Shown piece after piece: positions 1 through 64,000 of a stretch of DNA of 64,000 nt (positions are counted from its first letter, which is position 1; each line of letters starts with the position of its first letter). Made by a program: the position numbers and the translations under genes. Source of the stretch: Hydrurus foetidus (lineage: Eukaryota). The stretch covers positions 1 to 64,000 of the forward strand of contig UYFQ01000160.1 in assembly GCA_900617105.1 (NCBI GenBank). Reading direction: 5' to 3'. The notes beneath the pieces are model-generated. The model worked only from the letters and a program-made list of their open reading frames with translations, was not told the DNA's origin and searched no databases.

Positions 1-1730
1 TTTGATCAAATTGAATGCTCTGAGAGCTTCTATTGTCCAAGTTATTTTCTTATACTTATTATAGTTAAGAAGCAACTGATGTAACGGGTATACAACAGTA
101 GAAGCGTTTCTAACAAAGTCGTGAAAATAATTAACCAATCCTAAAAAACTTTTAAGTTGTTTAGATAGTACTGGTTTAGGAAAATCTAAGACAGTCCGTA
201 TTTTTTCTTGTGACATTCTAAGTCCATCTGCAGATAGAACTTTGCCAACATAGTCTATTTCGGCATAGCCTAGATAACACTTATTCGGTTTAAGGAATAT
301 TTTGTGTTTTCTAAAGCGTTCAAAAACAAGACGAAGTCTCGAAATGAGTTCATCAATGTCTTTACCGAAAACATTGCAATCATCGATGTACATTTCGCAT
401 ATAGAGTATATCAGACCTGCTAACACAACAGTCGTCATGATCTGTTGGAAATAGGAGGGAGCTTGTTTTGGCCCAAAGGGTAAACGAGTGAATTGATATA
501 CTCCGCAGAAAAGTATGAATGCAGTAAAAGCACGTGCAGCAAGTGTAAGTGGTGCTTGATGATAACCTTGAGTGAGGTCAAGGACAGCAAACACTTTTGC
601 TTTATGTGCACCTATTCTACGCAACATCTCACCGATGTGTGGAATAGGATGTGATTTATCTTCGGTACAATTGTTGAGATTCCGAAAATCAATACACATG
701 CGCTTAGTTCCATCAGATTTTGGAACTAGTAAAACTTGGCTATAATAAGCCGCGTTTGATTTTTCAACAATATTATGTTTTTCAAGTTTGTTAATCTGAC
801 TAAGAATGTCAGCTTGATCAACTGTTGATTTAGACCATGGAGGTTGTCTATTTCTAGGGACTCTCCATTGGTCGTCATTGACATGAAAGTCAAAAGGTGG
901 AATATCAGCAGGAGTGGCCGAAAGTTCACTGCTAAATATATCCTTGAATTCGTTTACTAGTAATCGAAGTTTATTTTTCTGATCTTCATCACCTGCTAAG
1001 TTTATTAGCGAGAGTGGGTCAGTATCAGGAAATTCATCTATCCAAGGTGAAAACGAGTCCTTGATCGAGTCGTCGATTTCATCCTCATCAGGGGCACAGA
1101 CTCAAAAAGTCTTTCAGACTCTTGTATTAGTGAAGCTAGAATAACGTGTGTTTGAGTGACTGCCGGTTTCACCTTTTGGGTTAAAGGATCGACTTTTGGG
1201 GAGCCGTCGGAGGGTAGCAAATTCTCCTTAGGCTGACAGCCACACGTTATATCCACCTGCTCAGAAGATAAAACTTCCGCTAACGGGATTGTGCTTGATG
1301 AAGCATTGGCAGATATCTGATCTGGGAATCGTGAAAACAAATTCAATTCGCGAATTGATTTACGTCCCACTATTAGATCAAATTTTGAATCGTTTAAAAC
1401 ATAAGCCGTGATTTGAAAAGTATAATGATTATTTAAATCAGGGCAAAAATAAGAAAGAGTTAAGTCTATAGTGTCAGAAATATCATAACAATGATTATCT
1501 AATCCACTACAAACTTTACACAATTTCTCTGAAGAGTTCGAAACGAATTGTGTGAAATTGAGGTTAGTTAAAATGCGGCGATGTATAAAATTGCCAGCAA
1601 AAGAGCCGGTGTCCAGGAGAGTAAAGACTCTATTACATTTTTCCTTCATAACCTCCTGTGAGAGGGGAGATATGAAGAAAGGAATAAGTTCTGGATCATC
1701 GGAAAGAATAGATGATGAATTGAGATTGCA
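1..1730 (-). CDS. pol: Gypsy-1 Pol: aspartic protease and reverse transcriptase (frameshifted, partial)
   Basis: LLDTGS and DLIVGR protease motifs in ORF 1038-1649. RT motifs RMCIDFRNLN, YIDD and LKSFLGLVNYF in 1-1000. Confidence 0.9.
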
Positions 1731-1737
1731 TAGTTGC

Positions 1738-3090
1738 TCACCCTTGTGCTTCTTCGCTGGGTTTGTCGAGTCTGCTGTTGAAGTAGCAGGTTTTGACGAA
1801 GAGGAAGAGGAGGAAGAGGAGAGACGATGAAGAAGAGGTCGATGGCTTAGGTAAAGTTGGGATAAACTTAGCCTTTGAATCGACTTTCAACAACTGCTTA
1901 TGACCCTCAGAGTTAATGTAGGGTGTCTGAGTACTATTATAGTACGGAGACATAGTGTAGAAACACGTGGCGACGAAATGGCCTAATCTCCCACAACCTG
2001 TGCACAGAGGTCTTTCGAATTTATCAGACTTGTCTGATTGCACAGATTGCTCGTCCTCTCGTGGACGTTTTTTGATTTTGTCCTGAGAGGAACGAGGAGG
2101 AGCTTTGATTTGGCGAGAGTGATCACCATACAAAGGAGAGACATCAATGAACCGTAAGGCATCAATTGATTCTCGTAGCTTAGCAAGCTGCGCAAGCTAT
2201 ACGAATCGAAAGTCTTCGATTGTAATGAGTCTTGGCGTTGTATTGTTAAGACTACGCTGTAACACTGCTCTCCAATTGATAGGTTCGACAGGCAACTTAT
2301 CGATTAGAATTTTGGTTGCCTGAAGTTGGAGAGCGGGTGTTGCATCAGGGAATCCATCAACAATATCAGCTAAAAGCTGATCTGTCTTGTCTTCCACTGA
2401 TTTATTCTTCAGGTCGAATTGAAGTGCGACCTGAGAAACAGTTTCAATGAAACTCAGCTTGTCAGTTCGATTGACAGCTGATGTAGGAACTGTGAGATTG
2501 AGTTCTCTACAGAACAATTGATTCGACCAATGTTTCCAATTGTTACAGGAGTCGCGACGATCGGGATCAGTCGCAAACTTACGCTTGAGAAGCGTTGTAA
2601 ACGATTGATGGTTGGAAACATGGACTACGTCAACTGGTTTAAATGGAGTTCCATTTGAAAGGAGGACTTCCATTACCCGTAGTACTTCCTGACGAGAGGG
2701 CACGGCGCTCAACTTAGGAGCTCTCTCACCCGTTTGCACATATTGCTGGGGTGGTGCCATCGTCCGGAATAGGATTCTCAGCTGAAGCTGGTGTCGCAGC
2801 CGAAGCTGGTGTCGCAGCCGAAGCTGGTTGTAACGACAAAGCGTTCAATGCAGAAATGACAGGGCATCAATGGCAGACATGACCGCAGGCTCCGAATTCC
2901 GCTGAGGAATCGGTGCAGACAGGTCGCCGGCGGGGTCCTGAGCCGCAGGTGGCCCAGGAAAATCTGCATCTGCTCGTCGTTGGTTATGCTCATCATGACG
3001 TTGTCGGAAAGCGACGGCCACAGCTCGAGGCTGCTGTCGTCGGAGGGCGTTGATGGAGCTAGTCTTCTTCTCCTGGCGTCGTACTGCCAT
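1738..3090 (-). CDS. gag: Gypsy-1 Gag (frameshifted pieces)
   Basis: ORF pieces 2845-3210, 2197-2760 and 1738-2133 lie between the LTR and protease. C-terminal CX2CX4HX4C knuckle; short 18-bp tandem repeat near 2783-2830. Confidence 0.8.
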
Positions 3091-3220
3091 AATGTTGGCG
3101 TTGCGGGTAAAGTTGGAGGAGGAGACAGATGGAAAGAGGGAGGAGAAAAAATTTTTCTCGGATTGAACTTTGACGAAACTTTGATGGAAGTAACTTTGGT
3201 GAATGACCAAATATCGATAT

Positions 3221-3483
3221 TATGGCTCTGATCGGGACCTAGGACGATGGCACCGAAGTTGGTAGGACAGAGGGCGGGACACGGAGGGACGAAGGAAAGC
3301 GACGTTGTTAGGATAACGTTGTGATTATAGTTTACAGTTAAAGGATAGGTGATGTACAGTCTCCTAACAAGGCGGGAGTTCTATGTAGAACTAAGACCCA
3401 AAACTGGAATCTGGGCGTATTGTACCTATTGTACCTAGTTAACCTAGACACATTGTATCCACCTAGGGATGCATAAGGCTACA
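3221..3483 (-). repeat. Gypsy-1 putative 5' LTR
   Basis: Begins TGTAGC exactly where the MULE ORF is cut. Ends GAGCCATA followed by a palindrome, the same layout as the Gypsy-2 5' LTR end (GAGCTATA plus palindrome). The partner LTR is outside the window, so the inner boundary is inferred. Confidence 0.7.
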
Positions 3484-4711
3484 CTCCATCCACAATAAGC
3501 ACCCAATTATCGTATTTGAAGAACGGGTGCAAATCGAACAGAACATCCATTTCATATATGAAAGTGACAGTGTCTTCATTTGTAATCGCAGATGCAACAA
3601 CGACGAAGGCCTCATGGCCAGGAGTAAGTAATGTTATAAATGACCACTTCCTGATACCACTCTGTGGAGAAGTAATTCCAAATGTCACGTCCGAGACAGC
3701 CACATTGAACTGTAGCTGATTCTTGGAAGCATTAGGTGGCAACCACTGTGGATCGTGAAAGCTTATGGCCTTGATCGTGTCATTTTCTTCGTCGTAAAGT
3801 ATACGATGAGGAAGGTCCTGATCTCTGATACTCTTCAAAAACTCTTGTAGAGAGTCGGTGTTGTTACTTGCGGAAAATCCGGAGGATTTCTAAGCGCTCG
3901 TGATAATGCTCTTAGAGTAAGATGCGGGGGAAGGGGGGGGGGGAACATACTTGACCTGGGGTATTGATTAAACTTAAGATTATCAATCGCATCGTCACAA
4001 ACTCCAAAAGTAAGAGCATTGAACTTGGAAACAAACCTAAGGCAAATCCAGTAACACCACTCTTAATAAGTGATCGTTCAATTTGTTTTTTGGCCGCTGC
4101 AGGTATCGTACCATAATCACTTAGCAAGTCCACTACACTCGATACGATGGAGGTCCTCTTCGATGGAGATAAACCATTGTTGAACACAGACCCATCATTA
4201 CCCAAATCAGTGTTAGGAAGGCAAAGTTCGGCATGAGTGTCATTGCATGTAACCTCTCCAGTGCTGAATATAGTGAACGATGCTTTACATTTGCATTTTG
4301 AAGATATTCTTCCCTTGCGATGTATCAATTTGATAACTTGAGTCCCTGATCGAGAACACACTCCTCGATAAGCACGGACGTCATCCTTCGAGGTGTGACC
4401 GCTTTTTGTTGACCACCTCCTCTGGTCTTGCGTGCTGCACAAGTGCAAGAATAAATTTTGAACAGTCTTCATATTGTTCTCACTGATCTGATTTAGTTCG
4501 CATCCGTGAAAAATGGTACATGGCGATCGAGTAAGCAGAGTTTTGCTTTCAGTAAACAATTGTAGAGCATCGTTAATTCTTTTTTTGGCCTCCTCGAATT
4601 GAGAGATGCCGATATCTGTTTCATCAATCGGAGCGGCGGCTTCAGAGATCTCCTTGATCGAAGAAAATGAAAGAACGCTCTGTAGTAAAGTCAGAGAACT
4701 GAGGAAGTTGT
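3484..4711 (-). pseudogene. Mutator/MULE-like transposase remnant, interrupted by Gypsy-1 and Gypsy-2
   Basis: FAR1/WRKY-like zinc domain (CSRSG...SKCKCKASF...H..C) in 3912-4559. MULE catalytic-like segment SDVTFG...NEDTVTF...LIVDG in 3479-3838. Upstream flank resumes at 10564 after the CTGA TSD. Confidence 0.7.
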
Positions 4712-4715
4712 CTGA

Positions 4716-4910
4716 TGTGGTAGTTCCGGGTCCAAGGTCCCGATCCTACCGGATAGTACTACGGTACACTACCCACCGTACACTACAGTCTGTTGTATCG
4801 TCGTAGCCATTTACAGCCTCCACGTAGAAGTTAACCCTAGCTTCTAGCACCTGCTGTAACTAACTACAATCTCTAGCCTTCCATCTCTTCCTTTCTCCAT
4901 CCGAGCTATA
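4716..4910 (+). repeat. Gypsy-2 5' LTR
   Basis: Direct repeat of 10368-10563; starts TGTGGT and ends GCTATA. Confidence 0.9.
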
Positions 4911-6369
4911 ATAGCGCTATTCCCGCTCATCCCTCTTCGCTTCTTCTTCTAAAAATCTACTCGGCCAATCTTTAGATAGACTTCCAACGGAGTAGATATA
5001 CTCCACGACTTCCGAGGAGTCGTTTTCTCGCTGAGCCCGAAGCTCCGAGAACTTAGTTTAAGTTTACGGATGTTTGGCATAGCCACTTCCCTCTTGGAAC
5101 CCTCCGAAAGGTCTTTCCAAAAGTTCGTTTCTGGTCGAAGTCGCGAGAGCCTTCCCAACTCGAAATTAAGGAGTTCTCTGTTTGCAATTTGGACACCGGT
5201 TCCATTGCTAGCGACATCAGATTAGTTTAAGGACGTCTTTTGGTCAACAGGAAGTTCTTCCTTCATCCTTAACAGGACTCAAAAATTTCGCCACCCAAAA
5301 ATTCGGCTTTCGCGCCATAGAATTTTTCTCGAGAAGAGTCGGTTGAAATTCAATTCTTCGCTGTTACTTGTGTAAAGTACCCAGTAAGCAAACGAGGCGA
5401 AGCTCTCGCAATTTTTTTTGACGAGGGGCTTCTGTCTTCGATGAGTTACAATCATATTTCTCCAAAGAGATATATCATTGTGTCAGCAGGTGATTTCTGC
5501 TTGTCTTTTGACAGAAGATACAAAGAGAATTCGGAGGCGGACACGATCACCCCTCTGCATAATTGTCTCTCACATCCTAGAGAATCGTTTGCAACGATTA
5601 CTCGATAAAAGCGATATCATCATGCAGAGTTATGGACTCAGCGCGACATCGTAGTTTGCGACTGATTTTCATCAGTTTTTCACCTAAATAAGGTCAAAAC
5701 CTCTCGCTAGATGCACTCACGTCGTGGTAACATGAATCGCACATTCAGAACACTTATATCGCGCGCGTTAGTGATATCTTGATGAATAAAAATAATATCT
5801 TGACAGATTCTACACCCATTGAATATTCGGGGTTCGACTCCCAATAGGGGTGGGTCATCGTTTAGTATATTTGCAAAATAAAATGTTATTTCGCAGATTT
5901 TAAGATTGTTCTTCAGAATGTAATCTCATCAAATCAACGTCAGAATTGACGATTGCACACAAAAGGTTTTTAAAAAAAAAGAAAAAAGAAATTTTTGAAA
6001 AAGATACTTCTCAGAGTATACTGCTGATAACAAATTGCCAGGCAATATTCAAAAGTGGAATGGCTTCGCCTCACAATCTTCGTTTTCATGTTGCTTAAAG
6101 CTGAGTGCTGAAGCGAAACAATATTCCGCGGGAATACATTGAACTCAATAGGCTCTCGTACGTTCGATCCTGTTAATATGATTCAAAAATAAAATAAGAA
6201 AAAAAATAAAAGAATCTGATCATGGAAATCTCAAAAAGCTTTATGCTGAAAAATTGCTATGCAATATTAAAAAAAAATCGAACAAACTAATGTGATATTC
6301 TAGGGAAATGATACATATGCATACATATATTTGTTTATATATCTACATCAGGCTCTCGTTCGTTCGATC

Positions 6370-9300
6370 CTGCCTTTGACTTCAACATTTCTTTAAATTT
6401 GGCCACGGCCAAACTTCATTCTTATGAGGGTGAATGTCATACTATCCTGTTAACCTTGCGAGTTAATAGGAACACGGATATCGAACTTTTGTTAAGTCGT
6501 ATAACTGTAAATAATTATGATTTCATGTCATTGACACCTTTTACTTTTAGTATCTCTCATGAGCTCCGTGCTGAGAACAAAAGGAAATGTGACACTCGTC
6601 GGCGCGAGTTTGAAGAAAGGGAAGCGATAGCCAAGCTTGACCCACTTCATTGGCACAAATATACTAGGCGTATGATATCCGAGGGTTTCGAACCCGAGGA
6701 ACCTGAGTTATAGTCAATCACCCCAACCTATGATTTGTTGAAGGGTATCACACAGACTGAACTCGCTCGTTAAAGAGAGCCATACGGTCTATGCCCAAAG
6801 CCAAAACCTAAGAAGGCCATTTTGCACGCACCTTTAACCAAGGAAGTCGTGAGGTCAGGTTGTCATACAACGTTCACGTGTAGCGTTACCCAGGTTGGTT
6901 CCGAGGGAGTCGCGACCCAAAGTCCATGTGGTGATGTGGGTTGTTAGCGACTGGCTAGTGTCACGACTAGACTCGCAAAACGTACGGGTGATACCCCGCA
7001 CCTAGGTGGTGACTCGATTCCCACCCTCACACATACCTCTGGGGACTCTGTTACATCAGACTATGACGTGGAAGCCTTATGGCCAAGCGGTGTCGCACTC
7101 TCCGTTGACGAGATTGACAATTACAACACTGGCACTTCCGCACCTTTCTTGCGTGACAAGACGTGCCGGAATGTACCGCCTAACGGGCCGGATGATTTTG
7201 TCTTGGATTCATTTTTAGGGAGATGAAAGCCTTCAAGAATGAACTTTGTACTCTCTGTTCTCATCACTCTGATATTTTCAGTGATTAGCTGGCCCCGCAA
7301 GCTGCTGATCTCAAATCGTTTGAGATAAATCTCAGAAATGGGAGGTTTCATCGAACCCCAATCCTCCAAAAGGAACATTACCTCCGCACTTCAATCGAAG
7401 AAATGTTGGAGGATGATGTGATCAAGAGGTCGAACACTGCATACCACAGTCATCCGGTAATGGTAAATAAGACAGCCGATACGTATCGAAACCTGCATCG
7501 ACTATCGTGCACTCAATGAATACATTGAGTCGGCCTCCTTTCCCCTAGTAAATATCAAACACCTCTTCGAGAGGATCGGTAACAAAAAACCCGAATATTT
7601 ACGGAGTGATGGATTTAACCGCGGGTTATCACCAAGCACCTCTGTACACACCCCACCGAATCTATACGGCATTTATATGTTTCATGGGGGTGTTTCAGTT
7701 CACGAGATTGTCTTTTGGCCCTCGTCGATCCCCCTCTTTCTTTCAGGAGCAGATGGTGACAATGGTCCTTTACGGTCTTATATACAACTGTTGCGAGATG
7801 TATCTTGATGATTGTATTGTATATGGCTGGGGCAAAGCAGAGTTTCTCAAGAATCTGCGCAGCGTTTTTGAAAGATTTCGACTTAAGAATCTTAGGCTCA
7901 AAGCAAAAAAATGCAAATTCGGTCTCAAATGTCGAATACGTGGGACGAGTCATAGACAAAGATGGGTTATCCATGTCTAAGGAGAAGATTGAGACAGTAC
8001 TCAACTTCCCACTTCCTAAAGAAGTAACATCCCTTCGTAGATTTCTTGGCTTAGCCAACTATTTTCGTCAATTTGTACCGATTCATTCGGGCATTGTCAA
8101 ATCACTTCAAACGATGGTGGACACAACGGCACTTAAACGTTCCCCCATATATTGGACCCCCGAGGGGACTTTAGCATTTAATGAGACTAAAATCGCGGTA
8201 TCGCGTTGTCCTTTAATGTACTTCATCAATGATGATTCACCCATCAGATTATATACTGATGCATCCGAATATGGTATCGGTGGTGTACATTTCCAAATTG
8301 TCAACACCGTGTGGAGACCAATTGCCTTTATAAGCAAATCTCTATCGGCAACGCAAATTAATTGGTCGACAATACAGAAAGAAGCTTATGCTATCTTTTT
8401 CTGTTGCCAACAACTCGATTATCTCATTCGAGACCGCAAATTCACTATTCATACTGACCATATGAATTTGACTTATATGAAACAAAACCCTACTTCGATG
8501 GTAGCACGGTGGTTCATCGCAATGCAAGAACTCGATTTCACCGTTCATTTTGTTAAAGGATCGGATAACGAATTAGCCGATGCGCTGTCACGATTATGTC
8601 CAAACCTTACTGAGATTGCTCTGCCGATGACAATCACCAGAGATGTTTTAAAATCATCATCTTCATCTTCTTCAACAAGTGTGGCGGCTTTAACGGTTTT
8701 CGAACCGGCCACAGATGAACAAATACTTCATATTCAAATGTGCCACAATGCAATTGTTGGTCACAACGGGGTCGACCGTACCCTCACTCGACTGTACAGT
8801 CTAAACCAAGTGTGGAAAAATATGAAACAGCACGTACGTTCGTACATACGTAACTGCCCCTGTTGTCAAAAACTAAGTGCGGTTGATGCGAAAATCAATG
8901 CGGCTCATTTTTCAACTTCCACTCACGCAATTTTCGATACGTTAAATATTGACTATGTGGGTCCCTTCCCCGATAAGGGGTATATCCTCGTCATAATTGA
9001 CGCCTTCTCCAGGTGGACAGAAATGTTCTGGTGTAAGGATGCTAATGCTGGAGCAGAAAGTTTATTAACACATTTTGGTCGATTCGGCTCGCCAAACATG
9101 ATAAGATCGGATTGTGGATCCCATTTCACTAATGATCCCATGAAAGATTTCTTAGATCTTACGGGTACATCCCACAACCTCACTCTATCTTACTCCTCTC
9201 AGGAGAATGCGATTGTTGAACGAGTCAACAAAGAGATAAATAGACATTTAAAGGGACTGGTATTTGATACACCATCTCTTGTCCATTATGCAAAATGCAT

Positions 9301-9990
9301 TCCGTTCTTACAACGAATTATTAAAAGTTCAATTAATAAACGTACGGGTGCAAGTCCAGCATCTATCCTATTCGCGGATAAACTTGATTTGAATCGAGGG
9401 ATTTTAACACCTCATTTGTTACCAATGGTATCATCTTCAAATTCAACATACATCACTGATCTAATCGAAATATAGGACAAGGTCCTTGATGCGGCGATCG
9501 ATTCGCTTCAAAAATGTGATGAAAAGCACAAAAAGTCAAAACCGGTTTGACAGTGTTGCCTATAGGTTCATATGTTTTGGTAAAACAAGAACACCCTCCA
9601 ACTCGATTACACACTAAATGGAAAGGTCCTTTCCGTGTTGTATCCTTTGAAGGATCCGAGTATGTTCTCGGGAACTTAGTTACACATAAACACAATAGTG
9701 TACATGTGAAGAATCTTAGGATATTCAATTATGACCCTTCGATGGGCTTACCTGCTGATACAGCACGTCGCGATTACATGGAGTATTTCGTTGAGAAAGT
9801 TCTTAATCACTCGGGTGATAAAAAGAAACCGACTACGATGTCGTTCCATGTGAAATGGCTCAACTATGATGACTCACATAATACATGGGAGCCTTGGAAG
9901 AATCTCCAGCTCTGTGCACACTCCATGTATACTTGAGGAACAATAACATGTCGCGTTTTGTTCCCAGGAATCTTGAGGGATCAACCACCG
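6370..9990 (+). pseudogene. pol: Gypsy-2 Pol: C-terminal half of protease, RT, RNase H, integrase, chromodomain
   Basis: 6399-6560 aligns by eye to the C-terminal half of the Gypsy-1 protease. Motifs: MDLTAGYHQ, MYLDD, LYTDASEYGIG, KEAYA, TDH, HHCC zinc motif, IDYVGP/SDCG/ERVN, WKGPF, and chromodomain YFVEKVLNH...VKWLNYDDSHNTWEP. Several stops and frameshifts. Confidence 0.93.
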
Positions 9991-10342
9991 AGGTTTGAGC
10001 TCAAACGTATTATCTTTTGAAGATTTTTTGGCCTAATTTTTGCCCTCACGAGGGATTTTTATGGTTTTTAGTCAGTAAAAATCTGACATAATTACGTTTG
10101 ACCCTCGTACAACAGAACGATTCTGTTTTGTACATACTCCTTATTCTTATCTTTCTCACAATTTCCGAAACCCCTTCGAAGTTTCTTTTGTATATACTTG
10201 TACATTTGTATTTATGGTACATATTGTACATAGTTTTTGATTTTCGGTTTCCGTTATCATTTATGTTATTCGTCAAATATTGGTATTTTCAAACAAAGAA
10301 ACGGGGGTTTTGCCATAGTTTAGTGTAGTTTAGATTTTCTTT

Positions 10343-10367
10343 GAGAAAGAAAGATAAGTGCGGGTAG
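10343..10367 (+). promoter_or_regulatory. Polypurine tract of Gypsy-2
   Basis: GAGAAAGAAAGATAAGTGCGGGTAG directly before the 3' LTR. Confidence 0.75.
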
Positions 10368-10563
10368 TGTGGCAGTTCCGGGTCCAAGGTCCCGATCCTA
10401 CCGGATAGTACTACGGTACACTATCCACTGTACACTACAGTCTGTTGTATCGTCGTAGCCACTTACAGCCTCCACGTAGAAGTTAACCCTAGCTTCTAGC
10501 TTTCCTGCTGTAACTAACTACTACTTTTAGACATCCCCTCTTCCTTACCCATCCAGAGCCACA
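10368..10563 (+). repeat. Gypsy-2 3' LTR
   Basis: TGTGGC...GCCACA perfect terminal inverted repeat; followed by TSD CTGA. Confidence 0.93.
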
Positions 10564-10771
10564 CTGACAAGTAAAGATTGTAGGCTCGGATATGAGTTAA
10601 TCAAGAACTAAAATTTTGGTCTGGCCATTTGGCCTGAAACGTTGGCCTGGAACGTTGGCCTGGTTGTTCGCTCCCGGATTTTGACGATGGTCAGAATCAC
10701 AGAAATTTTGACACGGTAATTGCCAACGGGAACTGCTAACTTTATGTTCGGAGACTGAATGACCTAAGACC

Positions 10772-13700
10772 TGTTGTCGAAGTTCTAGGTCCCGAATATG
10801 ATGATGTGCTCAACTAACCATAGCCTTCAACATTACTGAATCGAATCTTTTGATGAACTGGTTGAAGGAATCTCGTACGATTCTCAGTGTAGAGATTCGA
10901 ATATATACTTTTGCACGTTGCAGTATAGCTTAGACAACTACTATACAACTCACATATTTCTTTGCCGAGTAAATAAGCAATCTACGTTCGATAGATTTCT
11001 TTACTTCAAGCTCTGGAGATAGTAGGAAAGCGCACCTACTAGATCTGAGCGTTGTCAGCAAGGAATCTTTGTTTTACAAGCACAAGGAAATTCAATAAGA
11101 AAACAAGATATCACCGTATAGGCTAATTGTACGAACTGCAGGTGAAATTCGACAGTCTTTTCTCGGTTTTGCCGATCACAAAGAATTATAAACCATCAAT
11201 TTGCCGGGCTTTCTGGTCGACGCCACCTCAGTAAGGGGAAGAAGACGAAGAGCCCACTCTCCCGGCAGATATTCCAGCGGGTAACCTTGGGAAAGCAATC
11301 CTATGCGAGTACCAGAATGATCATAAAGATTGGAAGGCCGAGACGAAAAAGATAAAAGAAAACAAGATGTCAGTCTTTGCCCTCGTGAACTCACAGCTCA
11401 GCGAATCCTCGCGTGGAGAAGTCAAGACCACGAAGATTGGCCCACAGCTTACATCGAGAGAGATGTCCTCTTCTTGATTGAGCGCATACGAGCGACTCAT
11501 ATCGCACGTCAAAGTGGCAACCCCGGCCAGGACAGGGAGAGAGTCCAGACGTCCTGGGCCAACCTTCGGATGTGGCCACAGGAGTCAAGTTTTGCATTTC
11601 TTAAACGAGTCGAAGACCATCAGTTGGAACGATTGGCAGTTGGTTTAGCTGCAATCCCTGAAGAGGAGCTGGTAGTAGGAACACTCAATCGCCTTGATAT
11701 GTCCCGTTACGCGATGCTAGCGCGGGACTACTTTGATAACGAGCGGCGCGGAATCGCAGATTTACCGGCTGCAAGCTCAACACTGTGGAGAGAGGTGAAA
11801 GACGCACAAATCCTCCGCTTTCGAGGAACTGGAGGGGGCGATCTCGAGAGTGTGTTCCTCTCTCGCGCCGATGACATAAAGATAGATGGAAATGAGGGTC
11901 GCGGCCGTGGAGGCCGCGGAGGACGCGGAATTCGCAGCGGCGGGGGAACGATGCACACTGTTCAAGACGAGAAAGGCCAACCTGACTCCAAATCCACTGA
12001 AAGCTCCACGACAAAATCTGTATCTCATGACAAGCATGTCAGCAAACATCGTCAGTTACAGCAAGTTGAAAGAGACTCATGACATCCGGTACGACAAGGA
12101 CACTGACATGTTCACAGCCATCCCTACTGAAGGACCTACTCTTACCTTCACATGTGTTCATGGCCACTATACAATGAATCTAGCAACAGTGGTCCACACC
12201 TACGTCACCACCATCGACACAAAATTTTTGAAGTATTCAGCAAAGCAACTGGCGAGTGCACGCCGTGCCTATGAATTCATAAAGCGAATGGGTTATATTA
12301 ATTACAAGGCAGCAGCTGAAATCATTCAAAGAGGCTCGATGACCAATTTGCCATTTACAAGAGCTGACCTAGTGATAGCACAAGATATCTACGGAACTCC
12401 AGCTGCCTATCAACTAGGTCAAGGCGTCCAGCAGACAGTCAAAACGCGAGAGACCGACCGCATACCTTTACACCAGTCGGTGCAACAGGAGCTCCAAGTT
12501 GACTTGTTCTACTTCCTGGGTCAAACGTTCTTTCTGGGTATATCAGTCATTCTCGGTTTGATCATGGTAACGCACCTTGGCCCTGGAACAGAAACTGTGG
12601 TTACTACTTCACGAACCATAGAGGGATCTCGATCAAAAGCTGGTCAGGCTCCCATACTACATATGCAGCAATATCTTGCGAAAGGATTCCAAATCAACCT
12701 AATCACATCTGACGGTGAAGGAGCCATTAAAACGGTGCGACGAGAAGTCGAAAATTTGGGAGTTGATCTCAATGTCCTCGGCCATGGATCTCATGCTCCG
12801 CATGCAGAAGCAGCCATCCGGCACATCAAGAATAAAGCTCGATCCACGCTGCATAGCCTGCCGTTCCCTTTACCGACGAAATTGGCGGCCGCCCTCGTAG
12901 CACATGTTGTGCACATATCGAATATGGTTCCAAAACTTAACTCGCCTGGTCACATGCCCGCATACACAGCATTCCGCGGACGAGTCCCCAACTACGCCGT
13001 CGATGCTCCTTTCTCCTTTGGCACTTCTGGATTCCTCCAGAAAGCGCAAGGTCCAATGAGCAGTAGTGCAGCACCACGTGCTGATTACTGCTTGTGGCTT
13101 GGTACGACACGCAACCAGAAAGGAATTCATCGCTGTTTGAACCTTAGCACATTGCAAGAAATCACGGGAGACACATTCCACCCAGCTCCTCTCACTGAGG
13201 ATACCCCGAGACAATTAAAACAACTGGCAATCCCTGGTGCAGTTCTACCTCCCATGATGTCAGAGCAACCCCTAGATGATCCGAATGCTCCATATCATCT
13301 CGATCCAACTCGAGGGGTAGATCAGGAGGCACCTCCTACCGAACTAACTGAGGCAACAGCAGACGTGATTGTCAGCCTCACACCCGCAGAAGTGCCTCCA
13401 GACGACTTGGAACGAGACGAAAATGATATCGCGGGAAAAGACATAACTTCAAATGGTCCATCAATCCCTGAAGAAGGGGTACGAGACATATCAATCCCTG
13501 AAGAAGTGGTGCAAGATATCGATGAAGTAGAAGTGTCAGCTCACAAATTGTTGAGTAATCGTGCAAATCCAGGATATAACCTAAGAAGCAGTACCTTAGA
13601 CAAGCACGTGTTTGCAGCACTCTCGATCAAGGAGGTCAACATCTTGTACGGAGCCGAAGTCACTGACGCTGCAATCGTTGAAGAATTAATGAATTGCATC

Positions 13701-15176
13701 AAGAAGGATGTATTCAAGTTCCAGTCGCAAAATTACACAGCAAAGTCAACCATTCCATTGAAGATATTTTTGACTCCGAAGAAATTGCCAAACGGTAATA
13801 TAGACAGAATGAAGGCAAGACTTGTTGCAGGAGGACATAGACAAGACAGGTCACTGTACACAGATGTCGAGACATCATCCCCAACTGCAGCACTCTCTTC
13901 CGTCATGATGGCAGCAGCACTCTCTTCCGTCATGATGGCAGCAGCACTAGCAGCACACAGAGCAGATCACGTTATAACACTCGATCATAAGGCTGCTTAC
14001 CTGAACGCGTCGATGGTCGGGCATATAGTTGAGATGCGCCTCGGCAAAGAGGTTGCCAGTCTCCTGTGTGGTGTTGCACCTGAGCATAAGAAATTTTTGA
14101 GACAAGATGGAACGATTATCGTCAGACTTCAGAAAGCTCTTTATGGATGCATAGAGTCAGCGGTTCTCTGGTATAAAGAACTCAGCAGGACACTAATAGG
14201 ACTAGGATTCAAGAAGGACGACTATGATGAGTGCTCCTTCGTACGAAAAAGACCAAATGCGATAGACGCTATACTCGTGTACGTTGATGACCTAATGCTC
14301 ACCTCGCCATCAAAAGATATACTGTTATCCATTGCAGACGTACTTCGGAAGAAATACAAGGAGGTGACTGTAAAGGAAGGATACCAACACGACTTTCTAG
14401 GTATCCATTGGAACTTTGAAACATCTGGCCAAGGTGCCCTGTCAATGCAAGGATATGTGGATAACATATTACAAAAGTACAATGTTGTGAGAGAAGCAAA
14501 GACTCCAGCTACTGAAAGACTGTTTCAAAGTTATCCTGACTGTGTCAAGTTAGGATCAGTCAAAGTGCAGTGGTTCCATTCTTGCGTAATGGAGTTGCAT
14601 TACCTGGCCAAGAGGATCAGGGCTAATATCCTTACAGCGGTCTCCTACTGTGCAACTAGAGTCCTTTGTCCAGACAAAGACGATGAGAAGAAACTAGACC
14701 GTGTGCTGTCCTATCTGCTGTATTCAAGAGACCAGAAACTAACACTTAAAATCGGAGATCGTTTGGAAGTCCGTGCCTATGTGGACGCATCATTCGGAAC
14801 GTATAGGGGCATGAAGTCAGTTACAGGAGTAATTATAATGATTGGAGGCGCAAGCATCTATGTGAAAAGTGGTAGACAAAAGATTGTTACCAGGTCATCA
14901 ACCGAAGCTGAGCTTGTGGGACTTTCTGACGCCCTCTCGCAAATCATTTGGACACGGGAATTCCTGATAAGCCAAGGCCATCATATCGGCCCCGCGGTGG
15001 TTTTCCAAGATAATCAATCGACTATATGTCTAGTCAATCGAGGCAAGTCAATGAGTGAGCGAACCAGACATGTCAAGGTCAGGCATTTTTTCATTAGTCA
15101 CTATGTTGAGGCAAATGAAATCAAGATTGAGTACTTACCAACAGGAGAAATGGTCGCAGACCTCATGACGAAGCCA
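10772..15176 (+). mobile_element. Ty1/Copia retrotransposon Copia-A, 3' truncated; possible 5' LTR about 10772-11097
   Basis: gag remnant about 11130-11960, then integrase-RT-RNase H. Ends abruptly at DLMTKP with no 3' LTR. The LTR call rests only on a TGTTG start and a CAATA end. Confidence 0.85.
11886..15176 (+). CDS. pol: Copia-A Pol (integrase, RT, RNase H); knuckle and catalytic protease segment missing
   Basis: VDLF/SDGEG/EAAIRHIK integrase triad; KARLVAGG, LQKALYG, YVDD, YVDASF, STEAE, QDNQS, ADLMTK. In-frame 27-bp duplication AALSSVMMA. Comparison with Copia-B shows the knuckle and protease N-terminus are absent. Confidence 0.93.
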
Positions 15177-15400
15177 CCGGCCGGCCGGTTGGCCGGCCGG
15201 CCAATCGGTCAAAAACCGTACAGAACTATGAACTAGTTATAAACGTACTTAACCCCTATCATAATTGTATCAAACTCGTATTAAACACGTTGAACTGTGA
15301 TGATATGTTAGGTGGTGATTGGCCGGTCATCTTAAAGGTGACCGGCCAGGCCAGCCACCGGCCTGGCCGACCAGTCAAGCCACCGGCCACAAGCTCTAGC
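15177..15400. repeat. GGCC/CCGG-rich palindromic repeats, probably a DNA transposon end fragment
   Basis: CCGGCCGGCCGGTTGGCCGGCCGG at the Copia-A break and further GGCC arrays to about 15390; similar GGCC repeats at 10620-10665. Confidence 0.45.
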
Positions 15401-15558
15401 TAACTCCTCCGACACAGACTTTCGTGCAAATTTGATACCAGTACCCGGCAATAATCAGTCCATCGCAAAATTTGAGCCACTATCAATTTCGCATACTCAC
15501 CTTCTAGCTGACTATATATTTATTTCCTCAACAATGACACATTTTTCAGAGCAGCTCC

Positions 15559-17297
15559 ATGAGTGCCATGAATCCTACGAGACTGGTCAATCCATTCGGA
15601 AGGGGTAGTCCAGATTTGAGCAAAAAACGCGTGACAATTCTAGAGACGACTTGGCTCTGTCATGAGGTAAAGTTTCATGGCAAAACTGCATCTGAACTTG
15701 GTGCTAAATACAGTTTGAATAGGGAAATGATTACGCAATGGGTTTCTGCCTATACTAAGAATGGAAATTTACAACAAAGTCGTGGTCGACCATCTTCCTT
15801 TTTGTCGGCTGACCTGGAGTACATCAAATTTAGTGTGCTCTTCAGCGAAATTTACAAACAATAGGTAAATTTCTACGTACTCAGATGAAAAAATAAAATA
15901 AAAAAAGTAAAAACACAAAATACAAAATTACCGTAGGATTTTGAGGGAGCGGACAACCAAAAAAAATGAAGCTCAAGGTGGCAAACACCGAGCAAACCAC
16001 TGATGCGAGAGATATCGCAACTGCGGACAAATTAAACGCAGTATCTGTTGCAGCAGCATATTTTCTGGTGATGCCACTCACTAGCCCGCATCTAGTAATC
16101 AATTCCGACGATACATCATTCCAAACAGGAGGAGGACAAACGGAACTTGTCCCAGTTGTTTACGACCCTGAGATGCACAAGGAAAATAATCAGCTGCTAA
16201 AGGTTTTGCAAGAAAAGTCAGTGAGTCTGACAGCGTACTTCGTCAAATTATACCCCTGTATCAACGCAACCGGCTCTTCTGCACCACCAGTTTATATTTG
16301 TGCAGATAAGAACAAGAAGAAGGGAGAAATCGACGTCCATGAAGTGATGGGTCTTGTCATCGGGACGGACCTGACCTCAGTTGGGTACGTCGTATTTGCA
16401 AAAACTCATGATGTGAACGAGAAATTCTACCACTGGTGGTTCGTCACAGTATTCCACAAATTCGTCATTGATCTAAGACTACGTTACAAGTTGGAAATCG
16501 ATGTCCCCGCTTACTTTAGTGTGGACGGTGAGGAGACTCAGGTACACCCTTTGCAGACTCCTTTCGTCAGGGAGCTCTGCTCAGAGCTCAACGTAGTCTT
16601 CGGTAAAACACCTGCATCAACAACATCCACTACTCAGCCATGTGACGCCAGTGACTGCTTCCTCGGAGCAAAATCGAAAAAGAAGCACATCAAAAAGCCC
16701 TCGGAAGTGCAAGACGAAGCTATGAATAGTTTACTTTGAGAAGTGATCAAGGTACATGAGACAAACACAGCAAGAGGTAAATTTCAAGGTGTTGATTGCG
16801 GGTGTTCAGATGGTACAATATGTGTTATCAACTACAATGAGAAGAGACATGATAGTCAAGTCATTTGCTATCACGGGGCAGTATGACCCTGAGAAGGGAG
16901 GGTAAAATGTCGAGAGAATACTCGGACAGTGTAAATCAAAATTTACCACTGAGGAAGTGGCGAAGGTGTGGGAGCTGCTGCCAACTCTCTACAAATTGCT
17001 AACAGATAATGGTGAATTGAAAGAAAAGGATTCCAGCCACTCGACATGTACGGAGTTGGAAGTTCCAACAAATGCCGAGATTCTCTGGTCCTGAACTGTC
17101 GTCACTTTGTATTTCTAACCAATCGAGCTTTGGTGGCTAGCGAGTCCAAGAAGAAAGTTGGCAAGGAATTAGCAACATCAGATAAAGCAGAGAAGGCAAC
17201 GAAGAGAAAGGTGGCAGTAGCAGAGAAGAAGGCAAACCCTTCTGCTGCAAAGAGAGCAAAGAAAAATCCTATAGTAGCCGCTGAAATCGCGGTCTAG
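15559..17297 (+). pseudogene. pogo-like DDE_1 transposase (HTH plus DDD), disrupted
   Basis: HTH-like ASELGAKYSLNREMITQW..GRPS; catalytic-like INSDDT, SVDGE and TTQPCD; basic tail; internal stops. Confidence 0.75.
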
Positions 17298-17304
17298 CTT
17301 TCAT

Positions 17305-17865
17305 ATCATGCAATGCTCATGCGTACATAATTCTCAGCCATGCAATCAACGTACTTTGTATTCCTTCTCTACGTCTTGGAAAATTTTCATCCTATGCGGA
17401 AACTACTCCAGGATAAATTCGCGAGAAGTACCAACATATCGATCTTTACTTTTTCTGTCGACATGGTCATCCTTTAAGACTTCCACCGACATCGAAGCAA
17501 TCCTTTTTGTGGCTGATCTCCGAAATTCGGCTTTGGCTGCGTCCTTCAAGCATTCGAACGGTTAGGGTTGAATAATCGACAGATTCTGCAATCGACTGAT
17601 GAAACAGCTCACCAAGTACGCTCAGCCTTCCCTGATCGGACTGCAAATAGCGGCACTTCAGGTGCTTCCTGTTGAAGTTAGACTTTTCTGGCAGCGATGA
17701 CGCAGTTTCGATCTTTTCCGCGACTCTGTTGACAATCCACCATTCTCGCTCTAATTTTCGGTTGATGATTCGGAAACCGAATCCGGCAACAGCGTTGAAA
17801 GACAAGACAGGAAGGCTTTGATCCATGATCACTGCTCGGAGTTGAGCATGGCGCGCAGAATTCAT
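17305..17865 (-). pseudogene. Second, convergent ORF inside the pogo-like element, unknown product
   Basis: ATG at 17865 just inside the right inverted repeat; 132-aa ORF that appears to continue after a frameshift to about 17305. Confidence 0.4.
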
Positions 17866-18629
17866 AATTCATAGATAAGTTGTGTCGATGCCGGTGTGTG
17901 ATGTTGACAGTGGCTCAAATTTTGCCGTGGACTGATGATTGCCGGGCACTGCGATAGTGACTTCGGAAAAAGGGCTTTCGAAAGTCGAAAAATATCGATC
18001 GCAAGGGACCGAGAGATCATTTTGGATCGCAATTAGCAACCGATCTGCTCATCGTAGGTACACAACTATCATATTTCAAAAGATGCGGACAACATCAGAC
18101 AACACACGGCTTACCTCATCGGGGTCCCCACTTCTCTAGTTGTCCGTACAATCGCTTGAAAACAGCCTAAAATCCCTGAAATTCCGAAAACTGTAAATAA
18201 TCAAAAATTTCCAAAGAATAGGCACTCGACGGTATACTGAAAGTATCTGAAGGATGATAGATTCTTCATCAATTGTCCGTTACACTACCGCTTATTTTGT
18301 ATCGTCCCAGTCACTAAGAAAATACCGTGTAGATCCGTGGATCCAGGACTGCCAACAGCACTCATGCTTGCGAGAGTTTATATCTCAAGAGCTTGTAATT
18401 GTGAATGTTTGTCCATTCAATGGATGCTCGTCGATAGTTGGACTGACTGCATCTGCAACACCCATTATGATCATAAATCATGAATCATGATGAATGACAG
18501 TGGGTTGTAAGTACTGCTGCACGTGCTCTCATGATGCATGCACACAAATCGAAGACCAAATAAGTTCAGATGTAAATAATGTTCGTAACAACTGATCAAT
18601 CGTGAAGAATAGAATTCACCTGCCTTACG

Positions 18630-19480
18630 ATACTAAATGTCAATACGTGGAGGAGCCCATCGTAAAAGAGAAGATAGTCTATGAAACAAAATTGAGGAGG
18701 ATGTTAGTTTGTGTAATATAACATGTAGTTCACAAGAATTGCAACACAAGTAATTGACTGAAGCTCTCTCCAACAGTGTCATAGAAGTAAACCGTAATGC
18801 AGGAAATTCGCAACGTTTCATTAAGACATCGTTTTGGTTTTCTTCTTCTCCAACAAGTTGAAAGCATCATGTAGCGATACGACTTTGAAATCATTTAATT
18901 TAGCCAGCATTTCCCGAAGCAATTCCGCAAGCGCCAGAGGAGTTGATGCAAGTTCAATTCTAGCCTGTGTTGCTCTGACGGTCTGAAGAATGCTCACGAA
19001 GGATGAGTCCCCTTCGTAGAACCTTGAGTTGTAGGTCCTTCGGTCCTCCAAACACTCGATAAAAAAACCAGTTTTCGAAGAGTTTCGACTTTAGTCTCAC
19101 ACTCGTACACTGGCAGAGCATCTTCCTGCACATTCTGATTTAGTCTTCGTATACAGTGCTCAATGCAAGATCAGTATTAACACTGCCTACTTCGAGATAT
19201 CGATCATTCCTGGACAGACGCTGCAAGATGGAGATGATCGATTGATTGATAACTTTGATACCGGACTTCTGGAGTGACTTCAAAATCTTCTCCATTCTAT
19301 TTGCTCCATTAGACAGGATGAATACTTGTGCTGCAATATTAGAAAGATTAACTTCAAGTAAGGTTGTGAATCAAATAAGTTTTACTAATATAAATGAAAA
19401 AGTAGAAGCTTCTGTGGCACTGGCAAACATAAGGACGATTATTTCTAGCAATTCATCAACCGCAACATTTAACTGTCATT
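18630..19480 (-). pseudogene. Degraded coding-like sequence, unknown family
   Basis: Consecutive protein-like frames with scattered stops (e.g. 18821-19051); no motif recognised. Confidence 0.25.
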
Positions 19481-20429
19481 CACTTTACTGTCTCCTCCCA
19501 TATGTTTTCTATTCCGTTGTATTCCGGCCTCTGCCCGGTCGTATTATACCGTACCTCCCGGTTAAGGAGTTAGCTTTCAAGCAAACATCAAACCGGTTGG
19601 GTGCTCACGATAAGGGACTGCAATTAACTGATGTCAATCGCCCTACAGGTGGCGTCACATGCGCGCCAGCTAGTGCCCACCCACCCTATCCTCGTAGCCA
19701 TTGACTCAGTCGGTTGCGCTGGCATAGGATGGACTATGGACCCAGAAATATCCTTCGCCCACCACTACTTAGGGCGCTGCTGGTTGTGTTCTAGCCGTTG
19801 GCAGTGGTCTCCGCTGCTCATATGTCTTCTTGATATCACGCTCAGTCATGAAGTTGTGAGACCCCGCCGAGTACTTCTCCCTGTTCATGCGGTCGTCCTG
19901 TAGGGTAGGAAATGGAGTGGAGGTGGTAGTTAGGCTGCATTTCACGGTCATCCTATAACCTATACCACATATTATAGCGTGAGATATTTTAGGGAAAACG
20001 CCATTTCACAGGCATTTTTTTACCACATAATGTACGGTAAGATGGAAATCTCTCCACAAAAGCAGTCTTTATGTGGGAAGCTTTCATCGTTCCCACATAA
20101 TATTACAGGCAGCAGAGTCTGTTCATACCTTCATTCCAACGCAAGAAGTCTCCGCATCATCGACTGCATTGACAGTGGTGAAAAGAAAAGGCAGGGCCAC
20201 GAAGCAATTTGCTGAGGCCTACTGCTTCGTCTTCTCCTTATCCTGGAATGACATAGTGGTGAACGGTGGAAAAATGTCGACCAAACAGCAAGAGGAGCTT
20301 ATCAAAGTTAAGGCTGCGGAGTGGGTACCTGAATTAAGAAAAACGTATGCCCATTGTTTCAAAGTTAGTTGCGAGCTGGAAGCAGTTTTGACAGAGATCG
20401 ACTTAGACAATGGAGAGCAAATGGAAGTT

Positions 20430-20851
20430 CCTAATTCTCCCTCGATAAAGGTTTTATGGTTTTAGTCAGTAAAATTCTGACATAATTACGTATCGAGGTC
20501 TCGTGCACAAGTACATGGTACTAGGCACCCATTTTATCTCCTACCACCACCCTGTCTATTTGTGTAGATTTTTATTTTTAAATTTTTACTTTTGAGATTT
20601 ACTTTATTGTTTTTCATTTTGTTTTCATTTTCTTTTAGTTAGTTTTAGCATTAGTTGATTTTTGTACAAAACGTGGTGGTCGCGTCATAGGTTCTTTTTC
20701 TTCGAAAATAAAGTGAAGTGGGGGAAATGTGGTCGGATTGGCTATACCGGGCCTACGGGCCGTACCGGACCCAGTCTCGATCCATCCGATCCTACTGCCT
20801 ACTGTACATATACATCTCTAGCACTACTGCTAGCTAGCTCCAGCTTTCTCA
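20430..20851 (+). mobile_element. Gypsy-3 remnant: 3' UTR, PPT and left part of the 3' LTR (LTR starts 20728)
   Basis: 20430-20510 is homologous to the Gypsy-2 3' UTR (10032-10110). Purine tract GAAAATAAAGTGAAGTGGGGGAAA, then TGTGGTC. Confidence 0.85.
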
Positions 20852-21089
20852 GGCGAGTTCTTATGGCAGCCGAGTTTACCTCAAAAAGTATACACCGAGG
20901 TATACTTTCTGGAAACCATGGAAAAATCCGTTCACTATGGTTTGCCAAAAATTGTCGAAGTTAGGGATGCATACTTCTGATCCTCTGACTTGTCAGAGTA
21001 TATCGCATTTACTTTGCAGCTGCCGAGAGAGCAAAATTGTAGACTATCGACCAATTATCCGGACACAGCACATCTGTCAGCTAGATAGC

Positions 21090-22542
21090 ATGACTTCCTG
21101 CGAGGACATAGGACTGGACAAGCTACTCCAAGTTGCATGTTTGCAAGTTGTCGAAGAAGCCAATGTGTTCGCTGCTGTGCTGAGTTCAAAACGTCGCCAA
21201 CGGAACAACCAACAACCAGCTCCCAAAGTCAAACTTGCTCGTATAATCTTCGATCGCCCATCATACACGAATCCAACTTGGTGGACGATGCTTCAGAAGG
21301 GGGATTGCAAAATTGAGGGACATCCTCAGAAGAAAGTGTTTAGGAGAAGATTTTCTGTCCCTTTCACCATGTTCAAATCAATAGTTTCAAAGGCTAGGGA
21401 GTGGATAACAGTTGGGGATAAGAAAATGGGTGATACAACAGTTGATTACGTGGGTATAGACGGAGTCCCTTTTGAGCTGAAAGTGCTGGGAGCTCTCTGG
21501 ATGTCAGCCAAAGGCTCTTCGTTCGATGCCATTGCCGAATTGAGTGGCATGTCGATTTCGACGATGCAGCTGTTCTATCACAAATTCTAGGAGAAGTTTG
21601 TTACTGTATTCAGAGATCGATGGATCTATCACCCGACTACTTCAGCTGAGGCTGTAGATAATTTAGCGGTGTATGCAAGATTAGGCTTCCCTGGTGCAAT
21701 TGGTAGCGTGGATTGCACACACATCAGATGGTTTCGCTGTCCAGCACTCTTTCAAAACTCGTACTCAGGAAAGGAGAAAAAGGCTACAGTAGCTTACGAA
21801 GTTACTGTAAACCATTCTAGGCGATGTTTACATATCTCAGCTGGTCATCCAGGTTTGAGGAGTGACAAGATGATTCTGTGGACAAACAAACTAGTCATGG
21901 ATCTCAAAGATAACTCTGTCTTCATACCATACCTCGACTGTCATATTATAAAACCAACCTCTCAAAGGCTGATGGAACGGAGTCGTTAGTATGGGGCCCG
22001 TACCTGATCACAGACAATGGTTATGCCAAGTGGAGTATCATGAATGCCCTATCAAGTTTTGCACGAACCAGAGTGAACTACGCTGGTCGAGTAGGTTAAA
22101 GAGTGTTAGAAAGGATGTTGAATGTTATTTCGGTAGACTGAAAGCCCGATTTCGCATATTGCAATCGAACATTTTATATTATCATCAACATGAAGTAGAC
22201 AATGTTTTCGTAGCTTTCTCAATTTTGCACAATATGAATTTGGTGCATAATGATTTGGACATAGCACGGAAAGATCCTGCCAATTGGGAAACTCCTGAAG
22301 ATGAGGACGATATTGACATCCGTGAAAGTAGAGAGCGTTTAAGGATGCGAGGTAGATTAGTTACAGCTGATGTGGTGCTCGCAGCAGAAAACATACGCAG
22401 AGTAGTTGTTGAGGATATAGAAGATTTAGAAGACGCATCTTACATTGACTTCAGAAAGAAACTAATTGATCATTACATTTACAGCTCTGATAACAGTTTG
22501 GTTGAATGGATTTCAATAAAAACAGTTTTACTTACAGTTTAG
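21090..22542 (+). pseudogene. Harbinger DDE transposase (DDE_Tnp_4 type), with stop and frameshift
   Basis: FRRRFSVP, GAIGSVDCTH, YSGKE, YLITDNGY and RKDVECYFGRLKARFRIL..LHN motifs. Confidence 0.9.
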
Positions 22543-23618
22543 TAGGAGTTTCCTTCTCGTAAGACTCATTACTGAAAGAATCGTCGAGGCTATGCTTACC
22601 ATCAAATAAACTATCATCAATGAAGTCGTCATGAAGATGAATGTCATCAAACTCTTGAGCCTCCTCCTTTACAACCGAGAAGCTGGCAGATCGTTGGTCT
22701 AAGATATTCTTCTGTCTCTGTAGAGCTTTGATGTAATCACTCCTATTTGCCGCATTACTATCCAACTCGTACATTCTGTGGGCATTAAGCACTAACGCAT
22801 CAATTGTCTGACGATCTGGATCAGTTGCTCCCTTCAGTAACGAAACTATCTGAGAAGAGTTTTTCACACTCTCTCCTAGTAAATCATTTGACACCTCATC
22901 ACCGTGAGTCAAATCAAGTGCTGACGAATTGGAGGTTTTATCCGACCTCTGTGTCTTCCTGCTGTACGCTGATGTTCTCCCCAGTGATGTTGAGAACGCT
23001 GAACAATCCAATATGTCCACTTTCTGCTTCATCACAGCTAGACCAGTATCAGGCAGCCACAGCTGGACCGTTTGCAAGCCACGACAGGAAGTTAGTTGGC
23101 AAGAAGTTCTCGGGCATTTTTCGCACATTGCTTGGCGAATTGACGGAGGTCTTCGTCGGATTTTGTTCCTCTTTCGAAAATGATACATGGAAAGAGTACT
23201 TACTTCGATGATGAGTCGAACTGTACAGTGCAACGAACGTGCTTGACCTACCGTCCTCTCTTTTCCGATCTCGTTTTCAGTCTCATTCTCCTTTGCTGCC
23301 GATACTTCAATCTTTAGTGATTTCTTGTGTGCTGTCCGTTTCTGAGTAGCAACCAGATATACTCTCCTCTGTTCATCCTTTACTGAGAAGGCCTCCTCTC
23401 TAACTTTGTCCCATAAGTCATTGAGCTGTACCCCCCTGATGGGATGCTACCATCCTTGTTCAACAAATTAACCCAAATTGGATTGAAAGTGTTATTCGCC
23501 TCGTACTTAATCTCTTGGAATAAGTTGTAGCATTCCAGGCCAGTAAAGTTCTCAGGATCAGCTGCAGCAACATTATTCTTAGCAGCTTTGATTTCTGTTT
23601 TCTCAATTGCTTCCTCTT

Positions 23619-24134
23619 TGTGAGTTGCCACGGGTTGGCACGAAGTCGGGAGGACATATCGTGGATGCCCAAATGAAGATGGGAAGGTTTGGTTAGTAAA
23701 TTCGATTTAAGGATTAGAAACTGGCACGGAGGCCACAAAGCATAAAATCATGTTGCACATCATTTCTACCTGCCGTACAATAATAAGATCTCAATCGTCA
23801 TGCGCATGCAATTTGACTGGCTCTCGTAGATTTACATCTACGTTGTTGTATAGGCGAGATAGTATCTACTCAACTGTAAATATGACGTTTGTACTAAAAG
23901 CTAGACTTTTGGTACCAAGTACCGGATAAATACTATACAGCTGTGGTTATTATGGTGTAACAATGGCAATATACGTGATACGAATTGGCATTGAGGAAGC
24001 GACTTGGTGCACATTGCACACCAATAACAATCTACAAAATGTGTTTACTTATGATATCCTATCATGCTAATTGTTGATTATACAAATGGTAATATACAGC
24101 TATAACTAGCACTTATCGCTGTTATATACCGACA
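23619..24134 (-). repeat. Copia-2 3' LTR (516 bp)
   Basis: Near-identical to 33680-34182, with 13 extra bases near 23701. Confidence 0.96.
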
Positions 24135-24180
24135 CACCCCGTAATCATCAATTGCTTTATATTATTTTTCTTAGAAGTCA

Positions 24181-24371
24181 TCATGTCGTCTCTGATCAAA
24201 CAATCATGAGCTTATGTAACTATCTTATGTCATCTTTGATTAGACAATCATAATATTTAATCTTATTATTTACTTTATATGCATGTCATCTCTGATCAGA
24301 TAATCATGATATATTTACTTATCTTTTATTTTATTTTTGTATTCATGTCATCTCTGATCAGATAATCATGA
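24181..24371. repeat. Four 29-bp imperfect palindromic repeats with unique AT-rich spacers in the Copia-2 3' UTR
   Basis: Consensus TCATGTCATCTCTGATCAGATAATCATGA at 24181, 24225, 24281 and 24343; spacers 15, 27 and 33 bp. Confidence 0.9.
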
Positions 24372-24385
24372 TATCCAAATCTATT

Positions 24386-27300
24386 TAGTTTGACATTTTG
24401 TCACTGTGCTTTACTTTTATTATTCTCAATGATTTATCAACAATCTCATTTGTTAACTTTTCAAATACTTGTTTTGTTACTCTTTTGTTCCAATATCTGA
24501 ATTATTATCAGATGATGCTATTTTGACTAGCACACACGTTCCATCGGCATATTTTTCTTTCAGGAAATTCTCAGTTATTTCTAAGTGACGTAGTCCTCTT
24601 GTCATATGTGTAATTATTGATGCATCTACACATGCCTTATTGTCTTCTTCAATTCTCGTGGGTGCCTGTAACCAACCCATTTGGCTCAGCATTCCACGGT
24701 TTGCTATCACCTCAGCCTTAAGAGTGTGATTAACCGCTTTTATTTCAGATTCTGCTGTTGACGTTGATATGCTGCCCTGATCTGTTGAGCACCAGCATAT
24801 TAATGATGGACCTAAATATCCGAGATATGATGTCTGCGAATGTAGGTTATCAAGATTGCCTGCTAAGTCAGCATCGCATTGAAATCTTAACTGAAGAAAC
24901 TCAGTCATTGTATCAATGTCTTTGGGACCATCATGAGTCTTAAACTTTAATCTATCTGATTTTGACATTTTAACATATCTTAATAAATGTTTAGCAAATT
25001 CTATATGTCGTGGTCCAGGATTGTTACCGTATCGGGACAATACATTTAGTGCGTACATTATTGACACTAATGTATGTACCATACCATACATTAATTGACC
25101 GACAACTCTACGATATGGAAATTTGCTACACTCAGATAATTGTGCAGGAGATGCATTGTCTAATTTGGATAGACTAGTTTTGTCTAGCGGATATGGTAAT
25201 GATTCATCTTTCGCGTTTTTCATTCCAATACCGTCTATAATTTCTTCAACCATTCTTGTTTGATCCATAAAATAATTAAAGTTCTCATCACATGTGATAC
25301 GGATTCCAACAAATTCTTTATCTGAACAGTCTGTTACTTTATATTTGTGTTTATTAAAATTCTTTAGTAGGGCATCCCACTCATTTAAATCTTTCTTATC
25401 TCCAAACCAGCGAAAGTCATCGCTATGTACTATTAGAATTATTATTCTTTCTTCTTTCCATTTGTGAAATAGTTTGGGATCCCATGGAGTATTCTTGTAT
25501 CCACATTCTTTGACACACATGTCTAACTTAATACTGAAATTTCTTCCTGAATTGGGATTCCCGTATACATTTCCTAATGATTGGATGCACATTCCTTCAG
25601 GAATACTGTATCCTTCGGGAGTCTTAATGAATATTGGATATGCTTCATTTGCTCTTGTAACTAAATATGCACCTTCCAAATCTCCACCCCGCATTGTGCA
25701 TTTATAAGCAGCAGCAATAGCTACGGCTATTTTGATTGATGTTGCTGATACATTGCCACAATACACATCATTTGGATGGTAGTGGACGTATGGCTTCATT
25801 AAATCACCCCGTGCTACAAGGCGCGCTTTCAGTGTGCCATCAGTTTTGATGTTGAATAGCCACATCATTGAGACGAGTTGTTGTCCATTATATGGAACAA
25901 CTGTGAAACAATCATTTTGTCAAATTTTTCACATTCCTTGTCTATTGCAGCTTTCCAAGCTGGTATATGTACTGCTTGTTTAAAGCATTTGGGTACACGA
26001 GGATCTATTGGTACACCTAATTTTGAGTAGTGTTGTGTTTCACACATACTTAGAGCGTATTCTTCATTTCTTACATTCATATTATACCAATATACAGGAT
26101 CATTATTTTCATCTGTGTATGGCATATTGACTATATTAATATTATTCTCATTTGTGTCTTCAAAAGGAATAGGTTCATTTCTATTTTGTTCTGCTAAGAC
26201 ATCTGCTCTTTCTGGGAAATCAGGTTCGAATGTTTCTCCAGCTGGTTCAACATATGGTTGAGCCAATTCTCCCTGGAGTTCATCGGGTGCTGCTTTTCGA
26301 TGTAAGAACGGTACATAATGATCTGTGTATACGAATTCACGATCGTACGGTTCTTCATCATTTGTGTATATACTAAAGTCTATTGTTGGGTCAAATATTA
26401 CATCTTTACTTTCACGGATTCGTCCATATTTACCATTTTCATATGGAATTACGAAGTAGTTAGGAAAAAGAAGGAATGTATTTGAGTATCCACAAAACTT
26501 AGCTTTATACGCTCTTCTTGCACCTAATTTGACACGTTCAGCTAGAGGTATGAATACATAGCATGACGACCAAAAAGGTTGTAAATATTTTATATTAATT
26601 GGTTGTCCCGTTATTTTCATATATGGGGATGTTCCTATTACTTTTGAGAAATTATATGATGCTGTGTCGCAAGCATATGTCATTGCCAAATCCCAATATA
26701 TTTGAGGGACTGGATTGTCTGGGCTAAGCATTGCAACATTTGTTTTTGCTACAATTACTCCTACAGCTCTTTCAGCTACACCACCAGCATGTTTGTCTCT
26801 TGATGGTGTGCGTTCAAGTTGATATCCTTTTGAACTAACAAATGCTGAGAATTCATTTGATCTATAATTTCTTTCTGGGTCAAGTCGAATGAACCGACGA
26901 GTATCGGTATCATGGACATATTGCCATTCAGGGTGTTGATTAAATAATTTTAAACTCTGAGCACATAATTCATGAGCTGACCTATCTTTAGTATAAACCG
27001 GATAACAACGACGCGTTGCTAAATCCGTATAAATATCACAATGCTTATATCCTCTTGCGGAATAGCAATTGTGCTGGTATGCATCCAGAGAGAAACATTG
27101 TCCTGGTTTAACAGGAAGATCTCTATGTTCTCTTCTGTGATCAGTCCCAGTTTGATGCATGGTGCCATATACGCAACCTTTGCAAGGACCGCGTTGTTTA
27201 TTTGCATCTTCTTCAGTAAATTTTGCATTGGTAGAATTTTTAAATGCCATAACATTCCGATATTTCCGGGATGTCCGGTAACCATGTGTACATGGTCATA

Positions 27301-27448
27301 TAATGACACGGGTTTAAATTGTGTCAAATATAATGTTGCTGATTTATTATTTTTAAAGATTGTTTCTTTACAAACAGGAAAAGGTGCTTTTTTAACTATA
27401 TCTTCGTTCGTGACAACTTTACTGATAGATTTTTCTTCTTATTGATTC
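24386..27448 (-). CDS. pol: Copia-2 integrase copy 3, RT and RNase H
   Basis: LKARLVARG, GDLEGAYL, IVHSDD, CDADLAG, STAESE, EDNKAC, NNSDIGTK; the frame breaks fall in homopolymers. Confidence 0.92.
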
Positions 27449-29645
27449 CACGATCGTACGGTTCTTCATCATTTGTGTATATACTAAAGTCTATTGTTGG
27501 GTCAAATATTACATCTTTACTTTCACGGATTCGTCCATATTTACCATTTTCATATGGAATTACGAAGTAGTTAGGAAAAAGAAGGAATGTATTTGAGTAG
27601 CCACAAAACTTAGCTTTATACGCTCTTCTTGCACCTAATTTGACACGTTCAGCTGAGGTATGAATACATAGCATGACGACCAAAAAGGTTGTAAATATTT
27701 TATATTAATTGGTTGTCCCGTTATTTTCATATATGGGGATGTTCCTATTACTTTTGAGAAATTATACGATGCTGTGTCGCAAGCATATGTCATTGCCAAA
27801 TCCCAATATATTTGAGGGACTGGATTGTCTGGGCTAAGCATTGCGACATTTGTTTTTGCTACAATTACTCCTACAGCTCTTTCAGCTACACCACCAGCAT
27901 GTTTGTCTCTTGATGGTGTGCGTTCAAGTTGATATCCTTTTGAACTAACAAATGCTGAGAATTCATCAAGTCGAATGAACCGCCGAGTATCGGTATCATG
28001 GACATATTGCCACTCAGGGTGTTGATTAAATAATTTTAAACTCTGAGCACATAATTCATGAGCTGACCTATCCTTAGTATAAACCGGATGACAACGACGC
28101 GTTGCTAAATCCATATAAATATCACAATGCTTGTATCCTCTTGCGGAATAGCAATTGTGCTGGTATGCATCCAGAGATAAATAGTGTCCTGGTTTAACAG
28201 GAAGATCTCTATGTTCTCTTCTGTGATCAGTTCCAGTTTGATGCATGGTGCCATAAACGCAACCTTTGCAAGGACCTCGTTGTTTATTTGCATCTTCTTC
28301 AGTAAATTTTGCATTGGTAGAATTTTTTAGATGCCATAACATTCCGATATTTCCGGGATGTCCGGTAACCATGTGTACATGATCATATAATGACACGGGT
28401 TTAAATTGTGTCAAATATAATGTTGCTGATTTATTATTTTTAAAGATTGTTTCTTTACAAACAGGAAAAGGTGCTTTTTTAACTATATCTTCGTTCGTGA
28501 CAACTTTACTGATAGATTTTTCTTCTTATTGATTCCACGATCGTACGGTTCTTCATCATTTGTGTATATACTAAAGTCTATTGTTGGGTCAAATATTACA
28601 TCTTTACTTTCACGGATTCGTCCATATTTACCATTTTCATATGGAATTACGAAGTAGTTAGGAAAAAGAAGGAATGTATTTGAGTAGCCACAAAACTTAG
28701 CTTTATACGCTCTTCTTGCACCTAATTTGACACGTTCAGCTAGAGGTATGAATACATAGCATGACGACCAAAAAGGTTGTAAATATTTTATATTAATTGG
28801 TTGTCCCGTTATTTTCATATATGGGGATGTTCCTATTACTTTTGAGAAATTATACGATGCTGTGTCGCAAGCATATGTCATTGCCAAATCCCAATATATT
28901 TGAGGGACTGGATTGTCTGGGCTAAGCATTGCAACATTTGTTTTTGCTACAATTACTCCTACAGCTCTTTCAGCTACACCACCAGCATGTTTGTCTCTTG
29001 ATGGTGTGCGTTCAAGTTGATATCCTTTTGAACTAACAAATGCTGAGAATTCATTTGATCTATAATTTCTTTCGGGGTCCAGTCGAATGAAGCGCCGAGT
29101 ATCGGTATCATGTACATATTGCCACTCAGGGTGTTGATTAAATAATTTTAAACTCTGAGCACATAATTCATGAGCTGACCTATCCTTAGTGTATACCGGA
29201 TAACAACGACGCGTTGCTAAATCCGTATAAATATCACAATGCTTATATCCTCTTGCGGAATAGCAATTGTGCTGGTATGCATCCAGAGAGAAACATTGTC
29301 CTGGTTTAACAGGAAGATCTCTATGTTCTCTTCTGTGATCAGTTCCAGTTTGATGCATGGTGCCATAAACGCAACCTTTGCAAGGACCTCGTTGTTTATT
29401 TGCATCTTCTTCAGTAAATTTTGCATTGGTAGAATTTTTTAAATGCCATAACATTCCAATATTTCCGGGATGTCCGGTAACCATGTGTACATGGTCATAT
29501 AATGACACGGGTTTAAATTGTGTCAAATATAATGTTGGTGATATATTTGTTTTTATTATTGGTTCTTTATCAACAGGAGAAAGTGTTTTGTGAGCTATCT
29601 CCTCCTTACTGACAACTTTACTTATAAATTTTTCTTCATTTTGAT
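26338..29645 (-). repeat. Three tandem copies (about 1.1 kb each) of the integrase coding region
   Basis: Copies at about 28536-29645, 27449-28535 and 26338-27448 give near-identical translations; copy 2 lacks PERNYRSN. Confidence 0.95.
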
Positions 29646-32600
29646 TATATACATATACACCATTTGATATGTATCCACGAATAATCTCCACTCCTAATTT
29701 ATCTATTAATGCTAATGCTTCTCTAATAGATTCGATTGAAAAGCATCTCATTCCTTCTGATGTAAATATCACAACATTTTGTGCTCCAGATATTCCGCCA
29801 TTACATAGTTGGGAGATTGAAATTAGTGTTTCTTTCATCCCTTCCATAAGTATAATATCGAGACCTAATGGTCCATAAAGTCCTGTCGCTTTTGATTCTA
29901 TGGCGGGACCGAAAGCTGGAGTTGCTTTGATACCCTGACCATATATTATGTGACGAAGTAGTGTAGGATCAGAAGTGGCACATGTTGATGCACCAGAGTC
30001 GAATATTATTTGCCCTTGCATTTTCATTGATTTAATATTATGATTTATTCTTAGAGATTTCAATTGACTTTCTATTGGTTGAATATCAGGACTTTCATTT
30101 ATTTCATTTGATTCGTTCATATTGTCATTATCTTCAGATTCATTTAGTTTTAATCTTTTTGAATTATGTTCTTTTATTAAACTTTCAAATTTATTTTTAT
30201 ATCTGAGTTGTCTTTCTTCCAAGTTTTCATTTTCATTTTCATTTTCATCATCATCATCACTAATATCTTTTTCAAATTCTGTTATTGCATCTTTATATAC
30301 TGCAGCTTCTTCAGGTTCATTTATATTACTATCTAATTCTGGTTCTGGTTCTGGTTGATTCACATCATATCCTTTTAAGTTTCTGTATTTTCCAAGCTTC
30401 TCATAATCTACAATTCGTACACCTCCAACATATTCAATGTATTTAGGTGTATCAATACTAAATGGAGGTGATTTAATAGATTCCATTGATATTGGACTAT
30501 CAGGAATATCAACTCTATCATATGACATATCACTTGATTCATTATCACTTTGATCTGATGTATGTATATACATTGGAGACAATTCTTCAGTTGTTCTTGT
30601 TACTACATCTACATCAAAAATCGGTGATTGAGCTCTGTCATATAGGACTGTTATCATTGGTTTTTTGACGACGTCTTTTGACGATTGATGTGAGTGTATT
30701 AATTCATCTAGTTCATTTGTTAATGGTGATGACAATGTTCTTTTCACCAAGTCATTAATTGGTCTTACTAGTCTTGCTATTACTAAGAATGCATCTCTAA
30801 TTCCAAACATAACAAACGATGGATCATTTTCTTTAAGTATATCCATTTTTAGTGATCTTCTTAATAAGTCTTCTTTATCCAGATTTGAATTCTCGTGATA
30901 ATATCCAACATGTTGTCCCGCAAATGCTACAAAGTCGAATATTATTGCGTGCAAAACTGTATCAATGAATAATGTGTTATTAATTACTTCATTAAATTGT
31001 GTATATTGATCAAGACGTTTTATTACTTCCGCATATTCACTAACACAAGTCATTTGAGACCAATAGTGTCCTGGTCTCGTTGAGGGAATGTATTTTTCCG
31101 TCACCCCGTCAATACAGTATGGATTGAATTTCATAAAGTGATGAGGTCCGGCTTTTTCATCAGCAGGAGGTAGAACTATACATGCTTGTAATAATGTGGC
31201 TCCGATCTGATACATGAGGTGCATCCATTTAACTGTTGGAGTTCTTATATCCTTTCTACGTGTAGTAGATGGATTTTTATGCCACCCAAAGAGATCAGTA
31301 TATTGATTTGCTCTTTCTTGATTATCTTTAATTGTTCTTTTGTTTTTGAATAAGAAAATGTACGGAACTATTGTTGTTGCAGGATCATTTCTATTATATT
31401 CCATGACGTATAAATGAAACAAATAGTATTGTTCAGCTAACAATATTGCGGCATTTATTGCCCTTTGGGGAATAGAACATGCAGAATAATTATTTTGTAC
31501 ATTCTGGAGTAGAGATCTTTGATGACTTTTCATTTCATTTTGATTCATTTTTCCATTGTAAATTTTATTTTTATATTCTTGATTCTGCCTATCAGTTTTT
31601 ATTATTCTTTGATCATTTGGTGTTATTCGCACTCGCATTAATGTATTGTGTTTTTCTTCATTGGACTGATAAGGTGGTGCAGAAGGGTTACCCCAACTTG
31701 AGAATGCACGCACCTGATGTTCAGTTTCAGTATCTTGAGATCTCATCCAATTTAATCTTTTAATTTGCGCTTTTGAATATCCACCCCGTACACTGGGATC
31801 ACCAACCTTCGGTCCTACTGAGTCAATTTGTGCCTGACTTAAATCAAATTGTACTGACTTTTTGTAAGGAATTGTATTTGGTTGGGGTTGTTGGATTTTA
31901 TTTTCATTGTCTGGATTCATTTCATGCTTGTATTTGCATGTTGGTCTGTTACAAGTTCCTTTTTGAAATCCAAAACAATAACCACCATTCTTAACCGGTC
32001 TTTTGCTTTCTCCAGTATTGTCAGGTAAAGATCTAGCATCTTGAATTTTATTCTTGTTATTAATATCATAATTATAAGCTGGATTATATTGTTGTTGTTT
32101 ACCCGGATTTTGCGGCGGATTTGACAAGGATTGATATTGATTTAATTTTGCTTGAGACTGATTTTGAATTGTATTTTGATATAGAGAATATTCAGAGCTA
32201 CTTGACGTTTCAGGAAAAGATGTTACACTCGCCATGCGAATGACCGCTGTTTCAGGCGGCATTGCATCTGCGACTCTCAACATAATTCCCATCGACTCAT
32301 TATAACTTGTGTTATTCACGACACATGCAGCAAATGATGAAGCGATCTTAGGTCTTGGGTCAGAATCTAACCGATCTGATACCCAAGCCATTTTCTCGAC
32401 GTCAGTCATCATTCTACTCTGTGCGTGTTCTAGATTAGAGAATAATTGTTCCCATTTTGAATATTCTAATCTAAAATGAACACTTGGATTTATTTGGTAC
32501 GTGTCTAACGCTCTTCTTGCGAATTTCACGTCCTGTTGCTTTTGACCGAAGATGTAATTGATCATTTCTCGATAAGATGCAATTCCGTTTCGTAATTTTT

Positions 32601-33615
32601 GATGTATTATTGATATATTATGATGCAAAGTTTTTGAAAACATAATGTAAACTAGAGAAAATAGTCTATCATTATCATGAATATAATGGAATGCATCATC
32701 TTCTTCGAGAACTACTCTTTCGATAATTGGCTCCGATGATAGTGAGTCAATTGATTTCTCATCTTCATATTCAACTCTAGGAACTAATATAATTTTTCTA
32801 TTTGAGAACCCATGAATATTTTCGTCTGTCATTATTGGCTCGGTACGATGACCTTCAATAAGGGTAAGTAGCCCCGTTGTTGATAGTACCGAATGTATCA
32901 TTCGCAGACGGTGAAATTTGTCTGGCGTATTTATGTCAATGATATATTTTGAGATTTCTGATATTAGCACTGTTGAATTTCGTTGGTAATGTATTCGTTT
33001 GACCATCTTTTCACATGGTTTCTTCTTTGAATATTCATTATTTTGTTCTTCGTCACTACTGCTACTATCCTTATCCCAAAATTCTGATTGCTTCGGCGTT
33101 GATCCGATTTTGTTATTGTTGTTATTATTAGAGTCCTTTCGACCCTTCATTGTCGTTATTGAGGACTCGCTCGAAAAATTTTTGCGAGGGTTTCCCCCGT
33201 TATTCAATCTACTAGAAATTTTGCTACTGCTAAAAGATGATTCATCATCGGACGGCACAGGACTAGACGGACTTGACGGACGGAGGTTTGTAAGAATCGC
33301 TCTAGTCTCAGTGTTCCTAGACGAGGGTTGATCGCCTAGCGGCAGATCCACCCTTGGCGCGATGTCGATTAACCCTAGCGGGTTATCTATAATCGGGCTC
33401 TCATCTTTTAACAACTGGAGTTGAGAGATTCTTCTATCTAAAGCTGCCCGGAATTGAGGGCTTTCCTCATCGATTACAACACCGATGGGAGGCTCCTCAA
33501 TTCCTAATGCAGGAGTCAGATGAAGAATAGGTATTATAGGTTAAGGATTGGGCTGCGGTGGCTCTTCGTCTTCATCTGACGAGAATGGCCCCGGGCCTTT
33601 CCTTCCTTTTGCCAT
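28483..33615 (-). CDS. gag-pol: Copia-2 Gag-CCCH-unknown domain-protease-integrase (copy 1)
   Basis: 1643-aa ORF; in-frame ATG at 33615 with one TAA near 33542. Motifs: CFGFQKGTCNRPTCKYKH, IFDSGAS, HMVTGH...CKGC, and SLD/RLD/GVAER. Confidence 0.92.
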
Positions 33616-33670
33616 CTTTAACTTGGACGAAGGCTCTAGAAAACTATCAGCGAAGTCTTAAGGACTTCAA

Positions 33671-33679
33671 TCGCTACCA
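33671..33679 (-). promoter_or_regulatory. Primer-binding site, tRNA-iMet type
   Basis: TGGTAGCGA immediately after the 5' LTR; complementary to a ...GCUACCA tRNA end, as in initiator Met tRNA. Confidence 0.8.
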
Positions 33680-34182
33680 TGTGAGTTGCCACGGGTTGGC
33701 ACGAAGTCGGGAGGACATATCGTGGATGCCCAAATGAAGATGGGAAGGTTTGGTTAGTAAATTAGAAACTGGCACGGAGGCCACAAAGCATAAAATCATG
33801 TTGCACATCATTTCTACCTGCCGTACAATAATAAGATCTCAATCGTCATGCGCATGCAATTTGACTGGCTCTCGTAGATTTACATCTACGTTGTTGTATA
33901 GGCGAGATAGTATCTACTCAACTGTAAATATGACGTTTGTACTAAAAGCTAGACTTTTGGTACCAAGTACCGGATAAATACTATACAGCTGTGGTTATTA
34001 TGGTGTAACAATGGCAATATACGTGATACGAATTGGCATTGAGGAAGCGACTTGGTGCACATTGCACACCAATAACAATCTACAAAATGTGTTTACTTAT
34101 GATATCCTATCATGCTAATTGTTGATTATACAAATGGTAATATACAGCTATAACTAGCACTTATCGCTGTCATATACCGACA
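33680..34182 (-). repeat. Copia-2 5' LTR (503 bp)
   Basis: Near-identical to 23619-24134. Confidence 0.96.
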
Positions 34183-34718
34183 CTCTATCCTTTTCGACAA
34201 CTTCTTGTTTGCACCGAGAACGCGTTTTTCATGATATCGACTGTCAAATTAGCAGCGATACCAGCAGAATGTTTGTCCAAGTCCAACACGAGTCGTTCAT
34301 GATAGTAACCAAGGATTAGGTTCTCAAGTTCTTCTCTTGATGTACGGGATTTCCCGTTTGCCTTGATGCCTGCAACCGTCATCGATATCCGTCTCAAGAG
34401 GTTGAACTTTTCCACATCGGTAAACCTCTTTTTTGCGAGCAGATTTCTGCCGTACTCATGAACTTGATCTACAGGTGATGTGTCCCACATACTCAGCTTG
34501 ACAGAGAGTGATCCGTTTGATGGTTTATTGATGAAGTTCTAGGTGTGCTGTGTAACTATGTGCAAAGTAGTTCGAGAAGTAATGGTACTCTTCGTCATGT
34601 TATCGAAAGTGCCACAACAGTCGAAAACACAAAAGTTGATGAAGTATGCACCGAGGCGTACTTTTCAAAAATGGTATACTTTTCGGTGGTGTAAACTCGT
34701 TCACCATAAGAACTGGCC

Positions 34719-34803
34719 TCATAGAAGTTATCCTTGCCTCTAGCTTAGCTGTAACTAACTACCGACTTCACCTCTATCGACCTACCCTCCTATCCGGACT
34801 ACA
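34719..34803 (+). repeat. Right part of the Gypsy-3 3' LTR, split off by Harbinger-1
   Basis: TAGAAGTTA...CTGTAACTAACTAC matches the Gypsy-2 LTR; ends GACTACA; joins 20851 through the TCA TSD. Confidence 0.85.
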
Positions 34804-37665
34804 TGGCCTCCAAATTGATCCATCTTGTCTGTGGCCTCCAACCACCAGTCTTCTCTCCGCTTTTGAGCTTCTTTGGTGTCAAGAACATGTTTGATGGTAT
34901 TTTTGATCTAGCTTTGTAACACGGATATTGGAATTCAAACACTTCTTTGTTGGAGTTCAAAGCAGCTGTGCCGATTACGCCGCCGTGATCGCTCGCGATG
35001 GGGAATGCAGTGGGGGATGAGTAATACTGGGCAGATTCGCTTGTACGTCATTCGTGGGATCAGCAGTTTGGTTCGATTCTACTGCCGTATGGTCAACTGT
35101 CTCGCCTTCCTCTTCTGCCGGGCCCAACGGAGAAGACTCGTGAATAACGAGTGAATCAGCGGGGATAAAACCGATATCATAAGATTCAGTATTATCGTAT
35201 ATCTCATTATCTACCCCTCGAGTCAGATCGAGAGGGTATGGGGTGTTGGGATTTTCAATCGGGGGTTCTGATGTGAGAATTGTTTGGTCGTCTGGGTGCT
35301 GAGAGAGTTGCTTGAGGCGATGGATGGCATCGGTGGTGATAGTTGCGGGACGAAAAGTGTCCACTGGTAACTGAGATTTAGACACCGGTGGGTCCCTTTC
35401 ACGTTTCTTGGGGTACTAAGCCACCGGCAGTAATCTGATCTGGGTGTCGCCGAAAGACTTTGAACGGTCAGCATTTTTTTGAGGAATCCTGCTTTTCCAA
35501 ATGGAAACGGAGCATCGATGTTGTAATCTAGGACGCGTCTATGGAATGCTGTGTAAGCTGGAAAGTGACAAAGCGAGTTAATCTTCGGGACCACATTTGA
35601 GATGTGAACGACAAATGCTATTAGTGATGCTGCCAGCTTAGAGGGCGGAAACGGTAGACTATGGAGCGTGGAACGGGCCTTAGTCTGGTCGCTGCTTCGG
35701 CATGAGGCGCATAAGTACCGTGACCAAGCGAGTTCACCGCGGCGCCAAATTGTTCTAAGTCCTTCCGGACTATTTTCAGGGACCCTTCGCCGTCCAATGT
35801 CACCAGGGTGACTCCAAAGCCCTTTGAGAGACACTGCTGAACATTTTACAATAAGGCTTGACCGGTAGAACACTAGTGTTACAACCTTGCCTGGCAAGAG
35901 CCGCGAGTACAACTCCCTGTGTGGGTCTCTTATCGGTGACCCAAGAGGACACTCTCGTTGAGGCGAGTATAAGTGGGGGTAGTGTGACGTTGCACTTCAG
36001 GCTCTATAGGCTGGATGCTCTACCTGACTACAACTGCTGAGCATGTTGCAATAAGACTTGATCTACCTTGGCACTGGGGCCGTCAATTTGCCTTGTTGCA
36101 CTGCCGGCACCCAAATGAGATATCATGATGAGCCCAAGCATATCGGATATGCTCAGTAGGAAGACCTGACCGAGGAAAAAGAAGAGATCAGCTTGGAGTT
36201 CCTGGTCGACAGATTCATGAGGGGGATCTTGTCCGATTCGCGGGACTTAGACGAAGATTGTGTTCCTTGTCCTAGTTGGTACGCTGCAGGTGTTCCGTAG
36301 ATGTCCTGTGCTACCACGAGATCAGCTCTAGAGAAGGTAATGTTTTTCATGCTTCCTCTTTGAATTATCTCTGCAGCAGCCTTGTAACTAATGTACCCTG
36401 TGCGCTGCATAAACTCGTAGGCATTCCGAGCACTTGTAAGCTGCCTTGTGGAATGCTGCACAGAATTTGAACCGACGTTGATGACGTAAGCGTGGGCCAC
36501 TGTGTCGATGTCAGTGATATAGTGCCCATTTAAGCAGATGAAGGTAAGAGTGGGTCCTTCTGTAGGTACAGCTGTGAACATGTGGGTCTCCTCGTCATAT
36601 TAAATTGTGTATGTCTCTTTCAGTTTATGGTAATTGATTATGTTTGCGGTTATGTCTGAGCTGTCATAACCGTGAAGACCGATTTCCTGTATAGTTCCTT
36701 CCATTTTGACTCTGACTCTATCGACCATGATTCCTTGCACTGTCACAGGTGAGGGTGACGACTGTATGTCTGAGACGATGCTTGGGTCATGGAAGATGTG
36801 TATACTGGCTCGGGTATCAAGAAGAATGACGGCATCCCTCTCTTGAGCTTTGGACAGAAAGATGGGATTGATGGGGTCCATGTGATCACAGTACTTGTCG
36901 TCTTCTTGATATGGTTGAAGTCTTTCACAGCGGTGAAGTGTATGATGTGATCATCATCTGTGGCGCCAGCGAAGAAGACCTTCTTTGTGGGACAAGATGT
37001 TGACCTGTGCCCCTTCTTGTTGCACGTCCAGCAGACGATGTCTGCGAGGTGTGTGGACTTTTCTTGTGCCATCCCAGTGTCTTCTGGCTCCTCTTGGGCC
37101 TTGCTGTCGCTTGGTGGTCGATAATGGGACAGCCTTCGCGTTTACCACGGCCACCGCGGCCAGTCCTTCCTCTGCCGCGAGCTGAGTCGTCGGTCACGTT
37201 ATCGACACGGCTGAGATACACAATTTCGAGATGATTTCCCGTGCCTCGGAAACGAAGTATTTGGGCGTCTTTGACCCCTTTCCAAAGTGTGGAGCTGGCT
37301 GTGGACAACTCGGCGATTCCGCGGCGTTCGTCATCGAAGTAGTCTCGGACGACTTGTGCGTATCTGGACATGTCCAAGCGGTTCAGGATTCCTATAACTG
37401 GTTCTTCCTCCGGAATTTCAGCTAGACCAACCGCCTGCCTTTCAAGCTGGTAATCTTCAACTCGCTTGCGAAACGGGATGCTGATTTCATTTTGGAACAT
37501 GCGAAGATTGGACCATGCTATTGCTACTCTCTCTCGGTCTTGTCCTGGGTTACCGCACTGTCTGGCGATGTGCGCGGCTGTGATTCTTTGAATCAAGAAT
37601 AGAAGGTCTCGTTCTAAATACGCTGTTACCCTGTCTTCGTCATCTTGTACTTCGCACCTCGAGAA
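34804..37665 (-). mobile_element. Degraded Ty1/Copia Copia-B (relative of Copia-A), cut at the start of RT by Gypsy-3
   Basis: gag highly similar to Copia-A (HIARQCGNPGQDRERV); knuckle CWTCNKKGHRSTSC; protease LLDTRAS; integrase DGEG; RT start RLVVGGHRQD next to the Gypsy-3 LTR end. Confidence 0.9.
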
Positions 37666-38357
37666 TTCGCATAAGTATGACTACTGTACAGCAACACGAA
37701 GAATGAAACATAAAAGTTGAGTTGGTGACCGAAAAAAACTGAAAACGGTCCCAGAACGCAGGAGACGGTGATCTCCGTGACACGAAAAAACATGTGACAT
37801 GTCAAGTTTTCTTTGTTAAAGTGGAATCACCATCCGGTTAATCCCCCAATACATTACGGTATACAGGCAGAGGCTGCATGGGAGATCTCCATATGCAAAT
37901 TACCGACTTGTGAGAGTTCTTAAGCGATGTGACTGTATCTGTAGGTTACTCTCCCCATCTCTGATTCCCAGTCAAGTGTATGTGTTATGTGCACTGTAGC
38001 GGAACTTTTGTGTCTCAAAATTGACGATTTTTGGTAATGATGTAGTCCATAGATTTCTGCGGCATATCAGATCAGAAACGAGAGCACATGTTGAGTCTAT
38101 CGATGACGAGAAAATGTAGGAGAAGAAGAGATGAAGTAGTGACATCATATGCCACTCACCCACTGGATTATACGGTTGACAAAAAAGTCTTAGACAACGA
38201 TGTACAGCGCTCAACGCAAAAATCTCAATCTAAAATTTCTATGTAGTGTAGCGCTGCGATAAATGCATGGTTCTCCAAAAGACTCTTGTGTATCCGTAAG
38301 ATAGATATACGCACGCATGACGGATGTGTCGAAGTATATCACATTTCAAAACTCATT

Positions 38358-40686
38358 TCAGGTGGCAGTTTCGATTTTGATTGGTACATCAAAAGGCGTC
38401 TCCACCTTCTCCGGACGATACGCTGAGGGCAAGAGGCTCAGCTTCCGACTAACATTCACTGCAGACCCTGGACCAGGTTCCTGATTGGCACCTGAAACAT
38501 CGGCACATCTCCAGAAGAATATTTCCTGCTGCTTGAAATATCTCCTGTCTTCTTCGTCAACAAGCACGAGATTTATGAAATATTTCACCGAATAAACGTT
38601 GTTGATTGACCGATATGTTGGAGTCAAATTCAGTTTTGACAAGTAGAGTCGGATCGGAACTGTTTCGCCCTTGATTGGGGCCCCTTTCAACAGAAAAATG
38701 GAGGGAAAAATGATGTTTAGGAAATGAGAAGGAGATGGCACTTCCTCGCCACAGATATCATTTCGACAATTCTTGCAACATACAACTTGGAATTCAGTCA
38801 TGACAATGTCAGATAAATGCATACATCGACCATGTTAATGGTTAAGTAAGAGATAGATGACGTCATTAAGATAGTGACGAAAGAAGAAAATTGTAGTTAT
38901 CACTCAGGACTAAATAAAGAAAGATTCTCAAAAGGAATTTGTTCGGCATTGCAAATTGGCAAGTGCAGATATCGTACACGATTCAGCAGGTACACAAAGA
39001 GGATCGCGTGCGTACGAACTATCGATGGTGAATACTGCACTCCTACAAGACCGTGTGGTGGGATGCGGTCAGAAAAAAAACATAAAAGTAATAAAGAACT
39101 CTTCATATCGCAACTGATGCTCACCATCCATGAGCTCGTACTTCAACAAGCTCTCTGACTCGTTATAAGTGTTCAGGCCATTGCCTTTGAAGGGTACAAT
39201 TCACAGTGGAATTGAGGGGCGAAAGGAAGGCGTGAGTAGTTAGAAATATTCAGCTGTTGATAGAAGCGGCTTGAGGCAATAAAAAGTGTTAGTGCTTTTT
39301 CAAAAATGCATTCATTGAAATTTGCGTGATCTGAGGACACGTCGTCTACAGATGTGGATGATAAAAGGCCTCATCGTAGCGCTGCATTTTTAATAAATCT
39401 GCACATTCTCCATGAGATCCATCAGCAAATACTCAATTTGAAGAGTTAATGCAAGAATGGTGCTCGTAGAATGCTCTTACCAGATGCTTCTCTTCTTATG
39501 ATCGCCAGCTCCATGTGTTTAATTTTAATCCTTACGAGAAGAAAATGAATTTTCCCCAGGACAGTATCCTAGATGATGTAGAAGGACTATCAGACTTGAC
39601 ACAATATACAATAATCTCAGTCGGCCATGTCTTGTATCATTCAAGCTTCTTCTAGCAAGAGTAGTTAGTGTTTTGTTCAATGCAGGTACATCTGAAATAC
39701 ACCACTCGAGTTTCTGAGTATTTTTATTTACCTGTAGATGATATTTCGACTTGTTATACTCAAACTCAATGTGTAGACAGTCCTCTATGCCGACCTCCAT
39801 TTTGATGGGGAGGTCCTCAGGAGCAACAGTAACAGCACCTGCACCTGGAGAGAAGACAACAACATTCCAAGAAGGCGATAGACTGCAATCATGCTTCATA
39901 GAATACACTCAGCGCTGAAATCGATAAGTATTCGCATATCAACATTATTGCTGCGTGACATTGTATTGTTATTCTCGAAATTGTCGCCATTATGTTCTGA
40001 GCCATGGAAATTTTTACCTGATAAACCTTGAGAACCTTTTATGGCGTTGATTTCCTTAAGATTTAGAGAGAGTTTGACAACAATCAATTCTGGCGCTACG
40101 CACTTGTTGGTGTAATCATCTATCGCAAAATTTTCTTACCGGGGGAGCTGGTAGGGCGTTTTCAATAGCAAAGTCCTGTTCTTTGGTAAAATTGCTGCCG
40201 TACGCCCTCGTTATGGTGACGCGAACAAAATATCGCAGTCTCACATTAATGCCACTGTAGGTCTCGTACGGCTTTTCAGTGGTGAATTCGAAAGGGTAGG
40301 TTTTCCCCTTATCTAATTGGCCAGCAGATTCCAGCTCACGTACTACTGAGAGAAATCTCACGTTGTTTCCTCTTTCAAAGTGCAAGTCTGTTGTTGATAG
40401 CAAATCACCATCATGACGGCACATCTTTCTGAGGTGATAGTTAAAGACGATACGGGAAAGTCTCACCTATTTGCCCGATCATCTCTATCTTTATTCCTAG
40501 ATGGTCAATAGTTCTACCATGTGGTAACACAACCTCTACGGTTCCAGATACTGGCTCCTGCCCAAGAAATAGTAACATCTCCTCATTCCTAGTTACACCA
40601 TTAATTTTGATCGATTTCTTCGCCCTCGAGTCGCCCCCATTAAACTTTACGTAGATGGAAGTTGGATTGCTGACAAAGCTGAACAT
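38358..40686 (-). CDS. VPS26: Vacuolar protein sorting 26 (retromer subunit), multi-exon
   Basis: Motifs [87 protein letters not shown] and [21 protein letters not shown], in exons bounded by GT-AG (about 40686-40467, 40387-40140, 39844-39732, 39568-39482, 39180-39107, 38683-38358). A micro-exon near 40040-40057 may be needed for phase. Confidence 0.97.
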
Positions 40687-40937
40687 CACTAAAATGAAAA
40701 GCTTTCAAAATTTTAAGATGTATGGCTCGGGAGGACTGCGAGAAAGTACCCAATTATCTACAGGAGATGGAGCAAAATGAGGGATGAAAATGAGGAGATA
40801 CAGGCTATGGTGCTTTTATCAGTTTGTTTCAAAGTATGATGATGCCTGATGTCTGGGAGTGTCTCTAATTTGAATAATCAGTGTAGAGTAAATAATGTCG
40901 TCAAAATTTGGCAAAAACTTGATTTTCCCCCCTAAGG

Positions 40938-41216
40938 TGTTGTGATATCCGGATTAGACTAGGATCTTGTACCCTGTGTGATGCATGATTGTTTTCATGC
41001 ACGGGTGTACGTACATTCAGCGATAACATTGACCGCAACCCTCGCACTCATGTTATGCTACCTAGATGTAATAGACAGCATGTCACTGTCGTTTAATCCA
41101 ACTTACCGAATAGAACGTCTTCTTCTCTTTTGAGCAAGCGTTGCTAGCAGTCGGAAGTGCAGGGATCGTTTGGGAACTCGGAAGAAATTCCGTGTAATTC
41201 GCCCAGAATTCCAACA
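40938..41216 (+). repeat. Copia-C 5' LTR
   Basis: Direct repeat of 46694-46972. Confidence 0.97.
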
Positions 41217-41227
41217 TAAACGACAGT
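41217..41227 (+). promoter_or_regulatory. Non-tRNA primer-binding site complementary to LTR positions 41085-41095 (putative self-priming)
   Basis: TAAACGACAGT directly after the LTR is the exact reverse complement of ACTGTCGTTTA; no TGG. Confidence 0.75.
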
Positions 41228-41272
41228 CATCCTTAGATAGATTAGCTAGAAAGTTGCAAAAATCTTGCAAGG

Positions 41273-44200
41273 ATGAGAGGACGAGGCGATGGAAGATTCC
41301 AGTCCCGTGGCGGGGCAGGGGTCGATATGGTAGGGGGCAAGGCGAGCCCCATAAACCCATAGTAAAAGGTAGGAAGCCCGAGGTAGGTGCTTACCTGGAT
41401 CTGCCACGAGGCCAAGCGGCAGATCCGGAAGCTGTGTTGAAATGGCTTGAATGTTTAAGAGTTTATATGTATAGTACTTATGAATCTTCTGTTAAAGAAA
41501 TCATTGGTATAGATGGCGTCCTCACGATTACGAAGAATTCGTAGAGCCTGACGACCCGCCGGACAACGCCGGCATGGTTGCCATAGAGAGATGGAAGACT
41601 GCAAGTAAGAAATATGCTGCTAATATTGAATTACATAAAAAAGACTGCGCAAAATTGTATGGTGTAATATTAGGTCAGATGTCGGAGGCCTCAATCACGA
41701 GGGTGAACGAGATGCCGGCAGGCAAGCGAGCCATGGAGGACTGTGATCCTCTAGAGGTGTTGACATGTGTGGTTGCAACACACATGAACAACAAAAGGTA
41801 TGGAGATGTATATAATATGACTACAGCAATTAGAAACTTTTATAATAATAAAATGTATCAGAACGAAGATCTAGCTGCATACTTTAGTAGGTGCAGGACG
41901 CTTCTGTTTGTCAAGAGCGAGTCATACAGGATCGCCGACGAAGAAGAGCCCTTCACACAGATGAGTTCCATGCTGTATTATTTGTAACTGGACTTAATTC
42001 AAACTATTCAGAATATATAAATACGTTTAAAAATAAGGTTCGGCCATGGCCGCAGACCATGGCTGATGCCAACCAGGACGCGGCCAACTTCCTCATGGGA
42101 AGGCCCGTCCACGGAGGAGCTCCCCCGAACTCGGAGAAGCGAAACGTTTTCGCGGCCAGTCGGGGTGGGAGAGCGGGTTCCGGTGGGAGAGGCGGCAGAG
42201 GCCGCGGAGGCAGCAGTCAGGAAGCTGAGAAGGGAGGGTACGATACCCCCGGCAGCGAGAGCAGAGTGAGGGCAGGCACTCCCTATAGGGATAGGGAGGC
42301 CACCCCACAGAGAGAGAGAGGTGGTGCCGTACAGGAGTACGGTACCCGTTACGGAGCCTGCAACAACTGCGGGGAGGAGGGCCACTATGCGTACGAGTGT
42401 AAGAAGCCCCCGAGGAAGAACGCACCTGCGCGTCACACTTCCTCGGAAAAGTAAGTCCCTTATATGTATTTTTACCTGATTCACTAGCTACGGATGTAAA
42501 TGTTCCGTGTGGGGAAACCGGACTGCATGACGTATTTGCAACGTCGACCGGTTACCCTGCGTTTGTGCCATTGTTAGATAAAGCATGCAGATTGGAGAAT
42601 TTTTGTCCACTGAACAGTAAAAATTGTGGGGGTGACCCTGTGATTTTTAGTGCGAATGTATATACACACAGTTCCACATTTACAGAGAGACAAGTGTTGT
42701 TAGATACATGTGCAGCAGAGTCAGTATTTTGTAGTGGAGATTTATTTTATAGTATTATGCCGTCCGCTACCCCGATGATTATTAATGGAGTGAACCCTCA
42801 GGGGAACCCTTGATAATCACGGAGTGTGGCGAGACGGACTTCGGAACAGTTTACTACGATAGCAATTGTATAGCAAATATATTATCCTTCGGTAACATAG
42901 TCAGCTCGAGCGAGTCAGTTAGCTATGACAGTGACCAGGATTGTTACAAAGTTAGGATGATTAAGTTAGGACCTGTATATAGATTTGTCCATGATCAGTC
43001 TACGAACATATATCTATGCGACTTAGACAGAAATGTCAGTTACAAGAATGTATCGTTCGATAAATCGATCATGGTCATGACAGTTAAGGATAAGAAGAAA
43101 CTGTATACAGCTAGACAAGTTAAGTCAGCAGAGTTAGCTAGAGAGTATCAGAGAAAGTTAGGTTACGCCAGCCCAGGACAGTTAATTAAATTAATAGGTC
43201 AGGGGAAATTAGATAAGAGTGACATAACAGCACAAGATGTAGTTAGAGCATTAGATATTTTTGGACCAGATTTGGGTTCCCTTAAGGGGAAAACAACTAG
43301 TCACAAAACTGAGTTAGAGGAAGAGATGCCAGTTGTAGATAGGCAGTTCCTGAACCAGGTTATGTACATAGATTTGATGTTTGTGAACTCGATACCCTAT
43401 TTAGTCACAGTTACAAATCCCTTAGAATATGTGATGATATGTAAACTCTCACGTAAAAACAAGTCTTCCTTATGGATGAACTTAGAGAGCAACATACATC
43501 ACATTACTAAGTATGGATTTAAGATAACTATGATAAGAATAGACGGAGAGTCGGCAGTTAACACTATAAGTTTTGAGAGTAAGCTAGCCGCACTAGGTAT
43601 TATATTAGACAGTACTGGAGCAGGAGAAGCAGTAGCTGTAGTTGAGAGGAAGATCAGAGTGATCAAGGAACGTGTTCGTGCCATCATCAACACGGTACCT
43701 TTTTCACTGAGTGAGCTACTAGAAAGTTGGTTACTTAGATATGTTGTGAACAGATTAAATTTAGTACCAACTAGAAACAGTGTAGCTTACGTCAGCCCCA
43801 GAGAGAAATTATACGGTAGAAAGATTAACGTAGATAAGGAGTTGAAACACGGTTTCGGTGATTACGTACAAGTACATACCGACTCCGTGGACAACTCGAC
43901 TAAACCCAGATCACAGGCAGCAATAGCATTAGTTAGTGCAGGCAACCTAGAAGGGTCATGGTATTATCTGCTGTTAGCTAACTTAAAAGTAGTGAAGAGG
44001 ACAAAGGCCACTAGCCTACCCATGACAGATGATGTGATCAGTTACCTCGATAAGTTAGCATCTGAGAGGAAATTAAATATGTCAGTGAATGTCAAGCAAC
44101 CTATTTTCGAACAGAGTAATCAAATCCTCGAAGACGATGGAAATGATTACTCCAACGATGAATTTGAGTTGCAGACACCTGACATGATAACACCGTATAG

Positions 44201-46182
44201 TTACCCTACAGAAGACGAATTTGTGCATCATGAGATAGCAAATAATTTTGACTCATACGATGGCAATTCTGATGTAGCTTACGAATCAGAGTTCGAACAA
44301 TTAACAGAATACATACCAAATGATATATACGTTAATGAAGGAGAGGATGTAGTGTATGACGATACACCAACTGACCCCGATGCATTAATGAATGATATAT
44401 TTGGTGTAGACAGTGATGATGAGGTAGATACCCCCACCACAGAAAATAGCAAGTCAGAGGAAATTCTAGATAAACAACCCAGACGTAGTGCTAGAAACCA
44501 TCAGCCAGGCAGATGGAACAAGAGATTAGTAGGTTTAAGTATACCTAGCTACAAAGATTCAGTCATGTGTAAGTACATGATGAACATGACCGTAACAGAA
44601 GGAGTACAGAAATTAGGCGAGATAGCCGTAGATTCCATTAAAAAGAGTTACAACAGATGTGTGATAAGAATGTGTGGGAGGCAGTTCACCTCAACAGTCT
44701 TAGTTACAATCAGAGGAAAAGTATCATAACCAGCAGTATGTTTTAAAAGATAAGTATACAGCAGATGGTAAATTTGATAAGCTAAAATCTAGACTTGTAG
44801 CAGGAGGTCACTTACAAGATAGAAATATATATGATAACGGTTCATCACCAACTGTTAGCACCACTAGCGTATTTATTGTTGCTGCAATTGCTGCTAGTGA
44901 AAATCGAGCGGTCGCTACGATCGATTTTCCTGGTGCATTCCTCAACAGTGATATGCCACTAGACGGTGACCATGCAGTGCTGATGAGACTGAATAAATAT
45001 TTGACTAACATATTAGTTAGCATTGACAAGTCCTATCAGAAGTATGTAAATGAGAAAGGAACAGTAGTAGTTAAGCTTAAGAAAGCATTATATGGATGTG
45101 TAGAGTCAGCTAAGTTATGGTACGATAAAATATCATCAGACTTAACACAGTTAGGCTATAAGGTAAATCCATCAGACATATGTGTATTCAATAGGACTGA
45201 GCTAGATTCCACTCAGACTACTTTAGTTATCCATGTTGATGATATGATGATCAGCAGTAGGGATGAGAAGCGTATAGATAGTATAATTTCAGAGATAGAA
45301 AACCTATACCCAGGCCTGACTAAGAGTAGAGGCAGAGTGTTGAATTATATAGGTATGACTTTTAACTTTGAGCAGTTAGGCAGAGTTGTCATATCCATGG
45401 AAGGTTTCATAAAAGACTTGTTAGACGATTGCATAGAGATTGTGGGGGTGTCTAGAACACCTGCCGACGATAATCTATTCAAGATCGATCTTAACAGTCC
45501 TTTATTGAAAGATAAAGAACGTGAGAGATTCCACTCACTAACAGCTAAGTTGTTATATTTAAGTAAGAGAACCAGACCAGACATACTGACATGTATAGCA
45601 TATCTAACTAAAAGAGTCTTAGAACCTAGAACCGACGACTGGAATAAGTTAGCGCATACTATACGGTATATCAGAGAGACCAGAGCTATGCCGCTGACCC
45701 TAGAGGTAGATACTCCGGTTAAGGTTATAGCCTATATAGATGCATCATACGCTGTACATGCAGATAAGAAGAGTCACACTGGCTGTATTATAACACTAGG
45801 TAAGGGAGCAATATATGGTAAGAGTTCCACTCAGAAATTAAATACTACGTCTAGCACAGAGGCAGAACTAGTAGCTATGACTGAAGCAGGTAATCAGGTT
45901 TTATGGACTAGGAATTTCCTTATCCATCAAGAGTATGAGGTAGGTCCAGCTTTAATTTACCAAGATAACCTATCCACAATTCAGTTAGTTAAGAACGGTA
46001 GGTCCAACAGTGAAAGAACTAGACACATAGACATCAAGTTTTTCTTCCTGCATGACCGAATTAAATCAGACCATATTATTGTAACCTACAAGAGTACTAA
46101 AGAAATGATTGCAGATTTGCTGACCAAGCCACTGCAGGGGAAGCTATTCCAAGAGCTACGTGACCAAGTGCTCAATGTATAA
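41273..46182 (+). CDS. gag-pol: Copia-C Gag-Pol polyprotein (broken by several -1 shifts, mostly in homopolymers)
   Basis: Knuckle CNNCGEEGHYAYEC; protease LLDTCA; integrase IDLM/IDGE/VERKIR; KSRLVAGG, LKKALYG, IHVDD, YIDASY, STEAE, QDNLS, ADLLTKPL. Confidence 0.95.
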
Positions 46183-46693
46183 AGAAATTCAGGGGAGTTA
46201 TTTATTGATTTTGACTTACCCACTTATAGCGCTTTTTCCAGATAAATTACAAAATAAAAATAAAAATCTGATTTCGCTTTAAATCAACATTTGTTTGATA
46301 GGACCGCGAGGGACATCGATGCACCGCTTTTGCGACATCGAATGTCGACGTTTTAGCGGATTTAAGGGCACCAACATCGGTTGGATCGAACTCGAGACCG
46401 GTCACCAGCTGAGGCTTTTTTGACGGTTTAGAAATAGTTTTTCTCGAGTAATACTTACCCGCTAATCCAACCACCCATGTTTTATTTTACACCATATCAC
46501 GACGCAACTTGTCAATATTAAAAAATTCCGTGAAAAATATTTTTAAGAAAATTTACTGTTTACCATACCCTAACACTAAGTTCCCTATCTGAGTGTTGTG
46601 TGAAACATTATGAACAATAACCAATAAGTATACTATATAAGCATATGCTAATTAACATATTCACTTATTCAAACAATAACCATCATGGGGGTG

Positions 46694-46972
46694 TGTTGTG
46701 ATATCCGGATTAGACTAGGATCTTGTACCCTGTGTGATGCATGATTGTTTTCATGCACGGGTGTACGTACATTCAGCGATAACATTGACCGCAACCCTCG
46801 CACTCATGTTATGCTACCTAGATGTAATAGACAGCACGTCACTGTCGTTTAATCCAACTTACCGAATAGAACGTCTTCTTCTCTTTTGAGCAAGCGTTGC
46901 TAGCAGTCGGAAGTGCAGGGATCGTTTGGGAACTCGAAAGAAATTCCGTGTAATTCGCCCAGAATTCCAACA
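46694..46972 (+). repeat. Copia-C 3' LTR
   Basis: Direct repeat of 40938-41216. Confidence 0.97.
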
Positions 46973-47202
46973 TAAGGTCGGTCCATAATATGGTAAAACG
47001 AAATACGAAATACAAATCAACTAAAAGTCCATTTTTGTACTTCGTATTTCGTCCAGTCACGTTTGTTATGATACGACGAAATACAAAATTAATCGTTTTT
47101 GTAGTTCGTATGGTTGTCGTTCCGTATGCAATTTCGAAATACTAAACACCAATCTGAGTCAGCTGTCGACAATACTCGTAGTCATTATTATATTATTCAA
47201 AC

Positions 47203-49130
47203 GATGAAGCGTTCCGCCGCTCCTAGTAATACGCATCCTTCGGGAGCGTCCAAGAAAATGAAGCCGACGAAAGTCGTCGAGTCTTCCATTGTCAACAAGG
47301 AAATAATGCCTCTTAAGGTCGTTGCTAAATCTGGTCCGCCACCTCCGATCAACGCCAAACAGCAGAAAGCCTTCCACCATCTGTTGTCAGCAGCAGCTTA
47401 CAACTCTGTACTGGAAGGAAACACGGACAGCACTGACGGACTTCGAGAATTATGTGCCAGATATTATCATGGATTCGATGAAGATAACATTGGCATAGCT
47501 GCTAGTTTTCTCCAGGGCGACGGACGATTTGGCGTCTGATAGCGTTATTGATACAGGCTTTGGTCATTTGTCTGGATTGTCCCATGCACAACTGAGCTAT
47601 TACATCCTTCGTCCAACGCGCAAAGGCAAAAATTTGATAACGGGCCGACAAATTCTTGAGAAAGGCAGAGCGTGTTTATTGGAAGCGAAGAAAATGTTGG
47701 CATTGTGGGTTGAGTTTCTAATCGATGGTCAAATGCCGAGTGGAATGAATGAAAATAATGCTTTACAGCATGTCTTGAAGAGAGCGCGTGCTCTGACCTC
47801 CAATGAGGTGGTGGAAGACGAGGTCAATGATGAGGACATAGACGATCAAGGCGATCAAGGGGCGTCAGGTAAAAACTTCTTCATTAGTGACTTTTGTATG
47901 CATTTCAACATTTTATTTGACATATGGATGTTTTCGCAAAGTCCGTTGATGTTATTATATTTTTAAATCAAGTCAATTTACAGGGAAAACGCTGGCAAAA
48001 TTTAATTCATGCTATACCTTACTTTTATAGATGACGACGTGAACGACAATGAGTTTGATGACGAAGAGGAATATGTGAAGGAAAAAAAGTGGTTAAAAAA
48101 GACATTCCACAATCTTTAAACAACTTCTATCCAGCGTGTACCTTATTCTTCATCCTCTACGGCCCTTATGGAGTTATGGCAGACAATTTCGATATCACTC
48201 CATGCCTTTCTATCGACTCTAAGGGAATAGATGAGCAAGCGAAACGATACAAGAATATGAACTGTGCCAACAACGCATCAACCAAGATCAAGATGATCAA
48301 TCAGGACAGGGATACAGAACCCGGACGAGGCATGTCAGCCCATCACATGGAGAAATTTGGTATTGCCCGTGAGGAGACAAGTGTTATAAAGGATCAATTT
48401 TACCGTAAGAATCTAATGGAAAGTTTCAATGTGGCGAAAGAAATGGCGGTCCGTTCCATTAATACCCAGGAACAAACAGATCATTGGTATAGTATCATGG
48501 ATGAATACGCTAGAGAAATTTCCCCCACCCTATTGCTACCTAAACCTATTATCCCACCATCAAAAGTACCATCAGTCCGAACGACCCCGGCTCCTGAAAC
48601 AATCCCTCAGACGAATATAACCACTGCCTGTAAGCTTAATTCCGTGGTCCAGAAACTTTATGTTACAAAGGAATTGGAAACCATACCTGCCAAAATTGTG
48701 GTTCTAACCCAGGACTCTGAGTACTATGATCCCAATGACTTTATCGTAGAGGAACCAGAAAGAGAAAAGGATTCCGATAACTGTGAGTAGAGAGAGAATA
48801 GTAAAGGAGATTAGGGAGAAGGAACAGAGAGAGAAAGAAGACAGACGAAATAAAGACGAAGAAGAAGACACAGAGGGGGAACTAGAGTTCATAGAGCCAT
48901 ATCTCAATACTATCAAAACCGTGAATCCATACCCACCAAGAGATTCCTTGACCATAAGTGAGAGAGAGCAACGGGATCGTGAAGACGATGAATACATGGC
49001 ACAAGAGCGTATCAGGAGAGACGTGGCGAACAACATTGCATGTGCGAAACATTACGGCACTACCAGTTCCACGATCTCAAAAGTGAAGACAAGAGGCGTA
49101 ACAAGAAGTACAATTTCAAAGATGGTTTAA
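47203..49130 (+). CDS. Harbinger-2 accessory ORF (frameshifted; probable intron about 47869-48030)
   Basis: Convergent with the transposase; shares the YY and W..G..PSG pattern with the Harbinger-1 ORF2. Confidence 0.65.
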
Positions 49131-49166
49131 TATGTTTTATTTACAATTCAATAATATTTTATTAAT

Positions 49167-50601
49167 TTACTCTTTCATTTTGCCTGTTCTTGAAGGCCAT
49201 ACTATATCTTTAACTGCCCACCTCCTATGAAAACTAGTTACTAATTTGTCTCTAAAATCTTTATTTCTCATTCTTAATATTTTATAAGTATTTTCTTCTC
49301 CACTTTTTTTAAAGTTTTCTATTTCTTCTTCTCGGTTGTCCAAAAGATTATTACATAAATCATTGCCTCGGGCAAAATTTGAAGTATCAAGTTCTCTGAT
49401 ATCACATCCATCTCTAACTCTACGAAATATAAGAGGGGCATAAGTTTCAACATCACCTACGGCATGCCACCCTAATTCACCTTCAAAAGGACTTGGTATA
49501 CCTTTTTTCCACTTCTTGTCTAATCCATCAATATTAAGTAACATGTTGTGTAGGGCACAGCAAGTAAACCAAATGTTATCAGCAGCTTCGATCCCATGAA
49601 CTCTGATTCCTGATTTTAAAATTCTCCATCTCCCTATGAATATAGTAATTATATATTAAACATATTAACGAATATATTAAAAGAATTATTATCAATTACC
49701 TTTTAGTATTCCAAAGGTGCATTCAACGTCTTTTCTCATAGACTCGGCCCATTTGGACCAACGCTGTTCTTTCTTCGACTGTGAATGTTTGAAGGGACAT
49801 ATAAGTGTGGGCCAATTTAAATATCCCCCATCCACAAGGATCCAGGCCCCAGTATAATTTACATCTTTCCCCTCGCTATCTTTCAGTGTAAATTTATGAT
49901 CATTCAAGTAATTACCATTCTGCATGTCAGTCACAAATCCATCAAATCGCACTATAGTCATATCATTCCATCTTCCGGGATATCCAACTGTTGACGCAAT
50001 AATCTGGCGTCGATGATTGGCCACGATTTGGAATGCACGCGTCGTATGAGAACTTTTCCCTCCTAAATTCTGATTCTTAAGCTTGTAGTGGCACCTCTCC
50101 AATATGATATGTGTAACATCCGCTGACCCAATACACCCATCAAAACCAGCCTCAGCATATTCAGACATACAGTCTTCTATCTCCTCAGGAGTTTCCGGCC
50201 TCTTCACCCACTTGGGATAGAGATGTTTGCGGCAGGCTACAACGAATACTTTGAAGAATCGACGATGTACTTCTTCAGAGACGCTTGTAGCCTCGTAGAG
50301 GTCATCGAAAGTCCAGCCCCTTCCCAGGTAACGCAGTGCTCCCAAAATCAATATGCTTCTTATTCAGTGGTAGATCAGGGAATCTGACGTATCTGCGATA
50401 CCAATCTGACTCAAAGCAGTCATTAGGATTGTATCCTTCGTTATTTCTGTTACGAAAGGGCATTTTCTTTGGTGGAACTGGTTCGGCAGCCTCGTTTTCT
50501 TCTAATAGCTCATCGCGCCTCTTCTTAAAGATGACATAACTTTCCAAATCTGGATACCCATCCTCACCAATGCAGTCCTGAAGTTTTGGTGACTTTTCCA
50601 T
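49167..50601 (-). CDS. Harbinger DDE transposase with a 66-bp intron (49634-49699) and an apparent deletion/frameshift near 50352
   Basis: LRYLGRGWTFDDL, GCIGSADVTH, GRWND, LVDGGY and RKDVECTFGILKG|RWRILK joined across a GT-AG intron. Confidence 0.92.
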
Positions 50602-51568
50602 AGCTGCAACTTAATTGTTATTGCTTAAAACTGATGATTTCTTAAATTTAATGTGATTAATTCCTATTCTGTCACGCCATTTTGTCACGGAGAATCTGGA
50701 GCCAAATTTTGTCAAGCAACTGCCCCGAGGATCACGAAAAACAAAATTTTTCATTTTGTATTTCGGATCCTCCACGATAACAAACGAGGACCCGGAGGAT
50801 TACAGTGTTTTTCTATTTTGTATTTCGTCCAACCGTATGGATTGACCTAAGGGGATTTTTATTTTATTTTTATATGTCTCGAGTCTCGAGGGAAGGCATC
50901 AGCTAGGCAGCAGGTTCTCTGGAGAGGAAAGCAGCAGAGACCGCTGATCGTTGCCATTCTTCATTGGGACAGAGCTACAGGGGGATGAGCCGGGAAGAGG
51001 AGATTTGTATAAGGTAAGTAACTCCCCGTCACTGCATCAATAAGTTTGGAGTAGTTACCCCCATCGTCAGAGCCGTCAAGGTCCCTGAAAGTGTCGAGAG
51101 TATTCAAAGTAGGCGAATTAAAGATGACTGCACCTTCGAACGCATTTAGCAATTCATAAATTTCTGAGCTCATTCATAGCTACATCGTAAGATTACATGT
51201 GCGAAGCAAGCTTTCGACTGCGTGTTCATCACCTCATAGCCAGCCATTCCTACCATAATTGTTTTAACATTCAGGATGAGATACTTTGTATTCTTATCTG
51301 AATAATATGAGTACTGGCTTTTCAGATGGCGAAGTTGAATCTGTTCCGCGGCCCCCTACTGAACCCAAATTCTATTTGAAGATCGTGGAAATGACTGAGG
51401 AGGGTCATGTCCCTACTGGCGCCCGGGCGACCACCTTTTTAAGATTACAGTAGCAAATTTCTCTGGACCCGAACCAATTTCTGCTATTCTTATACGGAGT
51501 GTAATCCCAAAGATAAATCGGATGATATTTGATTTCGCCGTAGTGGACGGAGTGCGATAACGCAATTG

Positions 51569-52951
51569 AACCGCCATTTGTCACACCAGTGGACCATCTT
51601 TTGTCCGACCTGTCAGACAGTTTTACACTCTGTTAAGGTCTATCCTCCAGGCCGTCCACCCGGTAGGACATTTGTCCGACCGGTCGGACAATTTTTACCC
51701 ATATGAAATATTCCTCAATTCGATGAGTTTGAAGCAGTATCTCGGCGAATTCGATAGCTCCAAATGTGCCGATCAAAGGCATAACTTCACCTCTTCAAAC
51801 GGAGACTTCTTTGCTGAGATATGGACTGGGGCAGTGGATCAACTCGCTGGTTCGCCAAATTTGGCGATGGTCTAACTTCCAAGCGAATCTCTAAGGTGTT
51901 GGAATCATTTTCGACGTCGACTGTTTGACTAGAGTGCAATGAACAGTTTCCCCTCCGGTAAAGTCAATCGCCTCGAATTTTGGTTATGTGGCGACAGCGC
52001 AATAGCTGATTGCTCCTTTGGTTTGGCGATTTGTGGCTGAAATCTTCTGTCAAAATTTTCTCTGAAATTTCTTCACTTCTGTGCCTGCAGATCATATTAT
52101 TTTGTGTCATAAATGATGGTCAAGTTCAAACGCCAAAAGGAGATCACGGAATATTGGTGTAATAGCGGAGCGATTGGAATATGGTGAGGATTGCAATCTA
52201 AAATGCAAATCGATTTTCACAAGGAAATGCAGCCTGATAATTTCCGAGCAACGCCCATTCTGACTAGGAAATTTTCATGCTTCTATTGATCAGGACTTCC
52301 TCAACAGTTTCCCATCGATGCCTGAGGAAGCGCCACTTTTGTAGTGAAGTTATAGCTGTCAGCGTTTGCCCCATCGACCGATTTCGGACCGATTTCAGAT
52401 TTCCACCTCGGACGGCTATTTCAAGCGAATCTCTCCGATGCAGTCACTTGTATCGTTCCAGAGCATCAAATATGTTATGAATCATCGTTTTGATATTGCA
52501 TATTGGTGTAAAGTCTCTGTTTTGGGTATCCCTCAATATTTTTATTGAGTCGATTTTCCTGCGTACTCCACCTGTCTTCAAACAAATGATATTATCAGCC
52601 CTTGATGTCGCCTTCATGGCATCTTACCTACTCGACCCTTCTTCAATGGTTCTTGCAGTTGTATAATCCTATTTTGCTCCTAAAAGTTTGATATATCAGT
52701 GTCCTGTATGAGCACTAAAAGAACGTATTAAACATATTATTTGACTATAACTAGTTTTTTTCTGTTCGACCAAAGGCTCCAATATCATCAAGCATGCCAA
52801 TTTAATGCTAGGCAACTAATTGCAATCGATTTCTAAGCTATAAGATGATGTAAGGAGTCAAAAATGTCATATGTCAGCACTGTCCGACCAGTGGGACAGT
52901 GCCCATGTCCACCGGTCGGACAAACAGCTGGAGTGTAGACATTAACGGTCC
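51569..52951. mobile_element. Possible non-autonomous DNA transposon (degenerate inverted ends)
   Basis: TGTCCGACC/GGTCGGACA motif clusters at 51590-51695 and 52880-52925, with degenerate inverted termini; no ORF and no clear TSD. Confidence 0.4.
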
Positions 52952-53267
52952 CAAGGGTAGAAATTGAACCAAATGTGTTGGCTTGCATTGATTTGATACG
53001 GCTGATGATATTGGACGGCGATATTGCAACGCTACACACTCTTCACTCATTCTGCTGTACATACTGTACATATTGACATCACCTATATCCGACATATGAG
53101 TCCAGAGTCCATAGAGTCGTTACACTGATGCATGTTACTCTGGCCTCTGTCCATACAACTATTCTCTAACGTTCGGTCTGTTCTTTATTTCATGTCATTG
53201 AAGAATCGTTCTGTAGGCAGCAATCTTCATCGGATTTCGTCAGGTTTAGCGCAACTTGATAAGTGCA

Positions 53268-56200
53268 ATGGGTGCTACAGTGCTTTTGCTGTCCCTATTC
53301 ATCTTTTCCGTGGTGAAACTTCGTGATGGTTACATACTCAGAACAAAGTTCGCCTACAGTGGGGTTAACATCAGATTGACGGATCGTCACATGGGAGGTA
53401 TTGCTGCGCAGGCGAATGATGTCGGAACTCCAGACGCGATTGATGGATTACTACATGAATTCGATCGCCAATTAAGCAATGAAGACTTCGATGCACAGGC
53501 CATCTCTCGCCTTCATATGGACGTAATCCTGACACTTGTAAAAAGCGATGTGCAGGACAGGGATGATGACGATGGCTCAGAGAGTCACCTGTTTCCGCAG
53601 TCTTATTTGACAGCGTTGATATATATGGTTGACCTAACAAATTCTTTACGAGAGAGAAAGAGCCCTCTATTCACATCAGCCAACATGATATCGAAGAAGG
53701 AAGGTATAGCACAGGTTTTAAAATCCGTCAAATCCATGAAAGATCAACTAATGAGCTCTAGAGAAATCGTGGAGGTTAAACGCAAAACGGAGAGAGTTTT
53801 ATCTCAGCTGCTAACTCTTTCAATTGCGTACAACAGCTGTTTCATGATCGGAACAGAGACAGATTTCATGTTTTTCGCAAAGGCTCTGTTAGAGAAAACT
53901 CCAATTCATGACAAGCATTTTGCGCTCCTGCTCTTTAGCCGCGGGATTATGACGCCGCCACATCGTTCTGGCACAAGCGCAAAGATCACCTGGCCTGGAC
54001 GCGGTGAATCATTTAACGACTTGGCAGCTGTTGCCAGACTTTCGTCAATTAGTCTGAGTAGATCTTTCAAAATGAATATGGCTGATTTGGGAATCTCGCA
54101 GCCAAGCCTTTCAGCGAGGATGCTTTATCCATTCGCATCAGTCGCTATGAGAGCGTTCGTGGCGAGTTCAACGAAGACAATCACCCCAAAACGGAAGAGC
54201 GATGATTGGTTTTCGTATGATTCCAGTAGATCTGATGATAGTGAGGAATTGACATCGGAAAAACTATTCGATGATGCTGATAAGAAGCTGTGTCTTCTGC
54301 TTCAGGCCTGCATAATCGAAGATACTCATGCGGAGAAGCTGCGGGAGATGACTGGATCGGGGGATGAAGTCCTCTCTACATTAAGACGGTGCGCACTCGA
54401 CCCATATTCTCTTGGGAAGTGTTGGTGCAGGCTTGATTAATGAATGTTCTGTATTTTGCATCACGTATCATAGGTGGATTTGCGACCTTGCTGCTACTCA
54501 CTTCATGAATGACGAAGACGGCCTATTCAGCACTCGAGACGGTTTACCTGAAGAGATAAAGAAGAACACAGTAGCAATGGGTGAGGCGATGTCCTCATCC
54601 GCCTCTTAATCCCTCTAATGGCCACTCATACGCCTTCAATTTCATTTCTCAATCCCACCTCAACTCCACTCCACTCGACTCCACCAAGTTGAACTCACAT
54701 AAAGCATATACGTACGTTTTTGACCCTAGAGCTGTTATGCACCGAGAGGGCTTTCTGCGAGGGCAAGAAAAGGGACAGAACAAGATTTTTATCACTCTTT
54801 GAGGAGATAGGCAATTATCTAGAAGTGCTTTCTTCACTCCGAGAAAGCAGAAATCAAATCGATATGGAGCCTTCCGCTCTGCCACTTGCTCCCAACTCAA
54901 AGTTCACATTTAGAGTGAAGAAAACAGTAGCTGCTATCAGTGCCACTAAATTCCTTCCTCGGACTCATAAGTTGAGAGTGGGCATGGAGAATGGAGGAGT
55001 GAACTCGTTCATGGGGGCTTACAACGCGCATAAGAAAGAAGCCGCCCTCTCTGCTCTTAGGGAAAAGAGACCATCCAGTCTGGCAGATCAGGGAGCCGTT
55101 TTAGCTGTCGATGACGACATGTGGGCTACTGCGACTCCCTCTACAAGGACAGGCAGCAGTCGCTCCTCTGTCTCCTCACAGACACAGACACAAGCGGTGT
55201 CTAAGATGAGCTCTCAGGCTCAGGTGTCCGATGATGACGATGACATGTGGGCGTCAGCATCTCCGAAAGAGTTGGGAAAGCAAAAGAGGGCGAAAAAGGC
55301 ATTGGAGAGTGCACCAGTACCTGTAGACTTCGACTTGATCCCTCAGGTAGACCAGTATCTGCTGCAGATCATAGCTGACGTATTGAAGGTCGATGAGGCC
55401 GTTGTCATGCAGCCGCATGTGAGGGACGAAGTGGACTACGTGTTCAGCACTTGGCGCAGACCGCATCTCCTCCTTGACTACCACAGGATGCACTCATCAA
55501 CACCGGATATTCAGAATAATTTCAGAAGGTAATATATGCTCTCTATGAGACGACAACTATCTCCCAAGTATTCAGCGCGCTCGTGATTCTGTATTGAATT
55601 GTATTGTGTGATTTCCACGCGCAGATTTCTTAGCGCTTTGTTCGGTGTAAGTGGTGAGACAGTTGAAGACATCAGGTGAGGGCACAAAGCACGTATACTG
55701 GAAAGACAACCTACTGATTATCTCAAATCTAACACTTGATTTGATTACACTTGATTCTACTACAGGTATACCGATCCCGGTAACAGGAGACACTTCGACT
55801 TACTGCCTCCGGAGCTAGCGGCTAGATGGATAGAAGGGGTAGCTAGAAACGGAGAAATACTGCCAGGTAGTGGTCTATGACTCATCACGTACATTGCTCC
55901 CTAATGCACTGGGTTTCTGGAGAGATACTTCAACAGTGCCCAACAGAGTCGCTCTATTCTATCTAATTAAGCGTATGCTTTCTAATTTGTCGGTTGTTGT
56001 TCACTCAACCGTAGGTTACTGTGACCCCCAGACCCTCTTTATGATCGGAGAGGACTCCAACACTTGCATGGGAATAAGGGCGAGACAAAAGGGTTCCAAC
56101 AGGGGTCTCCTCTCCATGCTTCTACACGGCAACTGTCGCATAATAGGGTCCAAGGACTCTCACGGCAGGCTCACTGCAAGAGCCGTTTCGAGACTTCTTG

Positions 56201-57651
56201 TGGACGATATTACAGGCCTGCCTGTGCTTTACGTGGAGTCGCCATATGGGAGCATAGACGAAGACAGCTACGTTGAGGTGATGCCCTCTGATGCAATACA
56301 ATGCAATAAAAAGCGTTACACTGCTATAGAGTACTCCATATTGCCACATACTCTTCTCTCGCTAGTTACCTTTCCGAAATTTCATGACGTCTCTTATTTC
56401 TGCCATTACTGCGATGAACAGGTCTACGATCAAGCTGCTTTGCTAGGTGATTTACTGCAAGTCCCAGTCATCTATGCCTCTCCTCCCTCACCCACACTGT
56501 ACGTAATGGGCGACAGGGAAATCTCTGCTGTGCACTCAAATACAAATCGACAAATCAGCAATTATGAAATTGCTGATTGGATGGTAGAAGAGGACGAAGA
56601 AGAAGAGGAGGAGGGAATGGATAGTATCAGCTCTTCTCTGCCTCAGGTACAAATACAAGTGGAAAAGACACTCTTCGGGAATCTGTCTGACTACACTGTC
56701 ATGGCCAGCCATGTGTGGATTGACGGAATCAGAGACCCATCTTCAGGCAGGTACCTACCAGGCCACACACCCTTTCTCTACATCATCAAGAAGCCCCCTC
56801 TTGGAGCGGGCATCAAGGAGAAGGAGGAGGGAGCGCTTACCATGGGGGGGAGACCCCTGGGGTCACTCGAGAGTATGGTCGCTAAAGGTCTCACCAAGCT
56901 GCAGCCCGCAGCGACCAAGCCATCTGAGGAGAAGGAGAAGGAGAAGAAGAGTAAGGATAGTGTTGAGACGATATTAACTGCACAGTTTGAGCAGACAGCT
57001 GGTGCGGGGATTGCTCGCACTGCTGCTGCTGCTGCTGCTGCTGCTGCATCTATGTCTATGACTGCACCTGCAATCTCAGATGACAGTGATGAGGCGGAAG
57101 ATGAAGACGATTTCTTTGGTGTCGCCTCCACAATGACAGCGTACAAAAGGCGCCCTGTGCAGAAGTTCTCTACTGCTGCTGCTGTGAGTGCTACGGACTC
57201 TTCCTCCTCCTCCGTGCCACTACCCTCCCCTAAAGCATCTCAGAATGCGATAAAAGGTGAGGAAGCGGTAGAAGTAGCGGTGGCTGTTGAGCCTCCTACA
57301 GCCGAAGAAATAGAGGACAAAAGGAAGTCCAAGAAGCAGCGAGTAGTGTCTGTGCAGGCCCGACTAGCGGAGAGGCAGCGCTTCCTCTCCGAGGCTCAGC
57401 AGAGAAGACAGACAGCCACTAGCGAGATCAACAAGGAGAAGGAGCAGCAGGTCATGGAGTATCAGCTACGCAAGGGCTACCAACTTAGCCGCACACCTTC
57501 TACTCAAGAGGCATCCCCCGCCAGAGATAGAGATATGGAGAGAGACCGCAGAGAGAGTAAAGGCAACGTGGCTGATGTCGTTACCTTTACCCCTACCGTA
57601 GTTGTTGAGTCAGATGATGATGACGATGACTCGGATGGACTGTGGGCCTAG
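53268..57651 (+). CDS. Large multi-exon gene of unknown function with N-terminal signal peptide and low-complexity tail
   Basis: Long ORFs 53256-54440, 54720-55532 and 55870-57651 with plausible GT-AG introns between and within them; hydrophobic N-terminus MGATVLLLSLFIFSVV; conserved-looking core near 56014-56270. Confidence 0.8.
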
Positions 57652-57718
57652 ATTCCTGACATGGATATGCTACACTCCATCAGGCATAAGGCCTCATACT
57701 TCGTTAATACGTGTCATA

Positions 57719-57768
57719 TCTTGTCTTGTCTTGACTTGACTTGACTTGACTTGACTTGACTTGACTTG
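57719..57768. repeat. (CTTGW)n pentanucleotide microsatellite
   Basis: About ten tandem CTTGT/CTTGA units. Confidence 0.95.
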
Positions 57769-58949
57769 CAGTCAGGTGTTACCAGGCGTGACGCTGCTCC
57801 ATGTCCACACCCGGATGGGATGGCATTGTACACATCCAAGCCACAGAGGGAGTCGGATGAGCCCGTACCTTTTTAGAAGTCTTTGCACACTTTCTACTGC
57901 ACGCCAAAATCCAAATATTTGAAGCTGATTATAGAATCCTTTCAGCATAGAATGCTGTCGTATCCAATCACAGCACTGCGCTGTGCTGTGCTGTGCCATG
58001 CTGCTATTGTTACGTATCTATTCCTCCTTCGCCGACTGCAGCAGATCATCATGCGTCAGTGATTACTGAAATACTTTAATGTCGATATATATGTGATCTT
58101 ATTGTTTATATTGTTCGGATCGGATGAACAGTTCTAAAAATCAACATCTCATCACATCTCACTATTTTCCTTTATTCAAGTGCCCCTATTGACTCACAAC
58201 TGGGAGCTATACGGTTGCGCATATTAACCCGCTTATGGCTGCAGCTCACAGTAGCTATTCCTGCGAAAGTGCCGATAGGAGGAGCATCTCAGATTGAATT
58301 GGCTTTGTCCTAAAGAATCGTGTTGTCTCCCGTGAGTTCCCTGCTACGTATACCGTAAACTCCTAAAACAGATTTTAAACCCATTCTCTCCCTTAATTAA
58401 GGGTCTATTGACATAGAAAATTAAATTCTGTGTGTTGGAAGAACACATAGACTGCAAGCCTTGAGAAGGATCTTAAATACTATCAGAGTAGAGTGGTCAT
58501 GGGCCCCACCTACCTAAAATATGTATCAGTCGTACAAGCAATGTTCAACACATCTAAATTATGCAACCAATTTAAAATGCTGTAAGGCTTGAGCACTTTC
58601 CTCCTGATTTCTTACATTAAATCAAATCAGACTGACTTAGCTACTGTACTGTACTGTACTGTAGTGTCCGAGGGATTCAATTTAACTTTTCGATGCGAAT
58701 ACCAGCACATCTCTCTATCCCAAAGTCACGGTTCATCCAACAGTATTATTTGTTCGTTGTCTAGGGCACCTCAAAGGCATCGAAGGGTGCCTCCCTTCAC
58801 ATCCACACAGTATTCCCTTAAAAAGGAAATGCCGAAGTCACGCGCCGCTGACCGGGGTGTGTTTAGTCAGAGCTCTGCTCACGCTGGAAATCTCCAGATT
58901 GACCACACTCACTGTCATATCATCGGCCAGTCCCCAGTTCTTCATCCAC

Positions 58950-60966
58950 TCTCGACCTGACCGAATGGAAAGATGGGGTGGGATGAGTGTGTAACGCAGA
59001 GTCGAGTTGATGATTATGAGGACGTTGTAGAGGCATGCGATTACGTCCGCTCCGATAGTTCCTGTTGCTCATGCTCCCTCCCATACACTCTCTCTTTTTC
59101 TCTCTCCCACACCCACACTCTTACCTGATTCGTGCACCAACTCATCAGCGGTACCAGCAGGGTTCCCGAAGTGCTCGAATGCGACATCCATGGCGCGCTC
59201 GTTGCTGACCATGTCGAACAGACCGTCAGTTGCGACAAGTATAACGCACCTCACAGCAGCCAGACCTGTGACATGAAAATGACGTATGACCGAGATTGTG
59301 TACCACTGTAAAGTTATCTGGAATAAATTGCATGCGAAGGGACTCAGAGGTTTTCAGTAACTGGCACCTGACACATCTTTGCAGGAGAATCCCTCAGGGG
59401 GAACACCTCCCACAATCACATGGAGAGCAACAAGATCGTATTGGTCTATTTGGGGTATCGAAATCACGCCTATGTGGAGCGAGTAGTGGACAGAATAGAA
59501 GACGAGAGGGCAGGTGCAGTGCGGTTATATTAGCGTGAACTGAACAGTGTGCGATGTGTAGCGCGGCACAGCATATCGTATCTGAGAGATTGACTAACTT
59601 AGGGCATCTAACAGCCATGACTCGCCAACATCCTTGACTGCACTCTACAGTTCAGTACCTGCAGTGTGTATCGCGAAGTCGCCCAGACTGCGGCTCATGG
59701 CTAGGCCGTGTATGTTGTCAAACGGTAGATAGACGCGGGAGGTACCGTGGACCGTCTTGACCCAACCTCCTATCGATACAGATAGATGGTGAAACAAGGT
59801 TACCTGATGCTATTTGTTGCGATTTCGCTTTGTAGTTGAATATGACTAGTGTTATGCACTGACTCACCAGATTTCTCAATTCGCATTTTCTCTTCTGGGA
59901 CTCCTGGCTTGTGATCAGAAGACAGCTGGATGCACTTCGACGTTTCGAATCTCCGGTCACTCTCTTTCTGATTCTGAGGCAGTGTCATTGGAGCTCTTTT
60001 GTGCGATGTGCCTACATCACACCCATCTGCGTTATCTATCCACACACCACCCTCCACTGACAGGGCTTCGAACTGCTCGCTCTCTATGCTAGTCTGGTCC
60101 TCTGGAGAAGTGCCCGTTGACTTGCACACGTCAAGCGGGGAACTCAACCCATCCACTCTGAGAGCGACATCCGGATAGAGTTCCTTCGAATAGCCCAACA
60201 CAGCGCGGAAGTCACCGATGTTGGCGACCGTCACCACAGTCCCTGCAGTACGGTACGTTACAGTACGGTACGCATAAAAAGACACGAATATCGGATGAGC
60301 TAGGTCCAGAGTCATAGCATGTGAAGATGATCAGTGTGCAAATACACATGTCACTACTTATCTGTGTCTCTGACCTTGCATAACTATGAGTATCATGGTT
60401 GACCTACTAAATATGGAATTAACAGTCGCTGAAGCTAGGAGATGCCGCTCTGTGGCAAAGAAATAAAATCAATCATAATGAGGTAAAATAAGAGAGATGA
60501 AGTTTCAGACATAATGGAAGAAAGCATTCAGGGATGGCAAATCTTAGAGACCCTTCTCAGTTTTTTTGAAAGGCAGCACCTAGTTTGATCGTTACATCTA
60601 GAATGGCCAATCTGAGATTTGTCATGAATGATGGATGGGCAGGTAGCTCCGCTTCGATGAAGTGTTTGCAGAAGTTGGAGACGTCATGTCCGAATTCTCC
60701 ATGGCCGTCAAAGCAAGCAATGACGAGAGCTGAGGAACCGAGGCAGTGCTTCATCAGGAAGCTGTCTTGATTGGGCTTACAAATACTGTTCGTTCCTGAA
60801 ATATGATTTTGCATTTACCAGACGACATAACGCTTATTCCTGGATAATTATGATGAAAGAGATTGCAGGACAGAATGAATTACAGCGGGAATGTGTCAAT
60901 ATGCAGTCACCTTGGCCTCTTTTTGTTTTCCAGCAAAGAATACTGAGATGATGTCATGTTCTGCAT
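58950..60966 (-). CDS. PP2C/PPM family protein phosphatase, multi-exon (3' end uncertain)
   Basis: KPNQDSF, CFDGHGEFGH, VANIGDFRAVL, LSSDHKP..E..RI, GLAMSRSLGD and VATDGLFD in GT-AG-bounded exons; the final DN motif was not located. Confidence 0.92.
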
Positions 60967-61552
60967 TCTGCGGGTGCGTGACTTCTATGTTTAGCGCATC
61001 GGTAATGGCGGAAAATATTGTAATATTTATTCTGTAGCTTTATTCTCCGAAAATCAGGCTTTTATCAAACTGATTTGCGCGTAATATTCTCACCCGGTAT
61101 AATTATGCAGTGAGTCATTATATTTTGCGTCATTATGATTATGATGACGCAAATTTTTCGGAATCATTAACAGAATCTGCTGCGTATTTGCAGCCAAATA
61201 TATTCGGTTCCGGATTAATCAATTTTACCCTTTTACCGGGTATACCGGAAGTCAACAGCTACTTTGGCCGTAAGATTATTTCCGCAGCATTATGCAGCGG
61301 GGTTTTAGCTCACCAATATTGTAAAGCGATCAAACTTCTTCGAGAATATACGCAAGAATTTTTGCTCGAGTTATGCAGCGGTTTTTTCGTGGGGATAATT
61401 AAAGGTGCGGCTTCGCCGCACAGAAGCAAGATCCTTGCGAGGGATTCTTGCCTCGGGTTATGCGCGGGTTCTATTCCTTTTTCTCAGAGTTATTATATGT
61501 CATACACTCCAATCCAGTTTCCCAAGGGTTAGGGTTAGTCAATTTCCTGGGG

Positions 61553-61984
61553 ATGCAATCTAGCAATAATATTTTCACTGATCTCGTGGCTTCAAAACAA
61601 GATGTGAATTTCATAGTTCTAGTGGGTTTTCGTCGGACCGGAAAATCCCTATTTGCGAAAGCACTCGCAAACGACAACACGAGCGTGTATGTGTACGAGG
61701 ATCTCGATATCAGAGAAGGTCGCAAACATATTGAACCAATAATTGAGTCCTATAAGAGACGTCCTGTAGGCGTGTCTCCCAGGCATATCATTATGATATT
61801 CCGAAGCTACTGGACAATTCCAAAAGAGTTCAAAACCTTGATTACGCAGTACATGATGTTTGGGAAGATGAGGTCTGTGCATGAGGTTCGCCATTCAATG
61901 TATGCGGACTATTTCCAATCTGACAAAACGGCTACGAATACGGAATCGATAGAGTATCTAAAAGCAAGCAACAGTCAATTGTAA
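61553..61984 (+). CDS. Short P-loop ATPase resembling A32-like (FtsK/HerA) viral packaging ATPases
   Basis: Walker A GFRRTGKS, Walker B-like YVYED, then RHIIMIFRSYWTIPKEFK..YMMF; intronless. Confidence 0.6.
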   Translation: MQSSNNIFTDLVASKQDVNFIVLVGFRRTGKSLFAKALANDNTSVYVYEDLDIREGRKHIEPIIESYKRRPVGVSPRHIIMIFRSYWTIPKEFKTLITQYMMFGKMRSVHEVRHSMYADYFQSDKTATNTESIEYLKASNSQL

Positions 61985-61996
61985 AGTAATCCCGTT

Positions 61997-64000
61997 TCAT
62001 TCAGTTCCATGGGCAGATGATAACATCACTTCAATAGAGAGTCGCATTACAACATTCATATACCCTCGCATAATTGGAGACAAATCGACCTTCGATCCAG
62101 AAGTGATCGAATGCGAAGCATCACCAACTCTTACATCTGTCACGGATAAATTGTCGTCGACAGCATCGGCGATTGAGCTGATAGATTCCGTGCGTGAGGG
62201 TCTCCTATTAATCATCAGTAAAGGATTCATGCGATAGTATCTGAGTTAAACAAAGTTCAGTCTCGTAGCAGTGATTTTGTTACCTCTTCCCAGGATTGTG
62301 AGCAATTCTTGTAAACGCGGATGGCAGAGTCGGTTTAGATAGTTGTTGTGGAATTAACTTGTCATGTTGGCTTAAGTCGAATTCATCGCCGTTTTTCCTT
62401 CCTGTGGAATCGTTGATAACTTTATATCCGTTTTCTTTCATCATTAACCCAAATACGTCGCTTTCTCGAAGAGTACCCATCAAAACCATCATGTCTCTCA
62501 CCTAATTCTCGACACAACACCTCATTCGCTTTTCCGGTAGTGATCAACGGCTCATCATTTTTCAGTGTTTTGAAGAAGCGACTCCTTTGATGAGATGATA
62601 AGTGAGTTCCTGACCCGACATCCTCAGAAACTCCCGAACTACTCCCTATGTCTCCCCTTCTCTGCTAAATGGGTCAAATCAAGGAAAAGGTAGAATCACA
62701 TGATTTTTTCATCCATTGGACGATATTACGGATTAGAAGTTAGCTGCGCTGAGCTTACATCGATTGCCCCCAGCTCGTGGTTGCCATTTGCCGGTCGACC
62801 ACCTCCCTTGCCCTTGCCTCGGAATCGGGTGAAAAAGTCGGTAATTTTTCCGCTGGGTCGCACCTCAGTGGATGCTGTCAAGTAGTGGCATATCTACTAG
62901 ATCTGTGCTGTTGCACTTCAACTTCTGAATCCTTTGAGTTGACCATTTCATCTAGTACCCACAGTGCCATTCCTACGGAACAACTTATGAAAAGCACAGA
63001 GAACATAGAACGTGCTGGAAGACGTCAGGAATGAAAATTCACAGACTACGATGCTATCTCTACCTCGAAAAAGTGAAATTTTGCTGATCATCACTGTATA
63101 TCTCTCTACCTTGAAAGAGTTGAGGGAGGGTACAAAAGTTGTTATTGTTCATGTATCTACATACCGTTGAGTGCCTAATTTTGTGTTCTCAATTTAGGTA
63201 TTACGTCCTGTCTTTCGCAACAACACGCCTACATAACACTACTCTACCATCATAAATAGCTCCGCCTGTGCAACACATTTTCCAGCGCTGAAAGTTGACT
63301 CCTTTCTGTCATGCGATTGTAATTCATTGATATAGTATACGGATATAGTATGTACGTATAGTAGCCGTTACGTAAAAAAGATACATTGAAGTATGATTTC
63401 AGATAGGTCCAGGATCCCAGAATTCAAAAATAATTAATTAGAAATCCAACCGGCAATCCGATACCCTCCGTTGGTCTCCGCAGTGAGAAATGACATCATT
63501 TCATGATCTTCTCAACTGCTAGATTATCCACGTGAATTCTTGCAGAATAGCTCTGTTGTTTCCTTTTGCCTGTCAGTAATCTAATCAAGCATAGTCTACA
63601 GAATTGTCGCCGTACAATATTCTTCATTTGACTGAGAGCTCTGCCTGCAGCAGACGATCTACCTGAGTGTCAGCGACATCAGGTAATGCAATCCATATGA
63701 CATGGTAGCGATTGATATTGGCGAAATTCCAGAGGGTGGTATAGAATATCGGCTAGGGCCATTCTTGGTCCGCCATCATGGACCTCCTTTCTACACTTAC
63801 CCCTCAGTATCTGTGAGTCAGACTGTGGAGTGAAGCGAGCTACCTGTTGGCTGCGGAAGCGCAAAGGAAAGACTGGCTGATGGAAGTGGTCTCGGAAGAC
63901 GTGTTTACTTACAACGATCAAGTAGTAAAACAACTGGCGATGATATCAGAGAAGACAACCATCAAAGAAGCAAAGCAAAGCATCCATTGTGCATGAAATG
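61997..64000 (-). CDS. Probable 3' part of an unidentified gene or pseudogene
   Basis: Several short minus-strand protein-like ORFs (61997-62230, 62280-62501, 63679-63933); exon structure unresolved. Confidence 0.3.

Follow-up and report, generated by a model that had tools for sequence, protein, structure and literature searches.

Structure of the retrotransposon

The Copia LTR retrotransposon described here occupies positions 40938-46972 on the + strand of the window, i.e., the whole stretch of 64,000 nucleotides that was analysed, and is bounded by two LTRs of 279 nt each with the termini TGTTG...CAACA (Table 1). These termini, together with the TAAGG duplication, place the point where the 5' LTR ends at 41216; because TAA follows both LTRs, the direct repeat is 3 nt longer than the LTR. 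The element has the traits of the Ty1/copia group, namely LTRs of the TG...CA type, a 5-bp target-site duplication and the pol order protease-integrase-RT-RNase H, which confirms the Copia domain order given in the initial annotation. The RT scores 79.2 bits against the RVT_2 profile (cut-off 31.6), and all four acidic residues of the RNase H are present in pol. No chromodomain was matched in the four ORFs of the element that were scanned, and the RT profile matched no solved structure. The element had also been called young. This description holds for the LTRs, which show two differences in 279 nt; the coding region, however, contains six frame changes in comparison with four relatives, caused by either decay or sequencing error, and the young LTRs therefore do not make this copy an active one.

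The gag stop lies within a GTAAGT donor-like site, which is followed 140 nt further on by a CAG acceptor-like site (42451-42590). The stop itself is common to the relatives P0121 and P0126; the donor-like site is not seen at the gag stops of L015 and L017. Either splicing or a frameshift may serve to express pol. The purine tract preceding the 3' LTR is very short and in many relatives ends with GTG ahead of TGTT.

Table 1. Features of the focal Copia element and its flanks.
Feature	Position	Strand	Basis or remark
Left target-site duplication TAAGG	40933..40937	+	sequence
5' LTR, 279 nt, TGTTG...CAACA	40938..41216	+	2 differences vs 3' LTR (41081, 41181)
Initiator-like TCACT, A at 41085; predicted transcription start 41085 or 41086	41083..41087	+	sequence, inferred
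Predicted self-primer, exact complement of PBS	41085..41095	+	paired with a mean probability of 0.96 in the leader fold
Segment with potential for pretzel-like pairing to 41229-41234 and to 41209-41215 (not significant)	41161..41175	+	
CGGAA-GAAA-TTCCG hairpin, incidental	41179..41192	+	shuffles of R-U5
Predicted primer-binding site (PBS), adjoins terminal CA, without TGG	41217..41227	+	sequence
gag, RGG-rich ends, CCHC knuckle, three frame changes	41273..42454	+	terminal stop common to relatives
pol: protease, integrase, RT (RVT_2), RNase H; three frame changes	42600..46182, start approximate	+	
Short purine tract GGGGGTG preceding 3' LTR, similar in relatives	46687..46693	+	
3' LTR	46694..46972	+	
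Right target-site duplication TAAGG	46973..46977	+	

The LTR-PBS complement and the folded leader

The initial annotation had reported that the 11 nt directly after the 5' LTR (TAAACGACAGT, 41217-41227) are the exact reverse complement of positions 41085-41095 within the LTR, and this could be confirmed. Pairing halts on both sides as described: 11 nt are matched, the 12th fails and the flanking bases are unpaired. TGG is absent from 41217-41240, and the LTR arm begins at the A of the TCACT motif, both in agreement with the earlier reading. By composition, the chance expectation of such an 11-mer match within the LTR is 1e-4, and none of 60 dinucleotide shuffles reached 11 nt.

The leader (41085-41240) folds with the LTR-PBS duplex as its outer helix (z -2.93; one of 200 shuffles was as good). 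The CGGAA-GAAA-TTCCG hairpin, to which attention had been drawn, is present, but it proved to be ordinary: a 5-bp hairpin occurs in 46% of 2000 R-U5 shuffles, the real R-U5 region contains three, and the CGGAA stem includes a position (41181) at which the two LTRs differ. As such hairpins are common in R-U5 shuffles, it was rejected as a meaningful feature.

In Tf1, priming requires two helices that flank the primer duplex, resulting in a three-helix 'pretzel' (PMC10085805). The focal element can form a pretzel-like version with helices of 6 and 7 bp (p 0.23 and 0.10 in two nulls). Across the 34 families described below, a simple scoring, which irregular helices may escape, revealed no enrichment of such structures (Fisher p 0.82 and 0.93) and no candidate at all in 4 of the 34. 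Under the scoring used, the pretzel is thus not supported as a feature of the lineage.

Relatives of the element

Relatives were searched with an RT-RNase H alignment built from the focal element and 47 of at least 120 homologues, which yielded 14 loci in genome contigs and 78 in metagenome contigs (the best 80 of at least 533 confirmed stretches). In the 92 loci gathered among the matches listed, RT-RNase H is 37-58% identical to the focal query. A single integrase query against metagenome contigs gave 66 pattern matches and the RT alignment against viral contigs 18, none of which were confirmed. To obtain a 5' anchor independent of any repeat, a gag profile was made from 25 of 109 homologues and the corresponding piece of the focal element. 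A usable gag match was found in 55 of the 92 loci; 8 were dropped for having less than 450 nt upstream, and the 47 testable loci represent 44 families at <80% RT identity among the matches listed. Some loci lie on collapsed contigs that have a terminal repeat; here, the two ends were joined to read the junction. In a FastTree phylogeny of 91 rows, from which L012, L013 and L014 were left out as too short, the focal element groups with L017, L028, L015, L001 and L016 with 99% support.

The best-scoring relatives are almost all derived from environmental assemblies, and one listed homologue is from EukProt. Atlas cluster labels are mixed and based on one to three members each, one of the three clusters shown being Bacillariophyta with three members. 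Given the environmental relatives and the EukProt homologue, next to these mixed labels, the Copia lineage of the focal element is apparently a protist one. L001-L014 are eukaryotic Copia elements filed within bacterial genome bins, a placement that is probably due to contamination; L011 also carries a eukaryotic large-subunit rRNA (8501-9487). At L017, L042 and L088, element copies are arranged head-to-tail with periods of 5646, 5261 and 5358, respectively, which reflects either an assembly artefact or tandem insertion as in Tf1 (PMC11042837).

Covariation of the PBS and the LTR arm

Covariation of the PBS with its LTR partner had been proposed as a check. It was carried out on the 44 families: in a range reaching from 450 nt before to 150 nt after the estimated start of gag, perfect complements were sought that begin immediately behind a CA and pair with a segment further upstream, and the longest was taken for each family. 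The covariation is strong. Among the matches listed, a CA-anchored perfect match into the own LTR of at least 11 nt is kept in 33 of the 44 families, of at least 10 nt in 37 and of at least 9 nt in 41, counts that are not independent trials because the families share ancestry. As nulls, 2640 shuffles gave 6 cases that reached 11 nt and 150 coding windows gave 1, and 35 of the 44 listed families beat all 60 of their own shuffles. Without the CA anchor, the best inverted repeat measures at least 11 nt in 38 of these 44 families, and CA stands at its start in 35 of the 38 compared to a background of 20%. The position of the LTR end could be placed independently in L003, whose LTR copies diverge exactly at the CA preceding the PBS.

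The 33 relatives and the focal element, 34 families in total, have 32 distinct first 11-mers with a mean identity of 40% and a GC content of 16%, and none of these sites starts with TGG. Each PBS pairs with its own LTR over 11-19 nt; pairing of at least 10 nt between the PBS of one family and the LTR of another is found in 5 of 1122 pairs, and the focal PBS pairs with the LTRs of other families over 7 nt at most. Seven of the 11 positions at the start of the PBS show all four pair types. Between the focal element and L017, the 11-nt duplex is kept despite three double changes among the 11 pairs, and the arms of L058 and L077 (83% RT identity) differ from each other, with lengths of 19 and 21 nt, and are both perfect. 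Across the lineage, arm length ranges from 9 to 21 nt.

Eleven of the 44 families among the matches listed remained below 11 nt in the preset test, and L090 contains a mismatch. L015 and L016, which besides L017 are the closest testable relatives among these matches, have 9 nt only, a length also reached by 2 of 60 and 5 of 60 shuffles, respectively. The three families below 9 nt could be explained post hoc: the LTR of L014 ends with CAATA and is followed by a 14-nt match, and in L075 and L086 the junction lies beyond the search range, with matches of 10 and 13 nt. With the LTR after pol as a second anchor, 45 loci were examined, 14 of which had at least 300 nt; a match of at least 11 nt was found in 3 of the 14, and LTRs at this position need no PBS after them.

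Predicted transcription start

The LTR arm starts at a YCA motif in 25 of the 34 families, compared to 6% of LTR positions. In 16 of the 34 families, pairing begins with the A of this motif, and in 12 the A sits immediately before the duplex; its state flips between the close relatives L072 and L082. Oomycete initiators have the sequence YCAYTYY (PMC3599244), and in a diatom initiator consensus, TCAH(+1)W, transcription begins one base past the A (PMC4686930). Accordingly, transcription of the focal element is predicted to start at 41085 or 41086. In 18 of the 34 families, the nucleotide that follows the LTR arm pairs with the terminal A of the LTR (T background 32%, p 0.009), and the primer may sometimes extend one base into the LTR.

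Probable self-priming and alternative explanations

Judging from sequence, the focal Copia lineage is likely to prime reverse transcription in a Tf1-like manner, the initial nucleotides of its own RNA taking the place of a tRNA. The 5' end of a transcript starting at 41085 or 41086 would fold back onto the PBS. By analogy with Tf1, the RNase H of the element would then cut just past the paired stretch, thereby freeing a 3'-OH primer from which minus-strand strong-stop DNA would be synthesized. In the established steps of reverse transcription, the copied primer supplies the PBS at second-strand transfer. Through copying of the self-primer into the plus strand, the PBS would thus be restored from the RNA 5' end, and this recopying would hold both arms to strict Watson-Crick pairing even as their letters change. 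In Tf1, the RNA's initial 11 bases pair with the PBS, and the cut by RNase H falls between bases 11 and 12 (PMC7175516); the primer is copied into the cDNA's 3' end (PMC11042837).

The same RNA 5' end could also be released otherwise than that of Tf1, by a host nuclease or by self-cleavage, or it could be supplied in trans from the second genome copy in the particle. The lack of pretzel enrichment in the 34 families and the AT-rich arms of 9-21 nt, compared to a fixed 11 nt in Tf1, are compatible with such a route; however, the acidic residues of the RNase H are present, the intramolecular LTR-PBS duplex is predicted at >0.8 in 33 of the 34 families, and no Rfam ribozyme family matched the focal element or 20 relatives, with one chance snoRNA hit in pol (E 0.41). 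We regard release by a route other than that of Tf1 as unlikely. The duplex might, on the other hand, be a conserved leader structure that functions in translation control, packaging or dimerisation, with something else acting as primer. The focal leader indeed folds better than 199 of 200 shuffles, and in the fungal GalEa Copia elements a conserved hairpin replaces the PBS and the priming model is unknown (PMC5445492). This explanation is nevertheless quite improbable: the arms start at the LTR end and at an initiator-like motif, both of which are landmarks of priming, in 29 of the 34 families the perfect run comes as close as a single base to a CA or closer, and an extension by G-U pairs is found in only 1 of the 34, a set selected for perfect runs of at least 11 nt, although structural helices tolerate wobble.

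It is very improbable that the PBS binds a host tRNA, a half-tRNA or another cellular RNA and that the LTR match is a coincidence. Half-tRNA priming occurs in several Copia lineages, such as Osser, Bryco and Bianca (PMC6317226), but here the diverse sites of the 34 families are 84% AT, none begins with TGG and each matches its own LTR and not those of others. Furthermore, another Copia element in the window, with 21% RT identity to the focal element, has a tRNA-type junction in which CA is followed by TGG. No tRNA genes were found in the window or in the 60 of the 92 loci that were scanned.

Comparison with known systems

The self-priming reading of the initial annotation is well supported by the covariation, but the premise attached to it, that self-priming is known only from the Tf1/sushi group of Gypsy elements, was wrong. 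In TAR, a plant Ty1/copia lineage, 89% of 203 elements were predicted to self-prime by Neumann et al. 2019 (PMC6317226), and self-priming had been proposed even earlier for Houba and Osr-1 (PMC6317226). In view of the TAR prediction, the claim to a first case in Copia fails. The TAR elements resemble the focal element in their Copia order and 5-bp TSD, and the focal complement also falls within the definition used in that study (an LTR complement of at least 10 nt starting 0-5 bp past the LTR; PMC6317226). As differences, TAR elements were described from plants, whereas the best-scoring relatives of the focal element, among the matches listed, are almost all environmental, and the focal RT reaches no more than 79 bits on RVT_2.

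In Tf1/Tf2 of S. pombe and the Tf1/sushi group of Ty3/gypsy chromoviruses, with Tj1 and Tcn1, the PBS adjoins the LTR and complements a segment of the 5' LTR as in the focal element, and the complement of Tf1 has the same length of 11 nt as that of the focal copy. Tf1/sushi elements, however, have the Ty3/gypsy order and a chromodomain, whereas the focal element, for which no chromodomain was matched, has the Copia order and thus stands outside this group. Moreover, Tf1 has a fixed 11-nt arm and needs the pretzel, whereas the arms of the focal lineage vary from 9 to 21 nt and the pretzel is not enriched. Its RT motifs may resemble those of the diatom CoDi Ty1/copia elements, which are likely to be the nearest described group. 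The primer type of CoDi is not given in the accessible text of Maumus et al. 2009 (PMC2806351), and CoDi-I carries a chromodomain (PMC5348765), for which the focal element gave no match. The GalEa elements likewise belong to Copia and have no tRNA PBS (Donnart et al. 2017, PMC5445492); both arms of their hairpin follow the LTR, the sequence is conserved and no complement was found in the LTR (PMC5445492). In the focal lineage, by contrast, the partner arm lies within the LTR and the letters drift. No report on self-priming in Copia elements of diatoms or other stramenopiles was found in the literature covered, which left subscription journals and Repbase/GyDB notes mostly outside.

New here are the lineage, the long, AT-rich primer of variable length and what appears to be the absence of a pretzel; the mechanism itself is known and has already been predicted in Copia. 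On balance, we lean towards the view that these elements form a large and old protist clade within Copia, in which self-priming is independent of both Tf1/sushi and plant TAR and uses a capped, AT-rich piece of 9-21 nt of the element's own RNA and no pretzel. If so, this would be the third origin of self-priming among LTR elements, and the RNase H of Copia would have to locate its cut in duplexes of any sequence and of variable length. Alternatively, if the clade were deep-branching, it would be a relic of the tRNA-free priming that Benachenhou et al. 2013 (PMC3601003) proposed as ancestral. Up to now, tRNA-free priming has been demonstrated experimentally in Tf1, a Gypsy element, and predicted in one plant Copia lineage. 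A second large Copia clade, in which dozens of primer-PBS pairs are compensated by natural changes, provides sequence-level support for self-priming in Copia, and it suggests that a fixed primer length (9-21 nt here) and the pretzel may be dispensable. It also bears on the question of whether tRNA priming or self-priming came first. The covarying pairs also predict the start and cut sites to the base. As these elements are without a tRNA-type PBS, annotation based on the PBS would miss them.

Other elements in the window

Several further elements are found in the window. A decayed Gypsy element lies at 4716-10563; at CA sites near its 5' LTR end, there is neither a self-complement of more than 4 nt nor a TGG. 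The Copia element at 11327-15210 belongs to the same broad clade as the focal element (RT-RH identity 39%), but it is without LTRs and thus offers no junction to examine. Three long open frames of 396, 279 and 602 aa at 53250-57651 had no Pfam match. A fragment of a PIF/Harbinger-type transposase (Plant_tran, DDE_Tnp_4) is located at 49692-50363 on the - strand. The Copia element with the tRNA-type junction, which lies near 33679, extends over 23619-34160 on the - strand and has within it three copies of a 1.1-kb unit (26333-29646).
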